Of a DNA stretch of 64,000 bases, positions 1 through 64,000 are shown piece after piece; the first letter of the stretch is position 1, and the number at the start of each line of letters is the position of its first letter. The translations under genes and the position numbers were made by a program. The notes under the pieces are model-generated. The model was given only the letters and a program-made list of their open reading frames with translations, made no database searches and was not told the origin of the DNA. The stretch spans positions 73,552 through 137,551 of the forward strand of contig JBBCGO010000001.1 of the NCBI GenBank assembly GCA_037200925.1, read 5' to 3'. The DNA is from Candidatus Doudnabacteria bacterium (GTDB taxonomy: Bacteria > Patescibacteriota > Doudnabacteria > UBA920 > O2-02-FULL-48-8).

Positions 1-1121
1 GATTCCGGGTGAATGAAGATGAGTATAAGGTCATGGGACTTGCAGCTTACGGCCAGCCGGTTTTGGTGAACGAGATCCGGAATTTGATCTTTGTCCAATC
101 TGACGGGAGCTTTAAGCTTGATATGGAATATTTTGGGTTTCATAAAGGTTCTAGGATGTGGAGCAAGAAGTTTGAAAGGCTTTTCGGCCCGCCGCGCCTG
201 CCGGACGAAACGGTCAGCGATTTTCACAAGAATTTGTCGGCAAGCGTACAACGGGTGGTTGAAGACGTGTATTTCCTCATCCTCAACCATTTGTATTCGC
301 TAACGCCACAGCCAAATGTCGCCATTGCCGGCGGAGTAGCCTTAAATGCCCTGGCCAACGGCAAGATCTTTTCTCAAACCAAGTTTCAGCAAGTTCATAT
401 TTTTGGCCCAGCCGGCGACAGCGGCGCGGCTTTGGGGGCCGCGTTTTTGGTCCAAAGTCGGCTGGAACAAGGCACGGTTAACAAATTTGCCGGGAGTCTG
501 CTTCTGGGGTCCGCGTATGAAAACGATCAGATCGAAAAAATCTTGCTGAAGAAAAATCTGGCTTATAAACAATTCACTTCGGAAGATCTGCTTTTGGAAA
601 ACCTGGCCGGTTTGCTCCAGGACGGAAGGGTGATCGGCTGGTTCCAGGGCCGGATGGAACTGGGCCCCCGTTCGCTTGGCTCCCGATCCATCCTGGCCAA
701 ACCGAACCCGAAGTCGGTCAAGGAGAAGATGAATCAAATTAAGCGGCGGGAGCAATTTCGCCCGTTCGCGGGCTCGATCCTCAAAGAACAGGCTGCAGAA
801 TTCTTTGAACTGCCTCACTATCAGGAGGATTTTCCATATATGAATTTTTGCTTTCAAGTCAGAGACGATAAGCGGGAAGTTCTGGCGGGAATAGTGCATG
901 CCGACAATTCTTGCCGCATCCAGACCGTCAGCGCGGAAAACGGCGTGTATTACAGATTGCTGAAGAAATTTTACGAGATCAGCGGAATTCCCTGCCTGCT
1001 CAACACCAGCTTTAATTTACAGGGCGAGCCGATCGTGGAAACACCCGAACAGGCGGTGGATGATTTCCTAAGATCGCCCATGGATAATTTGGCGATCGGG
1101 GATTTTCTGATCTCGAAATAA
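1..1121 (+). CDS. Carbamoyltransferase (NodU/CmcH/HypF-like family), C-terminal part; 5' end truncated by the window edge
   Basis: ORF 9..1121 is open back to nt 1 in the same frame. 'YGFHKGSRMWSKKFERLFG' and 'LGPRSLGSRSIL...KRREQFRPFA' match the carbamoyltransferase C-terminal domain. Confidence 0.75.
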   Translation, partial: FRVNEDEYKVMGLAAYGQPVLVNEIRNLIFVQSDGSFKLDMEYFGFHKGSRMWSKKFERLFGPPRLPDETVSDFHKNLSASVQRVVEDVYFLILNHLYSLTPQPNVAIAGGVALNALANGKIFSQTKFQQVHIFGPAGDSGAALGAAFLVQSRLEQGTVNKFAGSLLLGSAYENDQIEKILLKKNLAYKQFTSEDLLLENLAGLLQDGRVIGWFQGRMELGPRSLGSRSILAKPNPKSVKEKMNQIKRREQFRPFAGSILKEQAAEFFELPHYQEDFPYMNFCFQVRDDKREVLAGIVHADNSCRIQTVSAENGVYYRLLKKFYEISGIPCLLNTSFNLQGEPIVETPEQAVDDFLRSPMDNLAIGDFLISK

Positions 1122-1145
1122 AAAACAGTCCAATTTCGGATCTGT

Positions 1146-2105
1146 TTATTTTTTGCAATCTATCAGATTCTGTGTCAGATAATTATATAAATCTTGAGCG
1201 ATTATTTTGCTTCCGGCAGCGTTAGGATGGGGGTCTCCCGGACGAACGATATTATTGTCATCTGTTAGGTTGCCGATCTTATCATCGAAAAATGTATTCT
1301 GTGAAGCACCGGTAAGCCCTTTGATTTTGTTGACATTTTCCGAAGACAGCAGCCCCGGGGAAGTAAAGAAAAGAAGTTTATTATTGAAATATTTCCTGAT
1401 CGACGTCAAAGCATTAATTTCATAATTTTCAATTTCTCCGATATTTTTCTGATTATACTCCTCTCTTTGCGCACGGAAGGCGAGTTGTTCTGGGTTAGGC
1501 GAATAATTTGCCAAATTGTCGTAGTAATCCAGGACATCATAGAACATGTCAGCGTACACGGACAAACTTCTGTCCAGTAAAAACCATGCCACCAGGTCCG
1601 GGTTGTACTTTTGCCCCCGCAGTATATATCTTTCAAGAACGTATCGGGCGTCGTATCCTCCGACCCCGAGATTTATCACTTCGAATTTTTTAATATTTTT
1701 GCATTGCAGATTGCTGTTCAGCATGTCTTCCAGGCGTTCAGAAAAATTATCATTCGTGTCAAGATATAATCCGAATGTCATGGAGTCACCCAGAGTTATA
1801 ATTCTGTATGTCGCCGGGGGTTTTTCTGTGGTATAATCATAACGCTCGTTGAGGGAATCGGAATTAATTGTGTTGGTGGATTCATAATCCAGCCAATCAG
1901 GTTTGTTCTTCAGGCTGACATTCGGCTTTGGCTCATAAAAATGTTTGAGATCGTTGGAAATTGTGAACTGAAAATCCGCTTTATTTAGCGGGTGAACAGT
2001 CGTTTCATGTAAGATTTTTTCGCGTTTAATGTAGTTGAAAGCCAAAAAGACGATAATTAATATTTCAAAAATCACTAAACCTGTAAAGACAGATTTTTGT
2101 TTCAT
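1146..2105 (-). CDS. SGNH/GDSL-family hydrolase, N-terminal membrane anchor (paralog 1)
   Basis: 'RIITLGDSMTFGLY' GDS(L) motif, followed by an N-terminal TM helix. The ORF track extends to 2324, but the ATG at 2105..2103 ('MKQKSVF..') gives a non-overlapping gene. Paralog of 3713..4738. Confidence 0.7.
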   Translation of the reverse strand: MKQKSVFTGLVIFEILIIVFLAFNYIKREKILHETTVHPLNKADFQFTISNDLKHFYEPKPNVSLKNKPDWLDYESTNTINSDSLNERYDYTTEKPPATYRIITLGDSMTFGLYLDTNDNFSERLEDMLNSNLQCKNIKKFEVINLGVGGYDARYVLERYILRGQKYNPDLVAWFLLDRSLSVYADMFYDVLDYYDNLANYSPNPEQLAFRAQREEYNQKNIGEIENYEINALTSIRKYFNNKLLFFTSPGLLSSENVNKIKGLTGASQNTFFDDKIGNLTDDNNIVRPGDPHPNAAGSKIIAQDLYNYLTQNLIDCKK

Positions 2106-2190
2106 ATAAATATAGAATAGGTATAATCTATTTTCATTATAACACAAGCAAAAATATAATTTCGCCGGTATCGCGTTTATAAGACGAAAC

Positions 2191-3708
2191 ATGATCTCCA
2201 AACCTAGTAATAAATTTTTTATAGCCTTGACATTTTTTTTGTCAGGGATATTTTTAATTTTGTTTGTCTTAAACAGCCAGTTCACAAAATACTTGAGCGT
2301 AAAGCATATTAACGTCACGCTCACAAAAGACGGTTTTCAGCCGGGCAAGATCGAGATCAAGCAGGGCGATACCGTGACGTTTGTTTCAGATCTGGACAAG
2401 CCGTTTTGGCCGGCTTCAGACCTTCATCCAACCCATCTTTTGTATCCCGAATTTGACCCCAAACAGCCCATCGAGCCGGGCAAGACCTGGACATTTAAAT
2501 TTGATAAAGCCGGAATATGGACTTACCACAATCATCTCGATCCTGATATATTAGGGACCATCATTGTTCACAGCGCAGGTAACAGTAAAACCGCTAAAAT
2601 AGACCCGTCTTCCTGCGACGGGCTTTCCGATGATGTCGAGAAATTGAAATGCTGGAGCACTTCGCTGAACAATGTATTGGAATATCAGGGGATCGAAGCG
2701 GCCTTCGGCACGCTCGATAGCTGGTTAAAATCAGAGCCCGATTTTGAACCTTATTGCCATACTTTGGTGCATGAGGTCGGCGCTAAGGCTTACGATCTTT
2801 TTTCGGAACATAAGAGCTTTGGACTCACAGACCAGACATCGCTCTGCGGCTACGGATTTTACCATGGATTTACGGAAACCCTGGCTGCTGAGGGCGGCGG
2901 CATTGCTCAGGCCCGGCAGTTTTGTTCTTTCGTTTATGATGAATTGGGAAGTAAATTACCCGGAATTCTCGACCAATGTTACCACGGTTTTGGCCACGGG
3001 TCTGTTGACATCCATAACGAGGGTATTTGGGGGGATGAGATCGCGATGATACAGCCCGCCTTAAAAATGTGCCGCGCCGTGGCAACTGATTCCGAGAAGC
3101 TGTTCCGTTGCGGCACGGGGATGTTTGATTCGATCTCTATAGGTTATTTTACCCATGATTATAATTTAAAAATGAATTCCACAGATCCTTTTTGGCTGTG
3201 CCGGCAGCAGAAAGAGGAAGAATTTAAGCAGTCATGCTACGTGAGTTTGGATCCCGCTCTTTTACTGATGGAAAATATGGATTTTTCTAAAGCGTCCAAA
3301 TTTATTGAAAATATAAAAGAGGATCAACATGCGACTTTGGCCATGGGGAGCCTGGCTTTGCCGGTTTATTGGATCAAGGACAGGTCAGGCCGGGAAGCCG
3401 CCTCAAAAATGGATAATTTTTACCAAACCCAAGGGGTTGCTTCCTGCAGAACCTTGCAGAAACGCTTGATTGAGCCGTGCATAAAAAGCATTGCATATGC
3501 TTTGACAATGGATGAATCGCGCACCAAACAGTACCAGGAAGGACTTAAGTTCTGCCGGAGGACTGATCTGACTTCAGCTGAAAGCGGCGACTGCTTTAAT
3601 ACCGTGATCAGCACCCTTTCAGAGATTTACCCGAAAGATGAATTGGGTGTTATCTGCAATCAAGAATTGAAATCCGAAGATAAAATATATTGTCAGGGGA
3701 AAATTTAG
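2191..3708 (+). CDS. Secreted protein: N-terminal TM/signal, cupredoxin-like beta-sandwich domain, ~340-aa His/Cys-rich domain (paralog 1)
   Basis: 'WPASDLHPTH...YHNHL' cupredoxin-like segment, but no Cys ligand, so not a classical type-1 Cu site. Then 'CHTLVHEVG', 'CGYGFYHGF', 'CYHGFGHGS' and ~16 Cys. Paralogs at 4754..6226, 7278..8468 and 8476..8913. Confidence 0.6.
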   Translation: MISKPSNKFFIALTFFLSGIFLILFVLNSQFTKYLSVKHINVTLTKDGFQPGKIEIKQGDTVTFVSDLDKPFWPASDLHPTHLLYPEFDPKQPIEPGKTWTFKFDKAGIWTYHNHLDPDILGTIIVHSAGNSKTAKIDPSSCDGLSDDVEKLKCWSTSLNNVLEYQGIEAAFGTLDSWLKSEPDFEPYCHTLVHEVGAKAYDLFSEHKSFGLTDQTSLCGYGFYHGFTETLAAEGGGIAQARQFCSFVYDELGSKLPGILDQCYHGFGHGSVDIHNEGIWGDEIAMIQPALKMCRAVATDSEKLFRCGTGMFDSISIGYFTHDYNLKMNSTDPFWLCRQQKEEEFKQSCYVSLDPALLLMENMDFSKASKFIENIKEDQHATLAMGSLALPVYWIKDRSGREAASKMDNFYQTQGVASCRTLQKRLIEPCIKSIAYALTMDESRTKQYQEGLKFCRRTDLTSAESGDCFNTVISTLSEIYPKDELGVICNQELKSEDKIYCQGKI

Positions 3709-3712
3709 CGGA

Positions 3713-4738
3713 TTATTTGCAGGTGATCAATTTATTGGCCAGCAAATAATTCAGCAGATCTTGGGCTATGGCCTTGTGTCCTTCCGGGTTCGGGTGCTGG
3801 TCGGGAAAGACCTTGCCTGCTTTCACCAGATCCAGCGGGCTTTCGTAGAGATAGGTCCCATCACGCGATTTGCTGTAATTTTCCAACAACAACGCGGGAT
3901 TGGTTGTAGTAGATGGGAGCAGGTATTTCGGAGCATAGATCAGCAGATTGTTTTTATATAAGCTGTTAAATTCATTGAAAGCCTGCATGTTGTAGTCGAC
4001 AATTTCCTTCACTGATAATTGTTTGAGGCTGTCTTTGAAAGCCTGATCCCAGACATTAAAAACTTGCGGTTCGATCAGACCACCGCCCAGTTTATTCAGA
4101 TAGTCGTTGACTTTCGGGAGCAGAATTTCGTTAATATAGTCAATATCGTCATACTTTAAGAACCAGATGACCAGATCTGGATCGTATTTTTGTCCCCGAA
4201 GTTTGTACCGCTCTTCCGAATATTTAACATCATATCCCTGAACAGCCAAGTTGATCACTTCAAATTTTTTGTAAGTCGTACAGCCCATGCCGTTTAATTC
4301 ATCTTCCAGGACCTTAGGATAACTCTGTTCATTATTGACGAATAACCCGTACGTGAAAGAATCACCCAGGGTGATAATCCGGAATGTGCCCGGAGGTTTG
4401 TCGGGCGTGTAATCAGTAGTGCCGCGGAGCGTATCGTGGTTTATGTGATAGGTCGGCTTAATTTTCAACCAGTCTGGTACGCCGTTATTTGCCTCGCTAT
4501 CGGCCTTCGGTTCGTAGAAATATTTCAGACTCGATTGGTCGGGAAAAGTTACGCTGCTGCCCGCGATCGTGCTGAAAGAAGGAGTTGACGATAATATTTT
4601 CTTCCTGTGATAATCCGTGACAAGATAAACCACAGCTTCAAGTTCAAGAAGGATTATCAAGATTATAGCAAGGTTTCTGAATTTTCTTTTTGTATCGTTC
4701 ATGCGGCAGGAGGGTTGACTGATGACTTTACTTTTCAT
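3713..4738 (-). CDS. SGNH/GDSL-family hydrolase, membrane anchored (paralog 2)
   Basis: 'RIITLGDSFTYGLF' plus an N-terminal TM. Possible alternative start at 4702 (MNDTKRK). Divergently oriented to 4754..6226, as in the 1146/2191 pair. Confidence 0.7.
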   Translation of the reverse strand: MKSKVISQPSCRMNDTKRKFRNLAIILIILLELEAVVYLVTDYHRKKILSSTPSFSTIAGSSVTFPDQSSLKYFYEPKADSEANNGVPDWLKIKPTYHINHDTLRGTTDYTPDKPPGTFRIITLGDSFTYGLFVNNEQSYPKVLEDELNGMGCTTYKKFEVINLAVQGYDVKYSEERYKLRGQKYDPDLVIWFLKYDDIDYINEILLPKVNDYLNKLGGGLIEPQVFNVWDQAFKDSLKQLSVKEIVDYNMQAFNEFNSLYKNNLLIYAPKYLLPSTTTNPALLLENYSKSRDGTYLYESPLDLVKAGKVFPDQHPNPEGHKAIAQDLLNYLLANKLITCK

Positions 4739-4753
4739 ATTATAGCATAGGAT

Positions 4754-6226
4754 TTGACGCTTCTTCCCATGAAACTAAAACGCTATTATTTTTATTTAGT
4801 CGCAGCCTTGGCTCTTCTGATAGTTGGGTTGATCTTTGTTTATGCCGGTTCTGCCAAAGGCTTGAAGTTAGCTTCAATATTTGAACAGGGCAACCGTTCC
4901 TCGCACACCATCGTGCTTTCCAAGGGCGGCTTCAGTCCCGGCAACCTTACCATAAAAAAAGGGGATTGGGTGACTTTCACCACTACTGCCGGTCAGCAAT
5001 TTTGGCCGGCCTCAGACCCTCACCCTACACACAGCATCTATCCGGATTTTGATCCGAAACGGCCTGTCGATCCGGGTAAATCATGGAGTTTTCAGTTTGA
5101 AAAAGAAGGAACTTTCCCGTATCACGATCACTTTATTCCAAGCCTGGGAGGAACCATTGTCGTCGGCCACGCGAGTGAGATCGGAGAGAATTGCGCTGAA
5201 GATACTCAAAATCAATATTTGTGTTGGTCGAAAATGATCGATGAATCTTTGCGCAATAACGGGCTTAATTCAGCTTTCTCGCTGGTAGAAAACTTATATC
5301 AGACGCAGCCGGCATTTGCCGGCGATTGCCACCTGTTCCTTCACAAGCTGGGACAGGCGGCCTATGAAGAATTTGCAGATAAACAGGACATTGCCTTGAC
5401 CAGCGCGTCCGCCTACTGCGGTTACGGGTTTTATCACGGTTTTATGGAAAGTCTGCTTATGCAGTCGAACAATTATTCTAAGGCTTTGGAGTTTTGCCAA
5501 AAAGTTTCAGCAGAAATGTCGCAATCCTTGTCTGATGCGTGTTATCATGGAGTAGGGCATGGCGCCATGGCCGTGGGCACTATTGACCAAGCGACCTGGG
5601 GCAAGCCCGATTCTTTGGTAAGCAAGGCTTTGGCGATCTGCAATAAAGTGGCAGACTCTTCGGTAAATGTCGCGCGCTGCGCTTCCGGCTCGTTCATGGA
5701 AATTTCAAGTTATTTGTCGGGCAGCCAGTATGGTTTGTCCGCAGACGCAAAAAATCCGCTGAAGATATGCCAAGCTCAAACCGCAGAAGACATAAAAACG
5801 ACCTGCTATGCCCAGATGTATCCTGTTCTGCAGGCAGTGAGCCGCGGGAGCGTGCCCGCTGCGATCAAATATATAGAAGCGATCCCGGAAGATAATTACG
5901 CGGAAGAATCGGTAGAAACCCTTCTCGGGTCCATGGCCGGGATAAACAGCGATCAGTCAAAAAACGTGCAGGCTTGCTCTGCGGCGCAAAAGCGCCTGCA
6001 AGCCAAGTGTATCAGCGGAATTGCCTTAAGCTTTATGCTGAACGGCACACCTAACGAACAGTATAAGCAGGCGGCCGCCTTCTGCAGCACCGGCGGTTTG
6101 ACGGGCATTGAGAGAGATTCGTGTTATGATCTGATCGTAAATGAATCCAAGAATACTTATTCTGGTTCTCAGCTCCAAAATGCCTGCCAATCCCTGCCCA
6201 GTTATTATCAAAAAAAATGTTTGTAA
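4754..6226 (+). CDS. Secreted cupredoxin-like + His/Cys-rich domain protein (paralog 2)
   Basis: 'WPASDPHPTH...YHDHF', then 'CHLFLHKLG', 'CGYGFYHGF', 'CYHGVGHGA'. N-terminal TM helix. Confidence 0.6.
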   Translation: MTLLPMKLKRYYFYLVAALALLIVGLIFVYAGSAKGLKLASIFEQGNRSSHTIVLSKGGFSPGNLTIKKGDWVTFTTTAGQQFWPASDPHPTHSIYPDFDPKRPVDPGKSWSFQFEKEGTFPYHDHFIPSLGGTIVVGHASEIGENCAEDTQNQYLCWSKMIDESLRNNGLNSAFSLVENLYQTQPAFAGDCHLFLHKLGQAAYEEFADKQDIALTSASAYCGYGFYHGFMESLLMQSNNYSKALEFCQKVSAEMSQSLSDACYHGVGHGAMAVGTIDQATWGKPDSLVSKALAICNKVADSSVNVARCASGSFMEISSYLSGSQYGLSADAKNPLKICQAQTAEDIKTTCYAQMYPVLQAVSRGSVPAAIKYIEAIPEDNYAEESVETLLGSMAGINSDQSKNVQACSAAQKRLQAKCISGIALSFMLNGTPNEQYKQAAAFCSTGGLTGIERDSCYDLIVNESKNTYSGSQLQNACQSLPSYYQKKCL

Positions 6227-7281
6227 AAAATAACCGCAAATTTTTTATTATCGCCGTCGCGCTGATCTTATTTTTCCTGGGCGAATTGTTATTTTTGTCA
6301 GGCAAATTCCGGTCCGTCAAACCCGAGGCCAAGCCGGTTGCGGTAAACAGCCCGCCTGCAGATGCCGAAAAAACGGATCAAAGTTTGCAAATTTCCGCAC
6401 TGGAGCAGAAAGTGAAAGACGATCCCAATGATGCGAATTCGTCGAACAACCTGGCCAGTCTATATTTTCAAACCGGAAAATTTGACCAGGCCAAAGATCT
6501 ATATTCTAATGTTCTCAAAATCAATCCGAAAGACGTCGGAGCGATGACCGGTTTGGCGAATGTCCTGCGTTACCGCGGAGAATATGCCGAATCAGAAAAA
6601 TTGTATCTGGAAGCGATAAAAATCGATCCGGGCAATGCCTGGTCATACATTGATTTCGGGAAACTCTATCGTGACTGGAATAAACCGGCCCAAGCCGAAG
6701 CGGTTTTAATGCAAGCCGCGAAACTCAACCCCAAAGATGATAGGATATATTCTTACGGCCTGGGGTTTTTGTACAGAGATGAAGGCCGGCTTCCCGAAGC
6801 GGAAAAAATGTTCAACAAAGCCCTTCAGCTGAACCCGAATGATTATAATTACATGTCCATGGGCGATATTTACCGCGATGAGGGCAAATTTGCGGAATCA
6901 GAAACCATGTTCAAAAAAGCCCTTGAGTTAAATCCCTTGAACGAAGCTTATATGGGTATGGGGTATCTATACCTTCAGGAAGGTAAATTGGATAAAGCTG
7001 AAGAATCTTTTCAAACGTACTTGAAGCTGATCAAGCCGAAAAGCGAGGTCTATGAAGGCTTGGGCTACATCTATATCTCACAGGGCAAGCTTGCCGACGC
7101 GGAGAATGCGTTCAAAAACTCCATTGCAGTCAACCCGCACTTGTTCGGATATTTGGGCTTAGCCAGGGTCTATAATGTTGAAGGCAAGAAAGACGAAGCC
7201 ATACAGGCATTGAAAAAATCCATTGAATTGAATCCGGATGACAAAGCGGGGCCGGCCTTACTTAAACAATTGGAAGGATGA
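6217..7281 (+). CDS. TPR-repeat protein with N-terminal TM helix
   Basis: About eight degenerate 34-aa TPR units ('LASLYFQTGKFDQAKDLYSNVLKINPKD', 'YMGMGYLYLQEGKLDKAEESF'). Start overlaps the upstream stop, and its stop overlaps the next start (ATGA at 7278). Confidence 0.75.
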   Translation: MFVKNNRKFFIIAVALILFFLGELLFLSGKFRSVKPEAKPVAVNSPPADAEKTDQSLQISALEQKVKDDPNDANSSNNLASLYFQTGKFDQAKDLYSNVLKINPKDVGAMTGLANVLRYRGEYAESEKLYLEAIKIDPGNAWSYIDFGKLYRDWNKPAQAEAVLMQAAKLNPKDDRIYSYGLGFLYRDEGRLPEAEKMFNKALQLNPNDYNYMSMGDIYRDEGKFAESETMFKKALELNPLNEAYMGMGYLYLQEGKLDKAEESFQTYLKLIKPKSEVYEGLGYIYISQGKLADAENAFKNSIAVNPHLFGYLGLARVYNVEGKKDEAIQALKKSIELNPDDKAGPALLKQLEG

Positions 7282-8468
7282 GAACTTTAGCCAACAAAAA
7301 TTTTTTTCTTGTTCTCGCTGCCGCGATTTTGCTTGCCGGTTTGATTTTGGTTTTAGCTCATGCCAAAACCAGATCTCTTGCCGCCGGCAAGCAACAAACA
7401 TCTGCTGGGACCGACTGCTCCGCTTCAAACAACCAAGAGCTATGCTGGCAGCAGCAGATGAAACAGACATTGCAATCGCAAGGCCTGCCCGCGGCATTTG
7501 ATATACTGGCAAATCTTTACGACACTGCGCCGGCGTTTGCCTCGCAGTGCCATGCCTTTACCCACGAGCTGGGCCAGGAGGCATATGAAATGTTCGCATC
7601 GCACCAGGACTTCGAGCTTAATTCCAAAACCCAGTATTGCGGTTACGGGTTCTATCACGGTTTTATGGAAACGCTGCTGCAGAGCACAGGCGATGTCAGT
7701 CAGGCGCAGAATTTTTGCGCCTATGTCGGAAAGAAGCTTGCCGGCCAAACGTCCGACGGCGAGGGCGCCTGTTATCACGGCATCGGCCATGGCGCCGTCG
7801 ACGGCACGGATATAAAAGCCTGGGGAAACCCGCAGGCAATGATCGATCCCAGCTTAAAGCTTTGCAAATTTGCTTCCGGCGACAACCAGCAATTTTTATA
7901 CCGCTGCGTGACGGGTGTTTACAATGCTTTGGAAATACTTTCTTCTGACCCCCAGTACAAGCTGACAATGATCCAGAAAAATCCTTTCTGGCTGTGTCCG
8001 AGCCAGCCGGAATTTTATAAAGAACCGTGTTACACGAATATGCTGCCGTCCCTGCTTAGGTTTACAAATAATGACTTGGTGAAATCCGAGAAAATGATAG
8101 AAAAAATTCCTGAACAGACAGCCATAAAAACCACTGTCTCATACAGCCTGTTCCATGAATTTATCCGGCTGAATTTGGAGCGGCCGAATTATAATATAGA
8201 AAATGGCGTGCAGATCTGCCACGGTCTGGCAGACCCTTACCGTCTGTCATGTATCGAAGGCTTGGCCGGCGGACACATGAAATACGGCGATCCCCAACAG
8301 GCGTACGTCAAAGGCCTGGCGTTTTGTAAAATGCCGATCTTGAAAAGCGACGAAGAGGATTCATGCTATAATACAATCCTGACACGCCTGCCGATCTGGT
8401 ATTCTCCGGCAAAATCCGCTGAGATCTGCAGTTCCGTGGATGTAAAATTCCAAACTTACTGCCGATAA
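7278..8468 (+). CDS. Secreted His/Cys-rich domain protein (paralog 3; no fused cupredoxin domain)
   Basis: 'CHAFTHELG', 'CGYGFYHGF', 'CYHGIGHGA'. Same Cys spacing as the C-terminal halves of 2191 and 4754. Confidence 0.6.
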   Translation: MRTLANKNFFLVLAAAILLAGLILVLAHAKTRSLAAGKQQTSAGTDCSASNNQELCWQQQMKQTLQSQGLPAAFDILANLYDTAPAFASQCHAFTHELGQEAYEMFASHQDFELNSKTQYCGYGFYHGFMETLLQSTGDVSQAQNFCAYVGKKLAGQTSDGEGACYHGIGHGAVDGTDIKAWGNPQAMIDPSLKLCKFASGDNQQFLYRCVTGVYNALEILSSDPQYKLTMIQKNPFWLCPSQPEFYKEPCYTNMLPSLLRFTNNDLVKSEKMIEKIPEQTAIKTTVSYSLFHEFIRLNLERPNYNIENGVQICHGLADPYRLSCIEGLAGGHMKYGDPQQAYVKGLAFCKMPILKSDEEDSCYNTILTRLPIWYSPAKSAEICSSVDVKFQTYCR

Positions 8469-8475
8469 ACTTTTT

Positions 8476-8913
8476 ATGAATAAAAAAATAATAATTATTC
8501 TGCTGTGCGTCATTGTGCTTGTTCTGGGAGTCTACGCTTATAAATTAGCTTTCGTAAAGCCGTCTGACGCGGGGACAAGCCAGGCTGACTCAAATTCCGA
8601 ACCGGCTAAGTTTTCGACCCAGGATAAAATATTGCCGACCGATGTCGTCGTGAAAGTGACGGACAACGGTTTTGTGCCGGACTCGGTTACTGTTAAAAAA
8701 GGGACTCCGGTCGTGTGGCTGAACCAGACCAGCAGTTTTGTCTGGCCGGCGTCCGACCCACACCCCCTGCATACGGACTATCCCGGGTTCGATCCGCAGG
8801 AGCCGTTCAAGAATGGCGAAACTTGGGCTTTTACTTTTGACCGCGTGGGAAATTGGGGATACCATAACCACCTGCAGCCCAGCATGAAGGGAACTGTGCA
8901 CGTAACTGAATGA
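8476..8913 (+). CDS. Stand-alone cupredoxin-like domain protein with N-terminal TM
   Basis: 'WPASDPHPLHTDYPGFDPQEP...GNWGYHNHLQPSMKGTVHV' matches the N-terminal domains of 2191 and 4754. Lies immediately downstream of the His/Cys-domain gene, so it looks like a domain split in permuted order. Confidence 0.6.
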   Translation: MNKKIIIILLCVIVLVLGVYAYKLAFVKPSDAGTSQADSNSEPAKFSTQDKILPTDVVVKVTDNGFVPDSVTVKKGTPVVWLNQTSSFVWPASDPHPLHTDYPGFDPQEPFKNGETWAFTFDRVGNWGYHNHLQPSMKGTVHVTE

Positions 8914-8931
8914 TTGCGGTTGATTTTCCTT

Positions 8932-10077
8932 ATGACTTCTAAGCCTCGGTTGAAAATCGGGATTGTCTGCTACCCGTCAGTCGGAGGGAGCGGAATAGTT
9001 GCTACCGACCTTGGCAATCAATTGGCCCTTTTGGGGCACGAAATCCATTTCATCAGCTATGAACGGCCTTTTCGTCTTGGCTCCAATTCCGCAAATGTTT
9101 TTTTTAATCAAGTAAAGATAAATGAATATGAACTGTTTCGCTATCCGGATTACACCCTACCTTTGGCAGTGAAGATCGGAGACATAAGCCAAAAATACAG
9201 CCTTGACATCATCCACGCTCATTATGCAATTCCTCACGCGACTGCCGCTTTGCTGGCAAAAAATATAGTCAGACATTGCAGCCAGCAGAAGCCCAAAGTG
9301 GTAACTACTCTCCACGGCACTGATATTACCCTTTTGGCCCGCGATCCGAACTTGCGTTCGATCATTCAGTATTCGATCGAAGAGTCGGATGGGGTCACTG
9401 CCGTTTCCAACAGCTTGCGCGAAGAAAGCATCAGTCTGCTGGGGATCAAAAAAGCCGTCGAAGTCATTTATAATTTTTATCAGCCCAAGATCCCGGCCAT
9501 ACCGGCAGCGCAAATAAGGAAGGATTTGGGGATCGGAACGGACGAATTTATGGTTATTCACCTTTCCAATCTTCGTCCCGTCAAACGCATTCCGGACCTC
9601 CTGCGAATAGTCGCCGCGTCGAAGCATGTGCGCAAACTGAAGCTGGTGATCTTATCCGGCGGCAATTTTGAGCAATTCCTGCCGCTGGTTGACGAGTTAA
9701 AATTGAAAAACAACATCATTGTCCGCGAAAACATTTTAGATATTGAAAATTATATCAATGCAGCCGATCTGGGCATTTATCCGTCCGAAACGGAAAGCTT
9801 CGGCATGGGTATTTTAGAAACCCTGAGCTTCGGTAAGCCTGTTCTGGCCAGCAATTCAGGAGGCATTCCCGAAGTCATGCAGCACGGCAGAACCGGATAT
9901 CTCTATCCGGTGGGAGATGTCCAATCGTTCACACAAGGCCTTGATGAACTGATCGAAAATCCTCAAGAAAGGCAGAAGATGGGGGAGCGGGGCAAGGTTC
10001 GGGCCCAAAGCTTATTTAATACCGAGAAAATAGTTAAAGAATATTTTGATTTTTATCAAAAAACCCTGAATTCCTAG
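8932..10077 (+). CDS. GT4 glycosyltransferase, BshA-like (N-acetylglucosaminyl-malate synthase family)
   Basis: 'KIGIVCYPSVGGSGIVATDLGNQLALLGHEIHFIS...HAHYAIPHA...VTTLHGTDIT...VTAVS' closely follows the BshA N-terminal consensus. The ORF is open from 8914 (TTG); the ATG at 8932 is preferred. Confidence 0.65.
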   Translation: MTSKPRLKIGIVCYPSVGGSGIVATDLGNQLALLGHEIHFISYERPFRLGSNSANVFFNQVKINEYELFRYPDYTLPLAVKIGDISQKYSLDIIHAHYAIPHATAALLAKNIVRHCSQQKPKVVTTLHGTDITLLARDPNLRSIIQYSIEESDGVTAVSNSLREESISLLGIKKAVEVIYNFYQPKIPAIPAAQIRKDLGIGTDEFMVIHLSNLRPVKRIPDLLRIVAASKHVRKLKLVILSGGNFEQFLPLVDELKLKNNIIVRENILDIENYINAADLGIYPSETESFGMGILETLSFGKPVLASNSGGIPEVMQHGRTGYLYPVGDVQSFTQGLDELIENPQERQKMGERGKVRAQSLFNTEKIVKEYFDFYQKTLNS

Positions 10078-10202
10078 GCATTTTGCTATCATTTGACAAA
10101 TCCGGGCGAAAGGTGTAAATTATTGTGTTATAGTAGAGATATAGGATTCTTCTTTTTCGGTTATTCAGTTATGTATAATTTTTGGCCTCCAAGGAGGATG
10201 CC

Positions 10203-10940
10203 ATGCGACGGTTGATCATCTCGTTCGTGTTTGTGCTTGCGGCACACGCTCACGCGTTCGCCGCGGATCCGCCCGGACCGGTTCAGCAGGCCTACAGCGA
10301 GCGGCAGCTGACCGCAATCGAAGCGGCCATCGGCGATTCTGCTGCCGTGATCTGGCAAGCTGCTAATCAGCAATCGGCCGAGGTCAAGACCAAGCTTGTC
10401 TTGGGACTTGAAACGAACAGGAAGAAGAACGGGTTCGTTCTCCTGGACGGGAACAAGCCGCTGATCGGTCTCTTGCAGCAGCAGTATGACAAACTGAAGC
10501 CAGGGAACCCGCGTCCCGTTGTGATCCATTTGTTCCGTAGCAATTCGGAGCAATTCAACACAATCGGCGACGATGTCTACCTCGATGCCGCCACTGTCAG
10601 AGGACTTTCAGGGATGGCGGGCGGACAACTCGTCCTGCTCGGAATTCTGGCTCATGAAGTCAGCCACGAACCTGCCGACTTCGCGCGAATCCAGCTGTTC
10701 GGATCGCAGAATTTCACGCCGGATCTGAAAAAGATCCTCATACAGCGCCTTGAAAATCGCACAGATGAACGTGCAGTCAAGATGCTGGAAGATGCAGGGC
10801 TTGACCCCGCCGTGATGATCCGCGTTGTTCAGATGCTCATCGAGAGCAATCCGAATGAAGCCACGCGGCTCGCGGCTCGGAAGGGCCGGATCGAAGAAGT
10901 GATCAAAGCCCGCACTGTGGCTACCGCCGGCTCGCGCTAA
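10203..10940 (+). CDS. Secreted HExxH (zincin-like) metallopeptidase-like protein; GC-rich cassette
   Basis: Signal peptide 'MRRLIISFVFVLAAHAHAFA', then 'LAHEVSHE' HExxH. About 58% GC with G/C-ending codons. AAGGAGG sits 5 nt before the ATG; the ORF track starts at 10182. Confidence 0.55.
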   Translation: MRRLIISFVFVLAAHAHAFAADPPGPVQQAYSERQLTAIEAAIGDSAAVIWQAANQQSAEVKTKLVLGLETNRKKNGFVLLDGNKPLIGLLQQQYDKLKPGNPRPVVIHLFRSNSEQFNTIGDDVYLDAATVRGLSGMAGGQLVLLGILAHEVSHEPADFARIQLFGSQNFTPDLKKILIQRLENRTDERAVKMLEDAGLDPAVMIRVVQMLIESNPNEATRLAARKGRIEEVIKARTVATAGSR

Positions 10941-11075
10941 GGTTTGCCTTATGCGATCGGACTTTTTGACTTAGGAGATAGCAGATCAACATCTGCTTCA
11001 CCTGGGTCTTTTTCTTTTACATTTTTTTTAAAATATGTTTTAATAAGCTGGTATTGTAGATAATTAAAAAACCGG

Positions 11076-11561
11076 ATGGGAAACAAAAAAAACCTTACAA
11101 TACTTGCGGTTTTAACGCTAATTTTTGTAACCGGGGTTTATTTGGCTTATAGATATAGGACCCCGGTACACCAGGTTCAAATCGGTCTTTTTGATGAAAC
11201 TGAGTCGCCCGACGCAGCCTATACGATTACTTTCCCTAATGTAACCAGAATGGTTTTTAGCCCCGACCAGAAGCCTTTAAGCGATTTGGTTTATTCCTTG
11301 AATTCCGGGCCCCAATATTTTATTGTTACCTATAATAACGGTAAAAAGGGTGATGAGGTTACTTTCAATGCAATTGGCACGGTAGATGAATTAATGAGTT
11401 TTTATTCAGGTCAAAAAAATTATCAGGTCATAAAAAAATACAGTAATGACAAGCAAGGCTTTGTAGAGTTAATCCAAGGCACGACAAGCATCAGGGTTTT
11501 ACTGATACAGCAAACCCCAGCTACGACGGTAAAAGTTACTATTCAAGGAATAACCAATTGA
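11076..11561 (+). CDS. Small N-terminally anchored membrane protein (module partner 1)
   Basis: N-terminal TM, then a ~130-aa beta-rich domain ending 'TTVKVTIQGITN'. Stop is 1 nt before the next start. Confidence 0.5.
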   Translation: MGNKKNLTILAVLTLIFVTGVYLAYRYRTPVHQVQIGLFDETESPDAAYTITFPNVTRMVFSPDQKPLSDLVYSLNSGPQYFIVTYNNGKKGDEVTFNAIGTVDELMSFYSGQKNYQVIKKYSNDKQGFVELIQGTTSIRVLLIQQTPATTVKVTIQGITN

Positions 11562-11562
11562 T

Positions 11563-13059
11563 ATGAAACGTAACTTATATTATTTATTGGCTTTCTTGTT
11601 CCTGGTTTTTATTGTTTTATCGCCGTCCAAAGAAGCGAAGGCGAACTCCACAACGTGTTACACGGCGGAAGGGACCGGAGGATCCGAGAATTTTTATTGT
11701 ACCCCGGCAAACGGATATACATGTGATTGCGGCGCTAACAGTGCCAGTTGTACCGATAACGGATCATATACTTGGCACGATGCCTATGGGAATTCCGGAA
11801 CTTGCTGGTCGGGATCAACTTGTAGCTGCACCACTACTTCCTATTCTTGTGGGGGCGGATCTACCTGCGATGGTCCTGTAAATGGAACCGGAAACGGCAC
11901 TCCCGGACAGACCGTTTGCGGTACGAACGGATGGACGTACACCTGCACTGCTCCGGGAAGTTGGATCGGGGGGCCGGGTTTTGGAAGTACATGTCCTGCT
12001 TGCTATTCTCAATCATCCTACTACTCTCAATCCAGTTATTACTCCCAATCATCCTACTACTCTCAATCCTCCTACTATTCCCAATCTTCTTATTACTCCC
12101 AAGCAGCCTACTACGCCCAATCAGCATACTACTCTCAGGCAACCTATTATAGTCAAGCAACTTATTACTCCCAAGCCGCCTACTACGCCCAATCAGCATA
12201 CTACTCTCAAGCAACCTATTATAGTCAGGCAACCTACTACTCCCAGGCAGCATATGTAGTAGCTCCCACAGCCCCGACCCTGACCAAAGTGGATAATATC
12301 AATACCGATGCTTCGGTGCCCTGTTCTAAGCTGAAAGTAACCTGGACTGATAACTCCGGCAATGAAACCGGCTTCATAGTCCTGCGATCAACCACATCAG
12401 GCTCAGGGTATGCCAATATCTCAGGCAACCTGCCTGCCCAGAGCGGCACAGGCACCTTTGGCACTTACCTGGATACCCCTCCTTCCACCGGAGTGACCTA
12501 TTTCTATGTGGTCCAGGCCTTCAATGCCGGGGGCAACAGCCAGTCAAACGAGAAGAGCATCATGAACGTTGTCTGTTCTGCCAACTTTGCCAATACAACG
12601 AAGTTTGTCAGTAAGGTCAACGGCAACCCCTATAGTCCCAGCACTTCAGTCAATAACGGGGATACCCTGACCTACCAGATCACCCTGGTCAATTCCGGCC
12701 CTTCTGCAGCCACGGTCAACTACATCTGCGACACTGTCTCTTCCAACCTGACCAATCTTAGGAACCTGACGGTTACAGGCCCGGGCTCTGTTAATGGGGG
12801 ACTGACAGCCAACAGCCCTACCTGCTCCGGTAATTATCTGTTTAACATCTCAGGCAACAAGGATGTGACCAATAACTGGATCATTACCTATGATGCCAAT
12901 GTCAGCACCGCATCCGCCGATATCCAGGAAGTGGTGACCAATACCTTTACCATCCATTACACTGATTCTTCAGCCAAAAGCTTCTCAGGCTCAGCCCCGA
13001 ACATCATTGTCAATTCCTCCACAGGCAAGACCCCGATCATCAGGGAAGTCGGGCCGTAG
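11563..13059 (+). CDS. Secreted Cys-rich protein with (S-Y-Y-S-Q)n pentapeptide tandem repeat, Fn3-like and DUF11-like domains (repeat protein A)
   Basis: Signal/TM, then a Cys/Gly/Thr-rich module. About 17 copies of 'SYYSQ' variants follow, then 'KVTWTDNSGNETGF...YFYVVQAFNAGG' (Fn3-like) and 'GDTLTYQITLVNSG' (DUF11-like). Confidence 0.6.
   Translation: MKRNLYYLLAFLFLVFIVLSPSKEAKANSTTCYTAEGTGGSENFYCTPANGYTCDCGANSASCTDNGSYTWHDAYGNSGTCWSGSTCSCTTTSYSCGGGSTCDGPVNGTGNGTPGQTVCGTNGWTYTCTAPGSWIGGPGFGSTCPACYSQSSYYSQSSYYSQSSYYSQSSYYSQSSYYSQAAYYAQSAYYSQATYYSQATYYSQAAYYAQSAYYSQATYYSQATYYSQAAYVVAPTAPTLTKVDNINTDASVPCSKLKVTWTDNSGNETGFIVLRSTTSGSGYANISGNLPAQSGTGTFGTYLDTPPSTGVTYFYVVQAFNAGGNSQSNEKSIMNVVCSANFANTTKFVSKVNGNPYSPSTSVNNGDTLTYQITLVNSGPSAATVNYICDTVSSNLTNLRNLTVTGPGSVNGGLTANSPTCSGNYLFNISGNKDVTNNWIITYDANVSTASADIQEVVTNTFTIHYTDSSAKSFSGSAPNIIVNSSTGKTPIIREVGP
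11998..12255 (+). repeat. Imperfect 15-bp tandem repeat (~17 units) encoding the SYYSQ pentapeptide array in repeat protein A
   Basis: 'tactactctcaatcc / agttattactcccaatcatcc...' has period 15. Equivalent arrays lie at 13969..14040 and 14167..14395 in protein B and 17646..17873 in protein C. Confidence 0.85.
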
Positions 13060-13105
13060 AAATGTTCGAAAAAGTCTGATAAAATAAATTATAAACACAA
13101 AATTT

Positions 13106-13678
13106 ATGGCAAACAGATATATCGCTTTGATCATAGTTTTGATAGCTCTCGCGATCGGGGGAGTATTCATCGGAGTTGTGTATTGGATCAATTTCCCGGT
13201 CAAAGCTCCTGCAACCGGACAAACAAGCACCACAACAACCAGCGCGTCTGCGGTAAATCCGGCTCCTTCACTCCCTCAAGCAGTCCCTGCCTCAACTCCC
13301 GAAGATTTGCTGAAAGTAATGCGCACGTATGCAAAAATCTCCGTCCCGGAAATTGCCTCGCAAACAGATGCCACAGCCAAGGACATACCCAGTCCCATTG
13401 CCACTTTACTCGGATCACAAACAAACTTAAAGGTAACAGCTGTGAATTATGCGAACAAATCATCCGGGCTTATTATTGAATTTGCAGAGCCGAAAAATGT
13501 TCAGGATACTTTTACCATATTCCGTCACCCCAGCAGCGATTGGAACGTATTGTCGGGAACTAATGCTCCTATGGCCGCTTTAGTTGATCTGGATAATGCC
13601 AATTACTCTGTTGTAATTGAATTGAGCCAAGTTGCGGATACCCAAACAGCGGTAAAGACCTGGGTCATAAAGAAGTAA
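13106..13678 (+). CDS. Small N-terminally anchored membrane protein (module partner 2)
   Basis: TM 'IALIIVLIALAIGGVFIGVVYWI', a Thr/Ser/Pro linker, then a beta-rich domain ending 'TAVKTWVIKK'. Confidence 0.5.
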   Translation: MANRYIALIIVLIALAIGGVFIGVVYWINFPVKAPATGQTSTTTTSASAVNPAPSLPQAVPASTPEDLLKVMRTYAKISVPEIASQTDATAKDIPSPIATLLGSQTNLKVTAVNYANKSSGLIIEFAEPKNVQDTFTIFRHPSSDWNVLSGTNAPMAALVDLDNANYSVVIELSQVADTQTAVKTWVIKK

Positions 13679-13698
13679 TGAATTAAATAAACAACAGT

Positions 13699-15174
13699 TT
13701 GAAACAAATACGCAAACAATTAGTGCTGTATATTGTGCTAGGCCTTGCAACTGCCATGGTATTTTTTGCAGTGCCTCATTCTTCAGCTGATACGATTTGG
13801 TGTTCTACTTTCCAATTTTGCAATGGAGGCGCTTCCTGTGCACCAAATCCATCAATGGCTCCAACCGATTGCCCTTCTACTGGCCATTGTTCAGATAATG
13901 GTTTTTCAATATGCGGCGATTTTCTTTATTGCGATAATGGTAATTATGCCATTTGCGATGCAACATACTCCCAATCCTCCTACTACTCCCAATCCAGTTA
14001 TTACTCCCAGGCAGCCTATTATTCCCAACCATCCTATTATTCTGAACCGCAATATTATCGCTGGCAGGGAGGCGGGGGATGCATATGTATGCCGGCCAAT
14101 CCAGGTGACTGCGTCATAACCAACACTGCAAATTGCACGGTAAACTCTAACTGCGCTGGTCTTCCTGCCTGCTACTCTCAATCCTCCTACTATTCCCAAT
14201 CAGCTTACTACGCCCAATCAGCATATTACTCCCAATCAGCATACTATTCTCAAGCGTCATATGGCGGCGGTTATTCCCAAGCAGCTTACTACGCCCAGTC
14301 TGCATACTATTCTCAGGCAGCCTATGCGGGTTACTCTGAAGCATCCTACTATTCCCAAGCAGCCTACTATGCCCAGGCATCGTATGTCTCTGCTCCAACC
14401 GCTCCTTCAGGCGTGGCTGTGGACAATGGCACTTGCGGCCAATTGACCGTGACCTGGACTGATAATTCCAACAATGAGACCGGTTTTACAATATGGAGAT
14501 CAACCACATCAGGCTCAGGGTATGGCCAGGTCGGCAGCGTAGGCCCTAATATTACGTCATTCCCAGACACCCCTCCTACCCCAGATATGACCTATTATTA
14601 TGTGGTCCAGTCGGTCAATGCCGGAGGAAGCACCCAGTCAGTATTAGAAGCAAGCGCTTACGACAACCCGTGTGTTGCCAATTTATCCGGGACCGCCAAG
14701 GTCTTAACCCAGATCAACGGCGCAGCCTATTCTTCAAGCACTTCCATCAACGCCGGGGACGTGCTGACATACCAGATCACGATCATCAATTCCGGCAATG
14801 CCCCTGCTGATATCACTTTCATCTGCGACACCGTCTCTTCCAACCTGACCAATCTTCGGAACCTGACGGTTACAGGAACCGGCTCTTCGGGTTCAGGTTC
14901 TGCCATAGTATCCAACGGCGGCTGCGGAGCAGGCAGCTACAAGTTCAACGTTACAGGAGCCAAACAGCCCTCTCCTCCTGACCCAGGCAACTGGATAATT
15001 ACCTATGATGCCACAGTCACCCCGGCCAGTGCTGATATCCAGGAAGTGGTGACCAACAGCTTTGTCATCCATTACAACAACAACGGAGCTAAAACCTTTG
15101 CAGGCTCCTCCCCGAGCATCCTCATCAATGCCTCAGCAGGCCAGGCCCCGAACTTCCATGAAGTGACGCCGTAG
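13699..15174 (+). CDS. Secreted Cys-rich SYYSQ-repeat / Fn3-like / DUF11-like protein (repeat protein B)
   Basis: Same architecture as protein A. Its 3' ~1 kb is ~99% identical to 17646..18656. Confidence 0.6.
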   Translation: MKQIRKQLVLYIVLGLATAMVFFAVPHSSADTIWCSTFQFCNGGASCAPNPSMAPTDCPSTGHCSDNGFSICGDFLYCDNGNYAICDATYSQSSYYSQSSYYSQAAYYSQPSYYSEPQYYRWQGGGGCICMPANPGDCVITNTANCTVNSNCAGLPACYSQSSYYSQSAYYAQSAYYSQSAYYSQASYGGGYSQAAYYAQSAYYSQAAYAGYSEASYYSQAAYYAQASYVSAPTAPSGVAVDNGTCGQLTVTWTDNSNNETGFTIWRSTTSGSGYGQVGSVGPNITSFPDTPPTPDMTYYYVVQSVNAGGSTQSVLEASAYDNPCVANLSGTAKVLTQINGAAYSSSTSINAGDVLTYQITIINSGNAPADITFICDTVSSNLTNLRNLTVTGTGSSGSGSAIVSNGGCGAGSYKFNVTGAKQPSPPDPGNWIITYDATVTPASADIQEVVTNSFVIHYNNNGAKTFAGSSPSILINASAGQAPNFHEVTP

Positions 15175-15177
15175 AAT
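14167..15177 (+). repeat. Direct duplication, copy 1 (~1010 bp, ~99% identical to 17646..18656)
   Basis: The antisense ORFs in the track (14147.., 14261.., 14367.., 14727..) are identical to 17643.., 17739.., 17845.., 18205... Only a few substitutions differ, e.g. cctgacccaggc vs ccggaccccggc. Confidence 0.9.
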
Positions 15178-15394
15178 GCTTAGGCGATAAATTTGATTTA
15201 GCGACCAAAGAGCAGCTTAGAGATAGGCCGCTCTTTGTTTTATCCTATTTCTATTGACAGTATCATTATTTGCGAGTAAACTGATATATTACGATACTAA
15301 TACCGTAGCGGCTTGCTCTACTTAAAGAATAGTGTCGCAACCAAGCCTTTCAAAAAAGGTTTAAAGAATTCAATCCGCAGGAGGGTGTGATTTT

Positions 15395-15799
15395 ATGAAG
15401 CGTCTAGTCGCCTTAGCTTTCGGCTCGCTGTTCGTCGCGGCCTGCAGCAAGGAAATGCAGTCGCCCGCAGCTCCCGCCGCGCCTCAGCCGCAGGCCACGG
15501 TCTCTGTGCTTGGCACACTGTCGCTCGTCAGTTGCGATGACGGCGGCCCGGGCCATGGCACTCCCGCCTGCACTTTCTCGGGAATCGTCCGGAACAACGG
15601 ACCGGATTGTGCCGCAGGTATCCAGGGGACCACGACCGTCTTAGTTCAATTTGGCGGCGTGGCTCAGTCATGGAGCGTTAACGCCACGTTGCGGCCTCAA
15701 GAAACGACGCAGTTCACTGTTTTTGGCTTCAGTCAGGGAGAGATCCAAACGGGCAAGCCGGAATCTTCGGCTTCAGCCAGAGGGGTAACCTGCCCGTAG
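15395..15799 (+). CDS. Small lipoprotein (lipobox 'FVAAC'); GC-rich cassette
   Basis: 'MKRLVALAFGSLFVAACSKE', about 62% GC. GGAGGG ribosome-binding site upstream; hairpin plus 'TTTTCTTTTT' downstream. Confidence 0.5.
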   Translation: MKRLVALAFGSLFVAACSKEMQSPAAPAAPQPQATVSVLGTLSLVSCDDGGPGHGTPACTFSGIVRNNGPDCAAGIQGTTTVLVQFGGVAQSWSVNATLRPQETTQFTVFGFSQGEIQTGKPESSASARGVTCP

Positions 15800-15914
15800 C
15801 GAATTCACGCGGAGAGCGTTCATTTTCAAGTGAACCTCTGCCGCGTTTTCTTTTTGCCTGACCTTGCAAATTTTTGTTTTTAATCATGCTATAATTCACT
15901 TGAAGTTTTAATTT

Positions 15915-16628
15915 ATGAAACTAATTCCCAAGCGCTATTTGATAATAGTAAGCATCTTTGTCATCGGAATATTTTTAACCGTTGCAGCTTACAGCACGCT
16001 TCGCTTTCATGAGAAAAATAAAACACCAGTTTCTGCGGACAGCGCAAAGTCTGAACCTATCGTCCGATCACCTCAGGAAATGCTTAAGGAGCTGAGCAGG
16101 AACTCCCCTCAATTAGGAAGTCCAAACGCCCCGATTCAGGTCGTGGAATTTGCGGATTTTCAATGCCCATACTGCGAACAGTTTTATGCCACTGCTTTTA
16201 ATCAGATAAATGATAAGTATGTTAAAACAGGAAAGGTAAAATTTATTTTTGCCGACGCCCCGATCATCGGAGAAGAGTCGACGATCGCGGCCCGCGGAGG
16301 CAAGTGTGCGGATGAGCAGGGAAAATTTTGGGACTATTACAATTATTTGTTTCAGCATCAGAAACCCGAGAATAACGGCAACCTGAGAACATCTAATTTG
16401 AAAAAGATAGCTTTGCAGATCGGTCTCGATGGAGAGCAGTTTGACGCTTGCCTGGATTCGCAAAAATACGCTTCCGAGGTATCTGATGAATTGAAACTTT
16501 TCGGCGTGCTTGGCATTACCGGGACGCCTGGATTTGTCATTAATGATCAGGTAGTATCAGGCTATAAAGCGGGGGTAATTCAGGGGATAATTGATAAAGA
16601 ATTGAAGTCTATCGATCCGAATCCTTGA
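15915..16628 (+). CDS. DsbA/thioredoxin-family thiol:disulfide oxidoreductase, membrane anchored
   Basis: 'VVEFADFQCPYCEQF' CPYC active site, plus an N-terminal TM. Confidence 0.8.
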   Translation: MKLIPKRYLIIVSIFVIGIFLTVAAYSTLRFHEKNKTPVSADSAKSEPIVRSPQEMLKELSRNSPQLGSPNAPIQVVEFADFQCPYCEQFYATAFNQINDKYVKTGKVKFIFADAPIIGEESTIAARGGKCADEQGKFWDYYNYLFQHQKPENNGNLRTSNLKKIALQIGLDGEQFDACLDSQKYASEVSDELKLFGVLGITGTPGFVINDQVVSGYKAGVIQGIIDKELKSIDPNP

Positions 16629-16694
16629 CATTTGCCTGATTTGTTTTTTTATTGTATATTAAATTTGCTGTAATACCCCAAAAAATGAAATAAA

Positions 16695-17252
16695 ATGAAT
16701 AAAGCAGTCAAATGGGTTCTTATTGTAATCTTGATTTTGGGTGTAATAATCAGTGCTGGGTTCCTTGCAGTGAAATACTGGCCTAAGAATACCAATTCTC
16801 AGGCGAACATTCTTCAAAGAGAACAAGCAGCGGATGCCTATGTTCCAAGCAAAGACCCGGCAGCTGATCTGGCGGCAGACAAACAGAAACTTCTTAAGCT
16901 CGCTACGTTAAATTTTCTGGCGATTGATACGTCTGAGGTTTCCGATGTGCCTTCGGATCTGAATTTTTTGAAGATAAAGGATGCCACAAATTTAGTATCA
17001 AATAAAGTCAGCTACACTGACGGTTCAAATGGATTTTTGATAACAATGGATCTGGATTATCCTCTGTTTTCCGCCTATCAGACCGAAGCCAGGAGCATAC
17101 ACTATGAACAAGGCTGGAGCCAGATTTATGGAGCTATCACTAATACATTTGCTTTGCTGGAAGCAAAAAATAATACCAATCAGATCCAGATCAGGTTTAC
17201 AAGATTATCAACCGAACTTACAACCGTCGAGATTAAAGTACTGACGAAATGA
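16695..17252 (+). CDS. Small N-terminally anchored membrane protein (module partner 3)
   Basis: TM 'WVLIVILILGVIISAGFLAV', beta-rich domain ending 'TTVEIKVLTK'. Its stop overlaps the next start (ATGA). Confidence 0.5.
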   Translation: MNKAVKWVLIVILILGVIISAGFLAVKYWPKNTNSQANILQREQAADAYVPSKDPAADLAADKQKLLKLATLNFLAIDTSEVSDVPSDLNFLKIKDATNLVSNKVSYTDGSNGFLITMDLDYPLFSAYQTEARSIHYEQGWSQIYGAITNTFALLEAKNNTNQIQIRFTRLSTELTTVEIKVLTK

Positions 17253-18652
17253 CAATATCAAACAAATTTTTATTCATAATTATTATTTTGGCGAGTGTTG
17301 GGGCTCTGTTTGTTACTGTAAAAATTAGCAATGCACAGACTTGTTGGACTTATGGCTGTGATGGGGTGAGTGGTGAATGCAGGGTTGCCGGCAATACTTG
17401 CGGGGGCGGACAGACTTGTGTGGATCAAGGTTTTGTAACTTGCCCTGCGGGCGGGTGCGGCGAATCTTTTAGCTGCGTGACTTCTTATTCCCAATCATCC
17501 TATGTATACAACACCCCCTACTCTGAACCGCAATATTTTCGGTGTTCAGGGAGCGCACAAAGCGTATGCATTCCGGCTAATCCCGGCGACTGCACCATAG
17601 GTAATACTGCAAATTGTTCAGTAAATAATAACTGCAGCCCTATTACCTGCTACTCTCAATCCTCCTACTATTCCCAATCAGCTTACTACGCCCAATCAGC
17701 ATATTACTCCCAATCAGCATACTATTCTCAAGCGTCATATGGCGGCGGTTATTCCCAAGCAGCTTACTACGCCCAGTCTGCATACTATTCTCAGGCAGCC
17801 TATGCGGGTTACTCTGAAGCATCCTACTATTCCCAAGCAGCCTACTATGCCCAGGCATCGTATGTCTCTGCTCCAACCGCTCCTTCAGGCGTGGCTGTGG
17901 ACAATGGCACTTGCGGCCAATTGACCGTGACCTGGACTGATAATTCCAACAATGAGACCGGTTTTACAATATGGAGATCAACCACATCAGGCTCAGGGTA
18001 TGGCCAGGTCGGCAGCGTAGGCCCTAATATTACGTCATTCCCAGACACCCCTCCTACCCCAGATATGACCTATTATTATGTGGTCCAGTCGGTCAATGCC
18101 GGAGGAAGCACCCAGTCAGTATTAGAAGCAAGCGCTTACGACAACCCGTGTGTTGCCAATTTATCCGGGACCGCCAAGGTCTTAACCCAGATCAACGGCG
18201 CAGCCTATTCTTCAAGCACTTCCATCAACGCCGGGGACGTGCTGACATACCAGATCACGATCATCAATTCCGGCAATGCCCCTGCTGATATCACTTTCAT
18301 CTGCGACACCGTCTCTTCCAACCTGACCAATCTTCGGAACCTGACGGTTACAGGAACCGGCTCTTCGGGTTCAGGTTCTGCCATAGTATCCAACGGCGGC
18401 TGCGGAGCAGGCAGCTACAAGTTCAACGTTACAGGAGCCAAACAGCCCTCTCCTCCGGACCCCGGCAACTGGATAATTACCTATGATGCCACAGTCACCC
18501 CGGCCAGTGCTGATATCCAGGAAGTGGTGACCAACAGCTTTGTCATCCATTACAACAACAACGGAGCTAAAACCTTTGCAGGCTCCTCCCCGAGCATCCT
18601 CATCAATGCCTCAGCAGGCCAGGCCCCGAACTTCCATGAAGTGACGCCGTAG
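17249..18652 (+). CDS. Secreted Cys-rich SYYSQ-repeat / Fn3-like / DUF11-like protein (repeat protein C)
   Basis: Divergent Cys-rich N-terminus. From 'CYSQSSYYSQSAYY' to the stop it is ~99% identical at the nt level to protein B. Confidence 0.6.
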   Translation: MTISNKFLFIIIILASVGALFVTVKISNAQTCWTYGCDGVSGECRVAGNTCGGGQTCVDQGFVTCPAGGCGESFSCVTSYSQSSYVYNTPYSEPQYFRCSGSAQSVCIPANPGDCTIGNTANCSVNNNCSPITCYSQSSYYSQSAYYAQSAYYSQSAYYSQASYGGGYSQAAYYAQSAYYSQAAYAGYSEASYYSQAAYYAQASYVSAPTAPSGVAVDNGTCGQLTVTWTDNSNNETGFTIWRSTTSGSGYGQVGSVGPNITSFPDTPPTPDMTYYYVVQSVNAGGSTQSVLEASAYDNPCVANLSGTAKVLTQINGAAYSSSTSINAGDVLTYQITIINSGNAPADITFICDTVSSNLTNLRNLTVTGTGSSGSGSAIVSNGGCGAGSYKFNVTGAKQPSPPDPGNWIITYDATVTPASADIQEVVTNSFVIHYNNNGAKTFAGSSPSILINASAGQAPNFHEVTP

Positions 18653-18656
18653 AACC
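17646..18656 (+). repeat. Direct duplication, copy 2
   Basis: See copy 1. The 5' boundary falls inside the 15-bp repeat array; the 3' boundary is just past the stop codon. Confidence 0.9.
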
Positions 18657-18671
18657 TCGGTTTTGCAGGGG

Positions 18672-18700
18672 TTGACTTGTCCCTGATTACGGTTTATGAT
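18672..18700 (+). promoter_or_regulatory. Sigma70-like promoter (TTGACT-17-TATGAT) followed by an ~80-nt 5' UTR upstream of the RRM protein gene
   Basis: TTGACT 18672..18677, 17-nt spacer, TATGAT 18695..18700. Confidence 0.45.
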
Positions 18701-18784
18701 GACCACGTTTCCTTTAGTCGAGGGGAAGCTAATTAAAACATAGGGTGCTGAATAGGTTTCCCTTTGTTTGAAGGTTCATATAAA

Positions 18785-19135
18785 ATGGGTAAGAAATTGT
18801 TTGTCGGAGGCCTGCCTTACACCACAACCAGCGACGATCTGAAGAATCATTTCGCCGCAGCGGGAAATGTGGTTACAGCGCAAGTCATTACCGACAAGTT
18901 CTCCGGCCGATCCAAAGGATTTGGATTCGTGGAGATGTCATCCGACGACGAAGCAGCCAAGGCGATTGAAATGTTCAACGGCACTGACTTCGGCGGACGC
19001 TCTTTGGCTGTAAACGAAGCAAGGCCAAAGACCGAAGGCGATCGCGGAGGCAGTCGCGGCGGATTCGGCGGCGGACGCGGCGGCAGTGACCGCGGCGGGT
19101 ACGGCGGTGGCGGCGGTCGAAGAGACAGCTATTAA
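18785..19135 (+). CDS. Glycine-rich RNA-binding protein, single RRM
   Basis: RNP-2 'LFVGGL', RNP-1 'KGFGFVEM', C-terminal 'GGSRGGFGGGRGGSDRGGYGGGGG'. GAAGG ribosome-binding site before the ATG at 18785; the ORF track starts at 18764. Confidence 0.85.
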   Translation: MGKKLFVGGLPYTTTSDDLKNHFAAAGNVVTAQVITDKFSGRSKGFGFVEMSSDDEAAKAIEMFNGTDFGGRSLAVNEARPKTEGDRGGSRGGFGGGRGGSDRGGYGGGGGRRDSY

Positions 19136-19152
19136 AAGCGAAAATGGAAAAA

Positions 19153-19180
19153 ATCCCGGTTTGTCCGGGGTTTTTATTTT
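19153..19180 (+). terminator. Rho-independent terminator
   Basis: 'cccggtttgtccgggg' hairpin followed by 'tttttattttt'. Confidence 0.7.
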
Positions 19181-19214
19181 TATGTGAAAAATGTTATAAT
19201 ATTCATACAAAAGT

Positions 19215-20636
19215 ATGAAAAAATCTGAATTAGTTTTCAATTTAATCTCGATCTTGTCGGATATTATTATGGTGCTATTGGCCGGGATCATTGCGTTTTA
19301 TTTGCGCCTGCAGTTGGAAAGCTTGCGTCCGATCTTGTACGTTTTATCATTATCTTCATATCTGAAAGTTTTATTTCTCATCACCCCGGTGATTATTCTT
19401 TTAATGGCCTTGGCCGGGCTGTACAATCTTACGGGCACAAGACGGATATCATCTGAACTGCTGAAGATCATTTTGGTGATCTCTTCCGTGCTGTTAGTGG
19501 TGGTGATCTTATTTTTCTTTAATCAAAGCGTTTTTCCGTCCCGCCTGATCATCCTGCTGACGTGGATTTTGACGATAGTACTGATCAGTTTTGGCAGAAT
19601 AATCTTGAGGCTTATCCAGATCCGTATGCTGAGGCGGGGTGTAGGTTTGCACCGCCTGGTGGTACTGGGGGCAGCTGACCAAACATACGAATTGGTAGTG
19701 GAAATTTCTTCGCGGCCCGAGCTGGGGTTTAGAATTGTCGGGAAACTTGATACCGGCCAATCGGTTGATGATCTGATCGACCGGTTGAGGCATATCAGAG
19801 AGAATTCCGGTATAGACGGGCTTTTGCAATCTGATCCGTTTTTGGACCAGGAGGTCGGACGTAAGATCCTGCAATTCTGCCGCGACTACGGCATCAGATT
19901 TAATTTCGTGCCGAACCTGTTCGAAACCTCTACGGCCAATATCGCTGTGGAAACTATTTCCGGCATTCCGGTCATCGCACTGAAGGGAACCCCGCTGGAG
20001 GGCTGGGGTATGGTTGTCAAAAGATTAGTTGATATAATAGTATCTTTGCTGGGCTTGATCATCTTAAGTCCTGTATTTTTGCTGGTGGCGGTCGCGATCA
20101 AACTTAACTCCAAAGGCCCGGTGTTTTTTCACCAGCTCAGAGCTGCGGGTTTGGGCGAATTTGAATTTTATAAATTCCGGTCAATGCATCATGAAATGAG
20201 CGAAGGGACAGAGTCGGGAGATAAACTTCGCGAAGAGCTGGAAAAGCACAATGCGCGCATCGGGCCGTACGTTAAGATCAAGAACGATCCGCGCGTGACT
20301 TCCGTCGGCAGATTCCTGCGCAAGACCAAGCTCGATGAGATGCCGGCGCTCTGGCATATCCTGCGCGGACAAATGAGCCTGGTGGGCCCCCGGGTTCACA
20401 TGGTCAAAGAAGTTGACCATTTCCGGAATGAGTATAAGAAGTTGTTTATCATCAAGCCCGGAGCCACTGGACTTACCCAGATCACTCAAGCCACGGACAA
20501 CCCGGAAATATCCTGGGAAGACGAGATCAAGTTGGACGAGTTTTACATAGAAAACTGGTCCATTTGGCTTGATCTGTATATCATCTTCAAAACTTTTTTA
20601 ATTTTGCTTGGCCGTAAACCCAAGGTTGATTATTGA
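19215..20636 (+). CDS. Polyprenyl-phosphate sugar phosphotransferase (bacterial sugar transferase, WbaP/CpsE-like)
   Basis: Multi-TM N-terminus. C-terminal '[25 protein letters not shown]...KFRSM...[20 protein letters not shown]' matches the Bac_transf domain. Confidence 0.85.
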
Positions 20637-21751
20637 TGAAGATAGCTCTAGTTCATGAATTTTTGAATCAGCTTGGCGGCGCGGAGAGAGTTCTGCAGAA
20701 TTTTTTAGAAATCTGGCCGGAGGCAGAAGTGCATGTGATCTTGTATGACAGGGAAAAAACACAAGGCCAATTTGAGGGTTATAAAAAAAAGGTCTCCTGG
20801 CTGAATACTCTTCCGGGAGTAAAAAAACACCCGAGATTGTTCTTGCCGCTGATGCCGGGAGCGATTGAAAGTTTCAGCTTTGATGATTACGATCTGGTCT
20901 TGTCTGATTCGTCTTCGTTTGCCAAAGGGATACACACGGACAAATTGCACATATGCTATTGTCACGCGCCCACGCGATATCTCTGGACTGTTCGTGAATA
21001 TATTGATAAACAAAAATATCCTAGATTTTTGAAGTTTTTGGGAAAAATTTATTTGAAGCGGCTGCGCAAATGGGATTTGAAAGCCGCCCAGCGGGCTGAT
21101 TTTTTTATCGCCAATTCCGTAAATATCCAAGATCATATTAAGAAATTTTACCAGCGCGAATCGATCGTCATTCCGCCCCCGGTCGATACAGAAGTATTTT
21201 TTCCGGATGGGCCAAAGCAAGATTACTTTTTTACCGCCTCCAGACTTGAGCTCTATAAGAGAGTTGACGTGATTATTGAAGCATTTAATCACTTGGGCTG
21301 GCCTCTCAAGATCGCGGGGAGGGGTACGGACCTAAACAGACTAAAAGCTTTGGCCAAACCGAATGTTCAGTTCGTTGGCGCGGTTTCGGATGCCGATCTG
21401 AGCAAATTGTATTCTCAAGCCAAAGCGTTTGTGTTTGCGGCGGAGGAAGACGCCGGAATTATGGTGGTGGAAGCGCAAGCCTGCGGGACCCCGGTTATAG
21501 CTTTTGGAAAAGGAGGAGTTTTGGAAACAGTTAAACAGGGGATTACCGGAGAATTTTTTGATGAACAGACTGCCGGGTCTTTGGAGAAAGTTTTGAAAGA
21601 TTTTAATCCCGCAAATTACGATCCGCAAGTCATCCGGGAACACGCAGAAAAGTATGACAAGAAAATCTTCCAGGAAAAGATCAGGAGTTTTGTGGAGGAA
21701 AAATACGGGGAATTTGCGAGGAGCAAAGCGACGAAGCAATCTAATCAGTAG
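20633..21751 (+). CDS. Glycosyltransferase, GT4 (group 1) family
   Basis: '[19 protein letters not shown]' N-terminus and GT-B C-terminal 'AAEEDAGIMVVEAQACGTPVIAF'. Overlaps the upstream stop. Confidence 0.75.
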   Translation: MMKIALVHEFLNQLGGAERVLQNFLEIWPEAEVHVILYDREKTQGQFEGYKKKVSWLNTLPGVKKHPRLFLPLMPGAIESFSFDDYDLVLSDSSSFAKGIHTDKLHICYCHAPTRYLWTVREYIDKQKYPRFLKFLGKIYLKRLRKWDLKAAQRADFFIANSVNIQDHIKKFYQRESIVIPPPVDTEVFFPDGPKQDYFFTASRLELYKRVDVIIEAFNHLGWPLKIAGRGTDLNRLKALAKPNVQFVGAVSDADLSKLYSQAKAFVFAAEEDAGIMVVEAQACGTPVIAFGKGGVLETVKQGITGEFFDEQTAGSLEKVLKDFNPANYDPQVIREHAEKYDKKIFQEKIRSFVEEKYGEFARSKATKQSNQ

Positions 21752-21798
21752 AATAGACTGCCACGCGGCCTTTGGCCGCTCGCAGATTCGATATATTT

Positions 21799-22908
21799 AT
21801 GAAAATAGGACTTGATTTGCGCATGGCCGGCGGGGGATCGGGGATCGACCGCTACATCACCGAACTGTCACATGAAATTTTGAGGCAAGATAAAACTAAT
21901 CAATATGTTTTGTTTTTTAGGGGAGCCGATAAATCAGCTGAGTTCGCGCAATATAATCAAAAGATCGTCATCACAGATATCCCACACTATTCTTTTGCTG
22001 AACAACTTCGTCTTCCCGGAATTATAAATAAAGAAAATCTGGACTTGGTTCACTTTCCGCATTTCAATGTCCCGATCTTCTACCGCAGGCCGTTTATCGT
22101 GACTATCCATGACCTGACGCATACCTTGTTTCCCGGCAGAAAAAGATCTCATATTTTTCACCGTCTGGCATATAATATCGTTTTCCGAAATGCCCTTAAA
22201 AATTCAAAAAAGATCATAGCAGTTTCTAATGCCACAAAACAGGCGATCGTCGGGCGATTTCAAATCAATCCCGAAAAGATCCAGGTTATTTATGAAGGAT
22301 TCAACCAGGCTTATAAAATGATGGATAAAATTGAGGCATTTGCCCAAGTATCGAAAAGTTTTGGCGTTACCAAACCGTATATATTGTATGCGGGCGTCTG
22401 GCGCAGGTATAAAAATCTGCCGATGCTGGCAAATGCTTTTGACAAATTGATCGACAAGGGTTTGGACATTGAGCTCGTGCTCGTAGGGGAGCAGGACCCG
22501 TTTTACCCTGAGATTAAGGACCAAATTTTTAACATTAAGAATCATACCCGCATCAAAGTTTTGGGAAGAGTAAGCGATGAAGATCTGGCAAAACTTTATA
22601 ATGGGACTACTTTATTTGTTCTGCCGTCCCTGATCGAAGGATTTGGTTTAACTGCGCTTGAAGCCGCGGCGTGCGGGGTGCCTGTTGCCTGTTCGGATAT
22701 TCCCACAATGCGGGAAATAATGGGGCAGGGCGCGGAATATTTTGACCCCAATAATCTGGATAACATGACGGAAGTGCTGTTAAATCTGCTTAACGACGCC
22801 AAAAGGCTGGAAGAACTGGCGAATTTGGCATTGGGCCGTTCCAAACACTTCAGCTGGAAGCAGGCAGCGGAGCAGACCATCAGCGTTTATGAAAAGTGCT
22901 ATCTATAA
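21799..22908 (+). CDS. Glycosyltransferase, GT4 (group 1) family
   Basis: 'MKIGLDLRMAGGGSGIDRY...', C-terminal 'EGFGLTALEAAACGVPVACSDIPTMREI' (EX7E-like). ATG at 21799; the ORF track starts at 21772. Confidence 0.75.
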   Translation: MKIGLDLRMAGGGSGIDRYITELSHEILRQDKTNQYVLFFRGADKSAEFAQYNQKIVITDIPHYSFAEQLRLPGIINKENLDLVHFPHFNVPIFYRRPFIVTIHDLTHTLFPGRKRSHIFHRLAYNIVFRNALKNSKKIIAVSNATKQAIVGRFQINPEKIQVIYEGFNQAYKMMDKIEAFAQVSKSFGVTKPYILYAGVWRRYKNLPMLANAFDKLIDKGLDIELVLVGEQDPFYPEIKDQIFNIKNHTRIKVLGRVSDEDLAKLYNGTTLFVLPSLIEGFGLTALEAAACGVPVACSDIPTMREIMGQGAEYFDPNNLDNMTEVLLNLLNDAKRLEELANLALGRSKHFSWKQAAEQTISVYEKCYL

Positions 22909-22913
22909 CTAAT

Positions 22914-24011
22914 ATGAAAATATTACTTGCAGGCGGCGGCTCTGGAGGCCCGGTAACACCGGTGCTTGCGGTCGCGCTTGAGATCAGAAAACTTAAGCCC
23001 AAAACCGAATTTTTATTTGTCGGAACAAAAAAAGGCCCGGAACGCGCCATGGTTGAGCCGACAGGCATCCCATTTGTTTCAATTCCTGCGGCCCGCTGGC
23101 GCAGGTTTTATAGCATAAAGAATTTATTCGCGCCTTTTGTTTTGCTGTCCGGATTTCTACACTCGCTTACAATTGTCCGCAAATTCCGTCCTGATGTCGT
23201 GTTTGCGGCCGGATCTTTCGTCAGCGTGCCGGTTTGCTGGGCCGCAAAACTCTACGGAGCCAAAATCGCAATTCATCAGCAGGATGCCCGTATCGGCTTG
23301 GCCAACAAACTTATAGCGCCCGTGTCTGACCAGATCACCACGGCTTTCGAGAAAACCAGCAAGGATTTTTATTCTGGGTCGGGATTGGGAAAAAATTTAA
23401 AGCCCGCGGCCCAATGGATCGGCAATCCTGTGCGGCCGGATCTGTTCAGTCATGCGGCTGATGCAAAAAAGTTTTTTAATCTTCACGAAAAATTGCCGGT
23501 ACTTCTGGTCTTGGGCGGAGCGACAGGATCTGCGCAGATAAACCGGCTCCTCGGGGAAATTCTGCCCGATCTGGTCAAGGCGCACCAAGTTGTCCATCAG
23601 ACTGGCGCCGGCAAAAATAATTTAGCTTTCTCGGATAAAAACTACCATCCCTTTGAATTAATTCCGTTCCCGGAATATGCGGCGATTTTAAAGCTGGCGC
23701 ACATAGTCATTGCCCGCGCCGGCTTGTCCACCATTGCTGAACTCTCAGCACTTCGAAAAACTGCGATTATCATTCCCATGCCTAACACTCATCAGGAGGA
23801 TAATGCTAGAATATTAGAAGAGGCGCACGCCGCAGTGGTCCTGACCGGCTCAGAGGCTACCGTTGAAAATTTGTTTCGCGTAGTCAACGGACTGAAATTC
23901 AACATAAAAAGAACCGAATTGCTGAGTAAAAATATTTCCGGTCTCATCCCTCCCGACGCCGCAATTAACCTGGCCAGGATCGTTATCAGAGAAGCCCATG
24001 CCGACAACTAG
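22914..24011 (+). CDS. murG: MurG, UDP-GlcNAc:lipid I N-acetylglucosaminyltransferase
   Basis: 'MKILLAGGGSGGPVTPVLAVALEI' and C-terminal 'ARAGLSTIAELSALRKTAIIIP'. Confidence 0.85.
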   Translation: MKILLAGGGSGGPVTPVLAVALEIRKLKPKTEFLFVGTKKGPERAMVEPTGIPFVSIPAARWRRFYSIKNLFAPFVLLSGFLHSLTIVRKFRPDVVFAAGSFVSVPVCWAAKLYGAKIAIHQQDARIGLANKLIAPVSDQITTAFEKTSKDFYSGSGLGKNLKPAAQWIGNPVRPDLFSHAADAKKFFNLHEKLPVLLVLGGATGSAQINRLLGEILPDLVKAHQVVHQTGAGKNNLAFSDKNYHPFELIPFPEYAAILKLAHIVIARAGLSTIAELSALRKTAIIIPMPNTHQEDNARILEEAHAAVVLTGSEATVENLFRVVNGLKFNIKRTELLSKNISGLIPPDAAINLARIVIREAHADN

Positions 24012-24999
24012 ACCGACAATTGGGATTGCTTTATCAGGCGCTTCAGGCAGGGCGATTGCTCACATTGCCGTGCTGGAAGTTTTGCGGGAGAACGATATCC
24101 CTGTCGATATTCTGGTGGGCTGTTCGTCGGGCGCCATAATCGCCGCAAGTTTTGCCGTCGGGACAATGGAAACGCTCAAGACTTTCATGTACCAGCTGAC
24201 CTTTCCCAAGATGCTGCGGATGTGGTCGGCAAGAAAAGCCAGGGGAGGGATCTTCCATCTGAGAACGGACAAAATGGACGAAACTTTGAACAGCATTACT
24301 CACAACCTTCGTTTTGAGGATATTGATTATCCGAAACTCGGATTTGTCGCAACCGACATCAACACCGGAAAATTGATCACCCTGAAACGCGGCAGCATCA
24401 ACAAGGCTTTCAAGGCAAGCGTCGCAGTTCCCGGGCTTTTTGAACCAGTGATCTGGGAAAAAAAAGTTCTGGTTGACGGTGGACTCGTCAATATCGTGCC
24501 CACTCTTCCGGCAAAAGAGATGGGGGCAGATATCGTGATCGGGGTGAATTTGGCTGCGACAAAGTTCATTTATGAAAAAAAGATGCCGATCTGGCGCGGC
24601 TACCGATTCCTGACCCGGTTTACGGGTTTGCAGTTCATCAGGGAGAAGATCCTCCCAAAATTATCGCCGCGCCTGCTGTTCCGGATAGACAGCCAATCCG
24701 ATATTTTGGAGCCGGAAGATATCGAAATTCCGGGCGTTATGTCGGTGTTGTCCAAGGCGATTGAGCACTCCTTCCGGATCGAAGAGCTGTGGGACGAATC
24801 CCATGTCGCATGCGACCTGATGCTTGAGCCTGTGGTCAAGCATTACGGCAAAACCGAATTCAACAGTTTGGAGAAGATCTACCATGAAGGCCGCAGATCC
24901 GCGCTGGCAGCGATCCCGGCAATAAAAAAGCTGATAAAAAATTATGATCCGGATAAGGCAAAAAAATATAAAACTGTATCCCTGGCCCATGACAATTGA
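23998..24999 (+). CDS. Patatin-like phospholipase
   Basis: 'GIALSGASGRAIAHIAVLEVL' oxyanion region, GxSxG 'GCSSGA', 'VDGGLVNIVP' DGG motif. Confidence 0.8.
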   Translation: MPTTRPTIGIALSGASGRAIAHIAVLEVLRENDIPVDILVGCSSGAIIAASFAVGTMETLKTFMYQLTFPKMLRMWSARKARGGIFHLRTDKMDETLNSITHNLRFEDIDYPKLGFVATDINTGKLITLKRGSINKAFKASVAVPGLFEPVIWEKKVLVDGGLVNIVPTLPAKEMGADIVIGVNLAATKFIYEKKMPIWRGYRFLTRFTGLQFIREKILPKLSPRLLFRIDSQSDILEPEDIEIPGVMSVLSKAIEHSFRIEELWDESHVACDLMLEPVVKHYGKTEFNSLEKIYHEGRRSALAAIPAIKKLIKNYDPDKAKKYKTVSLAHDN

Positions 25000-26395
25000 A
25001 CAGGCGAAAAATATTTATTGTTTGGGAATCGGCGGCATCGGGGTCTCGGGTTTGGCGCGGCTGCTTTTGAGCATGGGCAAGAATGTTTCCGGCTCTGATA
25101 TCAAAGAATCGGAGATCACAAAAAATCTGGAAAAATTGGGAATCAAGATTTACATCGGCCAAAGCGAGCAGGATCTGGTTGCGGCAAACCCTGACCTGAT
25201 AATATATTCGTCGGCTGTGGCTGACTTTCATTGGCCGGCAAGCATCGCCAAGCTTAGCCAAGCCCAAGCTGTGGGCGAATTAATGTCAGACAAGTACGGC
25301 ATTGGTATTACCGGCACGAACGGCAAATCCACAACCTCGGCGATCCTGGGCCTGATCTTGGACTACGCCCAACTTGATCCGACTGTCTTGATCGGTTCCA
25401 TGCTTTCTCCTAAGAACGAAACGGAGAAATTCAAGGCCAATGCCCGTTTGGGCGGGGGCAAACCCGCCCGACTGAACGATGTCAGTCGTTCGGGCGGGTA
25501 CTTTGTTGCGGAATCGGATGAATATGCGCGCAAAATGCTGGAGAATAAGCCGAAAATGATCATTATCACGAATATTGCGGAAGATCATCTGGATTACTAT
25601 AAAGGTCTGCAGGATATCAAGCAGGCTTTTTCGGAATACATCAGCTCTTTGCCTGACGACGGGATCCTGATCTACAATGCGGACGATCATAATACGGTTG
25701 AGATCTGCCAGCATGCGGCACGCCATAAATTTACTTTCGGCATTCATCATTATGCGGATCTGCAGGCTTTGAATCCCAGAACAGAGAGCGGAACCCAGAT
25801 ATTCGACCTGCATTTGGATGACGAAAAGATCGGGACATTTAAATTGCATGTCCCGGGTTTATTTAATATTTCCAATGCCTTGGGCGCTGTTCTGGCCGCA
25901 ATTAAACTGGGAGTTAAAACTGAGGTCATACAAAAAACTTTGGAAGAATATGCCGGCATCTGGCGCCGGTTTGAGATCGTGGGCAAGCTTTCTGGCAAGC
26001 CCGTAATTTCCGATTATGCCCACCACCCGGCGGGAGTTGCTGCCACAATTGAGGCGGCTAAGCAGTTTTATCCCGGTAAAAAAGTTTTAGCGGTCTTCCA
26101 ACCCCATCACCGCAACCGCACCCGTGAATTGTTCGGCGAATTTATTGAATCCCTGGTCATGGCTGATGAGCTGATCCTACCTGAGATCTTTGACGTGGCC
26201 GGCCGCGAGCATGGTGAAGATGTCAGTTCGTTCCAGTTGGCCGCGGAGTTGAAAAAAAGAGGCGTTACTGCGACCTTTGCGAAAGATTTGTCAAAAACGG
26301 AAAGCTTGATCCGTGAAAAGGCGAAAAATTTTGATGTTATTCTTTTGATGGGAGCAGGGGATATAGACAACTTGGCGAGGAAGCTGGTAAAATAA
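24989..26395 (+). CDS. murC: MurC, UDP-N-acetylmuramate--L-alanine ligase
   Basis: 'LGIGGIGVSGLARLL', 'GITGTNGKSTTSA' P-loop, Mur ligase middle and C-terminal domains. The ORF is open from 24944; ATG 'MTIEQ' at 24989. Confidence 0.85.
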   Translation: MTIEQAKNIYCLGIGGIGVSGLARLLLSMGKNVSGSDIKESEITKNLEKLGIKIYIGQSEQDLVAANPDLIIYSSAVADFHWPASIAKLSQAQAVGELMSDKYGIGITGTNGKSTTSAILGLILDYAQLDPTVLIGSMLSPKNETEKFKANARLGGGKPARLNDVSRSGGYFVAESDEYARKMLENKPKMIIITNIAEDHLDYYKGLQDIKQAFSEYISSLPDDGILIYNADDHNTVEICQHAARHKFTFGIHHYADLQALNPRTESGTQIFDLHLDDEKIGTFKLHVPGLFNISNALGAVLAAIKLGVKTEVIQKTLEEYAGIWRRFEIVGKLSGKPVISDYAHHPAGVAATIEAAKQFYPGKKVLAVFQPHHRNRTRELFGEFIESLVMADELILPEIFDVAGREHGEDVSSFQLAAELKKRGVTATFAKDLSKTESLIREKAKNFDVILLMGAGDIDNLARKLVK

Positions 26396-26403
26396 AATAG
26401 CAT

Positions 26404-26721
26404 ATGCTAGAGACTATAGAAAGACCTTCTGAAGAACTCGAAATTTCCGGTCCGGAAAAGACCCAGTCTTTTAGAGAACTTGAAATTACCCCTAAAATAC
26501 AAAAGATCTTAGTAGAAAAATCCAAAAAATACGGCATTGATTTTTTTGATCTCGACGATCCTGTGCAGGAACCTTTAAGAAATTTGTATTTCAGCCTGCC
26601 CGGCCAGATCTCATCCGGCTCAAAGCATATTGATGACATAGATAATGAGATCGAAAAAGCAATAGAGCAAGTAAAAGCAGCCAAAGAAAAATCAGAAGAA
26701 GAGAAAAAATTTCTACATTAA
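26404..26721 (+). CDS. Hypothetical acidic protein
   Basis: 105-aa ORF; no recognisable motif. Confidence 0.35.
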   Translation: MLETIERPSEELEISGPEKTQSFRELEITPKIQKILVEKSKKYGIDFFDLDDPVQEPLRNLYFSLPGQISSGSKHIDDIDNEIEKAIEQVKAAKEKSEEEKKFLH

Positions 26722-26731
26722 TGCAACCCAT

Positions 26732-27067
26732 ATGAATATTGCGATCAAAGCAACAAATTTGGACCTGACTCCCTCTATCAAAGAATATGTGGAAGAAAAA
26801 GTCGGCGCGTTAGACAAGTTTATCAGCGTTCTGGAAGGAAAGGTTGAACTTGAACGCGACCGCCACCACCACAGCGGAGAAGTTTTCCGCGCCGAGATCA
26901 TGCTGGTAATGAGCGGCAAACTTATGCGGGCTGATGCCGAGGCAGAAGACATTTATGCCGCGGTTGATCTGGTCATACCGAAATTGAAAGAGCAGATCAG
27001 CAAGTTCAAGGATAAGAAAACTACTCTGTTCCGCCGCGGCGGACGCACTGCGAAGAAAAAAATATAA
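26732..27067 (+). CDS. hpf: Ribosome hibernation promoting factor (RaiA/HPF/YfiA family)
   Basis: 'MNIAIKATNLDLTPSIKEYVEEKVGALDKF...EVFRAEIML' is the typical HPF fold sequence. Confidence 0.8.
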   Translation: MNIAIKATNLDLTPSIKEYVEEKVGALDKFISVLEGKVELERDRHHHSGEVFRAEIMLVMSGKLMRADAEAEDIYAAVDLVIPKLKEQISKFKDKKTTLFRRGGRTAKKKI

Positions 27068-27075
27068 AAAAGTCC

Positions 27076-27103
27076 TTGACAAGCTTTGTAATTGCTTTAC
27101 AAT
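27076..27103 (+). promoter_or_regulatory. Candidate sigma70 promoter (TTGACA-16-TACAAT) upstream of the decarboxylase gene
   Basis: TTGACA 27076..27081, TACAAT 27098..27103. Confidence 0.4.
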
Positions 27104-27140
27104 TAACTTGAAATAATTTTTCTGAAAATCTTTCACTGAA

Positions 27141-28517
27141 TTGAACACGAAGAAAAATAACTTCAAGAAATTTTGGAAGCTTGGAGTCGAAGAGTATAAT
27201 ACTCAACCTTTTGACATCACGTCGGACGGGAAGCTGGTCGTCAAAGAAGGAAATTACCAGTACAATATTTTCGACCTTATAAAAAAATACGGTTCGCCTC
27301 TTGAAATTGTCTTTCCGTACATTCTGGAGAACCGCGTGCGGGACTTGATCGATATTTTTAACGCCTACATCAAGCTGCATGGCTACAAGGGCCGGTTTTA
27401 TTACCACTACGCCATGAAGGTCAATCAGAACAAAGAGTTCGTCCTGCCGGTGGTGTCTGAAGGCGGGCACTTTGACGTGGCCTCAGTCAATGAACTATGG
27501 CTGGTCAAGCGAATGCTGGAACAGGAGAAGTTCAATCCCAAGATCAGAGTTATCTGCAACGGCCCGAAAAATGAGCCTTATATCAAGCTTATCGAGGAGC
27601 TGAAGGCCAAGGGCCTCACCGTGATCCCGATCATTGAGGATTATAAGGAGCTAGAGCGGCTGAAAAAATTCAAGGGAGAAACGGGGATCCGCGTCAATAT
27701 GAATGTTAAGGTCAAATCCCACTGGGATAAAAGATTTAACCGTTACGGCTTCCATGAAGATGAGATCCTGAAGATTGGCAAGATCAGGAATTTAAGCGTT
27801 CTGCACTATCATATTTCCTCGCAGATCGAGCGGGTTGACGGTCTGGTCCACCCGTTCAAGCGCGCTCTGGAAATTTACAAGGAACTGAAAAAGACCAATC
27901 CGGGACTGGATACGATCGATATGGGCGGCGGCGCCGGCGTGCCATACGAGAAGAAAGGCAAGTTTTACTCGGCAAAGACCGCGATCAACCAGATCGTCCG
28001 CAGCGCCAAGAAATTCTGCGACAAAAATAATCTTAAACACCCGAACCTGATAGTGGAATGGGGCAGATACGTGGCCGCTCCCGCGCAAATTACAATTTAT
28101 AAGATCATATCCGAAAAGCCCGTGGCCGAAGGCGCCAAGCGCAAATGGTACGTCATTGACGGCAGTTTTATGAACGACCTGCTGGATACCTGGGCGATCA
28201 AACAGAAATGGCATGTCACCCCGGTCAACTACATGAAATCAACCAAACTGCAGTCCGTTTGGTTTGCGGGTTCCTCCTGTGATTCTGACGACAAATATAC
28301 CGCCGGGGGCGGCAATATTTTCATGCCACGGATGGAAGATCTGAACGGCGAGGAATTATATGTCGCGTTTTATGACTCAGGCGCATATCAGGATCCGCTG
28401 GCCTCACATCATTGCCTGCTTTCATCTCCGGCCAAGATCATTTGCCAGAACGGAGAAATCAAACTCGCCCGCCGCCGGGAAACTTCGGAAGAAGTCGGAA
28501 AACAATTCGGATGGTGA
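27141..28517 (+). CDS. PLP-dependent decarboxylase, Orn/DAP/Arg decarboxylase family 2; arginine decarboxylase is likely given its neighbours
   Basis: 'HYAMKVNQNKEFV...EGGHFDVASVNEL' contains the PLP-lysine region; 'DMGGGAGVPYE', 'CDSDD'. TTG start, uncertain. Confidence 0.65.
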   Translation: MNTKKNNFKKFWKLGVEEYNTQPFDITSDGKLVVKEGNYQYNIFDLIKKYGSPLEIVFPYILENRVRDLIDIFNAYIKLHGYKGRFYYHYAMKVNQNKEFVLPVVSEGGHFDVASVNELWLVKRMLEQEKFNPKIRVICNGPKNEPYIKLIEELKAKGLTVIPIIEDYKELERLKKFKGETGIRVNMNVKVKSHWDKRFNRYGFHEDEILKIGKIRNLSVLHYHISSQIERVDGLVHPFKRALEIYKELKKTNPGLDTIDMGGGAGVPYEKKGKFYSAKTAINQIVRSAKKFCDKNNLKHPNLIVEWGRYVAAPAQITIYKIISEKPVAEGAKRKWYVIDGSFMNDLLDTWAIKQKWHVTPVNYMKSTKLQSVWFAGSSCDSDDKYTAGGGNIFMPRMEDLNGEELYVAFYDSGAYQDPLASHHCLLSSPAKIICQNGEIKLARRRETSEEVGKQFGW

Positions 28518-28664
28518 GGGAGGGCGCTCGGGCACGCTTCGAAAAGACGCAAAAATTTCATTAAAATTTTTGCTAAGTGCTCGGCCGTTGATACGGCCTC
28601 ACAATTCTTTTGCAAAGCGTGCCCTCGCTAATCAATTAAAAATGTATATAATTAACTTAAATCT

Positions 28665-29633
28665 ATGGGAACAATAAAAGATTTTATCAAACATCATTAC
28701 CGCCATTTCAATTCGGCTGTTGTGATCGACGCGGCTGAGGCTTATGACAAACATTTAAAAAACGGCGGCAAGATGTTTTTGGCCATGGGCGGCGCTATGA
28801 GCACGGCTGAACTGGGATTGTCTTTGGCCGAAATGATACGCCAGAATAAGATCCACGCCGTCTCAACTTCCGCTAACAATCTTGAAGAAGATATTTTTAA
28901 CTTAGTCGCGCACGATCACTATAAGCGCGTGCCTAATTACCGCGACCTTACCCCTGCCGATGAAGTGGATCTGCTGAACAACCATCTTAACCGCGTAACC
29001 GACACATGTATTCCTGAAGAGGAGGCAATGCGCCGGATCGAACGGCATGTTTTGAAATTCTGGCAGAAAGCCGATAAGGCCAATGAGCGGTACATGCCAT
29101 ATGAATATATGTATCAGCTGATCAAGAGCGGGGTTTTGAAGGAGTATTACCAGATCGATCCCAAAGATTCCTGGGTTTTGGCGGCATGCGAAAAAAATAT
29201 TCCGATCTTTACACCCGGCTGGGAAGATTCAACTTTGGGCAATATTTTTGTGGCTAATGTGATACGAAAAGACGTATCTAATTTCCAGGTGGTGAAGTCA
29301 GGTATGGAACAAATGGCTTTTTTGATCGATTGGTATAAGGAAAATTCCAAAAATAGCTCAATCGGCTTTTTCCAGATCGGCGGCGGTATCGCCGGCGACT
29401 TTCCGATCTGCGTCGTACCTCTCATCCAGCAGGATCTCAAGGAAGACTGCAAGCTCTGGGGTTATTTTTGCCAGATATCGGATTCCACGACTTCTTACGG
29501 TTCATACTCCGGTGCCGTGCCAAACGAGAAAATCACTTGGGGAAAATTGGATGTAACTACGCCCAGATTTGTGATAGAGTCAGACGCTACAATTGTGGCG
29601 CCATTGATATTTGCATATGTACTTAATCAATAA
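28665..29633 (+). CDS. Deoxyhypusine synthase-like protein (DHS/homospermidine synthase family)
   Basis: 'KMFLAMGGAMSTAELG', 'IFTPGWEDSTLG' and 'IGGGIAGDF' match the DHS family. Confidence 0.7.
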   Translation: MGTIKDFIKHHYRHFNSAVVIDAAEAYDKHLKNGGKMFLAMGGAMSTAELGLSLAEMIRQNKIHAVSTSANNLEEDIFNLVAHDHYKRVPNYRDLTPADEVDLLNNHLNRVTDTCIPEEEAMRRIERHVLKFWQKADKANERYMPYEYMYQLIKSGVLKEYYQIDPKDSWVLAACEKNIPIFTPGWEDSTLGNIFVANVIRKDVSNFQVVKSGMEQMAFLIDWYKENSKNSSIGFFQIGGGIAGDFPICVVPLIQQDLKEDCKLWGYFCQISDSTTSYGSYSGAVPNEKITWGKLDVTTPRFVIESDATIVAPLIFAYVLNQ

Positions 29634-29721
29634 CGCCCCCGGCGCTGATGCGCCACCCCCTCTTAAATTAAGAGGGGGTGAATTAGCCAAAGCGTTAGCG
29701 GGGGAGTTATTTCCTTAGAAT

Positions 29722-30639
29722 ATGTTTGACCCCAAAAAGCCATATGAACCAAAGCCATTTTTGGACATCTTCAACCTCGGCATCAAACCCGAGGTTACTT
29801 TTGAGTCCTCAGATGCCGTTATCGTACCTTTCGGATATGAAGGCACTGTGACTTTTGGGCATGGCACAGACAAGGGACCAGCAGGATTGATCGAAGCTTC
29901 CCTCCAGGTCGAGACTTTTGACGACGAGTTGCTGGATGATGTACAGGATCACATCAGAATTTGGACAACGCAGCAGCCGGAACTGCCTAAGGAGCCAGAA
30001 GAAGCGTGCAAGTTTTTGAAAAGTATTGTTGAAAATATCATCGAGCAAAAGAAACTGCCGGTGGTTGTGGGTGGGGAACACAGCATCAGTTTTGGTTTTG
30101 CCCAGGCTTTGAACGAGCATTACAAAGATGTTTCGGTTCTGGTTTTTGATTCGCATTTGGATCTTGGCGACAGGTGGTCGCCGAAACCTTTTACTCATGC
30201 GGCTTGGCTAAAATATTCTCTGGATTTGCCGAATATTAAAAAAGCCACATTGGTCGGCATCCGGAATTTTAATAAACTTGAATATGAATTTTGGCAGAAC
30301 CATCCCGAACGCGTGAAAGTTTTCCTGGCAAGGGACCGTAAGAACTGGAAGATCGACGAGATCGTCGATAGCTTAGGCGAAAATGTATATTTAAGTTTTG
30401 ATATTGATGCTTTTGACGCGAGCATGATCCCGTCCACCGGGACGCCTGAACCCGGGGGACCTGCGTGGGACGAAATTCTGCCGATAATCAAAGCAGTAGC
30501 TCAGAAGAAAAATATCATAGGGATTGATCTGGTGGAATTGGCGCCGATAAAAGAACTTCAAGCGCCGGACTTCATGGCTGCCAAGCTTTTGATGAAAATG
30601 ATCTTATACAAATTCAAGGCGAAAGCGCTGAAAGCATAA
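29722..30639 (+). CDS. speB: Agmatinase/arginase-family ureohydrolase
   Basis: 'VVVGGEHSIS', 'VLVFDSHLDL' and 'SFDIDAFDASMIPSTGTPEPGG' Mn-binding motifs. Confidence 0.75.
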   Translation: MFDPKKPYEPKPFLDIFNLGIKPEVTFESSDAVIVPFGYEGTVTFGHGTDKGPAGLIEASLQVETFDDELLDDVQDHIRIWTTQQPELPKEPEEACKFLKSIVENIIEQKKLPVVVGGEHSISFGFAQALNEHYKDVSVLVFDSHLDLGDRWSPKPFTHAAWLKYSLDLPNIKKATLVGIRNFNKLEYEFWQNHPERVKVFLARDRKNWKIDEIVDSLGENVYLSFDIDAFDASMIPSTGTPEPGGPAWDEILPIIKAVAQKKNIIGIDLVELAPIKELQAPDFMAAKLLMKMILYKFKAKALKA

Positions 30640-30643
30640 ACTT

Positions 30644-30967
30644 TTGGAGGAAACTAAGATGGCGGATGAAACCACCCAATCCGCATCGGATTGGTCGCGC
30701 AATCAGATACTCTGGTATCTGAAATACGTGAAAGCCGAGTATTTTTTGCTTACCAACGAGAACGAGTCCCGGAAGTACGGGGATGCTCAAAAGGCCCTTG
30801 AAGCCGGAGATCCAACTCCCGCCAAAGAGCTGCTGATACGAGACCGCGAGATCTGGTTCAAATGGGGCGAGACCATGCCCATCACCTGCCCTCACAAGGA
30901 GAGCCAGAAGAAGGATATTGACGGACATATTCGGCAGTTTGACAACTGGCTTGAGGCATTAGGTTAG
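30644..30967 (+). CDS. Hypothetical protein; GC-rich cassette
   Basis: About 52% GC. GGAGGA sits 8 nt before the ATG, with 'agccttttctttttgc' downstream. Confidence 0.4.
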   Translation: MEETKMADETTQSASDWSRNQILWYLKYVKAEYFLLTNENESRKYGDAQKALEAGDPTPAKELLIRDREIWFKWGETMPITCPHKESQKKDIDGHIRQFDNWLEALG

Positions 30968-31071
30968 GACGCTTGTCTTAGCCTTTTCTTTTTGCAATTC
31001 TTCTTATTGACAAAATCATATAAAAGGGGTTATATCTTAATATCCGACAAACCCGAATGGGGGATAGCAAC

Positions 31072-31324
31072 CATGGCAAATGAACGGATGCTTCGAGACC
31101 GTGTACCTCTTAGCGCAGAGGAGAGATCTGTCCTGGTGGGATGGCTGCGCTATCAGGCGAGCCAACGCGATTTAAATAAGCAATTTCTTGACTGCAGACT
31201 GATCGAAGAGAACGCCAAAATATTGGAGGAAGATGGCTTTGTAACCAATGTGATTATTGAGTTGATGGTTGCGGAGGCTAAAAAACTCAACCAATGGATT
31301 GAGAAATTTTCCCTGCCGAGATGA
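31072..31324 (+). CDS. Hypothetical protein
   Basis: The ORF is open from 30992; the ATG at 31072 (MANERML) is preceded by GGGGGA. Followed by 'cggccttttctttttggccgg'. Confidence 0.35.
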
Positions 31325-31380
31325 TTTTTGTTTCGGCCTTTTCTTTTTGGCCGGAATTTAGTATAATAAAGCAGATTTTT

Positions 31381-34008
31381 ATGTCTTTTTTATCCAATCT
31401 ATTCTCATCTTCGAATGAAACGGTGGTCAGGCAGCTCGGCAAAAAAGTTGCCGAGATAAACTCGCTTGAAAAAGAATTTGAAGGCAAGTCGCAAAGCGAC
31501 TTGCAAACTCTAACAGCTAAGTGGAAATCCGACTTGGCGCCTTTAGATTTGGAACAAACCAAAGAGTATCTCGGAAAGATATTGCCTGAGGCTTTTGCTT
31601 CCGTGCGTGAGGCGGCCAAAAGAACGATTGGCCAGAGGCATTATGACGTGCAACTTCTTGGCGGCATGGTTCTGCATCAAGGCTCAATAGCTGAAATGCG
31701 AACCGGTGAAGGAAAAACCCTGGTTGCGACCCTGCCTTTATATTTGAACGCTTTGGCCGGACGCGGCGCGCATCTGATCACAGTTAACGATTACCTGGCC
31801 CGCTGGCAGGCATCGTGGATGGGCCAGATCTACCATTATTTGGGATTATCCGTGGCCTCAATTCAGCATGAGCAGGCATTTTTGTATGATCCGGGTTATG
31901 CCCCGGAAGAGGAAGAGATCAAGCAGATCGAATCCAAGGTCCAGGGTTTGGTTTTGGATGTCAAACACATGCGGCCTATTCCGAGGCGCCAGGCGTATGC
32001 TTCGGACATCACCTACGGCACGAATAATGAATACGGATTTGATTATTTGCGCGATAATATGGTTTGGGACAAGAACCAGATGGTTCAGCGGGACCTGTTT
32101 TATGCCATTGTGGACGAGGTTGATTCCATTTTGATAGACGAGGCGCGCACGCCTTTGATAATCTCTGCGCCCGATACGGACCCGACCGATAAATACCTGG
32201 AATTTGCCAGGGCTGCGAATAAACTTGTCAAAGATGAGGATTATACAGTAGATGAAAAACACAAGGCTGTGATGATAAATGACAAAGGGATTTCCAGCCT
32301 TGAAAAAATTTTGAATGTTCCAAATCTTTACAATGATGTTGCGCTCGTGCATCACAACGAAAACGCTTTGCGCGCCAAAGAGCTTTTCAAAAGGGACCAG
32401 CAGTATGTGGTCAAAAGCGGTGAAATAATCATTGTAGACGAGTTTACCGGCCGCATGATGTACGGCCGCAGATATTCCGAGGGTCTGCACCAGGCGATCG
32501 AAGCCAAAGAAGCCGCGGTTTACCGCCAGCCTGTGAAGATCCAGCAGGAAAGCAAGACCTTGGCCACAATTACGTTCCAAAATCTGTTCCGTTTATATCA
32601 CAAACTGGCGGGCATGACCGGTACTGCAGAAACTGAAGCTGAGGAGTTCCACAAAATTTACACTTTAGAAGTGGTGCAGATCCCGACCAACCAGCCCATG
32701 GTCAGAAAAGATTCGCCGGATCAGGTTTATAAGAACGTGGAAGGAAAATTCACCGCGCTTATCAGAACTATTAAAGAACTGCATGAAAAGGGCCGGCCGA
32801 TGCTGATCGGTACGATCTCAATTGAGAAGAACGAGATGATGTCCGAGCTTCTAACCCAGGCGGGAGTGCCGCACGAAACCCTGAATGCAAAAAATAACGA
32901 CCGCGAGGCGCATATTATCGCGCAGGCGGGGCGCTTGGGCGCAGTCACCCTGGCCACGAACATTGCAGGAAGAGGAGTTGACATTATTTTGGGCGGAAGC
33001 ATTCCGGATCCTGTTGAGCAGGAAAAAGTGAAAGAACTCGGCGGCCTGTTTGTCATCGGTACTGAGCGCCATGAATCGCGCCGTATTGATAACCAGCTGC
33101 GCGGACGCGCAGGGAGGCAGGGAGATCCCGGTGCTTCGCAATTTTTTCTTTCTTTGGAAGACGACCTGATGCGCTTGTTCGGCGGCGAGCGGGTGCAGAA
33201 AATGATGGAAACTCTGGGCATTCCGGATGACCAGCCCATAGAACATGGGATTATTTCCAAATCCATTGAATCGGCCCAGCGCAAGATCGAAGGGTTGAAC
33301 TTTGACACCCGCAAACATGTTTTGGAATACGACGATGTCATGAACAAGCAGCGGACAGTGATCTACGGCAAGCGAAAAGAAATTTTGGATCGCACGGAAC
33401 CTTTATCTGAAGATATTCTGGGCATGATAGAAAAAGAAATTACGAACGTTGTTAATTTCGCATTGGCGCAGGAAGATGTGAATTTAGAGGAGCTGCATAA
33501 AGAAATTTCGGGATTTTTGCCGCTGCAGCAAACGGACATCATTGATTCGCATGATGCGATCGAACTGGTCAATCACTTTGTAGAAATCGCAGAGCGCGAA
33601 TACAAAGCCAAAGAACAGAAGGTCGGACGCGAAGTTCTGAACAATATGGAAAAATTGGTGTACCTGCGTTCAATTGATACTCTGTGGCAGGAACATTTGG
33701 ATACAGTGGAGCATTTGCGCGATTCGGTCAGACTCCGCGGTTATGGCCAGAGAGATCCATTGCAGGAATTCAAAAATGAGGGCTATCAGATTTTCCAAAG
33801 GTTGCTGGAAGAGATCAATAAGCAAATTGTTTTTACTATTTTCAGAATTGATGTCGTGCCACAGCAGGCGCCGGTGATCCGGCTAGATCCTTCGCAAAAA
33901 GAAATCGGGCGCAACGACCCTTGTCCATGCGGAAGCGGCAAAAAATGGAAAAAATGCGGCCTTTTAAACACGCCCGAGCATCAAAGATTGATGGCGCAAA
34001 AGACATAA
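31381..34008 (+). CDS. secA: SecA preprotein translocase ATPase
   Basis: 'LGGMVLHQGSIAEMRTGEGKTLVATLP', 'DEVDSILIDEARTPLIIS', C-terminal Zn finger 'CPCGSGKKWKKCG'. The ORF is open from 31321; ATG 'MSFLSNLF' at 31381. Confidence 0.95.
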   Translation: MSFLSNLFSSSNETVVRQLGKKVAEINSLEKEFEGKSQSDLQTLTAKWKSDLAPLDLEQTKEYLGKILPEAFASVREAAKRTIGQRHYDVQLLGGMVLHQGSIAEMRTGEGKTLVATLPLYLNALAGRGAHLITVNDYLARWQASWMGQIYHYLGLSVASIQHEQAFLYDPGYAPEEEEIKQIESKVQGLVLDVKHMRPIPRRQAYASDITYGTNNEYGFDYLRDNMVWDKNQMVQRDLFYAIVDEVDSILIDEARTPLIISAPDTDPTDKYLEFARAANKLVKDEDYTVDEKHKAVMINDKGISSLEKILNVPNLYNDVALVHHNENALRAKELFKRDQQYVVKSGEIIIVDEFTGRMMYGRRYSEGLHQAIEAKEAAVYRQPVKIQQESKTLATITFQNLFRLYHKLAGMTGTAETEAEEFHKIYTLEVVQIPTNQPMVRKDSPDQVYKNVEGKFTALIRTIKELHEKGRPMLIGTISIEKNEMMSELLTQAGVPHETLNAKNNDREAHIIAQAGRLGAVTLATNIAGRGVDIILGGSIPDPVEQEKVKELGGLFVIGTERHESRRIDNQLRGRAGRQGDPGASQFFLSLEDDLMRLFGGERVQKMMETLGIPDDQPIEHGIISKSIESAQRKIEGLNFDTRKHVLEYDDVMNKQRTVIYGKRKEILDRTEPLSEDILGMIEKEITNVVNFALAQEDVNLEELHKEISGFLPLQQTDIIDSHDAIELVNHFVEIAEREYKAKEQKVGREVLNNMEKLVYLRSIDTLWQEHLDTVEHLRDSVRLRGYGQRDPLQEFKNEGYQIFQRLLEEINKQIVFTIFRIDVVPQQAPVIRLDPSQKEIGRNDPCPCGSGKKWKKCGLLNTPEHQRLMAQKT

Positions 34009-34022
34009 AAAAAGAGCCCTTC

Positions 34023-34337
34023 TCAAGTTGAGTCGGGCTTTGCAAGCAGGGCTCCGCACCATGGGCAAAACGGCGCGTCCCAGCTGGCTCGGACAGCGGG
34101 AGTCGGAAAAAATCCGTTATGCTCCGGTTCGCGGCACGAAGCTTTGATTTCCTCCGGGGTCAAACCGAATACTGCCTTGAACTTTTCTCGGTCTAAGAAT
34201 GCATTCGGCTCTCCGCATTCCTCGCAAAACGGGGAAATACTTCCATCAACGATCTGATGTCCGCATTTGATGCAGACTGCCAGATCCTTCCGGAAGTGGC
34301 GCTTAGTTTCGCCTAAAGGATCGTCTATCTGCGTCAT
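34023..34337 (-). CDS. Small zinc-ribbon protein
   Basis: 'CIKCGHQ...CEECGEP' and 'CPWCGAL' Cys pairs. Confidence 0.4.
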   Translation of the reverse strand: MTQIDDPLGETKRHFRKDLAVCIKCGHQIVDGSISPFCEECGEPNAFLDREKFKAVFGLTPEEIKASCREPEHNGFFPTPAVRASWDAPFCPWCGALLAKPDST

Positions 34338-34398
34338 TTATTATTCCTCCTCAACTAAAGAGTTTATCAAAGAATCATAAACAAGTCAACAGGTTTTT

Positions 34399-34974
34399 AT
34401 GAAAAACAAAACAATATTTTTGATTATTGGATTGCTGGCGCTTGTGTTTCTGATCTCGCAAAGTCACATCAAATCACCAAAAGCGATAATTACAGGTGAA
34501 AACTATGACACAAGCATCAAAACTATTCCCGGCGAACCGATAAAAGTAGATCACGTCATTGACGGGGATACAATAGTTTTTATCAACGGCGATCATTTGC
34601 GGTATGTGGGCGTGGACACGCCCGAAGAGTTTGACCAGCGAAAACCCGTGCAATGTTTTGCCAAACAAGCTGCGGAAAAAAATAAAGAACTGGTGGAAGG
34701 CAAAACGATCAAGTTCTACAAAGATGTTGATGATATGGACCAGTACGGCCGGTGGCTGGGATTCGTATATCTTGAGGACGGAACATTTGTGAATATGGAA
34801 TTGGTCAAACAGGGTTACGCCTTTGCATATCCGTATCCTCCTGATGTTTCCAAATCGGAAGAGTTTGCCGCTGCGGAATCTTATGCAAGGACCAATAAAT
34901 TGGGGTTGTGGAACGGCCAATGCACAATCTCAAAGCTGTCCACAGGCCGCGAGCAGACGAATCCTGCGCAATAG
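34399..34974 (+). CDS. Secreted thermonuclease (staphylococcal nuclease-like, SNase)
   Basis: 'VIDGDTIVF...LRYVGVDTPE', 'YGRWLGFVY', 'NMELVKQGYA' SNase motifs. N-terminal TM/signal. Confidence 0.8.
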   Translation: MKNKTIFLIIGLLALVFLISQSHIKSPKAIITGENYDTSIKTIPGEPIKVDHVIDGDTIVFINGDHLRYVGVDTPEEFDQRKPVQCFAKQAAEKNKELVEGKTIKFYKDVDDMDQYGRWLGFVYLEDGTFVNMELVKQGYAFAYPYPPDVSKSEEFAAAESYARTNKLGLWNGQCTISKLSTGREQTNPAQ

Positions 34975-35100
34975 TGTATAATTAATCCAACAACTGAATA
35001 TATATCAAGAGTGGCGGTGAAAGCTCTGGCTTTATGACCCGCCCGGCAACCCTCAACAAGAGAAGGTGCCAATTCCAGCCTCTAACGAGGAAAGATAATA

Positions 35101-35130
35101 AAAAAACTTTCCTTCCGGAAGGTTTTTTTG
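35101..35130. terminator. Bidirectional rho-independent terminator between convergent genes
   Basis: 'aaaaaaactttCCTTCCGGAAGGttttttt': a perfect 12-bp palindrome flanked by A and T tracts. Confidence 0.8.
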
Positions 35131-35147
35131 TAAAAAAAGAAGCCTCG

Positions 35148-35534
35148 CTAGCGCGGGCTTGGTTTGAGGGGCACAGGGTCAACCAGTTGTTTTACGCAGT
35201 TGATCGCTGCTCCGTACTCGGCAAAAATTTCCTTAGGCAGCGCCTTGACCTTTTTTTTCAGGTCTTCCTGAACCGCTTGAGAGTTGGCGACGAAGACCAA
35301 AGGCTTGTGCATGTTCGCGAACACCGATTTGGTCTGGATCATGAACTCGCACGTATCCCGTTCAAACCGTTCCAGATGGGTCAGGTCGAACACAACAATG
35401 TTGAGCTTTTGGATAAAGCCAGGACGAAGCCCGAAGGTCAGCAGACCGATCTCTTGTTCGCTCATGGATTCGCCGATAATGATCTTGAGCATGCGAGCCT
35501 TAGGCCAGTCGCCGTTGTTCACTGAAATCGACAT
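35148..35534 (-). CDS. STAS-domain protein (anti-sigma-factor-antagonist-like)
   Basis: 'FDLTHLERFERDTCEFMIQTKSVFANMHKPLVFVANSQAVQEDLKK' fits a STAS core. AAGGAG ribosome-binding site before the ATG at 35534; the ORF track extends to 35558. Confidence 0.45.
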   Translation of the reverse strand: MSISVNNGDWPKARMLKIIIGESMSEQEIGLLTFGLRPGFIQKLNIVVFDLTHLERFERDTCEFMIQTKSVFANMHKPLVFVANSQAVQEDLKKKVKALPKEIFAEYGAAINCVKQLVDPVPLKPSPR

Positions 35535-35608
35535 AGGGGCTCCTTGGGGAAATCGCAATTCCTCCTTGCGATATTCAAGCAGTTTAGCGTTTAATCAACA
35601 CTACGTCA

Positions 35609-36547
35609 ATGCTTAAAACAGCCGAATTTGTCAGTCCCAAACACCCGGATAAAGTCTGCGATTTCATCGCAGATTCGATTTTGGACGCGTATCTTAAAGA
35701 TGACAAGGAAAGCCGGGTGGCGATCGAGGTCATGGGCGGTCATAAATTGATCACGATAAACGGGGAAGTCACTTCGCTGTCAAAACCAGATCTTGAAAAA
35801 TTGGTGCAAAATATTGTCGGCCTTGATTACAGGATCATCATCAATTTAACAATGCAAAGCGCGCAGATCGCCCAAGGAGTCGACATTGGAGGAGCAGGCG
35901 ACCAAGGTATTATGAAAGGGTATGCTACTAGCGAAACTCCGGCATACCTCCCGCTTGAATTCACTCTGGCCAGGGATCTTTGTAAAAAAATTTACGAAGT
36001 GTATCCGTATGACGGGAAAACGCAAGTGACGATCGAAAATGGGAATGTGGTCACCGTTGTGGCCAGTTTTCAAAATACAAAAAATGTCGAACTTTTAAAA
36101 CTTGTGCGGAATAATATGGAAGCCCGCGAGTATTTGATAAACCCGGCAGGAGAATGGACGCAAGGCGGATTCGATGCAGATACGGGTCTTTCAGGCAGAA
36201 AACTGATCATTGATAATTATGGGCCTGAGATACCAATCGGAGGAGGATCGTTTTCCGGCAAGGATTATACAAAAGTAGACAGGTCGGGCGCATATATGGC
36301 GCGCAAGATCGCTGTAGAGCTTATAAAGGATCGGAAAGCCAAGGAGGTTTATACTAAACTGGCATATGCTATAGGCAAAAGAGAGCCTGTCATGGCAGTG
36401 GCTATTATAGACGGCAAGGAAGAAGGAATTGTGGGCTTTGACCTGAGTCCTACCGGGATACGCCAATATCTTAAATTAGACCAAGTAAAATTTGCCGATA
36501 CGGCTACATGGGGCCATTTCGGACGAGGGTTTCCTTGGGATAAATAA
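35609..36547 (+). CDS. metK: S-adenosylmethionine synthetase, compact 312-aa form
   Basis: 'SPKHPDKVCDFIADSILDA', 'GAGDQGIMKGYATSET', 'GGGSFSGKDYTKVDRSGAYMAR', 'GHFGRGFPW' all align to MetK. About 70 aa shorter than the E. coli enzyme, distributed over all three domains. Confidence 0.85.
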   Translation: MLKTAEFVSPKHPDKVCDFIADSILDAYLKDDKESRVAIEVMGGHKLITINGEVTSLSKPDLEKLVQNIVGLDYRIIINLTMQSAQIAQGVDIGGAGDQGIMKGYATSETPAYLPLEFTLARDLCKKIYEVYPYDGKTQVTIENGNVVTVVASFQNTKNVELLKLVRNNMEAREYLINPAGEWTQGGFDADTGLSGRKLIIDNYGPEIPIGGGSFSGKDYTKVDRSGAYMARKIAVELIKDRKAKEVYTKLAYAIGKREPVMAVAIIDGKEEGIVGFDLSPTGIRQYLKLDQVKFADTATWGHFGRGFPWDK

Positions 36548-36563
36548 ATGGTATTATAATGAC

Positions 36564-36698
36564 ATGATCCGGAAACGAGGCAGCATCTATGTCATCCTTT
36601 CAAAAAAGACGCACAAGGTGCTGGGAAAATTCAAGACCAGGAAAGCCGCTCTTGCGCGATTGCGCCAGATTGAATTTTTTAAACATTTCAAGAAATAG
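36564..36698 (+). CDS. Hypothetical small basic protein
   Basis: 45-aa ORF 'MIRKRGSIYVILSKK...' inside ORF 36492..36698. Weak. Confidence 0.2.
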   Translation: MIRKRGSIYVILSKKTHKVLGKFKTRKAALARLRQIEFFKHFKK

Positions 36699-36719
36699 AA
36701 TAAAAAACTGGAGGACCTT

Positions 36720-37127
36720 ATGGATAGGACCGCAAGGCGCGCGTTTCGGATCCTCGGCATCGTTCTGCTGGCGCTCGGGCTGACAGACATTCTGCGGGCG
36801 CTGATCGCGCACAGCTTGGGATTCTCCACGCCGGAGTACGATGTCGCGGTAATGCTCATAGTCGCAGGGTTGTTCATGCTGAACTGGAAGAAAGAGGCGG
36901 CTATGACGGCGATCATGTTGCTCGCAGGCGCCTATCTGCTGACGGGAACTGTTTGGCCGAAGCTCAACTGGTCGGTTGTCATTCTATCAACAATATTTCT
37001 GATCCTGATGTTCTCTGACCGCTACGACGTCTGGGATTCGGACCAGAGGATCGGTCGGATGAACAATCCCCCGCAAGCCGATCCCGATCGTGACGGAATA
37101 TACTCGGAATATCCCGGATCGCAATAA
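36720..37127 (+). CDS. Hypothetical 4-TM membrane protein; GC-rich cassette
   Basis: About 56% GC. GGAGGA sits 6 nt before the ATG. Four hydrophobic helices. Confidence 0.45.
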   Translation: MDRTARRAFRILGIVLLALGLTDILRALIAHSLGFSTPEYDVAVMLIVAGLFMLNWKKEAAMTAIMLLAGAYLLTGTVWPKLNWSVVILSTIFLILMFSDRYDVWDSDQRIGRMNNPPQADPDRDGIYSEYPGSQ

Positions 37128-37140
37128 TCAGGAGGTAGTC

Positions 37141-37350
37141 ATGATCCTAAGACTTCTCCGATGGGTCAGTTTAACGATTTTTGACCGCGACAGATCGCAT
37201 TATGAAGGAGAGGACTATCCTCACCCTTCCGCGCCAGTCAGACGATCCCGTGTATGGCCGCATGGTTTATCAGAGGATCTGGATGAGCACGGTTCTCCGT
37301 CTGACCAGCGCAGACTGCGCTTTGACGATGCCGGCAGGCCCAAGTGGTAG
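37141..37350 (+). CDS. Hypothetical small hydrophilic protein; GC-rich cassette, coupled to 36720
   Basis: AGGAGG sits 5 nt before ATG 37141. Followed by 'cgcgcttttctttttgg'. Part of ORF 37090..37350. Confidence 0.4.
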   Translation: MILRLLRWVSLTIFDRDRSHYEGEDYPHPSAPVRRSRVWPHGLSEDLDEHGSPSDQRRLRFDDAGRPKW

Positions 37351-37405
37351 CGTGAACCTTTCGTTCGCGCTTTTCTTTTTGGTTAATTTGTGGGAAAATA
37401 TAGCC

Positions 37406-37978
37406 ATGAAAATAATCCTCGGTTCAGGATCGCCAAGACGCCAAGAAATATTGAAAAATTGGGGTTATAATTTTGACGTCAGGATCCCACAGATCGATGA
37501 AAGATCAATCAGATCCGATGATTTCAAGTCTTTACCGGTTTTAATAGCTAGGAGCAAATCGGAAAATTTGAGAGAAAAAATCACCGAGCCTGCGATCTTA
37601 ATTACTTGCGATACGGTTGTTGTTCATGACGGCAAGCTCTATGAAAAGCCGCTGAGTGATGACGAGGCCCGGTCTTTTTTACTGTCCTACGGCAGCACAC
37701 CTGCGGAAGTGATATCCGGCGTAGTAGTTATGAATACCGAGAACAAAAAAATCGCGGAAGGAGTGGATTCGGCAAAAGTATATTTTTTGAAAATCCCGCT
37801 CAGTTTGATCGAAGAGATGATTTTGCTGGGGAAGGTTTTCGACTGGGCCGGCGCTTTCCATCCGGCCGATCCTGCTATCAAGCCGTACATAGCATATATT
37901 GAGGGCGAAAAAGATACGGTCATGGGATTGCCTGGATTTTTGACCAGGCGGCTGATCGACGAGGTTTCAAATGGATAA
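37406..37978 (+). CDS. maf: Maf-family nucleoside triphosphate pyrophosphatase
   Basis: 'MKIILGSGSPRRQEIL' Maf N-terminus. The ORF track starts at 37181; the internal ATG at 37406 is preferred. Confidence 0.8.
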   Translation: MKIILGSGSPRRQEILKNWGYNFDVRIPQIDERSIRSDDFKSLPVLIARSKSENLREKITEPAILITCDTVVVHDGKLYEKPLSDDEARSFLLSYGSTPAEVISGVVVMNTENKKIAEGVDSAKVYFLKIPLSLIEEMILLGKVFDWAGAFHPADPAIKPYIAYIEGEKDTVMGLPGFLTRRLIDEVSNG

Positions 37979-38468
37979 AAAACAGATCGTCGTGGCTGTG
38001 TCCGGCGGATTTGATCCGATACATCCGGGACACATCCGAATGTTCAAGGAAGCCAAAGCCTTGGGCGACAAATTGGTGGTAATTCTGAATAATGACAATT
38101 GGCTTTTGAAAAAGAAAAAATTTAATTTTATGTCCCAGAAAGAACGGAAAGAAGTTATCGAAGCGATCAAATACGTGGACGAGGTTTTAATTTCGAAGCA
38201 CAAGTTTGATACGGACGATATGAGCGTCAGTGAAGAATTGCGGACGATCAAGCCCGATATATTTGCCAACGGGGGCGACCGCAATCCTGCGGACGCAAGG
38301 AAAAAGAATTCTTCTTTGAGCAGGGATCTGGCCGTATGCTTAAGATACGGCATCAAGATGGTCTACAATGTCGGCGCCGGCGGGAAGATCCAGTCCAGCT
38401 CAATGCTGGTGGATAAAGCGATGAGGACTGCGCCCCGCAAGGTGGACGTGAAAATCAGGAAAAAATAA
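37971..38468 (+). CDS. Cytidylyltransferase-family nucleotidyltransferase (TagD / RfaE-domain-II-like)
   Basis: 'GGFDPIHPGHIRMFKEAKALGDKLVVIL' (H/T)xGH motif, 'RYVDEV'-like 'KYVDEVLI'. Confidence 0.65.
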   Translation: MDKKQIVVAVSGGFDPIHPGHIRMFKEAKALGDKLVVILNNDNWLLKKKKFNFMSQKERKEVIEAIKYVDEVLISKHKFDTDDMSVSEELRTIKPDIFANGGDRNPADARKKNSSLSRDLAVCLRYGIKMVYNVGAGGKIQSSSMLVDKAMRTAPRKVDVKIRKK

Positions 38469-38540
38469 TCATTTTACGCGGGTCTTGTATTCGCTCAGTA
38501 AATTTATTATAATTCAGCTTGAGGAAACACCTCTTTTTTA

Positions 38541-39893
38541 ATGTCAAAACGTAGATTATACCTAACTTTTCTGGCGATCTTACTTCTGGCTGCAGGCGCG
38601 GTTTATTTGGATTTGCCGCAGGGAAGCAAGATCAATCTCAAACCGATAAAGATCAACTATAACCAGCAGTTCAAGCTCAAATTGGGTTTGGACCTGCAAG
38701 GCGGTACGCATTTGGTCTATGAAGGCGACCTTACGAACATCCCTCCTGAAGCGCAAAGCGATGCCATGAACTCGGCGCGAGATGTTATCGAACGGAGAGT
38801 AAATGCATTCGGGGTGTCTGAGCCTTTGGTCCAGGTTTCGGGAAACAACCGCCTGATAGTGGAATTGCCCGGGGTCAAGGACATCAACCAGGCCATCTCG
38901 CTCATCGGCCAAACTCCGTTTCTTGAATTCAGGGAAGAAAATCCCAATCCGCCGGCAGTGAAGCCCGACGCCAACGGCCAGGTGAACATTTCGGCTGATG
39001 ATGCCTTCAAACCAACCGGACTTTCCGGCAAACAGTTCAAGCGCGCAACATTGGAATTTGACCAGCGCACCGGCTTGCCGCAGGTGGCTTTGCAGTTTGA
39101 CGCGGAAGGCACAAAATTGTTTGCGGATATCACGACCCGCGATGTCGGCAAAAGGATCGCTATTTTTCTGGACGGAGAGATCTTATCGGCGCCGACGGTC
39201 AATACGCCGATCACCGACGGTCAGGCGATAATCACAGGACAATATACAGTTCAGGAAGCTAAAGACCTTGTGACAAGGCTTAACGCCGGCGCTTTGCCCG
39301 TTCCGATCAAACTCATCTCCCAGGAAAACGTCGGCGCCACGTTAGGTTTGCAGTCTGTGGAAAAAAGCGTGGAAGCAGGCTTGATCGGTTTCGCCATCGT
39401 GGCTTTGTTCATGATCATCTATTACCGGCTGCCAGGTGTTTTGGCGGTCATCGCTTTGTCTATTTATACGGCTTTAAGTTTGGCGATCTTCAAACTGTTC
39501 GGCATCACCATAACTCTTGCCGGCATCGCCGGGTTTATTTTGTCGGTTGGTATGGCCGTGGATGCCAATATTTTGATCTTTGAGCGCATGAAAGAAGAGC
39601 TGCGAAAAGGGAAAACCCTCCAGCAGTCGGTGGAAGACGGGTTTAACCGGGCCTGGCTGTCAGTGCGCGATTCTAATTTTTCCAGTTTGATCACGACTTT
39701 CATCCTGGGTTATTTCGGTTCCAGCATCATCCGGGGGTTCGCCATCACGCTGGCCATCGGCATCCTTGTTTCCATGTTCACAGCCATAACCGTGACCAGG
39801 ACCTTCTTAAGGATGCTGGTCGGCCACAATATTCTGGTCAAACACGGCTTATACGGCGTACGCACCATGGCTGAGGAGAAACCCAATGCTTAA
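38541..39893 (+). CDS. secD: SecD protein-export membrane protein
   Basis: 'LGLDLQGGTHLVYE', the periplasmic domain and C-terminal 6-TM 'SVGMAVDANILIFERMKEE'. Confidence 0.9.
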   Translation: MSKRRLYLTFLAILLLAAGAVYLDLPQGSKINLKPIKINYNQQFKLKLGLDLQGGTHLVYEGDLTNIPPEAQSDAMNSARDVIERRVNAFGVSEPLVQVSGNNRLIVELPGVKDINQAISLIGQTPFLEFREENPNPPAVKPDANGQVNISADDAFKPTGLSGKQFKRATLEFDQRTGLPQVALQFDAEGTKLFADITTRDVGKRIAIFLDGEILSAPTVNTPITDGQAIITGQYTVQEAKDLVTRLNAGALPVPIKLISQENVGATLGLQSVEKSVEAGLIGFAIVALFMIIYYRLPGVLAVIALSIYTALSLAIFKLFGITITLAGIAGFILSVGMAVDANILIFERMKEELRKGKTLQQSVEDGFNRAWLSVRDSNFSSLITTFILGYFGSSIIRGFAITLAIGILVSMFTAITVTRTFLRMLVGHNILVKHGLYGVRTMAEEKPNA

Positions 39894-40786
39894 CATAATG
39901 AAATATTACAAATTCTGGTTCGCAGTCTCCGCAATACTTTTATTGGCCGGCATTGTGTCTTTGGTGATGTTCCGCCTCAAGCCGGGTATCGATTTTACCG
40001 GCGGTGCCTTAACCCAGATCCAATTTCCGGGGGCTGTTCCGCAGTCTTCAGAAATACAATCAGTTCTCCAAAGCTCTTTTCCCGATGCCCAGATCCAGCC
40101 CGCCAGCGGCAACCAGGTGATCATCCGGACCGGACCGCAAGACCAAACGCAGCATGCCGCATTTATGAAAGCTCTGACCGATAAATTCGGCGCTGTGACA
40201 GAACAGCAATTCACTTCCATCGGCCCAATAATCGGCAAAGAGCTGCGCTCGCAGGCCTTCGTGCAGTTGCTTTTGGTCTCGTTGGGGATCATTTTCTATA
40301 TTGCCTATGCTTTCCGCAAGGTTACCAAACCTGTCTCGTCCTGGCGTTTTGGGATTGCGGCCGTCATTGCTCTTCTGCATGACCTGTTCATCGTGCTCGG
40401 CGCTTTCTCCATCCTGGGACATTTTAAGGGAATTGAAGTTGACAGCCTGTTTGTTACTGCCATGCTGACGGTTTTGGGTTTTTCCGTTCACGATACGATC
40501 GTTGTATTTGACCGGATCCGCGAAAATTTGCGCATACGGGCCGGGCAGTCATTGTCCGAGATCATCAACAACAGCATCAATCAAACTCTTGTCCGTTCTA
40601 TCAATACTTCACTGACGGTTATTTTTGTTCTTCTGTCGCTGTTCCTGTTCGGGGGGCAGCAGCATCCATATCTTTGTATTGGCCTTGCTGATAGGCATCA
40701 TTGCCGGGACCTATTCATCCATATTTATTGCCAGTCCGATCCTGATCGTCTGGCATAATTGGGAAGTCAGGCGTTCGTCCCGTTAA
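39886..40786 (+). CDS. secF: SecF protein-export membrane protein. C-terminus restored by removing one G from the G6 run at 40653..40658; this is an apparent +1 frameshift.
   Basis: The ORF 39886..40758 ends in an out-of-frame tail 'GGQQHPYLCIGLADRHH'. The +1 frame reads 'GGSSIHIFVLALLIGIIAGTYSSIFIASPILIVWHNWEVRRSSR*', a canonical SecF C-terminus. Confidence 0.8.
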
Positions 40787-40799
40787 AGCATAGATAACT

Positions 40800-40831
40800 A
40801 AAACCGCTCCGAGCAACTGAGCGGTTTTTAT
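40800..40831 (+). terminator. Rho-independent terminator after secDF
   Basis: 'aaaaccgctccgagcaactgagcggttttt'. Confidence 0.75.
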
Positions 40832-40876
40832 TATTTTGCTGAATTTATTTCAAAAAAACAAATTAGAACATAATCC

Positions 40877-40905
40877 TTGACAGAATTGAAATTTTGTGCT
40901 ATACT
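40877..40905 (+). promoter_or_regulatory. Near-consensus sigma70 promoter (TTGACA-17-TATACT)
   Basis: TTGACA 40877..40882, 17-nt spacer, TATACT 40900..40905, 17 nt upstream of ATG 40923. Confidence 0.65.
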
Positions 40906-40922
40906 ATTTTTAATACAATTCT

Positions 40923-42080
40923 ATGTCAGATAAAGACACTAACAACCCGACGAGTTCCCATCCGCCTGCCGGACAAACAGGTATTTTGGATCAGATAATG
41001 GGGACCAAGACCCAGAACAGCTTGAATGATTTTCAGCCTGTTTCTTTGGTGAATGAGCTTATGGGCTCGTTAAAGGAGCGCGATAAGGAAATTTTAAGCA
41101 AACGTTTTGGCCTTTCCGGCTCGGAAATTGAGACCCTGGAAGCTATCGGCAAGAAACATAACCTGACCCGGGAACGCGTGCGTCAGATAGAAAAAGACTC
41201 TTTAAATACGCTAAAGAAAAAGCACCAGGGCGCCCACGAAAAAGCCCTGCAGCTGATCTTTGAAACCATCACGGAGCACGGCAACTTCATGAGCGAAGAA
41301 CTGTTGATGCAGATAATCCTTCAGAACAAGCCTGATCAGGAAGAAATGAATGCAGTTAAGTTTTTGCTCTATCTCGGCGAACAGTTCCAAAATTTTAAAG
41401 AATCACCGGAATTTTTTGAATCCTGGTATATCATCGGTTTTGATTTTGCCAAACTCGACCGGATCATAAAAGAATATACGGCAATTCTGGAGTCCGAGGG
41501 CCATGTTTTGACGGAGCTGTCTTTGCATCAGCGGTTCAAGCAGACCTCTTATTTTAAAGAACATGAGTTGGAATTGAATGACCGCGTTCTGCACAGCTAT
41601 CTGAATGCTTCCAAAGCCATCCAGATCAATCCTTTCGACGAGATCGGACTGAAACATTGGAGTGACGTTAAGCCCCGCGACGTTGGGGATAAAGCCTATC
41701 TGGTGATGAGGCATCATAAAAAACCCGAGCATTATTCCGTCATCACTAAGCTTATCAATGACAATAAATTTGACAACAGGGTGGCTTACCAGGAAACCGT
41801 GCATAATGAACTGATCAAAGACATCCGTTTTGTCCTGATCGGGAGGGGGATATATGCGCTTTCGGAATGGGGTTATACTAAGGGAGTCGTGGCGGATGTC
41901 ATCCGTGAGATCCTAAAATCTTTTGGCCGGCCGCTGACCCGGGATGAGATCATAACCGAGGTCATGAAGCGCCGTTTGGTGAAACGAAACACAATTTTGG
42001 TGGGCCTATCTAATCGGAAAAATTTCCAAAAGGTCGGCAAAGATAAATATGCATTGTCCCAAGGAGAACCAGTGAATTAA
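40923..42080 (+). CDS. Sigma-70 region-4 (HTH) domain protein with a ~260-aa C-terminal domain of unknown function
   Basis: 'ILSKRFGLSG...TLEAIGKKHNLTRERVRQIEKDSLNTLKK' matches region 4.2. No region 2 or 3 is present. Confidence 0.6.
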   Translation: MSDKDTNNPTSSHPPAGQTGILDQIMGTKTQNSLNDFQPVSLVNELMGSLKERDKEILSKRFGLSGSEIETLEAIGKKHNLTRERVRQIEKDSLNTLKKKHQGAHEKALQLIFETITEHGNFMSEELLMQIILQNKPDQEEMNAVKFLLYLGEQFQNFKESPEFFESWYIIGFDFAKLDRIIKEYTAILESEGHVLTELSLHQRFKQTSYFKEHELELNDRVLHSYLNASKAIQINPFDEIGLKHWSDVKPRDVGDKAYLVMRHHKKPEHYSVITKLINDNKFDNRVAYQETVHNELIKDIRFVLIGRGIYALSEWGYTKGVVADVIREILKSFGRPLTRDEIITEVMKRRLVKRNTILVGLSNRKNFQKVGKDKYALSQGEPVN

Positions 42081-43405
42081 TGTCAGTTTTAGGCGATTTT
42101 TTCCATTATTTGATAGATGTTGTTTTAATAAACTACTATGGGTGGACCCTGTTTGCGGGTTTGCTGTTCTGGATGATTTTTTATTTGAAGAGGGAAGAGA
42201 ACAACCACGTCTATCTGTCCGGGATCGAATGGGTTTTTTTGGAGGTAAAAATTGACGAGCTGAACGAAAAATCTCCTTTGGCCATGGAACAGATTTTTAC
42301 TGCCCTGCATGCGATCCATCAAAATTTTACGTTCGGCGAGAGGTTCAACGGCAGGTCCGTGCTCAATGTTTCCTGCGAAATTGTCAGTTTAGGCGGCAAG
42401 GTTTCTTTCATTTTTAGAATTCCCGCGCGCTTCCGCAATTTATTGGAAAGCGCGATCTTTGCCCAGTATCCGAAAGCGGAAGTTTTCGAGACTGAAGATT
42501 ATCTCCGCAACTTGCCTCACGATTATGACCCCAAGCACGCGGATTTTGATTTTTGGGGTACGGAGTGGCTGAAAAAGAAGGACAACGCTTATCCGATCAG
42601 GACTTATATGCTGGACTCTTCGTTCGAACATGGAGCTCAAGAAACGTTCATTGATCCGCTTTCCAATGTCATTGAAGTTATGAGCAACCTTCAGCCTTAT
42701 GAATTGTTGGTTTTTCAGCTCGTAATCAAACCCGTCGATGATTCTTGGAAAGAACACACAAAACATCTGGTGGACAAATTGAAAGGCGTTCCGGAAAAGC
42801 ATGGAGATGATTGGGTTTTCAGGATCATGCATTTCATTCCTGATCTGCTGGCCCGGATTTTAGTCGGGATAGTGTCGGGCCCCGAGGAAGGACACACAGC
42901 TCCTGTCAAGGTCCAGGAAGAGCCTCCAACCTTGATGATACACAAAACCGACGTGGAGAAGAGCGTGATCAATGCCATCGAGCATGCCGTCTCAAAGATC
43001 GGCTATGAAGTCCGCATCAGGACATTTTATCTGGCTCCCAAAGATAAGATCAACAAAGCCGTGAGAATACCTGAGATAGTCGGCGCGTTCCGGAATTTCG
43101 ACGAAGTGAATCTGAACGGTTTTAAGCCGGATATCGGCCACAGCTGGACAGAAGGGCCGAGTTATAAACTTTCGGAAAGGCTGGAGAGGCCGTATGTCGA
43201 AGCTAGCAAACTGACCCGGAAAAGACACATGCTGCACTGGATAACCTCGCGCAGCCATTGGCGCGGAGTGGGCAAGGTCATCATGAATACCGAGGAGCTG
43301 GCCACGATCTTCCATTTCCCGCAAGTGCCTCATACCCGCATTTCGCAGATGGAAAGAGTGCAAACGGTTAAATCAGCGCCTCCGATGGATTTACCAATAG
43401 GATAA
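42080..43405 (+). CDS. Membrane-anchored protein of unknown function (partner of the downstream ATPase)
   Basis: N-terminal TM 'WTLFAGLLFWMIFYL'. ATG overlaps the upstream stop (TAATG). The stop is 10 nt before the next start. Confidence 0.45.
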   Translation: MSVLGDFFHYLIDVVLINYYGWTLFAGLLFWMIFYLKREENNHVYLSGIEWVFLEVKIDELNEKSPLAMEQIFTALHAIHQNFTFGERFNGRSVLNVSCEIVSLGGKVSFIFRIPARFRNLLESAIFAQYPKAEVFETEDYLRNLPHDYDPKHADFDFWGTEWLKKKDNAYPIRTYMLDSSFEHGAQETFIDPLSNVIEVMSNLQPYELLVFQLVIKPVDDSWKEHTKHLVDKLKGVPEKHGDDWVFRIMHFIPDLLARILVGIVSGPEEGHTAPVKVQEEPPTLMIHKTDVEKSVINAIEHAVSKIGYEVRIRTFYLAPKDKINKAVRIPEIVGAFRNFDEVNLNGFKPDIGHSWTEGPSYKLSERLERPYVEASKLTRKRHMLHWITSRSHWRGVGKVIMNTEELATIFHFPQVPHTRISQMERVQTVKSAPPMDLPIG

Positions 43406-43414
43406 AATAAAAAA

Positions 43415-45244
43415 ATGAACGACGATAACGATATAACTTTATTTGCAAAAACGAATTTCCGGAACCGGGAAGTGTCTTTCGGCATACGCCGTGATGACCG
43501 CAGACGCCATATGTACATCATCGGGAAGACCGGTATGGGTAAAACTACGCTCATTGAAAATATGGTCATCCAGGACATTCAGGCCGGCCATGGCGTGGCC
43601 TTTGTGGACCCGCACGGAGACTCTATAGAGAAGATCCTGAATTATGTCCCGTCAAACCGGGTAAATGACGTGGTGTATCTCAATCCGGCAGACAGCGATT
43701 TTCCGATCGCATTCAATCCGCTGGAATCGGTTGATCCCAAATACAAGCATTTGGTGGCTTCAGGGTTGATGGGCGTATTCACGAAGATCTGGGCCGGGGT
43801 CTGGTCCGCTCGTATGGAATACATTTTGAACAATACTATTTTGGCCCTGCTTGATTCTCAGGGCAGCACTCTGCTCGGTATCGCCCGCATGCTGGTGAAC
43901 AAAACTTACCGTAAACGGATAGTTGATAACATCAAGGACCCGGTGGTCAAGTCTTTCTGGGTTGATGAATTTGCCAACTACAACGACAAATTCCGTAACG
44001 AAGCCATAGCTCCGATCCAGAACAAAGTCGGGCAGTTCTTGTCTTCCGCAATCATCCGCAATATTGTCGGCCAGACAAAAAGCTCAATTGATCTGCGGGA
44101 GATCATGGATAAGAAAAAGATCTTTCTCATCAACCTGTCCAAAGGGCGCATCGGCGAAGACAACTCAGCTTTATTGGGCGCGATGATCATCACAAAGATC
44201 CAGCTGGCCGCCATGAGCCGCGTGGACATTCCGGAAGAAGAGCGGGAAGATTTTTATCTGTACGTCGATGAATTTCAGAATTTTGCCACTGAATCGTTTG
44301 CCAATATTTTGTCCGAGGCGCGCAAATACCGACTGAACCTGATCGTCGCGCACCAATATATCGGGCAGCTGGTCCAGGGCAAGGACACAGTGGTCCGCGA
44401 TGCTATTTTCGGCAACGTCGGAACCCTGGTCTGTTTCCGGGTCGGCGCTGATGATTCGGAATTTTTGGAAAAAGAATTTGAGCCGACCTATATGATGCAC
44501 GATCTGGTCAACCTGACCAAATATCATGTTTATCTCAAACTTATGATCAACGGCGTGTCCTCAACTCCTTTTTCGGCTACGACCTTGGCGCCAATTGCCG
44601 AATCAACCGGTAATGAGGAAAAAGTCATCAATGTTTCGCGCGAGCGCTATGCCAACAAGCGGGAAACAGTTGAAGAAAAGATCAACAGATGGATGGGTTC
44701 GGAATTCCATGTGGCTGCTGCGGAAGCCGAGAGCAGCGCCGTGGAGCAAGAAGATTTGCAGGAAAATCTGCGCTATCATGAAAAAATGGCCACTCAGCCG
44801 ACTCCGCCGCAGGTCAGGCCCGCTGTGCAGCAACAGGCAAGTCCGATCGTCCAGACTCCGGTCAGAACCGAGCGAAGGCAGGAAGAGCGCCACGATGAAA
44901 GAAGGCAATTTGAGCGACGCACAAGGCAGGTAGATTCACACCCAAACAGGCGCGCGTCCGATAAAAAACCTGTAAACCCGGTTTGGGATACCGTAAATAA
45001 GATAACGGCCGAGAAAGTGACTGAGCGAGTGGAGAAAGCAACTTCAGCTATTGCAAATTTAAGCAAATCTTTGGAGCAGTCTCTGAATAGGAACCAACCA
45101 ACGCCTCAAAACACTGCGCCAAAACCTGAATCCTTGCCCCAACCGCCGAAACAGCAAGCACCTAAAGTCCAAGAAGAAACTCCAAAACCGACACTCCAGG
45201 TACAATCCGGAACCATAAAACCCGGTGATAAGATCCAATTCTAG
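43415..45244 (+). CDS. VirD4/TraG/TrwB-like (type IV coupling protein family) P-loop ATPase with a disordered C-terminal tail
   Basis: Walker A 'IIGKTGMGKTT' followed by 'VAFVDPHGD'. Walker B 'LYVDEFQNF'. 'RKYRLNLIVAHQYIGQL' is the TraG-D_C-like motif. C-terminal ~160 aa are Pro/Gln/Arg-rich. Confidence 0.65.
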   Translation: MNDDNDITLFAKTNFRNREVSFGIRRDDRRRHMYIIGKTGMGKTTLIENMVIQDIQAGHGVAFVDPHGDSIEKILNYVPSNRVNDVVYLNPADSDFPIAFNPLESVDPKYKHLVASGLMGVFTKIWAGVWSARMEYILNNTILALLDSQGSTLLGIARMLVNKTYRKRIVDNIKDPVVKSFWVDEFANYNDKFRNEAIAPIQNKVGQFLSSAIIRNIVGQTKSSIDLREIMDKKKIFLINLSKGRIGEDNSALLGAMIITKIQLAAMSRVDIPEEEREDFYLYVDEFQNFATESFANILSEARKYRLNLIVAHQYIGQLVQGKDTVVRDAIFGNVGTLVCFRVGADDSEFLEKEFEPTYMMHDLVNLTKYHVYLKLMINGVSSTPFSATTLAPIAESTGNEEKVINVSRERYANKRETVEEKINRWMGSEFHVAAAEAESSAVEQEDLQENLRYHEKMATQPTPPQVRPAVQQQASPIVQTPVRTERRQEERHDERRQFERRTRQVDSHPNRRASDKKPVNPVWDTVNKITAEKVTERVEKATSAIANLSKSLEQSLNRNQPTPQNTAPKPESLPQPPKQQAPKVQEETPKPTLQVQSGTIKPGDKIQF

Positions 45245-45269
45245 TTGTGGATAAATCGAATTTTGTAGA

Positions 45270-45300
45270 AAACAAGCCGACAAAAAGTCGGCTTGTTTTA
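45270..45300 (+). terminator. Rho-independent terminator
   Basis: 'aaaacaagccgacaaaaagtcggcttgtttt'. Confidence 0.75.
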
Positions 45301-45382
45301 GCAATAGATTGACTGTTGTAGGTAAAATTTTGACCAACCTGGTAAATACAAATAGGATGTAAAAGCAATTAATCGGAAATTT

Positions 45383-46138
45383 ATGGAATTAAACAATCTT
45401 TTGGAAGAATTCGGTTTATCCGACAAAGAGACAAACGTTTATCTCGCGCTTCTGGAATTAGGACCGGCCCCGGCCAGGGTGGTTGCCCGCAAATCCGGCG
45501 TAAACAGGGGGACTGCCTATGATATCCTTAAAAAATTAGTGGATTTGGGCTTGGTCAGTTTTTATAGGAAGGGCAAACAGCACTTTGCAGCCGAACCGCC
45601 GGAACGCCTGGTGGAAGCCGTGGAGGACAAACAAACCCGGCTGCAAAGGCTGAAGGTCAGCATTTCCGAAAAACTGCCTGAGCTCAAGACCATGTTCGTG
45701 GCCCAAGGGGGCCGCCCGACGATCCGGGTCTACGAGGGGTTCAAAGGGGTTAAAAAAATACTGGAGGATGTGCTCAATACGTTAGGCGAGGCAGCGGAAA
45801 AGGAATATGTTGTGTATTCCGCAGCCACGGCTAAAGACCGTAAGAGCATTTACCAGGAGTTCCCGGCGTTCAACCAAAGAAGGGTAGAAAAGGGCATCCG
45901 TGTCCGCACTATCTCTCTTGGTGAGGGCGGCTTCCTTTCGGGCCTGGATGAACGCAAGTGGCTGAGTGGAGGTCGCAATCGCACAACAGCCACTCACGAG
46001 TTGATCTACGGAGGCAAGATCGCGCACATTGGCCTAGACTCTTCCGAGATAGCTTTCGGTGTGATTGTCGAAAATCGCGACATTTATTTCACACAGAAGC
46101 AGATCTTCGAAAGTTTGTGGGGCAAGCTTAAGAGCTAA
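45383..46138 (+). CDS. TrmB-family transcriptional regulator
   Basis: 'LSDKETNVYLALLELGPAPARVVARKSGVNRGTAYDILKKLVDLGLV' is the TrmB N-terminal wHTH. Confidence 0.7.
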   Translation: MELNNLLEEFGLSDKETNVYLALLELGPAPARVVARKSGVNRGTAYDILKKLVDLGLVSFYRKGKQHFAAEPPERLVEAVEDKQTRLQRLKVSISEKLPELKTMFVAQGGRPTIRVYEGFKGVKKILEDVLNTLGEAAEKEYVVYSAATAKDRKSIYQEFPAFNQRRVEKGIRVRTISLGEGGFLSGLDERKWLSGGRNRTTATHELIYGGKIAHIGLDSSEIAFGVIVENRDIYFTQKQIFESLWGKLKS

Positions 46139-46156
46139 AAATTTCGCGGAGGAACA

Positions 46157-46435
46157 ATGAGGCAGCAAAACGACCAGAAAGCGCTGGTTAAGAAGGCTGT
46201 GGTAGCGAGTCACTTGGAGTTTTTTTCCTTGAGCGATTCACCGTCGGCGCCGTTGACCCAAGACGCAGTCAATCTGCATTTTGAGACGTGCTCAAACTGC
46301 TTTGCGCAGTTTCAGCATCTCGAAGCCCTCGGATTCAGCCCGCAGACCAGATACGAGCGCAGGATCATGGCGCGCGTTTCTATCCTAGAACATCGCCCGA
46401 ACGTCGGTTTGCATGAGCTTCTGGAGTCTACATAA
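46157..46435 (+). CDS. Hypothetical protein; GC-rich cassette
   Basis: About 52% GC. GGAGGA sits 5 nt before the ATG. Followed by 'ctgccttctttttttgcc'. Confidence 0.35.
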   Translation: MRQQNDQKALVKKAVVASHLEFFSLSDSPSAPLTQDAVNLHFETCSNCFAQFQHLEALGFSPQTRYERRIMARVSILEHRPNVGLHELLEST

Positions 46436-46517
46436 GATCCAGGCAGAGCGCACATCTTTAAAAAAGGTACGCTGCTCTGCCTTCTTTTTTTGCCTATTTT
46501 TTGATATACTTTCATGC

Positions 46518-47579
46518 ATGAATGACAAGAAAAAAACAGTTGTAGTGGGAATGAGCGGGGGAGTGGATTCTTCTGTTACAGCAGCTTTGCTGAAAGAGCA
46601 AGGCTTTGATGTGATCGGCGTGTTTATGAAAAATTGGTCGGAAGATTTTGGCGATCACGGCTGCACCTGGGCCGAGGATTCGGAAGATGCCAGAAAAGTG
46701 GCGCAAATTCTGAACATTCCGTTTTATATCTGGAATTTTGAGAAAGAATATTATGACAAAGTTGTAGAGTATTTTTTCCGCGAGTATGCGGCTGGGCGCA
46801 CGCCGAACCCGGACGTGATGTGCAACACTGAGATTAAATTCAAGGTTTTTCTGGAAAAAGCGCTGAGTTTGGGAGCAGATCATGTCGCAACAGGACACTA
46901 TGCCCGTATTGAAAGGGGAAAGCTTTTGAAGGGGATTGACCTTTCAAAAGATCAAAGCTATTTTCTCTATACCTTGAAACGATCACAGCTTGAAAAGATC
47001 ATGTTCCCGATAGGGCACTTGAAAAAGTCAGAAGTGCGCCTGCTGGCAAAAAAGTTTAACTTGCCGAATGCCGAGAAAAAAGATTCGCAAGGCATTTGTT
47101 TTATTGGGAAGATCAACGTCACGGAATTTTTGAAAGCTCACGTGAAAGCTGAGGTTGGCGAGATCGTAACGGCTACGGGAAAGGTTTTGGGAAGTCATGA
47201 CGGATTGCCCTATTACACCATCGGCCAGCGCGAAGGCATGAAACTCGGCGGTTCGGGACCTTATTATGTAGTGAGCAAAGATTTTAGCGCGAACCGGTTG
47301 GTAGTAACAAATGATAAACAGGATGAACAGCTATGGAAAAAAAGCTTTACAGTTTCAGAATTATCATGGGTGAACACCAGTCCTGATCTTCCATTGCATA
47401 CAGGTGTGACGATCCGGTATCACCACCCGGAATATTCGGCTAAGCTGGAACAGATATCAGGTAACAAATTGAAAGTAATTTTTGATCAGCCGCAAAGAGC
47501 CATAACGCCGGGACAGTCAGCCGTAATTTACCAAGGAGAAGAGTTGCTTGGCGGCGGCATCATAGAACAGATTTTTTAA
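46518..47579 (+). CDS. mnmA: MnmA/TrmU tRNA 2-thiouridylase
   Basis: 'VVVGMSGGVDSSV' PP-loop, 'CNTEIKF', 'GADHVATGHYARI'. The ORF track starts at 46413; ATG 'MNDKKK' at 46518. Confidence 0.85.
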   Translation: MNDKKKTVVVGMSGGVDSSVTAALLKEQGFDVIGVFMKNWSEDFGDHGCTWAEDSEDARKVAQILNIPFYIWNFEKEYYDKVVEYFFREYAAGRTPNPDVMCNTEIKFKVFLEKALSLGADHVATGHYARIERGKLLKGIDLSKDQSYFLYTLKRSQLEKIMFPIGHLKKSEVRLLAKKFNLPNAEKKDSQGICFIGKINVTEFLKAHVKAEVGEIVTATGKVLGSHDGLPYYTIGQREGMKLGGSGPYYVVSKDFSANRLVVTNDKQDEQLWKKSFTVSELSWVNTSPDLPLHTGVTIRYHHPEYSAKLEQISGNKLKVIFDQPQRAITPGQSAVIYQGEELLGGGIIEQIF

Positions 47580-47603
47580 AGTTACACAAAATTTTGGCAT
47601 AAA

Positions 47604-47646
47604 AAAAGAAGAGGTTGACAAGTAGTGGGACTTGTCCGCCTCTTCT
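47604..47646. terminator. Bidirectional terminator between mnmA (+) and the minus-strand GC-rich gene
   Basis: 'aaaaaaagaagaggttgacaagtagtgggacttgtccgcctcttct': nested hairpins with an A-tract on the plus side and a T-tract on the minus side. Confidence 0.55.
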
Positions 47647-48076
47647 ACACGATCATTTCTTCCGGTTCATCTTCAGGTTCGAGATTGTCTACTCCATCTT
47701 CGAACGGAAAGCCCATGAACGGCTGAAGATCCGCGATCATGGACACGTGCTCGAGAACCCAGCCGTTGTAGATGACGAAGATATAGACCTCCGGGCAGCT
47801 GGGATCCTCTTGAAGAAAAGAAACTTGGACATGCTTCTGCCAGTTCCGGAAACCGGAACCCGGTTTGCAGAAATCGCGGCTATCCACGCCTTCGCTGAAC
47901 ACGATCAATCGACATTGATCGCCGCTGCGAAGGGTGACGGCCGGATGCAGTCTTCCTGCATCATCCATGACGAGGTCAAGGTAGCGGGACGTGTGGGGCT
48001 TGGGCTCAATGCCAAAGTCGCAGTCGTCAGCAGAGAGTACCGTCTGACACTGACTCAACGTTAACCGTTGCCTCAT
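47645..48076 (-). CDS. Hypothetical acidic protein; GC-rich cassette
   Basis: About 57% GC. GGAGGG sits 5 nt before ATG (MRQRL) at 48076; the ORF track extends to 48082. Confidence 0.4.
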   Translation of the reverse strand: MRQRLTLSQCQTVLSADDCDFGIEPKPHTSRYLDLVMDDAGRLHPAVTLRSGDQCRLIVFSEGVDSRDFCKPGSGFRNWQKHVQVSFLQEDPSCPEVYIFVIYNGWVLEHVSMIADLQPFMGFPFEDGVDNLEPEDEPEEMIV

Positions 48077-48163
48077 TATCACCCTCCTGGGTAATTACGG
48101 GAACGAAAACAATTGCTACAAGTATAGCCTAAATATAAAAATCTTCCAAAACGAGCAAACGGA

Positions 48164-50185
48164 TCAGGCCAAAAAACTGATTATAAGAAGAGCCACGATA
48201 TTGATGATCTTGATCATGGGGTTGATGGCAGGGCCTGCAGTATCTTTGTAAGGATCGCCGACAGTATCACCCGTGACCGCGGCTTGATGCGCCAAAGAGT
48301 TCTTGCCGCCGTAATTGCCTTCTTCAATATATTTTTTTGCATTATCCCAAGCCGCCCCGCCGGAGGTCATGGAGATAGCCACGAACAGGCCGGTAATGAT
48401 CGAGCCGACCAGTACGCCTCCCAATGCTTTGGCGCCCAAGAACGGGATTATGCCGACCAGGATCGGCACCACAACCGGCAATAAAGCAGGCACGATCATT
48501 TCTTTAATAGCAGCCTTGGTCACGATGTCGACAGCTTTGCCGTAATCGGGTTTGGCCGTGCCGGCCATGATGCCGGGAATTTCCTTGAACTGTCTGCGGA
48601 CCTCTTCCACTACGGCGTGTCCCGCTTTACCTACTGCCTGCATGGCCATGGAAGCGAACAGGTACGGCAGCAAGGCCCCGATGATCAATCCGGCCAAAAC
48701 TTTTACGTCAGACAGATCAAACGTCAGATGTTTGCCAAGAGCATTTAACTCTTCCGTGTAAGAAGCGAATAATACGACTGCGGCCAATCCCGCTGATGCG
48801 ATCGCATAACCCTTGGTCACAGCCTTGGTCGTATTGCCCACCGCATCCAAAGCATCAGTTGATTCGCGTACAGATTCCGGCAGGCCCGCCATTTCCGCAA
48901 TGCCGCCCGCATTGTCCGTGATGGGTCCGAAAGCGTCAATCGCTACGATAATGCCGGCCATGGAGAGCATGGAAACCACGGCGATGGCTGTGCCGTAAAT
49001 ACTGGAGCCGGGAAGGCCATCGAGCCCGCCAAAGTGATAAGAAAGCAAGATCCCGCTGATGATTGCAAGCACCGGCAGCGCCGTGGCTTGCATGGATACA
49101 GCCAGGCCCGTGATTATATTCGTGCCGTGCCCTGTTGTTGAGGCTTCGGCAATTGACCGGACGGGCTTGAATTTTTTTGACGTGTAATATTCGGTTATCA
49201 GGACCATGGCCGCGGTAACTCCCAAGCCGACTAGAGTTGAATAAAAAAAGCCTTTGCTGAAAAGCGGAATGAACAGGCTTTTGGTGACCCAGTAAAATCC
49301 GAGCGCCGCCAGAATAGCGGATACTGCCAGGCCCTTATAAAGCGCAGTCATGATGGCTTTGTCCACAAGCCGGACAAAGAATGTGCCGATAATGGAAGCA
49401 AAGATCGATACGGCGCCCAGTGCCAGAGGATAAAGAATGAAAAGAGAGTTGCCTTTAAATATAATGTTGCCCAAAAGCATGGCCGCGATGGTGGTCACGG
49501 CGTAGGTTTCAAACAGGTCCGCGGCCATGCCGGCATCATCCCCGACATTGTCGCCGACATTGTCCGCGATCACCGCAGGATTCCTGGGGTCATCTTCCGG
49601 AATGCCGGCTTCAATTTTTCCGACCAGATCAGCCCCGACATCCGCGCCTTTGGTAAAGATCCCTCCGCCAAGCCGGGCAAACACTGAGATCAGGCTCGCT
49701 CCAAAAGCCAGGCCGACCAGGGATTTGATGTCCCCTGTAAATTTATAAAATAAGGTCACTGCCAAAAGCCCTAAGCCCACAACAAAAAATCCCGTGACCG
49801 CCCCTCCTTTGAAAGCCAGCGAGAAAGCAGGCTCTAGCCCGGACTTGGCCGCTTCGGCTGTGCGGACATTGGCTCTCACGGCCACGAACATTCCGATAAA
49901 CCCGGCGCATGCCGAGGCTATCGCTCCGACTGCGAATCCTTCCGCGGAATGAACACCCAGATATTTCCAGATTATCAGATCCAGGACCACTGCCACCACT
50001 GCCACAGTCGAATATTGGCGGAAGAGAAATGCATTTGCGCCTTCCTGGATGGCGGCTGCGATCTCCTGCATTTTTTTATCGCCCGTAGGTTTTCCCAGGA
50101 CCCAATAAGTGATGATCAGTCCGTAAGCAATTGCAGCCAACCCCGCGACGACCGAAAGCATGAAAATACTTGATTCTGAGAGCAT
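48164..50185 (-). CDS. hppA: Membrane-bound H+/Na+-translocating pyrophosphatase (V-PPase)
   Basis: '[18 protein letters not shown]', '[26 protein letters not shown]'. About 16 TM helices. Confidence 0.9.
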
Positions 50186-50218
50186 AGTAAAAAGATATTA
50201 AGTGTTAAACCTTAGCAA

Positions 50219-50488
50219 TTATAGCATGCCCTGAAACTTTTCGGCCAGAAGTTTCTTAAGCTTTTCCTGCGCTTCCTGGTGGGCTTCCTTGATATTTTTT
50301 TCTATTTCCGGATGATGCAGATCTATTTCCTGGGAGATGTCGACCTTGATAAGTTCATGATTGCCGTTTAAGGTCACGCTGAAAAAGCCGTCTTTTGAAG
50401 AGCCTGTGACTTGTTCAAAAGCCATTTGTTTTTGGATCTCCTGCGCCTGCTTCCGCAGATTATACAGGTCTTTCAGCTGGTCAAACAT
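50219..50488 (-). CDS. ybaB: YbaB/EbfC nucleoid-associated protein
   Basis: 'MFDQLKDLYNLRKQAQEIQKQM...TGSSKDGFFSVTLNGNHELIKVDI'. Confidence 0.8.
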   Translation of the reverse strand: MFDQLKDLYNLRKQAQEIQKQMAFEQVTGSSKDGFFSVTLNGNHELIKVDISQEIDLHHPEIEKNIKEAHQEAQEKLKKLLAEKFQGML

Positions 50489-50568
50489 GCGCTGATTATA
50501 GCACGTTGATTTGCCATCCCAAATCCTCTATAGTGTGGACAAGGAGCGGCAGTCAAGGGAGGAATGTT

Positions 50569-50772
50569 ATGAACGGATTGTTTGCGGAACAAGCCCCTGT
50601 GCAGACGTCGGGTCAATGGAAGCGGATCGCGCTTACAGTCGTGCTGATCGTCATCATCGCAGGGCTGATGCTTTGGCTGGCTCTGGGGAACAGGGCGTCC
50701 AGCCAATCCAGCTCGCCGCAGAAGGCACCATCACCAAGCAGCGCGATCTTCTCACTGCCGTTCAACACCTGA
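50569..50772 (+). CDS. Hypothetical small single-TM protein; GC-rich cassette
   Basis: GGGAGG sits 7 nt before ATG 50569. About 58% GC. Followed by 'gcgctttttcttttt'. Inside ORF 50506..50772. Confidence 0.4.
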   Translation: MNGLFAEQAPVQTSGQWKRIALTVVLIVIIAGLMLWLALGNRASSQSSSPQKAPSPSSAIFSLPFNT

Positions 50773-50858
50773 AATTTCAGCCACGCAAGTGCAAGGTTGC
50801 CTGACCTGTGCGCTTTTTCTTTTTAATTCTATTCACCGGGTTGTGCTAAACTTAGGTT

Positions 50859-51560
50859 ATGGACTATAAAAAAGTCAGCATAATCATCCCGGTTTACAAT
50901 GAGCGCGCGACGGTCCAAATAGTTCTCGATCAGGTTAAAGCCGTTTCAATCGGCAATATGGAAAAAGAGATCATTTTAGTGGACGACCATTCTACTGACG
51001 GTACGACTGAGCTTTTAAAAAATTTGAATGACCCGCAAATAATAGTATTCACGCATGAAATAAATCTCGGAAAAGGCGGGGCACTCCACACGGGTTTTAA
51101 GCAAGCCTCAGGGGATATTGTGGTAATCCAGGATGCCGATCTGGAGTATGATGCCAGCGAAATAGAAAAAGTAATAGCGCCTTTTTTGGAACAGAATGCC
51201 CATGTGGTTTACGGCTCCCGGTATCTTGAAAAGCAAGGGTTAAGTTTTTGGCACAGTTTTTTTAACAGAATATTTACCGGGTTTTCCAACCGGTTGACAG
51301 GCCAGAACCTGACGGATATCATGACTTGCTACAAAGCCTTCAACCGGCAGGCGCTGAGCTCTGTAGTTGACAAACTGGAATCAAAACGATTCGGGTTTGA
51401 GCCTGAGGTCACAGCCAAACTACATCGGGCCGGGTTTACTATCATTGAAGTGCCGGTCTCATATCGGCCGAGATCGCGCGGAGAAGGCAAGCATATGAAT
51501 TTTAAAGGCCAGGTAGAGTCGTTATGGGCCTTGGTCAAGTACTCACTATTAAAGAAATAA
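50859..51560 (+). CDS. GT2 glycosyltransferase, polyprenyl-phosphate glycosyl synthase type (DPM1/GtrB-like)
   Basis: 'VSIIIPVYNERATV', 'LVDDHSTDGT', 'VVIQDADLEYD'. Confidence 0.8.
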   Translation: MDYKKVSIIIPVYNERATVQIVLDQVKAVSIGNMEKEIILVDDHSTDGTTELLKNLNDPQIIVFTHEINLGKGGALHTGFKQASGDIVVIQDADLEYDASEIEKVIAPFLEQNAHVVYGSRYLEKQGLSFWHSFFNRIFTGFSNRLTGQNLTDIMTCYKAFNRQALSSVVDKLESKRFGFEPEVTAKLHRAGFTIIEVPVSYRPRSRGEGKHMNFKGQVESLWALVKYSLLKK

Positions 51561-51616
51561 TATGACTGAAATATTTTCCAGAAAAAAATATTATTATTGC
51601 CGCGGTTATTATACTC

Positions 51617-52225
51617 GTGGTATTAGCTGCAGTGTTTTTCAGATCCCAGATGGTTCCGTCGTCAGTAGTTTTGCAAGTACCGTTTACACCGCAGGCTCCT
51701 ACGGACAATTGGAGCCGGAACGAAGACTGCGAAGAAGCCAGCGTTACCATGGCCAATGCATATCTTAATGGTCAGACTCAAGACCAGATGTCGGCGGACG
51801 ACGCCCAGAATGCCATAAATCAGCTCAAGAATTGGGAAAATATCAATGCAGGCTATAATATGAACACTGGGGCTGATGCCACGACGCATATGGCGCAAGG
51901 TGCCTTTGGGATATTAGTCACGCCTATTCTAAATTACTCAGAGCAGGATTTAAAAAAAGCGCTGGCTGAAAAGCACGTGGTTTTATTGCCGCTGAACGCT
52001 AAAATATTAAATCCGGCAAAGTACAATGACAATGGCCCTTTGTATCATATGATCGTGGTCCGCGGCTATAATGAAAAAGAGTTCATTGTTAATGATCCGG
52101 GAACCAATTCGGGCGACGGTAATACGTATACATTTGATACTTTAAAAAAAGCTTCGGCAGACTGGGATCAGGCAGCCAAGGCTATGGATCCCAACAGAAA
52201 AGTCGCGCTGATATTATCTAAGTAA
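51617..52225 (+). CDS. Peptidase_C39-like (papain-fold) domain protein, probably membrane anchored
   Basis: 'QAPTDNWSRNEDCEEASVTMANAYL' resembles the C39_2 Cys region; 'YHMIVVRGYN' is the His region. Removing one A from the A7 run at 51582..51588 joins ATG 51562 in frame and gives an N-terminal TM 'IIIAAVIILVVLAAVFF'. Confidence 0.5.
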   Translation: MVLAAVFFRSQMVPSSVVLQVPFTPQAPTDNWSRNEDCEEASVTMANAYLNGQTQDQMSADDAQNAINQLKNWENINAGYNMNTGADATTHMAQGAFGILVTPILNYSEQDLKKALAEKHVVLLPLNAKILNPAKYNDNGPLYHMIVVRGYNEKEFIVNDPGTNSGDGNTYTFDTLKKASADWDQAAKAMDPNRKVALILSK

Positions 52226-52228
52226 CAG

Positions 52229-52257
52229 GTTGAAAACTTGGCCTAAAAATGATAAAA
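52229..52257 (+). promoter_or_regulatory. Promoter of tRNA-Gln (TTGAAA-17-TAAAAT)
   Basis: TTGAAA 52229..52234 and TAAAAT 52252..52257, 12 nt before the tRNA 5' end. Confidence 0.5.
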
Positions 52258-52269
52258 TAAAAAAAACTG

Positions 52270-52343
52270 TGGGGAGTAGCCAAGTGGTAAGGCAATGGAC
52301 TCTGAATCCATCATCGAAGGTCCGAATCCTTCCTCCCCAGCCA
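52270..52343 (+). tRNA. tRNA-Gln (anticodon CUG), CCA encoded
   Basis: 'TGGGGAG...CTCCCCA' acceptor stem with U1-A72, as in E. coli tRNA-Gln. D-arm 'GCCAAGTGGTAAGGC', anticodon loop 'CTCTGAA', T-arm 'GAAGGTCCGAATCCTTC', then GCCA. Confidence 0.85.
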
Positions 52344-52411
52344 AAAAAACCAAAGAAAAATGAAAATCATCGCAGGACAATTCGTTCCCAAAGATCTGCC
52401 TAAAAGACGCG

Positions 52412-52810
52412 ATGTTATTTTTCTTGGCGCGAGGTCTTCTAGAGCCAGAGAAAATTATAATACTACTGCTGCGGATTTTGTTCTGCAAAACTGGATCCGG
52501 AAATATTTTAAAAAATCCGGTGTTTGTGACTGACATGATCAAAACCAAAGGCAGAGCCGGCAAACGTTTCAGAGAATGGGAAAAAGATGCAACGTTCAAA
52601 AACATTCTTCTAAAAGAACTTAAAACTATAAACCCGCACATTATTGTCGTCATGAACCGTAAGGCTGAGGAAATATTAAAAAATGACCCGTTATTTTTAA
52701 AGTACAAAAAACGGGTCCGATCAATTTATCCGCCATATTATGTTGCGCGGTGGAATAAATTCAGGGATTGGGATTCTCAATTTAAAAATATTGTAAAAGC
52801 CTTAAAGTGA
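52412..52810 (+). CDS. Hypothetical protein, possibly 5'-extended to ATG 52360 across an A6 run
   Basis: The frame from ATG 52360 ('MKIIAGQFVPKDLPKRRDVIFLGARSS...') stops at 52524. Deleting one A at 52493..52498 fuses it to this ORF ('...YFKNPVFVTDMIKTKGRAGKRF...'). No family recognised. Confidence 0.3.
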   Translation: MLFFLARGLLEPEKIIILLLRILFCKTGSGNILKNPVFVTDMIKTKGRAGKRFREWEKDATFKNILLKELKTINPHIIVVMNRKAEEILKNDPLFLKYKKRVRSIYPPYYVARWNKFRDWDSQFKNIVKALK

Positions 52811-52847
52811 AACTATTTTTTGCTTTAGTCGTATAATTAATAAAACA

Positions 52848-53315
52848 ATGAAAAAATATCTGATTTCGATTGCCGTGGTTCTGATTTTTGGGTTCTATGT
52901 CGCCTACGAGAGAGGCGTTTTTAAAAGAAATGATAACAATATAGCGGTTTATCCTGATCCGGTAAGCCAGGTTCCGCCCGCTCCGGCACCCTCTCCGACA
53001 CCTGCACCAACCCCGACGCCGGTGGCGTCAGGGCAGTATAAGGATGGAGAATATACAGGTAATGTAGCTGACGCGTTTTACGGCCCTTTGCAGGTTAAAG
53101 CTGTAATCAGCGGCGGTAAGATCACTGATGTGCAATTTTTGCAGTATCCGAATGATAGGCCTGAATCAATCCAGGTCAATACTGCTTCTAACCCGATACT
53201 TAAGAAGGAAGCGATCGCAACCCAAAGCGCGAAAGTAGATATTGTGTCCGGAGCCACGCAAAGCAGCGAAGCGTTTCAGCAATCACTGGCTGCAGCGCTG
53301 GGTCAGGCCAAATAG
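52848..53315 (+). CDS. Membrane-anchored FMN-binding domain protein (flavinylation substrate)
   Basis: N-terminal TM, a Pro/Thr/Ala linker, and FMN_bind domain 'GEYTG...LQVKAVISGGKITDVQFL...DIVSGATQSSEAF' with the [S/T]GA[S/T] flavinylation motif. Confidence 0.75.
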   Translation: MKKYLISIAVVLIFGFYVAYERGVFKRNDNNIAVYPDPVSQVPPAPAPSPTPAPTPTPVASGQYKDGEYTGNVADAFYGPLQVKAVISGGKITDVQFLQYPNDRPESIQVNTASNPILKKEAIATQSAKVDIVSGATQSSEAFQQSLAAALGQAK

Positions 53316-53318
53316 CGC

Positions 53319-54047
53319 ATGAAACAAACGAAGATAATAATGGGCATGCCGGTTACGGTTGAAATAATCGATGATAAAGACCCGGAAGTTTTAGGCCGGG
53401 TTTTTGATTATTTTACCGAAGTTGATGAAAGGTTCAGTACCTATAAAAAGGAAAGCGAAATCAGCAGGCTCAACTGCGGCGAAATTGCGCTTGCTGACGC
53501 AAGCGGAGAAATGAAGACCGTATTTGAACTGGCGGAAAAAACAAAAAATGAAACTCGCGGATATTTTGACATTAGAAAACCGGACGGCAATTTCGATCCA
53601 TCCGGACTTGTCAAAGGCTGGGCGATCAATAATGCCGCAAAATTATTAGACCGGGAGGGAGTTAAAGAATTTTATGTTGAAGCCGGCGGCGACATCCAAA
53701 CCGCGGGCAAGATCTGGAAAATCGGGATTAAAAATCCGTTCAATCAAAAAGAAATTATCAAAGTTGTTCATCTGCGCGGCCAAGGGATAGCAACATCGGG
53801 GTCATACGAGCGCGGGAACCATATTTACAACCCTCACCAAAAAGGGCAAAATATTGACGAGATCGTCAGTTTAACTGTCATCGGACCGAATGTGTATGAA
53901 GCCGACCGGTTTGCCACAGCCGCGTTTGCAATGGGCAGGGACGGGATTATCTTCATCGAAAACCTTTCCGGGTTTGAAGCATACATGGTAGATAAAAAAG
54001 GGATCGGTACAGAGACAAGCGGGTTTGGAAAGTATACAAATGCTTAA
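53319..54047 (+). CDS. apbE: ApbE-family FAD:protein FMN transferase, short form
   Basis: 'MGMPVTVEIIDDKD', 'SEISRLN', 'FDPSGLVKGWAINNAAKLL', 'VEAGGDIQTAGK'. Confidence 0.75.
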   Translation: MKQTKIIMGMPVTVEIIDDKDPEVLGRVFDYFTEVDERFSTYKKESEISRLNCGEIALADASGEMKTVFELAEKTKNETRGYFDIRKPDGNFDPSGLVKGWAINNAAKLLDREGVKEFYVEAGGDIQTAGKIWKIGIKNPFNQKEIIKVVHLRGQGIATSGSYERGNHIYNPHQKGQNIDEIVSLTVIGPNVYEADRFATAAFAMGRDGIIFIENLSGFEAYMVDKKGIGTETSGFGKYTNA

Positions 54048-55542
54048 TTTCATAGATAACTATCTGAACAAGATCACGATGTACCGTCTGGTGCTGTATT
54101 TTTTGGCGGCACTTATGATCTGGGCTATCGGTCTTTGTTTTTTTGGTGTTCTGGCGTTCAAACCACTTGATCTTATTTTTTCAGCCGTTATTTTGATAGC
54201 GGCCTCGTGGATAGCCAACGCCCTGTTCGCCGCGGCTTTTAAAGTTCCTGCCAACGTTGAATCAGATTATATTACAGCTCTGATTTTAGCGCTGATCATC
54301 ACACCGCCGTCAGCCACCGGCTCTCATTATTTTTCGGGATTGGCTTTTCTGATCGCAGCAGCTGTGCTGGCGCAGGCTTCCAAGTATATTTTGGCTTACA
54401 AGGCAAAACATATTTTTAACCCGGCGGCATTTGCTCTGGTCGTAACCGCATTTACTATCAACCAGTCGCCCAGCTGGTGGATCGGAACGCTTTGGATGCT
54501 GCCGGTGGTGCTGATCGGCGGGCTTTTGGTCGCGCGAAAGATCCAAAGGTTTGACCTGGTTCTAAGTTTCCTGGTCATGGCTCTAGTTTCAATTATTGCC
54601 CTGTCTCCCTCCAAATCAGATCCGGTATTTTTGGTTCGCAAGATCCTTGTTGATTCACCGATCGTGTTTTTTGCCTTTATCATGCTGACCGAGCCTGTCA
54701 CAACACCGCCGACCATGAGGCGGAGGATCTTTTATGGCGCATTCGTCGGGTTGCTGTTCGGCCCTTCGGTCCACATCGGCAATATTTACTCCACGCCTGA
54801 GCTTGCGTTAGTGGTGGGAAATGTTTTTGCTTATATTCTGAGCCCAAAAGTAAAGCACCTTCTAACCCTTAAATCTAAAGAAGCCGTTGGTGCGGATACT
54901 TATGACCTCGTCTTCCAATCCAAACACCCGATGAAATTTGAGCCGGGCCAGTATCTGGAATGGACCGTCGGCCATAAAAAACCCGACAATCGGGGCAACC
55001 GCAGATACTTTACTATCGCCTCGTCGCCTACGGAACCGGAAGTGCATCTTGGCGTAAAATTTTATCCTCAAGCAAGCAGCTTTAAACGAACTTTGTTCGA
55101 TCTGCCTGCCGGCAGCCATGTTCTGGCCGGTCAACTAGCAGGTGATTTTACCTTGCCCCAAGATCAGGCGAGAAAACTGGCTTTTATCGCAGGAGGCATA
55201 GGCATCACGCCTTTTAGGAGCATGGTCAAATACCTGTCGGATAAAAATGAAAAGCGCGACATTGTCCTGTTCTATTCGAACAAAACCGAGGGAGAGGTCG
55301 CGTATAAGGACGTTTTATCGGCAGCTTCCGAAAAGATAAACTTGAAAACGATCTACCTGATAACGGAAAAAACAGGCTATTTGACTGCTGAAAAGATCAG
55401 GGCGGAAGCGCCGGATTTTTTTGACCGGACTTTTTATGTTTCCGGCCCGCGCGGCATGGTCCGGGCTTTTGAAAAGACCTTAAATGATATGGGCATTCCC
55501 AGAACGCAGATCAAGACAGACTTTTTCCCGGGTTTTGTTTGA
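54025..55542 (+). CDS. Polytopic membrane protein fused to an FNR-like FAD/NAD(P)-binding oxidoreductase domain
   Basis: An ~8-TM N-terminal half, then 'RYFTIASSP' (RxYS FAD motif), 'AFIAGGIGITPFRSM' (NAD(P) GxGxxP) and 'FYVSGPRGMV'. Confidence 0.65.
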   Translation: MESIQMLNFIDNYLNKITMYRLVLYFLAALMIWAIGLCFFGVLAFKPLDLIFSAVILIAASWIANALFAAAFKVPANVESDYITALILALIITPPSATGSHYFSGLAFLIAAAVLAQASKYILAYKAKHIFNPAAFALVVTAFTINQSPSWWIGTLWMLPVVLIGGLLVARKIQRFDLVLSFLVMALVSIIALSPSKSDPVFLVRKILVDSPIVFFAFIMLTEPVTTPPTMRRRIFYGAFVGLLFGPSVHIGNIYSTPELALVVGNVFAYILSPKVKHLLTLKSKEAVGADTYDLVFQSKHPMKFEPGQYLEWTVGHKKPDNRGNRRYFTIASSPTEPEVHLGVKFYPQASSFKRTLFDLPAGSHVLAGQLAGDFTLPQDQARKLAFIAGGIGITPFRSMVKYLSDKNEKRDIVLFYSNKTEGEVAYKDVLSAASEKINLKTIYLITEKTGYLTAEKIRAEAPDFFDRTFYVSGPRGMVRAFEKTLNDMGIPRTQIKTDFFPGFV

Positions 55543-55614
55543 GGGTTGTGGATAAAATCCGTTTGACTCAGAAACCATTTTTGCTAGTATAGGGCATAAT
55601 TAAGAAAGAAATCT

Positions 55615-56629
55615 ATGCCAAAAATAATGGCGGAATATATCTGGGTTGACGGGGGAAAACCGACGGCCAGCCTGCGCTCAAAGACAAAAATTTTGGATTA
55701 TGAGGTCAGGATCTTATCTGACGCACCGGACTGGGGATTTGACGGCTCTTCCACTATGCAGGCCGAAGGCCCACAACAGCGATTGCGCACTGAAGCCCGT
55801 GTTCTTTGTCCCTGACCCGATCCGCGGTGCGCCGCACGTTTTGGTTTTATGCGAAGTTTTTGAAGCAAGCGGCATGGCGCATCCGAGCAATACCCGTGCG
55901 AGACTTCGAACTCTCGCAGAAACATACAAAGACCTGGAACCGTGGTTTGGCATAGAACAGGAATACACTTTATTTAAAAACGAGCGACCGCTGGGATTTC
56001 CCAAGGATGGGTTTCCTGCTCCACAAGGGCCATACTATTGCGGCGTCGGTGCGGAAAAGATCTTCGGCAGGGGATTGATAGAGGACCATATGGGCGTTTG
56101 CATAAGAGCCGGCCTTCAGATCTGTGGCATCAATGCCGAAGTTATGCCGGGGCAATGGGAATTTCAAATAGGTCCGTTGGGCTCTCTGGCGGTTTCAGAT
56201 CACATGATGGTCGCCCGATGGCTTTTGGAAAGGCTGGGGGAGAACTACGGCATTGCGGTTTCTTTTTCACCCAAACCGGTCTTGGGCGACTGGAACGGTG
56301 CCGGGGGCTCACGTAAATTTTTCCACCAAGGCCATGCGAGCGCCGGGAGGAATAGAAGCCGTCAAAGAAGCCTGCGAGAAACTGAAATTGAAGCATACCG
56401 AGCATATTGCCGTTTACGGGGGCGGGAAATGGACACCAGGCTGACCGGAAAGCACGAAACCGCAAACATCAACGAATTTCGATATGGCGTTTCTGATCGC
56501 GGAGCATCGATCAGAATTCCCATGTCCACCGCCAACAATAAATCCGGCTATTTGGAGGACAGAAGGCCTGCCGCAAACATGGACCCTTATCAGGTTACGG
56601 CACGGTTGATCGAAACCGTTGCCGGCTGA
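55615..56629 (+). pseudogene. glnA: Type II (eukaryote-like) glutamine synthetase, disrupted by three homopolymer frameshifts
   Basis: 'MAEYIWVDGG', 'WGFDGSSTMQAEG', 'LVLCEVF', 'FGIEQEYTLF', 'GPYYCGVG', 'NAEVMPGQWEFQIGP', '[10 protein letters not shown]', '[28 protein letters not shown]' and 'YLEDRRPAANMDPY' are spread over three frames. The shifts are at CCC 55770..55772 (+1), G5 56303..56307 (+1) and AAA 56427..56429 (-1). Confidence 0.8.
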
Positions 56630-56644
56630 TGGGGAAATCTCAAA

Positions 56645-56668
56645 GTCGCCTAGTAGGCGGCTTTTTGG
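56645..56668 (+). terminator. Rho-independent terminator after the GS locus
   Basis: 'cgcctagtaggcggcttttt'. Confidence 0.5.
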
Positions 56669-56707
56669 TATGATTATGTATATCGCAAGCGTAAGTATTT
56701 GAAACTC

Positions 56708-57085
56708 ATGAAAGAAGACAAACTGGCCAAAGAACTGGAAACTTACAGGCAATTGGCCAAAAATGATAAAAAGATCGATGTTGCAAGCCTGGCGATAAGC
56801 GCCATGCTGCAGCAGGAATCCAACCGTGCTCACCGCTTAAAGAAAAGCGCTGGGCTTATCTGATCTCCATCGGCGTGCCGCCGTTTGGGCCTGTTCTTTG
56901 CCTTTAAGTTCTATTTCAGCGGCAAGGACGACGGGGAACAAGCCGCCTGGATCTGCGCGTTGCTGACAGCCGTGTCGCTTCTGTCATTTGTGCTGATCGG
57001 CAAGATCCTTTTATCATCAAGCGGCACAAATGTAAACCAGATCACGCCGTCGCTCATTCCGCAACTGCAGCAGATTACGAACTAG
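56708..57085 (+). pseudogene. Possible small membrane protein (TM2-domain-like), interrupted by an in-frame stop or two frameshifts
   Basis: ATG 56708 runs to TGA 56863. ORF 56885..57085 is in the same frame. The intervening +1 frame reads 'KEKRWAYLISIGVPPFGPV'. The downstream 'FKFYFSGK...AAWICALLTAVSLLSFVLIGKIL' resembles a TM2 domain. Weak. Confidence 0.25.
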
Positions 57086-57337
57086 CACTTCCATTTCTAA
57101 ATCGAAACTACCTAAAAACCCCGTCATAGGCGGGGTTTTTAGCAAAAAGGTTGACGTTTCCATTGTATGTAGGCAACACTCCTAATTAATTTATTAGGCC
57201 AAAGGCCTAGCCGGCCTGCTGGCTGGTTGCTACGAGGAAACGCATACTTGCGCTACTTCATTTAGCATCCTTATATCTCTCCCTTCAAAGTTATCTTAAT
57301 ACCAGGCTATTAATTGTCAATTAGTACGAATGCACAA

Positions 57338-58725
57338 CTAGTAAGAATCCCGGTCATTGCGATAACTGATACGGTTCGAGTCAAAAGGCTTCCGGTGATT
57401 GGCATCAAAACCCTGGTCCTGCGGCGCTCCCGGCTTGTGCGCGGAAACTGCTCGCGTTGTTTGAAGCGGCTTTTGGATTTTCTGCCTCCTGAGGGGAAAT
57501 TGCCTTGGCCTGTCGCTTCTTGGGAAGCGTTCATTCCTCTGCTGGGTTTGCCGCACATAACCGTGCCTTGGCTGTTCGGGCTGCGTAAACCCTGTTGCCA
57601 GGTCCGGGGATTGTTTTACGGGCAGATTGATCTTGATCAGGCGCTCAATGGACCGAACATCCTGCCTCTGGTCGGGAGTGGCAAACGACACAGCTTTGCC
57701 CGACATTCCTGCTCTGGCCGTTCGGCCGATGCGGGTGCACATAGTCCTCCGGATTTTCCGGCAGGTCATAATTGATAACCAGTTCAATTCCGGTGACATC
57801 AATGCCGCGCGCTGCAATGTCTGTGGCGACGAGAACTCTATGCCGGCCGATCTTAAATCCCTCCAAAGCTTCCTTTCGCTGGCCCAAAGATCGGTTTGAA
57901 TGGATCTCTGATGCGGTATGCCCCATATTTCTTACGGCATGCGCGATCTTTTTTGCGCCGTATTTCGTCCGGGTAAAGATCAGCACCGAACCTTTATGTT
58001 CAGCCCAGAACTTTGGCAAGCAACGCCAGTTTTTTTTCGCGGTTAACAAAAAATACTTCTTGGGTCACATCGCTCGCAGTGGATCCGGCGGGGGCGACTT
58101 CAATCCTTATCGGAAGAGACATGTATGTTGTGGCGATCCGCACGATCGGATCAGGCATGGTGGCGGAGAACAGCATGGTCTGGCGCACCTTCGGGACCTT
58201 TGCCAGAATTTTCCGGATCTGCGGCTCAAAGCCCATATCCAGCATTCGGTCAGCCTCATCCAGGACCAGAATTGAAACGTTTGACAGATCTAGCGTGCGC
58301 TGTTCCAGATGGTCGTTCAACCGCCCCGGCGTGCCGATGACGATATGAGGGTTCTGCCTTAGCGCGCGGATCTGGCGGTTTATAGGTTCGCCGCCGATGA
58401 GCACTGCGGTTTTAAGCCCGAGCGAACGGCCGATCTTTTGTAATGCTTCGTCCACCTGGATGGCCAGTTCACGGGTCGGCAAAATAACCAGACCGCGGCC
58501 TTTATGCTGGACCAGCCGCTGGATCATAGGAATACCAAAAGCCAGGGTCTTGCCGGTCCCTGTTTGAGCAATGCCCATGACATCCTTGCCTGCGATCGCG
58601 ATCGGTATTGATTGATGCTGGATCGGAGTCGGGGTAATAAATTTTAATTGCGCTAAAATCTCCAGAAGCTTAGGCGCAATTCCTAAGCCTTCAAATGAGG
58701 TAGTCTGCAACGCTTGAGCGTTCAT
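57338..58725 (-). CDS. DEAD-box ATP-dependent RNA helicase (RhlE/DeaD-like); the reading frame is broken twice at homopolymers
   Basis: Q motif, 'AQTGTGKT', 'PTRELA', 'DEAD', 'SAT' in ORF 58000..58725. 'VLIFTRTKYG...ARGID' is in ORF 57645..58049. 'RIGRTARAG' is in ORF 57338..57817. Shifts are at plus-strand CCC 58003..58005 and GGG 57733..57735. Confidence 0.8.
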
Positions 58726-58846
58726 AAAAAAATTCTTGACCCGAGCTCCAATGGGTCAAGAAAGACAATATTGGTTTCGAGTCGGTATAAATTGAATGAC
58801 AACTAATTTTAACTTTTTTTGGCCGTTTTGTCAATACTTTGATAAA

Positions 58847-60622
58847 ATGGCTAATATGGAACGAAATCAAAAATCTCTCGCGGTAGTAATCCTGATGCTT
58901 ATCTTCACTGTTTGGTTTTTGCATAACACCAAATTGGATTTTCATTTGATCTTCCAAAAAGACCTTCTGGCGCAGGATGAGTCTTCCAATTCCGTGGTCG
59001 AAGCCAACATTACGCGCAAATTTTTTCCGCCCATGGTTCGGGTCAATCCGCTGAATGAACAGCAGGGGAACTGGATGGAAGGACCTTACTGGCAGCATAT
59101 CCCGCCCCTGTTTGCATATGTGCCTTATTTATTTTTTAAACTTGACGGGCAGGTGACGATAGAGGTCAAAAGATTATCTTATGCGTTTGTAGTTTTGCTC
59201 ACAGGCTTTTTGTTCATCTGGAGCATTTATCGGTTCAAAAAAAGTTTGCTCGCAGCCGGGGCTGCAGCCTTGGCAGCATTTTTTTGGATCAGCACGCCTT
59301 TCACGCAGGAACTGATCACAGGTTATGCATTTGGGGTGTCAGATATTGTTTTGGCGTTCACCGCAGTCTGCGGATTTTCTGCAGTTCTTTGGTATCTGGA
59401 AAGAGAGCGGGAAGAACGCATTAATTATCCTTTTTGGAAACTAGCTGCTATCGGTTTGATCGTTGCTTTGCCGATCATGGCCAAAAACATACTTGGGGCA
59501 ATACCGGGCGCCGCATTTTTTGGCTTGCTTTTGTGGGATAGGAAAATGATCGACAAAAAAGTTCTTGCTGCAGCCGGCTCGTTTCTGGTTTTTTTGGCGC
59601 TTTATTTTCTGCCCCTATATTTCGCCTCGCCGCAAACTTTCAAAATAGAATTCTTAGTTTCATTCCTGCATTTCAAGCAGTTGGAAGGATGGGGCAGGCC
59701 CTGGCATTGGTATGTGACGAATTATCTGCCGCAAAGATACTTGGGGCGCTGGACATGGGTTTATTATCTTGGGCTGATGCTTGGAGTGATCTTAAATTAT
59801 AAATTTGAAATTATAGATCGCAAAGACAGGATTCTTCTCTGGCTGTCCGGCGGCTGGTTTATTTGGAATTTAGTCGCAATTTCCTTGGTCACGTCCAAAG
59901 TCCCGAATTTTATTTACCAAAGCTATTTGTTCAGTTTATTTTTTGTAATTTACGCCATACTCGCATTTGCGAGGAGGGCAGCGACGCGGCAATCGGCTCT
60001 CGGCAGGATAGAGGGAGCTCCGCAGTTTAGACTGCCACGCCTCGCAAGCGAGGCTCGCAGATTCGTAAACAAAGCGATAGTCGCTGGTTTGATTTTATCA
60101 ATGCTTGCAACCGCCTATGAAAGCGTCAGATTTATCCAGCAATTCAAGGTACAGCGCGCGCAAGCCTACGATTATCAGACCGAGCACGAGAAATTTTATC
60201 AAACCGCGGAAGAACTGCGGACTATGGGATTGAACACAAAGGATTTAATTATCGTCCGCGTTTCTGACAATGATTGCTGGTTCCGCTACTATCCGCTGTT
60301 TTTGACAGGCACAGAGTCAAAAACTCTGCTTGAGATGAATTTTGGTTATGATCCCGATGCCATCAAGCAGCAATATTCGCGCATGTTTTTTGTGGAAAAT
60401 AAATCAGAGCCCGACTTTAACGAAAACCGCCGGATAGAATTAGCCGATTATTCGCTGCTTGAATTTGATCTGGGCCAGCTGAACCCCGGCCAAATAAAAG
60501 CATTGGTTGATTCATTTGTCAGTTTTCATGCTCAGGACATCCAGCAGGATATTTTACGCATAAAAAAAGACAAGACCTCTTGCCAGTGGCTGGTTCCTGA
60601 TCCGATATTGAACGCCCCGTGA
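58847..60622 (+). CDS. GT-C fold glycosyltransferase (GT39/GT83, PMT/ArnT-like), ~12 TM
   Basis: First-loop acidic motif 'QDESSNSVVEAN', then 'GNWMEGPYWQHIPPLFAYVPY', characteristic of PMT_2/ArnT-like enzymes. Large C-terminal soluble domain. Start 58847 or 58856; the ORF track starts at 58796. Confidence 0.6.
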   Translation: MANMERNQKSLAVVILMLIFTVWFLHNTKLDFHLIFQKDLLAQDESSNSVVEANITRKFFPPMVRVNPLNEQQGNWMEGPYWQHIPPLFAYVPYLFFKLDGQVTIEVKRLSYAFVVLLTGFLFIWSIYRFKKSLLAAGAAALAAFFWISTPFTQELITGYAFGVSDIVLAFTAVCGFSAVLWYLEREREERINYPFWKLAAIGLIVALPIMAKNILGAIPGAAFFGLLLWDRKMIDKKVLAAAGSFLVFLALYFLPLYFASPQTFKIEFLVSFLHFKQLEGWGRPWHWYVTNYLPQRYLGRWTWVYYLGLMLGVILNYKFEIIDRKDRILLWLSGGWFIWNLVAISLVTSKVPNFIYQSYLFSLFFVIYAILAFARRAATRQSALGRIEGAPQFRLPRLASEARRFVNKAIVAGLILSMLATAYESVRFIQQFKVQRAQAYDYQTEHEKFYQTAEELRTMGLNTKDLIIVRVSDNDCWFRYYPLFLTGTESKTLLEMNFGYDPDAIKQQYSRMFFVENKSEPDFNENRRIELADYSLLEFDLGQLNPGQIKALVDSFVSFHAQDIQQDILRIKKDKTSCQWLVPDPILNAP

Positions 60623-60623
60623 T

Positions 60624-60893
60624 CTATTCTTCAGTAACCTTATCGATAAAGCAATATTTCCAATGCTCTCCCGGCTGAAATGACCTGATCACCGGGTGTT
60701 TGGTTTTTTGGAAATGCTTGGTCGCGTGCTTGTTTTTTGACTGGTCACAGCAGCCGACATGGCCGCAAGTCAGGCAAAGCCGCAGATGAACCCATTCATC
60801 CCCGGATTTGAGGCATTCCTCACATCCTTCGGGAGTTTTGGGAACAACATCGTCGTTTGCAACCTCCAGATGTTTGCAAGTATCCATAATCAT
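60624..60893 (-). CDS. UBP-type zinc-finger (zf-UBP) protein
   Basis: 'CKHLEV...CEECLKSGDEWVHLRLCLTCGHVGCCDQSKNKHATKHFQKTKHPV' follows the zf-UBP Cys/His pattern. Confidence 0.65.
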   Translation of the reverse strand: MIMDTCKHLEVANDDVVPKTPEGCEECLKSGDEWVHLRLCLTCGHVGCCDQSKNKHATKHFQKTKHPVIRSFQPGEHWKYCFIDKVTEE

Positions 60894-60960
60894 TGCTTTT
60901 ACTTGGAATTTTGTTTAAAAATCCAATTGATTTCTTACAGGATTATTTTAGCATAATATT

Positions 60961-61146
60961 ATGGCAAAGTACGGAAAAAAAGCCCAACAAAAAGTCAAGC
61001 GCGCCATCCATGAATTCAAAAGAGGCGAGCTTGAATCCGGAGTGTCGGGAAGAAAAGTAAAAAGCCGAAAGCAGGCGATCGCTATCGGTCTTTCTGAGGC
61101 GCGAAAAAGAGGAGCAAAAGTTCCCGCGCCAAAATCCCGCGGTTAG
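60961..61146 (+). CDS. Small conserved basic protein of unknown function
   Basis: 'MAKYGKKAQQKVKRAIHEFKRGELESG...KQAIAIGLSEARKRGAKVP' belongs to a widespread small-protein family. Confidence 0.5.
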   Translation: MAKYGKKAQQKVKRAIHEFKRGELESGVSGRKVKSRKQAIAIGLSEARKRGAKVPAPKSRG

Positions 61147-61231
61147 ACATTTCCGAATATCCTCAAGCATTGTTGACGCTGCTTGGGTCAACTGCTATAT
61201 TTTGCGTGAAAGCTTTTTGAGGGAGGGCGGC

Positions 61232-61426
61232 ATGGCACAGATGCACTCGCCATTTCAAAACAAAGGAAGGATTAAGAAAGGCACGCCAAAAAAAACAAGC
61301 TCAAGGCCGCCCCATCAGCAGTCCCGGCGGCCGGATCAGCGAGGGTATGCTGCAGATCGAAGAGCCAACTGCGCGTCCCCCAGCCGCGGGAAGCACCAGA
61401 TGCTTCGAAAAGCTTCAGCCGCGTAG
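61232..61426 (+). CDS. Hypothetical very basic 64-aa protein; GC-rich cassette
   Basis: GGAGGG sits 4 nt before ATG 61232. About 60% GC. A terminator follows directly. Inside ORF 61202..61426. Confidence 0.3.
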   Translation: MAQMHSPFQNKGRIKKGTPKKTSSRPPHQQSRRPDQRGYAADRRANCASPSRGKHQMLRKASAA

Positions 61427-61496
61427 CACATGTTCACACAGGCGGCGGAGTGCGGTAACTTTTCGAGCCGCAGGAGAGCGGAAACACATAACAACC

Positions 61497-61528
61497 AGGC
61501 ATCCGGCGCTATCGGATGCTTTTTCTTT
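61497..61528 (+). terminator. Rho-independent terminator with a C-interrupted T-tract
   Basis: 'gcatccggcgctatcggatgctttttcttttt'. Confidence 0.7.
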
Positions 61529-61562
61529 TTGCTATAATCACAAAGCAATTAATCATATTCTT

Positions 61563-62321
61563 ATGGAAACTAATATCAAACCATGGCTTTGGCAGACTTT
61601 AGCGGTTTTATTGAGCTTGTTTTTGGCTTTAATCGTCGTGGATAAACTTTATGCTGTTTATCAGGATTTTCATCCCTCCGTTTCGAAAAATACGATCTCT
61701 ATGGCCGCGGACGGAAAGGCTTCGGCAGCGCCTGACCTGGCCACGATCAATATCGGGGTTATTTCCAGCGGTTCAACCGCCAAGCAAGTGCAGGATGATA
61801 TGACCGCGAAAGCGAACAGCATCACGGATTTCGCAAAACAGCAGGGGATCGATCCAAAAGACATCACAACTTCCAATTTCAGCGTTTCTCCGACCTATGA
61901 TTATCAGAACGGTAAAAATACGATCAACGGCTATCAGGGCAACCAGAGCATCACCGTGAAGGTCCACGGAGTGGACAAATCTACCGATACGCTGAGCAAG
62001 ATCTTGGGTGGGGCTGCGACCAATGGCAGTAATCAGATCCAGGGCGTATCGTTCAGTTTTGAAGATCCGGATAACCTGAAACAGCAGGCCCGCCTTATGG
62101 CAGTGGCTAAAGCCAGGGCGAATGCCCAGGACTTGGCTTCGGCCTCCGGGTTAACGCTGGGGAAAGTTATCAGCATCTCGGAAGGCAGTTCAAATATCCC
62201 GGGCCCGATCCCGTACGGCATAAGCCCGGGAGTAGCTGCTGATGTCAAATCATTGCCTACGATCGAGCCCGGCAGCCAGGATGTAACAGTTACCGTAAAT
62301 GTTACGTTTGAAATAAAATAA
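61563..62321 (+). CDS. SIMPL-domain (DUF541) protein with signal anchor
   Basis: 'ATINIGVISSGSTAKQVQDDMTAKANSITDFAK...NGYQGNQSITVKV...LMAVAKARANAQDLA' matches the SIMPL family. The ORF track starts at 61347; ATG 'METNIKPW' at 61563. Confidence 0.7.
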   Translation: METNIKPWLWQTLAVLLSLFLALIVVDKLYAVYQDFHPSVSKNTISMAADGKASAAPDLATINIGVISSGSTAKQVQDDMTAKANSITDFAKQQGIDPKDITTSNFSVSPTYDYQNGKNTINGYQGNQSITVKVHGVDKSTDTLSKILGGAATNGSNQIQGVSFSFEDPDNLKQQARLMAVAKARANAQDLASASGLTLGKVISISEGSSNIPGPIPYGISPGVAADVKSLPTIEPGSQDVTVTVNVTFEIK

Positions 62322-62333
62322 TTAACTGGATTT

Positions 62334-62486
62334 ATGGAAAAACATTATGTCTGTCCGGTTTGCGGCGGTGTATCATCTACGCCCAAGAATTGTGATACCC
62401 AGGGCTGCTCCTTAAAAGGACAACCCATGAGGCTTTGCACTTGCACGGACGGCAAGCATGAAGCCGTTATCAGCGACCAGCTTTAG
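62334..62486 (+). CDS. Small Cys-rich (zinc-ribbon-like) protein, 50 aa
   Basis: 'MEKHYVCPVCGGVSSTPKNCDTQGCSLKGQPMRLCTCTDGKHE'. Not in the ORF track because it is under 60 aa. Confidence 0.3.
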   Translation: MEKHYVCPVCGGVSSTPKNCDTQGCSLKGQPMRLCTCTDGKHEAVISDQL

Positions 62487-62488
62487 GC

Positions 62489-63046
62489 ATGGAGAATCGG
62501 GAAATTGAGGTTAAATTTTTAGAGATCGACAAAGCTGTTTTGATTGAAAGACTTTTGGATTTGGGATCTCAAGACCTGGGCGAGGAGCTAATTACCGAGC
62601 AGATCTTTTATGACAAGGAAAAAAAATGGATCAGTGAACATAAGTTTATCCGCATCCGCACAACCGGCAAGGGAATTTTTCTTACATATAAGCACAAGGA
62701 AGACAGGACTGCCACAGGCACTCTTGAGATAGAATTTCAAATAAATGAGCCGGGGAAAGCCTCTGCTTTTTTGACAGCGTTGGATCTGGTCATGTTCAGA
62801 ACCCAGGAAAAAAAAAGGCACAAATTCAAGCTTGGAGATATAACCGTCGATATCGACACATGGCCTAAAATCCCGACGTATGTGGAGCTTGAGGGCCCTA
62901 CAGAGGAGGCAATCATGGATGCATCAAAAAAATTAGGCTTTGATTGGAGCAAAGGAGTTTTCGGCACCGCCGCGTACATAATCGAAGAGGTTTACAATAT
63001 ACCGGTTCGTCAGCTGCGTTATTTTACTTTTGACCGCACGGAATAA
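62489..63046 (+). CDS. CYTH-domain protein (CyaB/ThTPase-like triphosphate tunnel metalloenzyme)
   Basis: N-terminal 'EIEVKFL' ExExK motif, plus an acidic 'VELEGP' segment. Confidence 0.7.
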   Translation: MENREIEVKFLEIDKAVLIERLLDLGSQDLGEELITEQIFYDKEKKWISEHKFIRIRTTGKGIFLTYKHKEDRTATGTLEIEFQINEPGKASAFLTALDLVMFRTQEKKRHKFKLGDITVDIDTWPKIPTYVELEGPTEEAIMDASKKLGFDWSKGVFGTAAYIIEEVYNIPVRQLRYFTFDRTE

Positions 63047-63089
63047 AAAAAAGCGCGAGCTTTATGCTCAGCGCTTCTTAAGTATTATG

Positions 63090-63357
63090 AAGCATTTTGC
63101 TATAAGGATTTACGGCCAAGTGCAGGGGATAAATTTTCGTTGGAACGCCCGGAAGCAGGCGGAAAAATTAAAGATCACCGGCTATGTCAAAAACCTGCCG
63201 GACGGCTCAGTTTTGCTGGAAGCGGAAGGAGAGCCGGCAGGCCTCGCAGAACTGGTTAAATGGTGCAAAAAAGGCCCTTGGCTGGCAAAAGTGGGGGTCT
63301 GTGGAGGTTGTTGAAGGGCCGATCCTGGGTTATAATAATTTTGAAATTAAATCTTGA
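63090..63357 (+). CDS. acyP: Acylphosphatase; C-terminus restored by removing one G from the G5 run at 63293..63297
   Basis: 'IYGQVQGINFRWNARKQAEKLKITGYVKNLPDGSVLLEAEG'. The as-given frame ends 'KVGVCGGC*'. The corrected frame gives 'KVGSVEVVEGPILGYNNFEIKS*', a typical acylphosphatase C-terminus. Confidence 0.75.
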
Positions 63358-63359
63358 AC

Positions 63360-63769
63360 ATGAAACAAAACATCAAAAGGCCTATTTATTTGATCGCGTT
63401 CACTTTTTTGGGATTTTTGCTGGGATTATTGATCGAAGCCATAGTCGAGTTTTATTATACAACCCTGCTCTTGGCGGACTTCAACCGCTACAGCTTTGGT
63501 TTGAGCTGGGCGGATCTGACCCAGATCCGGGATTTTTTTGCGGTGCTGGTCTTCCTCGCAAGCGCTTGGTGGGGATACCGCGCAGGCATATATTGGTGGC
63601 ATCAAATTTACGAACTAAATAAGTACGGGAGCAAGCAATGGTTTAAAAGGGACTACACGAAAAAACTGGGTTTGGTTTACGTGATCGCGATAATCGCGGC
63701 AATCCTTTTCGTTTATGTAAGCTCAAACAGCGAACTTACAGGAAATAATCCCGCTAAATATATCAACAA
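63360..63769 (+). CDS. Hypothetical 4-TM membrane protein
   Basis: ATG 63360 (MKQNIKRPIY). The ORF track runs to 63833, overlapping the next gene by 60 nt, so the true 3' end is uncertain. Confidence 0.4.
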
Positions 63770-64000
63770 CCATGAAAATCACCAGCACTTCGTTTACCGA
63801 GGGGGGCAATATTCCCGAAAAATATACCTGTAAAAATCCCAATCCTGTCAATCCGGAATTGAAATTTTCCGGGGTGCCGCTTGAGACGAAAAGTCTGGCT
63901 TTGGTCCTGCATGATCCTGATGCGCCGGTAGCCGGCGGATTTACGCACTGGGTAGTTTATGACATGCCGCCCCAGACCCGGATGATCGCGGAAAATTCCG
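63770..64000 (+). CDS. YbhB/YbcL (PEBP-family) protein, 3' end truncated by the window edge
   Basis: 'MKITSTSFTEGGNIPEKYTC...LALVLHDPDAPVAGGFTHWVVYDMPP' carries the PEBP signature DPDAP...HW. Confidence 0.75.

Follow-up and report, generated by a model that had tools for sequence, protein, structure and literature searches.

A candidate cell-surface metalloprotein family of Patescibacteria: a His/Cys-rich helical repeat linked to cupredoxins without the type-1 copper ligands

What kind of task could call for a row of membrane-anchored proteins that combine a cupredoxin lacking its Cys ligand with a large domain rich in His and Cys (the HC domain)? The question is raised by a locus in a Patescibacteria (CPR) MAG, of which a stretch of 64,000 nucleotides, referred to here as the window, was analysed. 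The genes around it serve the envelope and glycans (GT4s, a sugar transferase and MurG). All eight open reading frames listed in an earlier sequence-only reading of this DNA were found at the same coordinates (Table 1). The mechanical ORF of SGNH-A extends to 2324, and CupHC-B starts with a TTG codon at 4754, whereas public annotation begins 15 nt later; a promoter-like site at 4715-4743 is listed with this gene. All seven envelope proteins possess one N-terminal hydrophobic segment and no second one, and GT4 has none. Just outside the window, upstream of its first position, there are a fourth HC copy (L001:1-1086) and a small degenerate cupredoxin-like gene (L001:1195-1737).

Table 1. Coordinates of the genes and domains described in the text (positions in the window)
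Feature	Coordinates	Strand	Remarks
SGNH-A, putative SGNH/GDSL-type esterase, N-terminal membrane anchor	1146..2105	(-)	319-aa form in public annotation
CupHC-A	2191..3708	(+)	505 aa; anchor + T1-less cupredoxin + HC alpha-repeat domain; 16 Cys
CupHC-A, N-terminal anchor	~2215-2271
CupHC-A, T1-less cupredoxin	~2305-2571		His79, 82, 113, 115 at 2425-2535
CupHC-A, HC alpha-repeat domain	~2614-3705		His190, 194, 225, 265, 269 at 2758-2997
SGNH-B, putative SGNH/GDSL-type esterase, N-terminal membrane anchor	3713..4738	(-)
CupHC-B	4754..6226	(+)	anchor + T1-less cupredoxin + HC domain; 16 Cys
CupHC-B, T1-less cupredoxin	~4898-5173
CupHC-B, HC domain	~5189-6223
TM-TPR, membrane-anchored TPR protein	6217..7281	(+)	TPR_1 E 1e-52
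HC-only protein C	7278..8468	(+)	396 aa; anchor + HC domain; 16 Cys
HC-only protein C, five-His cluster	7551-7790		H92, H96, H127, H167, H171
Cupredoxin-only D, stand-alone, membrane-anchored, T1-less	8476..8913	(+)	145 aa
GT4, BshA-type glycosyltransferase, cytoplasmic	8914..10077	(+)	TIGR03999
DsbA-like thiol-disulfide oxidoreductase, membrane anchor	15915..16628	(+)	Thioredoxin_4 E 5e-32, DSBA E 3e-17

The gene chain proposed to run from CupHC-B through TM-TPR, C and D to GT4 was borne out: successive genes overlap by 10 nt (CupHC-B and TM-TPR) and by 4 nt (TM-TPR and C), are 7 nt apart (C and D) or directly abut (D and GT4), and no terminator-like site was found on the + strand across 4754-10077. 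Judged by this layout, the five genes form an apparent operon with GT4 as its last member. GT4, described before as BshA-like, indeed passes the cutoff of the BshA equivalog TIGR03999 over its full length (412.3 bits against 273.7), and its homologues occur in only three other loci, opposite in strand to each locus-defining family gene. Of 72 loci, 16 contain TPR homologues, whose median distance from family genes is 0, and in five loci the immediate neighbours of the TPR gene include one CUP-HC and one HC gene, the pair on either side of it in the window. The TM-TPR protein is a recurrent companion of the HC family.

The HC proteins A, B and C are clearly related, with mutual identities of 33-36% and E-values between 1e-70 and 1e-100 (CupHC-A and CupHC-B, 34%, E 1.6e-100; C with CupHC-A, E 6.6e-70, and with CupHC-B, E 1.1e-73). 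That the domain could not be assigned to a named family was upheld, no significant relative being found in Pfam-A, NCBIfam or the solved structures of the PDB. The domain is unlike any curated family and apparently represents a new protein family, which comprises 3,763 clusters at 50% identity and on present evidence is confined to Patescibacteria. The domain is modelled with confidence (pLDDT 92) as an all-alpha repeat. Its only matches were generic helical repeats of solenoid type, among them AlkD-like HEAT repeats and an armadillo protein made by design.

The Cys count is exactly 16 in each of the three HC proteins of the window, and all three carry the same five His. The motifs CHxFxH, CGYGFYHG and CYHGxGHG do not vary among these copies or across 51 homologues, as the sequence-only reading had led one to expect. 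The persistence of the five His was confirmed on a larger scale: they are kept in 91-100% of 104 fused domains and in 79-96% of 285 HC-only domains, and the pattern 'HH.HHH' is present in about 78% of HC domains. Among all 389 domains, the positions conserved to at least 60% are only the Cys residues, the five His, the adjacent Gly residues, one Phe, one Val and one Pro. In seven fused proteins H96, H167 and H171 are replaced jointly while H92 and H127 are retained, and this joint replacement suggests that H96, H167 and H171 may form a 3-His sub-site. Cys residues tend to be present or absent together with their neighbour in the sequence (seven sequential pairs, r 0.70-0.97), and about eight disulfides in sequential order, one in each helical hairpin, appear to staple the HC domain. 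The DsbA-like protein encoded in the window is a plausible oxidant for the eight Cys pairs; DsbA-like genes are located near the arrays in seven loci.

The family was found in 71 other genomes, in conserved arrays with up to 15 old paralogs. The sequence-only reading had described the module in the window as duplicated, but the duplication is neither local nor recent. Paralogues within one locus are only about 32% identical, whereas 95% of them are more similar (median 52%) to a relative from another genome, and loci L047 and L057 share an identical order of 13 copies. Judged by these identities, the window carries part of an ancient gene array. The array structure bears on the possibility that the proteins are non-catalytic surface scaffolds, receptors or adhesins, in which HC is a disulfide-stabilised, armadillo/HEAT-like platform with a variable surface for host or environmental ligands, and the His would be structural, serving for instance as a structural Zn site or a pH switch. 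Such a function would fit the exclusively generic helical-repeat matches, the variation of the paralogues at all but the Cys, His and Gly positions, their membrane tethering in large arrays and the episymbiotic lifestyle of Patescibacteria (PMC12931201). However, these are old paralogues that keep their positions between genomes instead of diversifying rapidly, and a Gly-flanked five-His cluster in all paralogue groups, together with repeated fusion to a His-only cupredoxin, would be unusual for a pure scaffold. We regard this explanation as unlikely.

The second constituent, described before as cupredoxin-like, proved to be a true cupredoxin, belonging to the plastocyanin/amicyanin clade. It has the Greek-key beta-sandwich fold of the superfamily, its profile matches amicyanin with an E-value of 5.7e-9, and plastocyanin and amicyanin are its best structural matches; an unrelated Ig fold is ruled out by these results. 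PF13473 (cutoff 27 bits) is exceeded by the domain of A (27.7), whereas B (25.9) and D (19.9) score under the cutoff. A CopC/YcnI-like assignment was rejected, since the TM anchor precedes the domain, there is no N-terminal His, and Pfam gives no CopC/DUF1775 match. D shares 46% and 42% identity with the cupredoxin domains of CupHC-A and CupHC-B (E 1e-28 and 4e-27), and in the alignment its W90, P91, S93, H96, P97, H99, Y102, D106, H130 and H132 are invariant (His codons at 8761-8871).

The noted absence of the Cys ligand applies to the whole set of 135 domains, in which the type-1 position is occupied by Asp (81-91%), otherwise by Asn and rarely by Glu. Cys92 of amicyanin aligns with this Asp/Asn, which has an invariant His on either side. 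The positions aligned to His95 and Met98 are variable, and the ligand loop has shrunk to a tight hairpin with a 2-residue turn in the model, so the His/Cys/His/Met(Gln) ligand set of type-1 (blue) copper is not present. Four other His, arranged as HPxH and HxH, are 97-100% conserved in the 135 domains. These data make it hardly credible that we are dealing with ordinary blue-copper proteins ('plastocyanin') that carry electrons to an acceptor such as NirK, even though plastocyanin is the best fold match, two fused members were named 'plastocyanin' by JGI, and single-cupredoxin 'pcy' proteins of Patescibacteria were interpreted as electron carriers in PMC12931201: none of the domains has the Cys, and neither the second type-1 His nor the Met is conserved.

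The proposed linkage of the two domains was substantiated, as they occur both fused (106 ORFs) and encoded by neighbouring genes. Of 31 free cupredoxin genes examined, 15 came immediately after an HC gene and 11 immediately before one. About a third of the HC copies are fused to a cupredoxin or lie beside a free one, and the two-domain model has a pTM of 0.85. HC-only copies outnumber cupredoxin-bearing copies by about 2:1, thus the HC domain must work without a cupredoxin in cis; loss of HC histidines is not matched by loss of cupredoxin histidines. The HC-only excess and these uncoupled losses weigh against the explanation that we favour below. C and D had been regarded as a Rosetta-stone split, with D as the detached half of C. 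This claim had to be abandoned: D nests among about 20 stand-alone cupredoxins and is 52-66% identical to free cupredoxins elsewhere, as opposed to at most 45% to the cupredoxins of C's fused orthologues. D belongs to an old stand-alone cupredoxin lineage and is therefore not a fission product of its neighbour.

The divergent pairing of CupHC genes with putative SGNH esterases had been viewed as a module. SGNH-A and SGNH-B are 38% identical (E 6e-58) and have the GDS motif at residues 106 and 125, respectively; the C-terminal block is D-x-H-P-N instead of the usual DxxH. SGNH-B exceeds the cutoff of Pfam Lipase_GDSL (PF00657; 26.8 against 23.6 bits), whereas SGNH-A stays under the cutoffs (Lipase_GDSL_2, E 5e-6). 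The two pairs in the window are real, but the co-occurrence did not extend across genomes, SGNH homologues being present in just two of the 71 other loci (L018 and L037) and absent from the remaining 69 even in an iterated profile search. The two SGNH genes were inserted into the array in this particular lineage and are local neighbours rather than conserved partners. It is improbable that the esterases are true partners and that HC acts with them on an extracellular polymer or lipid that bears acyl groups, as in the processing of cell-wall or host glycans. This idea draws on the two pairs, on the carbamoyltransferase, SGNH(-), CupHC(+) order repeated in L037 and the adjacent SGNH gene in L018, on the surrounding envelope and glycan genes, and on homologue P0191, in which an alpha/beta-hydrolase esterase (Abhydrolase_2, E 9e-9) is fused to an HC domain. 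Against it, P0191 is the only esterase-HC fusion among about 270 retrieved proteins, and HC has no conserved acid/base residues.

Our preferred reading, to which we assign a probability of about 0.45, is that the arrays encode an extracytoplasmic, disulfide-stapled machinery for binding, or redox reactions, of a His-ligated metal, probably copper. This makes the HC proteins, a large unnamed family on the Patescibacteria cell surface, a candidate new metalloprotein family. The array proteins would sit outside the cytoplasm, each held by its single N-terminal helix. Their core is the HC alpha-helical repeat of about 350 aa, probably with a disulfide in each helical hairpin, and the five Gly-flanked histidines (HxxxH, H, HxxxH) are displayed on three consecutive helices. 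The cupredoxin has lost the type-1 ligands (Cys to Asp/Asn, no Met) but retains its four His in the arrangement of the T1-less domain of multicopper oxidases, where copper lies at a domain interface. Helix periodicity and the multicopper oxidase homology suggest that the five HC His cluster and may contact the cupredoxin His patch. The two could act jointly in binding a transition metal, most likely copper, by histidines alone, for copper capture and hand-off or for a redox reaction at the cell surface, with the TM-TPR protein as a putative assembly partner.

The absence of conserved polar catalytic residues other than His among the 389 HC domains weighs against this explanation. No copper ATPase (DKTGT motif) was found across 1.06 Mb of family loci, and no recognised copper-homeostasis family among the neighbour clusters scanned; both observations weigh against copper. 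Zn, Fe, Ni or a planar cofactor could be bound just as well by helices so rich in His and Gly. A role in scavenging or buffering such a non-copper metal (Zn, Ni, Fe) or a planar cofactor such as haem, with the cupredoxin as a degenerate non-copper module, would be analogous to the streptococcal surface polyhistidine-triad proteins. It would be compatible with ligand sets made of His without Cys or Met, with tandem surface paralogues, with loci devoid of a copper ATPase and with the Gly residues around the His, which would let a bulky ligand approach closely. On the other hand, the cupredoxin retains exactly the copper-binding His positions of multicopper oxidases and NirK, and known Cu(II) binders (10.1101/2021.06.11.448128) have their like in a protein of the same loci whose N-terminal residue is His; this alternative is quite unlikely in our estimate.

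A bolder form of the copper reading, which we consider a long shot, is a His-only multinuclear copper centre built from three to four cupredoxin His and the five HC His at the domain interface, or formed between the cupredoxins of neighbouring paralogues, and defining a new oxidase/oxidoreductase class. If true, the second half of such a copper enzyme would be a helical repeat and not a cupredoxin, and a conserved set of 10-15 specialised paralogues would operate on the surface of Patescibacteria, which to our knowledge otherwise lack respiratory chains.

Among known systems, EfeO/EfeM of EfeUOB iron uptake also combine a cupredoxin with a helical metal-binding domain (M75), and an M75-only form exists, too (PMC9174327). 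Membership in this group was rejected, since its imelysin-like helical domain (M75), with the metal motif HxxE, was not found here. In 20 loci there is an Ig-like, C-terminally anchored 'c2' protein, whose only invariant residues are one Gly and a His that directly follows the signal peptide, a signature used for finding metalloproteins in PMC12537917; its presence speaks for our preferred reading. With the Cu(II)-binding YcnI of Bacillus subtilis (10.1101/2021.06.11.448128) the 'c2' family shares the signal peptide, the His as first mature residue, the beta-sandwich and the C-terminal TM anchor. It differs from YcnI in having no sequence match to DUF1775, and the window contains no 'c2' copy.

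The Sel1-like Helicobacter cysteine-rich proteins are secreted alpha/alpha repeats with one disulfide per helical hairpin and no His cluster. By description, their disulfide pairing is the same as that suggested for HC, whereas HC has no Sel1/TPR Pfam signal, a different repeat length and a His cluster. Amicyanin, plastocyanin and the Nitrosopumilus cupredoxin 5fc9 carry the type-1 site that is lost here (Cys to Asp/Asn, loop His and Met not conserved, loop shortened); in the present family four other His are invariant, and the protein is membrane-anchored or fused to HC.

Multicopper oxidases have at least two cupredoxin domains with four HxH-type motifs (8 His) and the T1 motif HCHxxxHxxxxM, and the His of their T1-less domain hold the trinuclear copper cluster at the domain interface. 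Membership was rejected for the present proteins: they have a single cupredoxin with HPxH (instead of HxH) as first motif and HxH as second, no Cys, no T1 domain, and as partner an alpha-helical domain instead of a second cupredoxin. The likeness to the T1-less domain 1 (Cu-oxidase_3, PF07732) is weak but real: 2 of 51 members match the Pfam domain (E 6.6e-5), and the PDB profile search reaches laccases over the HPxH region. Domain 1 is likewise a cupredoxin without the blue site but with two His motifs, and the second motif of our proteins, HxH, stands at the position that flanks the Cys of T1 domains.

Every gene described in the sequence-only reading was found in the ORF listing (see the table). 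The two fusions of a cupredoxin to the His/Cys-rich alpha-helical (HC) domain, CupHC-A and CupHC-B, matched each other with E 1.6e-100 and 34% identity, and comparison of either with the HC-only protein C gave E about 1e-70. The cupredoxin-only protein D matched the N-terminal parts of both fusions (E about 1e-28, 42-46% identity), and the esterases SGNH-A and SGNH-B were 38% identical (E 6e-58). Judged by these alignments, the paralogy among the window copies is far beyond chance. Each HC protein of the window contains exactly 16 Cys. A single N-terminal hydrophobic segment, and no other, was detected in SGNH-A, SGNH-B, both fusions, the TPR protein, C and D, and none in the GT4 glycosyltransferase; the family proteins are extracytoplasmic. 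From CupHC-B through the TPR gene, C and D to the GT4 gene, neighbours abut or overlap, no terminator-like site was found on the + strand within 4754-10077, and promoter-like sites precede both fusion genes.

The GT4 protein is a BshA equivalog (TIGR03999, 412 bits, cutoff 273.7), a full-length counterpart, in a Patescibacteria genome, of the first enzyme of bacillithiol synthesis. Directly after the operon lies a gene for a secreted protein of 252 aa whose C-terminal part matches M48 peptidases weakly (E 4e-4). A NodU-like carbamoyltransferase gene stands near the start of the window, with a DUF5989 mini-protein and a 62-aa ORF further upstream. Elsewhere the window carries ordinary chromosomal genes (MurG, Mur ligase, SecA, MetK preceded by a SAM riboswitch, H+-pyrophosphatase). 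The gene for C is found on a 964-kb contig of NCBI assembly GCA_037975565.1. The riboswitch, of the SAM-I class (57 bits, gathering score 44.4), is overlapped by a mechanical ORF without a Pfam match, which is perhaps not a real gene.

Coordinates of the genes and other features (window positions, or positions in a named locus; L001 is the genome of the window, including sequence upstream of it)
Feature	Position	Strand	Source
NodU-like carbamoyltransferase	9-1121		
SGNH-A (SGNH/GDSL-type esterase)	1146-2105	-	ORF listing
Promoter-like site upstream of CupHC-A	2131-2160		
CupHC-A, 505 aa	2191-3708	+	ORF listing
SGNH-B	3713-4738	-	ORF listing
Promoter-like site upstream of CupHC-B	4715-4743		
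CupHC-B, 490 aa	4754-6226	+	ORF listing
Membrane-anchored TPR protein	6217-7281	+	ORF listing
C, HC-only, 396 aa	7278-8468	+	ORF listing
D, cupredoxin-only, 145 aa	8476-8913	+	ORF listing
GT4 glycosyltransferase (BshA equivalog)	8914-10077	+	ORF listing
Secreted 252-aa protein	10182-10940		
Tyr-rich repeat proteins	11563-13059, 13699-15174, 17249-18652; L058:3183-4295		
DsbA-like gene	15915-16628		
SAM-I riboswitch	34999-35100		
Mechanical ORF	35034-35525		
metK	35609-36547		
Fourth HC-family gene, upstream of window start	L001:1-1086		
c1 (degenerate cupredoxin-like)	L001:1195-1737 (about 1 kb upstream of window start), 21 other loci		Alignment A7
DUF5989 mini-protein and 62-aa ORF, upstream	L001:1818-2155		
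c2 (N-terminal-His protein)	L012:11200-11745, L015:9143-9661, L033:13139-13627, L036:14154-14642, 16 other loci		Alignment A6
c7 (multi-TM protein)	L044:14290-15264, L037:1181-2275, other loci		Alignment A8

When 51 members were scanned against Pfam and NCBIfam, no model matched the HC domain even at E<=1, nothing was found in the PDB by a single sequence or by a 51-sequence profile, and literature searches did not turn up a description of the family. A word-indexed search returned 512 hits of about 385 to about 500 aa, and a profile run against 1.84 billion representatives matched 3,763 clusters at E<=1e-3 and 726 at E<=1e-30. The AF2 model of C (mean pLDDT 92.6, pTM 0.84) consists of an N-terminal helix followed by about 20 helices, a confidently predicted all-alpha repeat; the only Foldseek partner of the helical part of CupHC-A was a designed armadillo protein. 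The word repeat is used here on structural grounds only; a test for internal repeats that aligned the N-terminal with the C-terminal half by hhalign gave a weak signal (P 0.003, probability 10%).

Among 389 HC domains from 72 loci, the positions conserved in at least 60% were only Cys, five His, flanking Gly and one Phe, Val and Pro. The five His (H92, H96, H127, H167 and H171 of C) are conserved to 91-100% in fused and to 79-96% in HC-only proteins, the shortfall coming mostly from a sub-class of 43 shorter proteins that lack the first three. Helices 91-107, 116-137 and 161-173 of the C model carry them as HxxxH, H and HxxxH, respectively, and since these are equivalent positions of consecutive hairpins, the five side chains probably form a row. 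Seven of 104 fused proteins had H96, H167 and H171 replaced together and H92 and H127 kept, a faint sign of a sub-site of three His and a separate pair. Presence and absence of Cys were correlated (r 0.70-0.97) in the sequential pairs 47-56, 91-121, 196-210, 240-251, 314-325, 350-363 and 384-395, and the partner of C165 is C147 or alternatively C125; such a pattern agrees better with a disulfide in each hairpin than with Cys acting as metal ligands. The window and six other loci contain a DsbA-like gene.

The sequence-only reading had asked to which clade the cupredoxin-like domain belongs: it is plastocyanin/amicyanin-like, neither CopC/YcnI-like nor an unrelated Ig fold. Its profile matched amicyanin (E 5.7e-9), plastocyanins and NirK, and more weakly laccases over the HPxH region, and the model of the fused protein (pLDDT 91.8, pTM 0.85) gave Foldseek TM scores of 0.70-0.78 to plastocyanins and amicyanin. 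By fold and sequence the domain is a member of the cupredoxin superfamily; in membership tests it showed neither the type-1 copper ligand set nor the multi-domain build of multicopper oxidases. A plain plastocyanin, the label given to some family members by an annotation pipeline, is effectively excluded by the missing blue-site ligands: in the HMM alignment the ligand Cys92 of amicyanin falls on Asp/Asn131, its His95 and Met98 fall on variable positions, and the model has a two-residue turn in place of the ligand loop. Blue (type-1) copper protein identity was rejected on these grounds.

The residues invariant in 28 aligned free and fused domains were, in D numbering, W90, P91, S93, H96, P97, H99, Y102, D106, G125, H130 and H132, the last two on either side of the former Cys position. 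In 135 domains the four cupredoxin His were 97-100% conserved, and the residue within the HxH pair was Asp in 81-91%, otherwise mostly Asn. The cupredoxin partner is a genuine one in which four invariant His have taken the place of the type-1 ligands. Placed in a beta-strand, H130 and H132 both face away from the former type-1 pocket, on one side of the strand. The HCH and HSH motifs of multicopper oxidases have this geometry, and their His ligate the trinuclear cluster at an interface between domains. Matches of 2 of 51 members to Pfam Cu-oxidase_3, the N-terminal oxidase domain without a type-1 site (E 6.6e-5), are consistent with such an HxH geometry.

Linkage of the two domains, proposed as a Rosetta-stone relationship, proved real and common both as fusion and as adjacency. 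Of 31 free cupredoxin genes examined, 15 come directly after an HC-only gene and 11 before one, and the orthogroup of C occurs as a fusion in six loci and without it in six others. The further proposal that D is the detached half of C was not borne out. A neighbour-joining tree places D inside a group of about 20 stand-alone cupredoxins, and it is 52-66% identical to free cupredoxins elsewhere but at most 45% identical to the cupredoxins of C's fused orthologues; D thus belongs to an old free-standing lineage, and gene fission as its origin was rejected. In other genomes this lineage often follows a c2 gene instead (8/31).

A survey of one genome per species returned 71 loci, in which an iterated profile search identified 310 ORFs with the HC domain only, 106 cupredoxin-HC fusions and 32 ORFs with the cupredoxin only. 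They form same-strand arrays of up to 15 copies (e.g. L047, L057, L038, L044). Median identity to the closest copy was 32% within a locus versus 52% in another genome, and 95% of the paralogues had their best match in another locus. Orthogroup order is common to genomes: it is the same in L047 and L057 over 13 genes, L038 resembles L066, and L003, L005, L006 and L042 are alike. In L047 and L057 each of the 13 HC and cupredoxin-HC paralogues is only about 30% identical to its neighbours. By these comparisons the paralogues are old and the arrays ancient and ordered. Upstream of the window the genome carries one more HC gene and a small degenerate cupredoxin-like gene, so the array extends beyond the window, and what had been described as a duplicated divergent module is a stretch of it. 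The fourth HC gene has the motifs CHSLMH, FQHG and CYHGAGHG. All named homologues are from Patescibacteria/CPR (Nomura-, Yanofsky-, Sung-, Kaiser-, Davies- and Doudnabacteria, Minisyncoccia, Microgenomates); some MAG records with family loci are labelled otherwise, e.g. 'Gammaproteobacteria' or 'Verrucomicrobiia' (labels as recorded), and several Gammaproteobacteria-labelled loci have orthogroups in common with Patescibacteria-labelled ones. The family is new, large and so far found only in CPR.

Apart from the window, an iterated search turned up homologues of SGNH-A and SGNH-B in two loci only: L037, where carbamoyltransferase, SGNH(-) and CupHC(+) have the same order as in the window, and L018, with an adjacent SGNH gene. 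The pairing is therefore lineage-specific, and a conserved partnership of the family with SGNH or BshA was tested and rejected. That the family belongs to an esterase-linked polymer-processing enzyme is improbable on this distribution; an independent but faint hint that esterase and HC domain may cooperate comes only from the homologue P0191, a fusion with an alpha/beta-hydrolase esterase (Abhydrolase_2, E 9e-9) on the N-terminal side of the HC domain. Of the earlier interpretation, the unnamed family, the conserved His, the real cupredoxin and the linked domains have held, and the SGNH module and the fission have found no support.

Several other genes recur beside the family. The TM-TPR protein occurs in 16 loci; in five of these a fused gene and an HC gene are among the genes right next to it, the same pair as on its two sides in the window. 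The c1 cluster (22 loci), a small degenerate membrane-anchored cupredoxin-like protein with two invariant Cys, lacks an obvious copper ligand set and is interleaved with HC genes. The c2 gene (20 loci, none in the window) has a median distance of 3 bp to a family gene and often overlaps the start of a stand-alone cupredoxin gene. Its protein comprises roughly 175 aa with a signal peptide, an Ig-like body and a C-terminal TM anchor, and nothing in it is invariant except one Gly and the His directly behind the predicted cleavage site of the signal peptide (...A|HG). The same architecture, without a sequence match, is that of YcnI, a protein with a Cu(II) site at its N-terminal His (10.1101/2021.06.11.448128), and an N-terminal His after the signal peptide has served as a signature for finding metalloproteins (PMC12537917). 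The c7 protein, of roughly 320 aa with multiple TM segments, has no Pfam or PDB relative that could be found; it adjoins family genes in seven loci and is fused to an HC domain in the homologue P0210, and it may be a membrane partner. A GT-C-like membrane protein with a weak PMT_2 match occurs in 10 loci, and Tyr-rich low-complexity surface proteins lie near arrays in 23, a clustering that may be compositional. The secreted Tyr-rich proteins have DUF11-like C-terminal parts and the repeat unit SYYSQ in the window, GYYYGYAQ elsewhere. Apart from PMT_2, Pfam and NCBIfam scans of c1, c2, c5, c7, c8 and the Tyr-rich proteins gave no informative match.

From these sequences we infer that the family consists of metal- or copper-handling surface proteins, with a probability of about 45 per cent. 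The Cys would form eight hairpin disulfides, the five HC His would make up a metal site, perhaps divided into a site of three His and a pair, and the cupredoxin His would bind non-blue (type-2-like) copper or supply half of an interface site, so that copper could be captured, passed on or used at the cell surface. Within this explanation a metal site is somewhat better than an even bet, copper as the metal is somewhat worse than one, and oxidase activity is unlikely. Several results count against it: HC-only copies outnumber cupredoxin-bearing ones about 2:1, loss of cupredoxin and of HC His, compared as a test of coupling, showed no correlation, none of the neighbour clusters scanned matched a recognised copper-homeostasis family, and in 1.06 Mb of family loci there was no DKTGT motif of P-type (copper) ATPases. 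Nor did any ORF in these loci have two REGLE-type motifs, as would be expected of an FTR1-like permease. A non-catalytic scaffold or receptor, to be set against the conserved five-His pattern, is unlikely. Handling of another metal or cofactor is slightly less likely still.

Patescibacteria hold a large share of bacterial diversity in genomes of about 1 Mb, and to our knowledge almost no redox or metal biology has been recognised in them. This family, unnamed and with thousands of clusters, takes up to about 18 kb per genome for old, ordered paralogues. If its His clusters bind copper, they would represent a new cuproprotein architecture and offer a handle on the dealings of these cells with oxygen, metals or hosts. 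The HC domain and the array organisation have no known counterpart; the cupredoxin part varies a known fold in a new way.

Sel1-like Helicobacter cysteine-rich proteins are built of repeats with one disulfide per hairpin, which the predicted pairing in the HC domain recalls without sequence support. Single-cupredoxin 'pcy' proteins of Patescibacteria have been interpreted as delivering electrons to NirK (PMC12931201); any of them in this family lack a blue site, and because members labelled 'plastocyanin' lack its ligands, metabolic reconstructions relying on that label need checking. Although the HC domain is not M75, the overall logic is similar to that of EfeO/EfeM, in which an extracytoplasmic helical metal-binding domain occurs with or without a preceding Cup domain (PMC9174327).

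Follow-up and report, generated by a model that had tools for sequence, protein, structure and literature searches.

A candidate cell-envelope cassette pairing small membrane-anchored proteins with large Tyr-rich secreted proteins in a Candidatus Doudnabacteria genome

Comparison with described surface-protein systems

The described proteins with which this locus is best compared include Gram-positive fibrillar adhesins and sortase-assembled pilins, with their SpaA/RrgB-type domains, antigen I/II C-terminal domains and PrgB Ig-like domains. The locus, found in a 64,000-nucleotide stretch of DNA (the window) from a Candidatus Doudnabacteria metagenome-assembled genome (MAG), encodes three pairs of a small (S) and a large (L) protein, and the L proteins depart from those adhesins and pilins in several respects. 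They lack an LPXTG motif, membrane helix and charged tail and end instead in ...EVxP, their isopeptide Lys is not conserved, and each has just one Fn3 and one Ig-like domain, alongside a Cys-rich part and a low-complexity array rich in Tyr. They also have a dedicated upstream S partner and no sortase. The C-terminal domain of L, a β-sandwich in AlphaFold2, scores at about the threshold of the DUF11/"conserved repeat domain" proteins (PF01345, TIGR01451). The initial annotation had called it DUF11-like, which is borne out at threshold level: L1 is just over the TIGR01451 cutoff (25.5 versus 24 bits), L2 and L3 score 22.1 to 22.2 bits, and Pfam DUF11, like DUF7927, scores below cutoff on L. Unlike in DUF11 proteins, the domain is present as a single copy rather than in tandem, and behind it comes a conserved tail specific to the family.

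The Tyr-rich array of L is uncharged, repetitive and rich in Tyr, Ser and Gln, as are FUS-type [S/G]Y[S/G]Q domains, LARKS, curli and Fap. The likeness to FUS noted in the initial annotation stands for composition and goes no further: a hexapeptide unit carrying a YY pair recurs with strict periodicity, the Tyr content is 30 to 33% and the Gly content only 0 to 5%, and the array is predicted to be extracellular, between disulfide-rich and Ig-like domains. The cassette has no curli- or Fap-type partner genes.

We compared the S proteins with Mog1/PsbP-like and Bet v1-like domains, represented by the Eag/DUF1795 chaperones SciW and PA0094, DcrB, Mtc28 and DUF3568/Flpp3. In the copy of Pfam searched with 50 S-family members, nothing scored better than E = 1e-3, so that membership is not indicated by sequence; for DUF3568, S3 alone among the S proteins scores, at 16.8 bits, under the 23.2-bit cutoff. 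The S anchor is a membrane helix rather than a lipid, and the match to these folds, spanning about 90 residues, cannot discriminate among them. Thus, with no LPXTG motif, no Pfam family for S and no sequence relatives of the L C-terminal domain in the PDB, the ensemble fits no named surface-protein system, as had been suspected, and the recurrent pairing of S and L in related metagenomes (see below) points to an undescribed candidate cell-surface protein system.

Organization of the locus

All six genes of the three small-plus-large pairs proposed in the initial annotation were recovered as ORFs at the positions it gave (Table 1). The S-to-L gaps measure 1, 20 and −4 nt in pairs 1 to 3, the S3 stop codon and L3 start codon overlapping as ATGA, in agreement with the translational coupling it had proposed. 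Its description of tandem modules is correct as to the three coupled pairs but missed a lipoprotein gene which, together with a DsbA-like gene, lies between pairs 2 and 3. Three coupled homologous gene pairs and 13 consecutive perfect hexapeptides are far above chance expectation. Sec-type signal peptides and 18 Cys in each L protein, the membrane anchors, the lipobox of the lipoprotein and the adjacent DsbA-like gene place the products outside the cytoplasm by sequence, in keeping with the cell-surface location initially suggested.

Table 1. Features of the cassette and its neighborhood (positions in the window)
Feature	Position	Strand	Remarks
Cupredoxin-like protein, membrane-anchored	8476-8913	+	Pfam Cupredoxin_1 match weak
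S1	11076-11561	+	ORF, 161 aa
L1	11563-13059	+	ORF, 498 aa
L1 signal peptide	11563-11643	+	
L1 Cys/Gly/Thr-rich part	11644-12003	+	
L1 hexapeptide array	12004-12261	+	Tandem Repeats Finder, regex count
L1 Fn3 domain	12277-12564	+	Preceded by APTAP linker
L1 DUF11-like Ig domain	12598-12993	+	
L1 conserved tail	12994-13056	+	
S2	13106-13678	+	ORF, 190 aa
L2	13699-15174	+	ORF, 491 aa, TTG start
L2 array blocks	13963-14046 and 14173-14391	+	Second Cys-rich insert between them
Duplicated segment in L2	14168-15176	+	1,009 nt, identical to 17646-18654 of L3 bar two synonymous substitutions
Predicted lipoprotein, 134 aa	15395-15799	+	Lipobox VAAC, then Pro/Ala-rich linker; 5 Cys
DsbA-like thiol:disulfide oxidoreductase, membrane-anchored	15915-16628	+	CPYC motif
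S3	16695-17252	+	ORF, 185 aa
L3	17249-18652	+	ORF, 467 aa
L3 signal peptide	17249-17335	+	
L3 Cys-rich part	17336-17650	+	
L3 array	17651-17869	+	
L3 C-terminal cassette	17870-18649	+	

The small proteins form one divergent family

Each S protein has a single N-terminal hydrophobic helix, as expected of the anchored proteins first described, and no Cys. Mutual identity is 20 to 25%; BLASTP aligns S2 and S3, whose identity is 23%, over their full length (E = 2e-5) and by itself links S1 to neither. A profile search with S2 among the seeds and a membership threshold of E ≤ 1e-3 gathered 181 representatives, nearly all of 160 to 220 aa, and S1 joins them both by hhalign against a 50-member family profile (probability 96%, E = 3.7e-9, 107 columns) and by hmmsearch (E = 3.9e-11). 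S1, S2 and S3 are hence a single family despite their divergence; its members cross the membrane once and bear a small α/β ectodomain. In S1, the membrane helix is followed by an extracytoplasmic α/β domain of about 120 aa; the AlphaFold2 model of S2 (pLDDT 91.7) has a helix at residues 3 to 29, a linker and an α/β domain at residues 65 to 189 with modest likeness to solved folds. The C-terminal strand that had been picked out as common to these otherwise divergent proteins is real and corresponds to the last β-strand of the family (consensus T.V.I....K).

Domain architecture and conserved tail of the large proteins

The L proteins share an order of signal peptide, variable Cys-rich part, Tyr-rich array, Fn3 domain, DUF11-like Ig domain and conserved tail, with the APTAP linker present in all three; in L2, the same C-terminal cassette follows the second array block. 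Repeats recur every 18 nt, which makes the unit a hexapeptide, [SA][SAT]YY[SA]Q, and not the pentapeptide originally read; strict units number 13 in L1, 11 in two blocks in L2 and 8 in L3, plus degenerate ones, in place of the 14 to 17 per array given before. The 13 perfect units of L1 are bounded by partial end units and have a higher-order period of 72 nt (Tandem Repeats Finder periods 18, 54 and 72 nt), with a composition of 33% Y, 28% S, 16% Q, 16% A and 0% G; across the three arrays, Ser amounts to 25 to 28% and Gln to 14 to 16%. The array has an AlphaFold2 pLDDT of about 22. The L1 model is confident for the Fn3 domain and the C-terminal β-sandwich alone; residues 20 to 232 and 476 to 498 fall below a pLDDT of 50.

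The most conserved short element is the tail, with the consensus ...[KQ]xPx[FI]xEVxP-COOH, in which nine of nine homologues keep the E, V and P unchanged. It lies within residues 476 to 498 of L1, which AlphaFold2 predicts to be unpacked in the monomer. We found no LPXTG motif, C-terminal membrane helix, lipobox or known wall-binding domain in L; because no anchoring mechanism was identified, simple release of L from the cell is conceivable. These features are also compatible with a two-component display system in which the tail would dock on the membrane-tethered S protein as its receptor, giving noncovalent anchoring with no chaperoning. Similar tails follow unrelated PKD-type domains in proteins adjoining S genes at two metagenomic loci (..KWIEVLPH in L025 and ..TWYEVIPRQ in L034), so the tail behaves as a portable signal, and a tail-bearing protein is present in five of five S contexts with a complete large neighbor. 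Against this, identity between S2 and S3 is only 23% although their partners share identical tails and C-terminal cassettes, and conservation is what one would expect of a receptor; moreover, the tail-bearing L homologues of L008, L012 and L017 have no adjacent S-family gene. We regard such docking as unlikely.

In a pilus-like polymer, an unstructured yet invariant tail might alternatively act as a donor strand that each subunit inserts into the next one's Ig-like domain, with S as a membrane-bound assembly chaperone, by a logic analogous to that of chaperone-usher or type V pili. A match to TIGR04226, an isopeptide-forming fimbrial domain, below threshold (E = 6e-4) and the matched stoichiometry suggested by tight S-L coupling would fit such an arrangement. 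However, the cassette shows no usher, sortase or protease partner, two of nine homologues have another residue in place of the first-strand Lys that an isopeptide would require, the modeled β-sandwich is complete with no obvious missing strand, and every L protein carries a large non-pilin N-terminal half, all of which makes polymerization very improbable.

Mosaic divergence and a proposed function

Identity among the three copies is 20 to 25% for S, 31 to 46% for the L N terminus, 81 to 100% for the Tyr-rich array and 56 to 100% for the C-terminal cassette. Within the duplicated segment, the L2 and L3 proteins are 100% identical, against 46% in their N-terminal parts, and this near identity of the 3′ segment next to 23% between S2 and S3 means that the gene array is a mosaic rather than a simple recent triplication. 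The shared segment points to a recent partial duplication, or to gene conversion, over the Tyr-rich array and the C-terminal cassette; the recent expansion claimed initially accordingly applies to the 3′ 1 kb common to L2 and L3 and not to the remainder. S and the N terminus of L diverge in step with each other; the remainder of L is homogenized.

Our tentatively preferred reading, to which we give somewhat less than an even chance, is a cell-envelope cassette restricted to the candidate phyla radiation (CPR) lineage and made up of fibril-like surface proteins and a cognate membrane-tethered accessory protein. L would be exported N terminus first and the neighboring DsbA would oxidize its Cys-rich part, which the cotranslated, membrane-tethered S ectodomain may hold or escort as a cognate-specific chaperone or holdase. 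The Ig-like cassette and tail would then form the cell-proximal base, and the Tyr-rich array an uncharged, extended or self-associating stalk with the variable Cys-rich part displayed outward at its tip. For a CPR bacterium, contacting other cells or surfaces is a plausible candidate role; as general background only, the CPR membership of the source MAG fits the episymbiont lifestyle guessed initially.

Recurrence of the pairing in other metagenomes

Ten metagenomic loci plus P0001 encode L homologues that carry this C-terminal cassette together with its tail; a scan of GTDB species-representative genomes with only two peptide patterns gave no close relative of L. The pairing of S with a large secreted protein recurs on independent metagenomic contigs. 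The gene order is S, lipoprotein and L in L009; a tail-bearing protein, DsbA, lipoprotein, S and, with its start overlapping S, a secreted protein rich in Cys and Tyr in L025; a tail-bearing protein and then S in L034; and a cupredoxin-like gene, DsbA and S in L029. In L027, S is followed after 5 nt by a 1,425-aa Cys-rich secreted protein with the C terminus ..PIIQERP, and in L030, the coupling again takes the form of an overlap.

CPR genomes are rich in small single-pass and large secreted proteins, and S and L might be adjacent merely through operon packing, with no functional coupling. Unrelated small anchored families do adjoin L homologues, the proteins upstream of L in L008, L012 and L017 lying outside the S family, and in L032, the gene after S encodes an unrelated ATPase. 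Nevertheless, the three tight couplings in the window and those in L025, L027 and L030, the occurrence of S beside Cys-rich secreted proteins or tail-bearing ones on five or more independent contigs of different sample origin, and the joint divergence of S and the L N terminus make adjacency with no functional coupling a quite improbable account.

Tyr-rich arrays and neighboring genes

Arrays in the L homologues consist of other Tyr-rich repeats (YPE/YPS, YEYQ or YGTPS) or are missing, as in L008, L012 and L017; where present, it is Tyr-richness that is conserved and not the hexapeptide itself. In other systems, it is established that S-layer proteins can be O-glycosylated on Tyr and that Tyr can be cross-linked by peroxidase- or laccase-type chemistry. 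The persistence of Tyr through changes of unit from xxYYxQ would suit an extensin- or glycoprotein-like wall matrix, in which the arrays would be modified by oxidative Tyr-Tyr cross-linking or O-glycosylation and L would be structural rather than an adhesin. Glycosyltransferases and a priming sugar transferase flank the cassette, and conserved cupredoxin-like and Cys/His-rich anchored proteins accompany DsbA and S elsewhere. On the other hand, no O-oligosaccharyltransferase of the Wzy_C or PMT type is present among the window's polytopic membrane proteins, no oxidase was identified and the cupredoxin matches are weak, the homologues lacking arrays do not fit, and the glycan and peptidoglycan genes that flank the cassette may be there as ordinary neighbors. 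A wall matrix of this kind thus seems rather improbable.

The DsbA-like oxidoreductase reported within the array is a solid assignment (Thioredoxin_4, E = 5.2e-32; DSBA, E = 2.7e-17), and in L025 and L029, orthologues with 34 to 36% identity immediately precede S-family genes. The cupredoxin-like protein is 42 to 60% identical to proteins adjoining DsbA or S in L026, L029 and L009. The lipoprotein matched no family; lipoproteins at analogous positions in L001, L008, L009, L012, L025 and L033 share little besides the lipobox and linker.

Organization of the three gene pairs

In the window, whose source is a metagenome-assembled genome of Candidatus Doudnabacteria, a lineage of the candidate phyla radiation (CPR), three successive gene pairs each join a small membrane-anchored protein (S1, S2, or S3) to a large secreted partner (L1, L2, or L3). 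All six ORFs lie where the initial annotation had placed them and have the features that it described, and the translational coupling that it proposed is borne out by gaps of 1, 20, and -4 nt between the S and L genes of the first, second, and third pairs, respectively. The threefold occurrence of the module is real and above chance. Each S protein has a single N-terminal hydrophobic helix and no cysteine, and each L protein has a signal peptide-like N terminus and 18 cysteines. The thioredoxin-fold protein encoded between the second and third pairs scored 111.8 bits (E = 5e-32) against Thioredoxin_4 and 63.6 bits against DSBA and has a CPYC motif in its translation; this family score, together with the CxxC site, makes it a predicted DsbA-like oxidoreductase. 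Searches of all of the cassette proteins against Pfam, NCBIfam, and PHROGs recovered only DsbA and threshold-level Fn3 and DUF11 matches, those from PHROGs being confined to the Fn3 segment. Directly upstream of S1 is a gene for a secreted 252-aa protein that contains the HExxH motif HEVSH and matches Peptidase_M48 only marginally (20.7 bits against a cutoff of 20.3).

Positions of the three S-L modules and of other features in the window
Feature	Position	Strand	Remarks
Membrane-anchored 16-Cys paralog	2191-3708	+
Membrane-anchored 16-Cys paralog	4754-6226	+
Membrane-anchored 16-Cys paralog	7278-8468	+
Anchored cupredoxin-like protein	8476-8913	+	stand-alone domain
Secreted HEVSH protein	10182-10940	+
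S1	11076-11561		ORF
L1	11563-13059		ORF
S2	13106-13678		ORF
L2	13699-15174		ORF, TTG start
Lipoprotein gene	15395-15799		134 aa; between L2 and S3
DsbA-like gene	15915-16628		Thioredoxin_4 + CPYC; between L2 and S3
S3	16695-17252		ORF
L3	17249-18652		ORF
RRM-type RNA-binding protein	18764-19135	+
Bac_transf priming enzyme	19215-20636
SAM riboswitch	34999-35100	+	RF00162, 57 bits
Polytopic protein	58796-60622	+	608 aa

The small proteins form a single family

Profile methods unite S1, S2, and S3 in one family. BLASTP linked S2 to S3, which are 23% identical from end to end (E = 2e-5), and did not link S1 to either of them, so that profile methods were required. An exhaustive search of 1.84 billion cluster representatives with a profile of S2 and S3 retrieved 181 proteins at an E value of ≤1e-3, 17 of them at ≤1e-10, and nearly all of the matches are 160 to 220 aa long. 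Only this search was productive; word-indexed homolog searches with S2 alone or with the S-family profile returned almost nothing. S1 aligns with the family profile over 107 columns (hhalign probability, 96%; E = 3.7e-9) and was also recovered by hmmsearch (E = 3.9e-11).

In an alignment of 50 members, the N-terminal membrane helix is followed by a Pro/Thr/Ser-rich linker and then, in order, by the motifs K..FP, LP..L, V.Y....G..I.Y, W, and E.EN..YQ and a last strand with the pattern T.V.I....K, which is the C-terminal strand that the initial annotation had seen to be shared by the three small proteins. The AlphaFold2 model of S2 built on this alignment (mean pLDDT, 91.7) begins with a helix (residues 3 to 29); after a low-confidence linker, three short helices and seven strands are packed into a compact domain. 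The modeled domain is predicted to be an antiparallel sheet with backing helices, a fold class that is common in small envelope accessory proteins and does not indicate function. Pfam searches with the 50 members gave no credible match. The S proteins do not belong by sequence to the Eag (DUF1795), DcrB, or Mog1/PsbP-like families, and they score under the Pfam gathering threshold for DUF3568 (PF12092).

A distant relative (hhalign probability, 94%) is a 165-aa anchored protein encoded on the metagenomic contig L027 (6812-7309), downstream of a 1,425-aa secreted protein. Its precomputed annotation is Pfam PF27226 (AF_1845), an entry newer than the Pfam copy that we searched. The S family may border on PF27226; S1 to S3 themselves have no recorded match to it.

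The large proteins share a C-terminal cassette and an anchorless tail

The L proteins end in an Fn3 domain, a DUF11-like domain, and a conserved tail. L1 scored 25.5 bits against TIGR01451 (DUF11 repeat; cutoff, 24), and L2 and L3 scored 22.1 to 22.2 bits; scores against Pfam DUF11 (PF01345) were 17.6 to 18.7 bits (cutoff, 24.6) and those against TIGR04226 were 20.7 to 20.8 bits (cutoff, 30), with Pfam DUF7927 and fn3 (PF00041) likewise under their cutoffs. An AlphaFold2 model of L1, based on a shallow alignment, is confident only for the Fn3 domain (residues 239 to 334) and the C-terminal β-sandwich (residues 346 to 477); pLDDT values are <50 for the Cys-rich part and array (residues 20 to 232) and for the final 23 residues. 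Foldseek comparison of this model with the PDB gave only generic tandem Ig and Fab matches, and a PDB profile search with the C-terminal domain found nothing.

Searches of protein databases yielded one true L homolog, P0001, which is 48% identical over the Fn3 and C-terminal domains, the other matches being to the Fn3 domain alone or to the repeat array alone. Ten further loci (L008 to L017), 45 to 63% identical across all 164 residues, were recovered when metagenomes were scanned with the C-terminal domain; a scan of genome representatives with two peptide patterns from this domain retrieved generic DUF11 proteins only. Common to all of these homologs are the Fn3 domain, the DUF11-like domain, and a terminal ...G[KQ]xPxFxEVxP, whose E, V, and P are invariant in all nine aligned homologs. 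Their N-terminal halves differ wholly from one another: that of the L009 protein has a Cys-rich part and then a YPE/YPS tripeptide array, that of P0001 has YEYQYQ and YGTPS repeats, and that of the L008 protein has poly-Pro and small Cys-loop repeats, while the L012 and L017 proteins (957 to 1,040 aa) are multidomain and lack a Tyr-rich array. The tail motif is also found on proteins in which a PKD-like domain takes the final place of the DUF11-like one, and it therefore behaves as a portable C-terminal element.

On L008 (2-1180 and 2415-3992, with poly-Pro runs between the repeats) and L017 (1941-3641 and 3622-6495), L homologs and their neighbors contain short Cys-loop repeats that read C.D.NA.NYGG.LPC or YGC.DP.A.NYNP.A..DDGSC.Y; these stand in the position of the Tyr-rich array of L1 to L3.

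The L proteins have the Ig-like stalk fold of sortase-anchored pilins and MSCRAMM-type adhesins. However, whereas those proteins end in an LPXTG-like motif, a hydrophobic helix, and a positive tail, L has none of these and ends in ...EVxP. No LPXTG motif, C-terminal helix, or lipobox is present in any L homolog, and sortase-type anchoring was rejected, since there is no sorting motif and L1 to L3 and all nine homologs have nothing after ...EVxP. A conserved pilin-type isopeptide bond is not supported as a feature of the family either, because the first-strand Lys is not conserved (it is Val or Tyr in two of nine homologs); the last-strand Asn is Lys in one of the nine. As for assembly through the β-sandwich, we regard donor-strand polymerization of L as highly improbable.

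The Tyr-rich array is a recurrent hexapeptide module

The initial annotation described the array as 14 to 17 pentapeptides, and this arithmetic is wrong. The basic period found by Tandem Repeats Finder is 18 nt (54, 60, and 72 nt are higher-order periods), so that the unit is a hexapeptide, [SA][SAT]YY[SA]Q, and strict counts are 13 in L1, 11 in L2 (in two blocks), and 8 in L3, plus degenerate units. Tyr accounts for 30 to 33% of the residues, Ser for 25 to 28%, Ala for 16 to 23%, Gln for 14 to 16%, and Gly for 0 to 5%, and one Glu is the only charged residue. The proposed likeness to FUS holds in composition only, because Gly is nearly absent: FUS-like and prion-like low-complexity domains are dominated by S, Y, G, and Q with dispersed Tyr, whereas the Tyr residues of the L arrays are strictly periodic YY pairs. 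Curli and Fap amyloid systems have a dedicated nucleator and secretion partners, whereas the partners here are S, a lipoprotein, and DsbA; no CsgA- or FapC-type Pfam or NCBIfam match was found in L or its neighbors.

Within the L family, the position of the array is kept but the repeat unit is not. Conversely, xxYYxQ hexapeptide arrays are found in the unrelated secreted proteins P0019, P0022, P0027, P0033, and P0034, which makes the array a recurrent low-complexity module rather than an L-specific one and, judging from these sequences, apparently one that recurs in environmental bacteria. In P0019, the array precedes a Hint-like domain (below threshold); P0034 (856 aa) has weak SpaA-like matches, also below threshold; and P0033 (287 aa) has an N-terminal GFSLVE that looks like that of a type IV prepilin, without Pfam support. 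An array of this kind also occurs on contig L031 (4001-6571). Our literature searches on the repeat motif and on CPR surface proteins rich in Tyr or Cys found nothing relevant. The array may be a spacer, a self-associating segment, or a substrate for modification, none of which we prefer; that L as a whole is a modified or cross-linked wall-matrix protein seems to us quite unlikely. The GC skew over 12001-16000 is strongly negative relative to the rest of the window (-0.20 and -0.12 in two 2-kb bins), probably on account of the C-rich array codons (TAC, TCC, and CAA).

Gene neighborhoods on related contigs

S, tail-bearing L-type proteins, and DsbA constitute a conserved, rare, and lineage-restricted extracytoplasmic cassette, to which a lipoprotein and a cupredoxin-like protein often belong. 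On L009, an S-family gene (hmmsearch E = 1e-29) lies two genes upstream of the closest L homolog, with a lipoprotein gene between them. On L025, the end of a PKD-type protein (..KPLPKWIEVLPH) is followed by DsbA, a lipoprotein, and S, which is overlapped by the start of a Cys-rich, Tyr-rich signal peptide protein at the contig end. L027/L028 has S, a 5-nt gap, the 1,425-aa Cys-rich secreted protein, which ends in ..APIIQERP, and then the distant S relative. The other arrangements are a cupredoxin-like anchored protein, DsbA, and S at the contig end (L029); a cupredoxin-like protein and S (L026); S and a signal peptide protein with an overlapping start (L030); a Cys-rich protein, S, and a lipoprotein (L033); a PKD-type protein ending in ..QRIPTWYEVIPRQ and then S (L034); and S followed by an unrelated ATPase (L032). 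Across contigs, the DsbA proteins are 34 to 48% identical and the cupredoxin-like proteins are 42 to 60% identical, and the neighborhood is therefore syntenic across related lineages.

The pairing is conserved for the S family but not for every L homolog: on L008, L012, and L017, other small anchored proteins, outside the S family, lie beside the L homolog. The anchored proteins of L012 (183 aa) and L017 (161 aa) were rejected as S members by the S-profile test. The proposal of a dedicated surface module is supported in part: the pairing and the S family are confirmed, whereas a role in adhesion and FUS-like behavior of the array are hypothetical. Set against this recurrence and the translational coupling, a lack of any functional coupling between S and L is, in our estimate, very unlikely.

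The stand-alone anchored cupredoxin-like protein, in which the motifs HPxH and YHxH are conserved, repeatedly adjoins DsbA and S-family genes (L026, 1-453; L029, 274-675; L009, 3412-3786; and the window) and might handle metal or perform redox chemistry in the CPR envelope. Three paralogous membrane-anchored, His-rich proteins with 16 Cys each are encoded upstream of it in the window; they share the motifs QCHxFxHxLGQxAYE, YCGYGFYHGFME, and ACYHGxGHGA, and two of the three have an N-terminal cupredoxin-like domain (Pfam, 26 to 28 bits), with no other family matched. C-terminal fragments resembling them lie just upstream of DsbA or S on L029 (2-268) and L033 (1-237).

Modular divergence and the proposed role of S

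L2 (14168-15176) and L3 (17646-18654) are identical in DNA sequence except for two synonymous changes, whereas identity falls to 46% between their N-terminal parts and to 23% between S2 and S3. The modules are hence mosaic, and S and L, although translationally coupled, diverge in a modular manner: identities are 20 to 25% for S, 31 to 46% for the L N terminus, and 56 to 100% for the cassette behind it. Comparison of these sequences suggests that S and the L N terminus are fast diverging, with the repeat array and C-terminal cassette apparently homogenized by gene conversion or partial duplication.

The locus is of a known kind, in which secreted surface proteins of the Ig-like type are accompanied by an accessory protein dedicated to them; its noteworthy features are an S family that has no name, an EVxP tail that is portable and borne by anchorless proteins, and a Tyr array of an unusual type. 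L would be exported by Sec, its disulfide bonding being aided by the adjacent DsbA, and might form a surface protein resembling a fibril, in which the Cys-rich part is distal and variable, the Tyr-rich stalk uncharged, and the Ig-like base, together with its tail, conserved. S, synthesized in concert with L and anchored on the external side of the membrane, would act on it. Because S codiverges with the L N terminus and not with the cassette behind it, we tentatively favor a cognate-specific chaperone or holdase function of S for the Cys-rich part of L, and we put the model as a whole at somewhat short of an even likelihood. Its main rival, in which S is a membrane dock for the invariant tail, would account for an L protein without any anchor, but it accords poorly with the mere 23% identity of S2 and S3, whose partners have identical tails, and we consider it unlikely.

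The prevailing view of CPR bacteria is that they live attached to other cells, yet next to nothing is known about their surface proteins apart from type IV pili. Handles on these are offered here by an unnamed family of membrane-tethered small proteins with about 180 representative sequences and a confident structural model, by an invariant portable tail on large secreted proteins with no known anchor, and by a strictly periodic Tyr-rich array shared with unrelated secreted proteins. Beyond a possible chaperone role of S, one can conceive of the S family and the ...PxFxEVxP-COOH proteins as an undescribed CPR-specific surface assembly system, with the tail as a new, helix-free type of C-terminal sorting or docking signal, S as its cognate membrane-tethered assembly factor, and the xxYYxQ arrays as extracellular self-assembling or oxidatively cross-linked Tyr ladders, possibly acted on by the neighboring cupredoxin-like proteins, that build fibers for attachment of the episymbiont to its host; we hold this to be a long shot. 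Were S and the tail an anchoring or assembly system, it would explain the display of large proteins without sortase signals, and arrays capable of self-assembly or cross-linking would represent an extracellular material unusual among bacteria. Should both readings fail, the locus would still exemplify evolution by modules, its homogenized stalk standing next to a tip and a partner that vary.

Genomic context

The cassette lies among envelope genes, with a GT4 glycosyltransferase gene upstream and, downstream, genes for an RRM protein, a Bac_transf priming transferase, two GT4 enzymes, a MurG-like protein, a patatin, and a Mur ligase, in that order; SecA and SecDF are encoded farther downstream. 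A phage origin of the cassette was rejected, as there was no tblastn match in a phage collection and no phage signal. Loci for O glycosylation of S-layer glycoproteins (on Tyr or Ser/Thr) combine a priming sugar transferase with a Wzy_C-type O-oligosaccharyl:protein transferase beside the gene of the target protein. The window has Bac_transf and GT4 genes, and no O-oligosaccharyltransferase (Wzy_C or PMT) was recognized among the polytopic proteins scanned in it. A single polytopic protein of the window is unassigned; about eight membrane helices are predicted for it, it matches no Pfam family at an E value of ≤1e-4, and it is thus the sole local candidate for a glycosyl- or oligosaccharyltransferase. 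The small RRM-type RNA-binding protein between the cassette and the glycan synthesis genes has a Gly/Arg-rich tail. The SAM riboswitch lies just upstream of, and overlaps the start of, an ORF at 35034-35525.

Follow-up and report, generated by a model that had tools for sequence, protein, structure and literature searches.

The analysed window, a stretch of 64,000 nt from a Candidatus Doudnabacteria (Patescibacteria/CPR) genome, contains three neighbouring paralogous genes that carry tyrosine-rich tandem repeats, raising the question of whether these repeats vary in length at high frequency or turn over only slowly, and what the encoded array may do in the proteins. The first-pass annotation had described the repeat in the first gene (gene A) as a 15-bp minisatellite encoding a pentapeptide and as a classic substrate for expansion and contraction. 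The features of gene A are as follows.

11563–13059, + strand: gene A, an ORF of 498 aa, called at the same length on NCBI contig JBBCBH010000057.1
12004–12255, + strand: array A, 14 tandem units of 18 nt (252 nt), from Tandem Repeats Finder, lag-18 identity and unit parsing
12106–12249, + strand: higher-order repeat within array A, two 72-nt (four-unit) copies at 12106–12177 and 12178–12249

Unit, period and reading frame of the repeat

Tandem Repeats Finder and lag identity confirmed an imperfect in-frame tandem repeat at the position originally given (11998–12255); the end at 12255 proved exact, whereas the array proper begins two codons later, at 12004. The 15-bp period and the pentapeptide unit were wrong: when lag 15 was tested directly, its identity (0.37) equalled the background, leading us to reject this period, and the second example that had been offered for the pentapeptide, 'tat tac tcc caa gca gcc', comprises six codons and thus a hexapeptide. 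Tandem Repeats Finder reported the array at 12003–12251 with periods of 18, 54 and 72 (13.1 copies and scores of 150–272 for period 18), and the lag-18 identity reached 0.70 compared with 0.39 ± 0.03 (maximum 0.51) in 2,000 codon shuffles, so that the 18-bp array shows, above chance, the head-to-tail arrangement of a coding minisatellite or VNTR. The unit is 18 nt long, a multiple of three, and encodes the hexapeptide Y-x-Q-x-x-Y in the frame of a real gene. Unit parsing gave exactly 14 units in array A rather than about 17, in the order YSQSSY ×5, (YSQAAY YAQSAY YSQATY YSQATY) ×2, YSQAAY, and the 84 residues comprise 28 Y (33%), 24 S (29%), 14 Q (17%), 14 A (17%) and 4 T (5%). The two 72-nt copies are identical at 66 of 72 positions and hold the sole exact repeat longer than 20 nt in array A (32 nt); in the gene A frame, each of the six differences sits at a third codon position and is silent (P of six of six being synonymous, ∼1e-4 to 1e-3). 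This four-unit duplication is recent.

Two observations fix the reading frame of gene A, namely the FN3-like and DUF11-like domains encoded downstream of the array and the silence of all six differences between the 72-nt copies. Several other ORFs overlap the arrays.

11861–12253, − strand: antisense ORF of 130 aa, judged spurious
14147–14398 and 17643–17876, − strand: antisense ORFs, judged spurious
11847–12152 and 11882–12259, + strand: alternative sense-strand frames, judged spurious

All five had been listed as spurious antisense ORFs generated by the repeats; such overlapping ORFs do exist, and those at 11861, 14147 and 17643 are antisense, but those at 11847 and 11882 are alternative frames of the sense strand. 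The antisense ORF at 11861–12253 is open only because the repeat has no stops. Alternative-frame and antisense ORFs were rejected as real genes, given that, of all open frames, only the annotated one leaves the peptide unaltered by the differences between the 72-nt copies; in each other open frame they change five to seven residues, and stop codons close the one further frame that they would leave unaltered. The three neighbouring paralogs carry an old, imperfect coding minisatellite of 18-bp units, whose product is a Tyr/Ser/Gln-rich hexapeptide array, (Y-x-Q-x-x-Y)n.

Paralogous arrays and turnover of the units

The second and third genes (B and C) each contain two arrays, and share a long tract of DNA.

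13699–15174, + strand: gene B, 491 aa, paralog of gene A, differing in its Cys-rich head and carrying two arrays
13966–14055, + strand: array B1, five units (YSQSSY YSQSSY YSQAAY YSQPSY YSEPQY), 5′ of a Cys-containing spacer
14173–14385, + strand: array B2, 11 units (5 + 3 + 3) with breaks GGG (14263–14271) and AG (14326–14331)
17249–18652, + strand: gene C, 467 aa, paralog
17486–17536, + strand: remnant array C1, two decayed units (YSQSSY and YSEPQY) with VYNTP between them; counterpart of B1
17651–17863, + strand: array C2, 11 units, DNA identical to array B2
14168–15174, + strand: duplicated or converted tract of 1,007 nt, second copy at 17646–18652, two differences

Gene B thus has 5 and 11 units instead of the 4 and about 14 previously counted, and gene C has 2 degenerate units and 11, where about 14 had been given. 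The accompanying statement that copy number differs between the paralogs is right when A is set against B or C, and also for B1 and C1 (5 versus 2), but wrong for B2 and C2. The head of gene C is related to that of gene B, with ∼73% DNA identity immediately upstream of the array, and the C-terminal 335 codons of gene C are the same as those of gene B. The shared tract starts exactly at the Cys-YSQ array start and ends at the stop codon; over its first 811 nt the two copies agree without exception, and they then differ at two synonymous positions, 14979 and 14985. On our reading, more of the variation at this locus comes from recombination or gene conversion between paralogs; the 1-kb module from array to stop is near-exact in B and C.

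The near-identity of B and C, or the repeat number itself, could in principle reflect repeats collapsed or mis-resolved during metagenome assembly, and 811 nt of perfect identity could be one collapsed unitig placed twice. Short-read contigs from Logan are indeed interrupted by the 32-nt repeat and at the ends of the B/C duplication: independent contigs matched the window at 100% as far as the k-mer repeat edges, each stopping at an exact repeat of at least 31 nt, one (L024) at 12133 inside the 32-mer of array A and two others (L027 and L021) at 14197 and 17675, ∼30 nt inside the edge of the B/C tract. We nevertheless regard such an artefact as very improbable, since two synonymous differences separate the B and C copies, the reading frames are all intact and the flanks match independent contigs at 100%. 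Furthermore, gene A is also 498 aa in the independent NCBI assembly GCA_015689235.1 (compared by gene length), where the contig runs on ∼990 nt into gene B. An exact look-up of protein A matched the window's own contig alone.

At the DNA level, the identity between units was 60–77%, about 70%. Same-residue codon identity between units of array A was 0.514 relative to 0.528 expected from random draws on the array's own codon usage, indicating no recent homogenisation of the units. Unit distance 4 alone stood out (0.815 compared with ∼0.70 at other distances), and the longest exact repeats measured 32 nt in A and 12–16 nt in B and C. Array codons are biased towards TAC (67%) and CAA (79%) relative to the rest of the window (35% and 36%, respectively), and this departure indicates that the units still bear the signature of their founder and are not fully at equilibrium. 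The randomised synonymous sites between units and the exclusively silent differences between the 72-nt copies indicate that the peptide is under purifying selection and that the DNA is a poor substrate for slippage. We infer that the units arose by tandem duplication, through replication slippage or unequal recombination, and that selection on the peptide would afterwards have kept the units while their synonymous sites drifted apart; on such a course, unit number would shift over evolutionary time rather than frequently. Only the higher-order repeat of 72 nt in array A is left as a good substrate, predicting gains or losses of four units.

Size-variable surface repeats are familiar from the FLO and ALS adhesins of yeast, the Vlp and Vsa proteins of mycoplasmas and the streptococcal alpha C protein, in which gain and loss of units alters protein length; these arrays consist of long, near-identical DNA units that recombine frequently. 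The arrays described here are likewise in-frame tandem repeats in surface proteins, but their units are short, ∼70% identical and synonymously saturated.

Unit number has changed over evolutionary time, as had been proposed: array A contains the 72-nt duplication, B1 has five units where C1 has two, and relatives carry other Tyr-rich repeats. A stronger reading treats the arrays as hypermutable, contingency-type sequences in which slipped strands or recombination would often add or remove units and so vary the length of the surface protein within populations. The in-frame repeats in secreted proteins, the 32-nt exact repeat with its recent four-unit duplication, the different first arrays of B and C, the full turnover of repeat type between relatives and the strain-to-strain variation of staphylococcal 18-bp R-domains (PMC6533592) would all fit this reading, which we nonetheless consider unlikely. 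The units are ∼70% identical with randomised synonymous sites, instead of the near-perfect units of a contingency locus; B and C have no exact repeat longer than 16 nt; gene A is of equal length in the second assembly; and independent contigs are free of variants as far as the repeat edges. Nor does the repeat lend itself to switching by frameshift or promoter spacing, because an 18-nt unit lying inside the coding region is a multiple of three, which excludes on/off switching and leaves changes in protein length only. Constant lengths were also found elsewhere: in two unrelated array proteins no length change was detected among alleles at least 90% identical, and their alleles of 95–99% identity have equal unit numbers (P0037 and P0263, 95% identical, share one unit number; P0069, P0264 and P0265 have identical arrays). 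The description of a classic, slippage-prone and currently variable array is thus unsupported, and nothing in the analysis shows hypervariability; length variants at low frequency may still occur.

Among known systems, staphylococcal Fbl and ClfA come closest, with their 18-bp SDSDSA stalk repeat. The R-domains of Fbl (SDSDSA) and of ClfA and the Sdr proteins (SD) are encoded by imperfect 18-bp repeats and are interpreted as a flexible stalk; in Fbl and ClfA, the unit variants are mostly synonymous and the copy number varies between strains, yet was stable over 30 subcultures (PMC6533592). Both systems share an 18-bp unit, a hexapeptide and mostly synonymous unit variants, and in both a low-complexity, Ser-rich array of a secreted adhesin lies between its ligand-binding head and its C-terminal portion. 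They differ in that the peptide here is built of Tyr, Gln, Ser and Ala and lacks Asp, whereas the staphylococcal unit is Ser-Asp, and in that two Ig-like domains and a non-LPXTG tail take the place of the wall-spanning segment and sortase signal; the staphylococcal LPXTG motif, membrane span and charged tail were not found. Furthermore, the main arrays have 11–14 units as compared with 9–52 in Fbl, for which strain-level variation is known, and the host belongs to the CPR. SD repeats are reported to be glycosylated by SdgA and SdgB (PMC3794999), a modification with no known equivalent here. At the level of DNA, such an array is commonplace in surface-protein genes and invites direct comparison with the repeats of the staphylococcal R-domains.

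Protein architecture and gene neighbourhood

Gene A encodes, in order, a signal peptide, a Cys-rich head, the Y-x-Q-x-x-Y array, an FN3-like domain, a DUF11-like Ig domain and a C-terminal tail ending in REVGP before the stop; all three proteins have N-terminal signal-like segments, and their C-termini end in ...REVGP or ...HEVTP directly before the stop, without a hydrophobic C-terminus, within a conserved tail x-F-x-E-V-[AGST]-P. In AlphaFold models, residues ∼230–488 of protein A reached a pLDDT of 82–92, compared with ∼22 for array A in the full-length model and 35 for a model of the array only, from an 11-sequence array alignment, which contained one low-confidence helix. A hidden fold such as a β-solenoid was rejected because none appeared in the array-only model. 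The array is probably disordered and unfolded in these models, although low AlphaFold confidence alone is no proof of disorder. Neither Pfam nor NCBIfam models matched the array itself in A, B, C or ten other array proteins, and a PDB sequence search revealed no solved-structure homolog; designed TPR proteins with an 'AYYKQGDY' motif appeared among the PDB matches, but were rejected as relatives because their similarity is compositional and not homologous.

The C-terminal two-domain base matched, by Foldseek, the C123 region of AgI/II, the Ig-like domains of PrgB and the Gram-positive pilins BcpA and SpaD. These belong to the same fold class at 9–14% identity, but differ in having LPXTG, in place of which the conserved tail is found here. 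Sequence profiles gave scores close to or below their thresholds: the DUF11 repeat model TIGR01451 matched A at 25.5 bits (cutoff 24) and B at 22.1 bits, just under it; Pfam DUF11 (PF01345) scored 17.6–18.7 bits (cutoff 24.6); and FN3 (PF00041) scored 15.6–15.9 bits in B and C (gathering cutoff 25), with no match in A. The FN3-like fold is backed instead by AlphaFold, Foldseek and FN3-annotated homologs, and the RrgB isopeptide domain (TIGR04226) matched the base weakly. Genes for small membrane-anchored proteins and a thiol-disulfide oxidoreductase lie among the three paralogs.

11076–11561, + strand: small ORF, 161 aa, with an N-terminal membrane anchor, directly 5′ of gene A
13106–13678 and 16695–17252: paralogs of this ORF, 5′ of genes B and C, respectively
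15915–16628, + strand: DsbA-like thiol-disulfide oxidoreductase between genes B and C (Thioredoxin_4, 5e-32; DSBA, 3e-17)

The small proteins are 18–19% identical with one common layout, and have equivalents in two relatives (L001 and L003); the DsbA-like gene, which is syntenic in L001, agrees with oxidative folding of the Cys-rich secreted heads. The signal-like segments, the DsbA-like gene, the DUF11 and RrgB matches and the Foldseek results together suggest that the proteins are extracytoplasmic and adhesin-like, and support this part of the original description, a tandem repeat within the coding sequence of proteins that are secreted and adhesin-like; a cell-surface location, and a stalk or adhesive role of the array, would be consistent with this.

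Taken together, the account that we favour, and consider fairly likely, is that of an old 18-bp minisatellite with slow unit turnover and conversion between paralogs, whose product would form an extended, unfolded 'sticky stalk' parting the variable Cys-rich head from the conserved FN3-like and DUF11-like base and tail.

Distribution and possible role of the array

When the conserved C-terminal module was used as a query against GTDB genomes and JGI metagenomes, the only relatives found were 39–61% identical, with no near-identical strain, and proteins A, B and C were absent from the clustered protein collection. SecA proteins 84–89% identical (P0141–P0143) point to genomes of related Doudnabacteria. 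Directly N-terminal to the FN3-like domain, L001 and P0002 carry (YQ/YE/YP)n, L003 carries (EYP/SYP)n and L002 carries poly-Pro, while L005–L012 have no array at this position. Among homologs with the same C-terminal module, the position of the array is conserved and its sequence replaceable.

The array itself was then followed beyond this module. An array-only word-index search gave only five matches, whereas an exhaustive HMMER search of 1.84 billion representative proteins with the array gave 105 at E ≤ 1e-3; ∼36 of the fetched proteins were clear array carriers. An N-terminal hydrophobic segment was present in 28 of these ∼36 proteins, with the array directly after the segment in 22, and the fusion partners included type IV pilin-like N-termini and PG_binding_1, subtilase, SpaA-like and PT-HINT domains. 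Among the 373 units of 36 proteins, Y1 and Y6 were invariant and Q3 was retained in 84% (E in 16%), with Gly at unit positions 4 and 5, a residue almost missing from the arrays of the window. A related adhesin-like locus was found in a Saccharibacteria genome. Literature searches, at the level of titles and abstracts, returned no description of a Y-x-Q-x-x-Y-type repeat among the matches listed, and nothing relevant on tyrosine-rich repeats in Patescibacteria.

That otherwise unrelated proteins strictly conserve Y1, Q3 and Y6, and that pilin-like proteins and a subtilase carry arrays at their extreme C-termini, is a point against a passive spacer and suggests a specific role in binding or self-assembly.

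In eukaryotes, low-complexity domains of the FUS family carry [G/S]Y[G/S]Q repeats. The array resembles them in its composition, dominated by Ser, Tyr and Gln, in the regular spacing of Tyr and in the predicted disorder of the monomer; it differs in its strict six-residue period, adjacent Tyr-Tyr pairs, 33% Tyr and near absence of Gly, and in being bacterial and extracytoplasmic. The array might be a functional module: a multivalent binder of host or cell-wall glycans by way of a tyrosine/glutamine ladder, a FUS-like self-associator forming cross-β structures or hydrogels, or a substrate for oxidative Tyr-Tyr cross-linking, an idea that overlaps the favoured account on the evolution of the DNA and that we consider possible but doubtful. 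The conservation of the three unit positions across 36 proteins would fit it, as would the arrays that form the free C-terminus of pilin-like proteins and of a subtilase or lie beside PG_binding_1 domains, the Tyr-rich nature of the replacement repeats in relatives (bar the poly-Pro in L002) and the cupredoxin-like proteins in two of the loci. The sequence YYSQ lies on the cellulose-binding face of carbohydrate-binding module 1 (CBM1). As a lead only, work on cellulose-binding peptides from this module also contains peptide sequences with 'YYSQ' (PMC11389687). Against such a module, both AlphaFold runs lacked a confident fold, no solved structure is related in sequence, and the base functions without the array, to judge from the relatives with poly-Pro or no array. 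Still more tentatively, and with a rather low probability, the array may be an undescribed, rare and conserved extracellular module on envelope proteins of uncultured bacteria, joined to adhesin-like and type IV pilin-like proteins, peptidoglycan-binding proteases and HINT-domain proteins, a tyrosine-ladder 'glue' that binds glycans or cell wall or associates with itself.

For the old minisatellite with its putative unfolded stalk, the corrected period and unit counts prevent a wrong 'pentapeptide' annotation, and the corrected repeat structure accounts for several spurious ORFs and for the points at which short-read assemblies break off. Neither Pfam nor NCBIfam has a family for the Tyr-Tyr-x-Gln hexapeptide, which recurs in secreted pilin, peptidoglycan-binding and adhesin contexts. 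The modular organisation of the locus, in which variable Cys-rich heads are combined with a conserved stalk, base and tail homogenised between paralogs, could guide studies of CPR cell surfaces, and a tyrosine-ladder 'glue', if real, would aid the attachment of possibly episymbiotic cells.

Repeat period, unit counts and reading frame of the arrays

The region 11998-12255 lies inside the 498-codon ORF 11563..13059 (+) of gene A, the first of three paralogous secreted adhesin-like genes (A, B and C), and was resolved by Tandem Repeats Finder as a single array (12003-12251) with periods of 18, 54 and 72; period 15 was not reported for it. The self-identity of array A reached its maximum of 0.70 at lags 18 and 36, compared with a lag-18 identity of 0.39 +/- 0.03 (maximum 0.51; n=2000) in the codon-shuffled array, and the lag-15 identity of 0.37 was at the level of other out-of-register multiples of 3. 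The array reported in the first-pass annotation is thus real, whereas its description as a 15-bp pentapeptide repeat was a misreading of a true period of 18, and its counts of 17, 4+14 and 14 units for genes A, B and C were wrong because they came from division by 15. The in-frame natural unit is Y-x-Q-x-x-Y, which gives the following counts (A, 14; B, 5 + 11; C, 2 + 11):

12004-12255, + strand: array A, exactly 14 units
13966-14055: first array of gene B, 5 units
14173-14385: second array of gene B, 5+3+3 units, broken by GGG and AG
17486-17536: first array of gene C, 2 decayed units
17651-17863: second array of gene C, 11 units

Array A, with a Cys before it and VVAP after it, is ordered as YSQSSY x5, (YSQAAY YAQSAY YSQATY YSQATY) x2 and YSQAAY. 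Identity between units was 60-77%, and positions with the same residue carried an identical codon in 51.4% of the unit comparisons, relative to 52.8% expected if codons were drawn at random with the frequencies found in the array; synonymous sites have therefore been randomised between units. Unit distance 4 stands apart (identity of 0.815 versus about 0.70), and the array contains an internal duplication:

12106-12177 and 12178-12249: 72-nt duplication in array A, 66/72 identical

The sole long exact repeat of array A (32 nt) falls within this duplication; the longest exact repeat inside the arrays of B and C is 12-16 nt. All six differences between the 72-nt copies are silent changes at codon position 3 (P about 1e-4 to 1e-3), and the same differences alter 5-7 residues in each other open frame; one antisense frame also has the six silent, but it is closed by stop codons. 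This pattern fixes the reading frame of gene A and shows purifying selection on the array peptide; it also identifies the overlapping ORFs as mere side effects of a repeat that has no stop codons, and they were accordingly rejected as genes. The earlier listing of spurious antisense ORFs holds for 11861, 14147 and 17643, and those at 11847 and 11882 are sense-strand alternative frames. Codon usage of the arrays differs from that elsewhere in the window (TAC, 67% versus 35%; CAA, 79% versus 36%), a skew that looks like the residual signature of a founder unit. Across 12004-12255 and 13966-14385 the coding strand is G-poor, and the codons TCG, AGC and GCG hardly occur: array A has none of them, and the second array of gene B has one TCG and two GCG.

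Paralog recombination and repeat turnover

Comparison of genes B and C revealed a shared tract with 811 nt identical and 2 differences, both synonymous, over 1007 nt:

14168-15174 = 17646-18652: B/C duplicated tract

The tract starts exactly at the array's Cys-YSQ and ends at the stop codon, with about 73% identity upstream and unrelated flanks downstream. The main arrays of B and C are therefore the same, and the copy-number difference initially claimed between paralogs does not extend to this identical pair. A module of array, base and tail has recently been duplicated or converted onto two different heads; as a 1-kb direct repeat, 3.5 kb apart, it offers recombination a far better substrate than the 18-bp units do. 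The pattern recurs in a Saccharibacteria relative with the same C-terminal module (L001), whose two paralogs are identical over about 115 C-terminal residues; the C-terminal halves of the L001 paralogs (7491-8780 and 10252-11493) are identical and their (YQ/YE/YP)n arrays different.

Short-read assembly contigs (Logan; SRR28211699 and SRR10968259) were 100% identical to the window and ended about 30 nt inside exact repeats, one within the array A 32-mer (at 12133) and others at 14197 and 17675 at the edge of the B/C duplication; such breaks are expected from a k = 31 assembly graph and are no demonstration of variation. Gene A, compared by gene length, also spans 498 aa in the independent NCBI assembly GCA_015689235.1. 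Unit numbers were further compared between alleles at least 90% identical of two unrelated array-bearing proteins: P0037 and P0263 have equal numbers, with two point substitutions within the array, and the arrays of P0069, P0264 and P0265 are identical. Closer strains were not found among GTDB genomes and JGI metagenomes. Repeat turnover over longer times is clear from the homologs with the same C-terminal module, whose sequence immediately N-terminal to the FN3-like domain is (YQ/YE/YP)n in L001 and P0002, (EYP/SYP)n in L003 and poly-Pro in L002; L005-L012 have no array there. The proposed expansion and contraction is thus upheld over evolutionary time, whereas hypervariability now is not supported, and the divergence of the units, the equal length of gene A in two assemblies and the equal unit numbers of alleles weigh against it.

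Composition, distribution and analogues of the hexapeptide module

Array A consists of Tyr (33%), Ser (29%), Gln (17%), Ala (17%) and Thr (5%). Its AlphaFold pLDDT is about 22 when the full-length protein is modelled and 35 in an array-only model from 11 aligned arrays; the array is matched by no Pfam or NCBIfam model, and no homologous solved structure was found. When 1.84 billion representative proteins were searched exhaustively with HMMER, 105 matches were obtained at E <= 1e-3, and 36 of all fetched proteins carried at least 4 units. The 373 units of these carriers define the profile Y1, x2 S/A/T/G, Q3 84% (E 16%), x4 S/G/A, x5 S/T/A/G, Y6. An N-terminal hydrophobic segment is present in 28/36 carriers; the array comes directly after such a segment in 22 carriers, has an internal position in 10 and is C-terminal in 4. 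Among the parts fused to it are type IV pilin-like N-termini, PG_binding_1 (alone or together with subtilase), and SpaA-like, T4SS-pilin-like and PT-HINT domains. The array fits an envelope-associated, extended segment. Given the strict conservation of Tyr and Gln in the units and the location of arrays at free ends, it could alternatively serve specifically in binding or self-association, a rival reading. Four metagenomic proteins with the array (P0014, P0055, P0079 and P0127) are type IV pilin-like (GF[ST]LIE N-terminus) with the array at or near the C-terminus; a pilin with a disordered Tyr-rich tail is unusual. Proteins A, B and C are not in the 15-billion-protein clustered collection, so that the homology search had no self-match; the collection does hold their immediate neighbours from the same NCBI contig (MEJ0021032.1, MEJ0021034.1 and MEJ0021038.1).

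The closest described counterpart is the R-domain of staphylococcal Fbl and ClfA, a stalk projecting the ligand-binding domain, in which 18-bp repeats encode the hexapeptide SDSDSA or SD dipeptides, the numerous variants of the unit are distinguished mainly by synonymous changes, and copy number ranges from 9 to 52 among strains and is stable over 30 subcultures (PMC6533592). The window arrays resemble it in layout and DNA behaviour but lack Ser-Asp and a downstream LPXTG signal, and are not members of that family. In composition they resemble FUS-type domains, which have the form [G/S]Y[G/S]Q, a likeness that covers composition and predicted disorder only.

Protein architecture and gene neighbourhood

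The SecA protein encoded in the window is 100% identical to one from a Candidatus Doudnabacteria MAG, and exact protein matches assign the window to contig JBBCBH010000057.1 (964 kb) of NCBI assembly GCA_037975565.1. The gene calls of that contig give 498, 491 and 467 aa for A, B and C, each with an N-terminal signal-like segment, a Cys-rich region, the array and an FN3/DUF11-like segment, in this order. The last segment has weak matches to FN3 and DUF11/DUF7927 (the NCBIfam DUF11 repeat in A being just above cutoff) and to an RrgB isopeptide domain. AlphaFold predicted two beta-sandwich domains with confidence in the C-terminal 260 residues (pLDDT 82-92), matched by Foldseek to Ig-like domains of the Gram-positive adhesins/pilins AgI/II C123, PrgB, BcpA and SpaD, and gave low confidence for the head, array and last 10 residues. 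A DsbA-like gene sits between B and C, and the locus is bordered by glycosyltransferase, MurG and MurC genes; the simplest reading of A, B and C is that they are secreted cell-surface proteins.

All members of the adhesin-like family end in one tail, P-x-[FI]-x-E-V-[AGST]-P, with the stop codon immediately after it (13033-13059, 15148-15174, 18626-18652; L001-L013); its E, V and final P are invariant in 5/5 aligned sequences and recur in 13/13 loci read. The tail has low AlphaFold confidence and no hydrophobic segment. It is neither an LPXTG nor a known x-CTERM signal and resembles a short linear motif for recognition or anchoring. Each window adhesin-like gene has, directly upstream, a gene for a small protein of 161-190 aa that carries a membrane anchor at its N-terminus, also found in relatives:

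11076-11561: small anchored protein, window
13106-13678: small anchored protein, window
16695-17252: small anchored protein, window
5773-6333, L001: small anchored protein
6994-7494, L001: small anchored protein
9522-10259, L001: small anchored protein
562-1128, L003: small anchored protein

These form one very divergent family (18-19% identity). The small protein directly precedes the adhesin-like gene at 2/3 sites in L001, and in L003 it is upstream but separated from that gene by about 0.9 kb that includes another ORF. Junctions abut or overlap in 2/3 window pairs (11561/11563; 17252/17249, a 4-nt overlap), which suggests a translationally coupled partner, possibly a membrane anchor or chaperone for the conserved tail. 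Directly after the L001 paralogs, three ORFs have prepilin-type N-termini (11490-13439), and this locus may be functionally linked to type IV pili. Cupredoxin-like proteins occur near the Tyr-rich adhesin genes at two loci (window 4754-6226; L003 3412-3786); a copper protein beside very Tyr-rich secreted proteins raises, as a lead only, the possibility of oxidative Tyr chemistry. A secreted HExxH protein with weak Peptidase_M48 likeness is syntenic with the adhesin genes (window 10182-10940; L001 8867-9586). Elsewhere in the window, an RRM-domain RNA-binding protein (18764-19135) has a Gly/Arg-rich tail from an imperfect CGG/12-nt repeat (19056-19116), and the N-terminal part of the ORF 43415-45244 weakly matches conjugative coupling proteins of the TraD/VirD4 type; among its neighbours at 40923-43405, the ORF 42080-43405 was scanned and had no family match.

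Taken together, the array is a variant within a familiar class of surface-protein repeats, and its value lies mainly in the unannotated Tyr-Tyr-x-Gln hexapeptide module and in a modular, recombining adhesin locus in a CPR bacterium.
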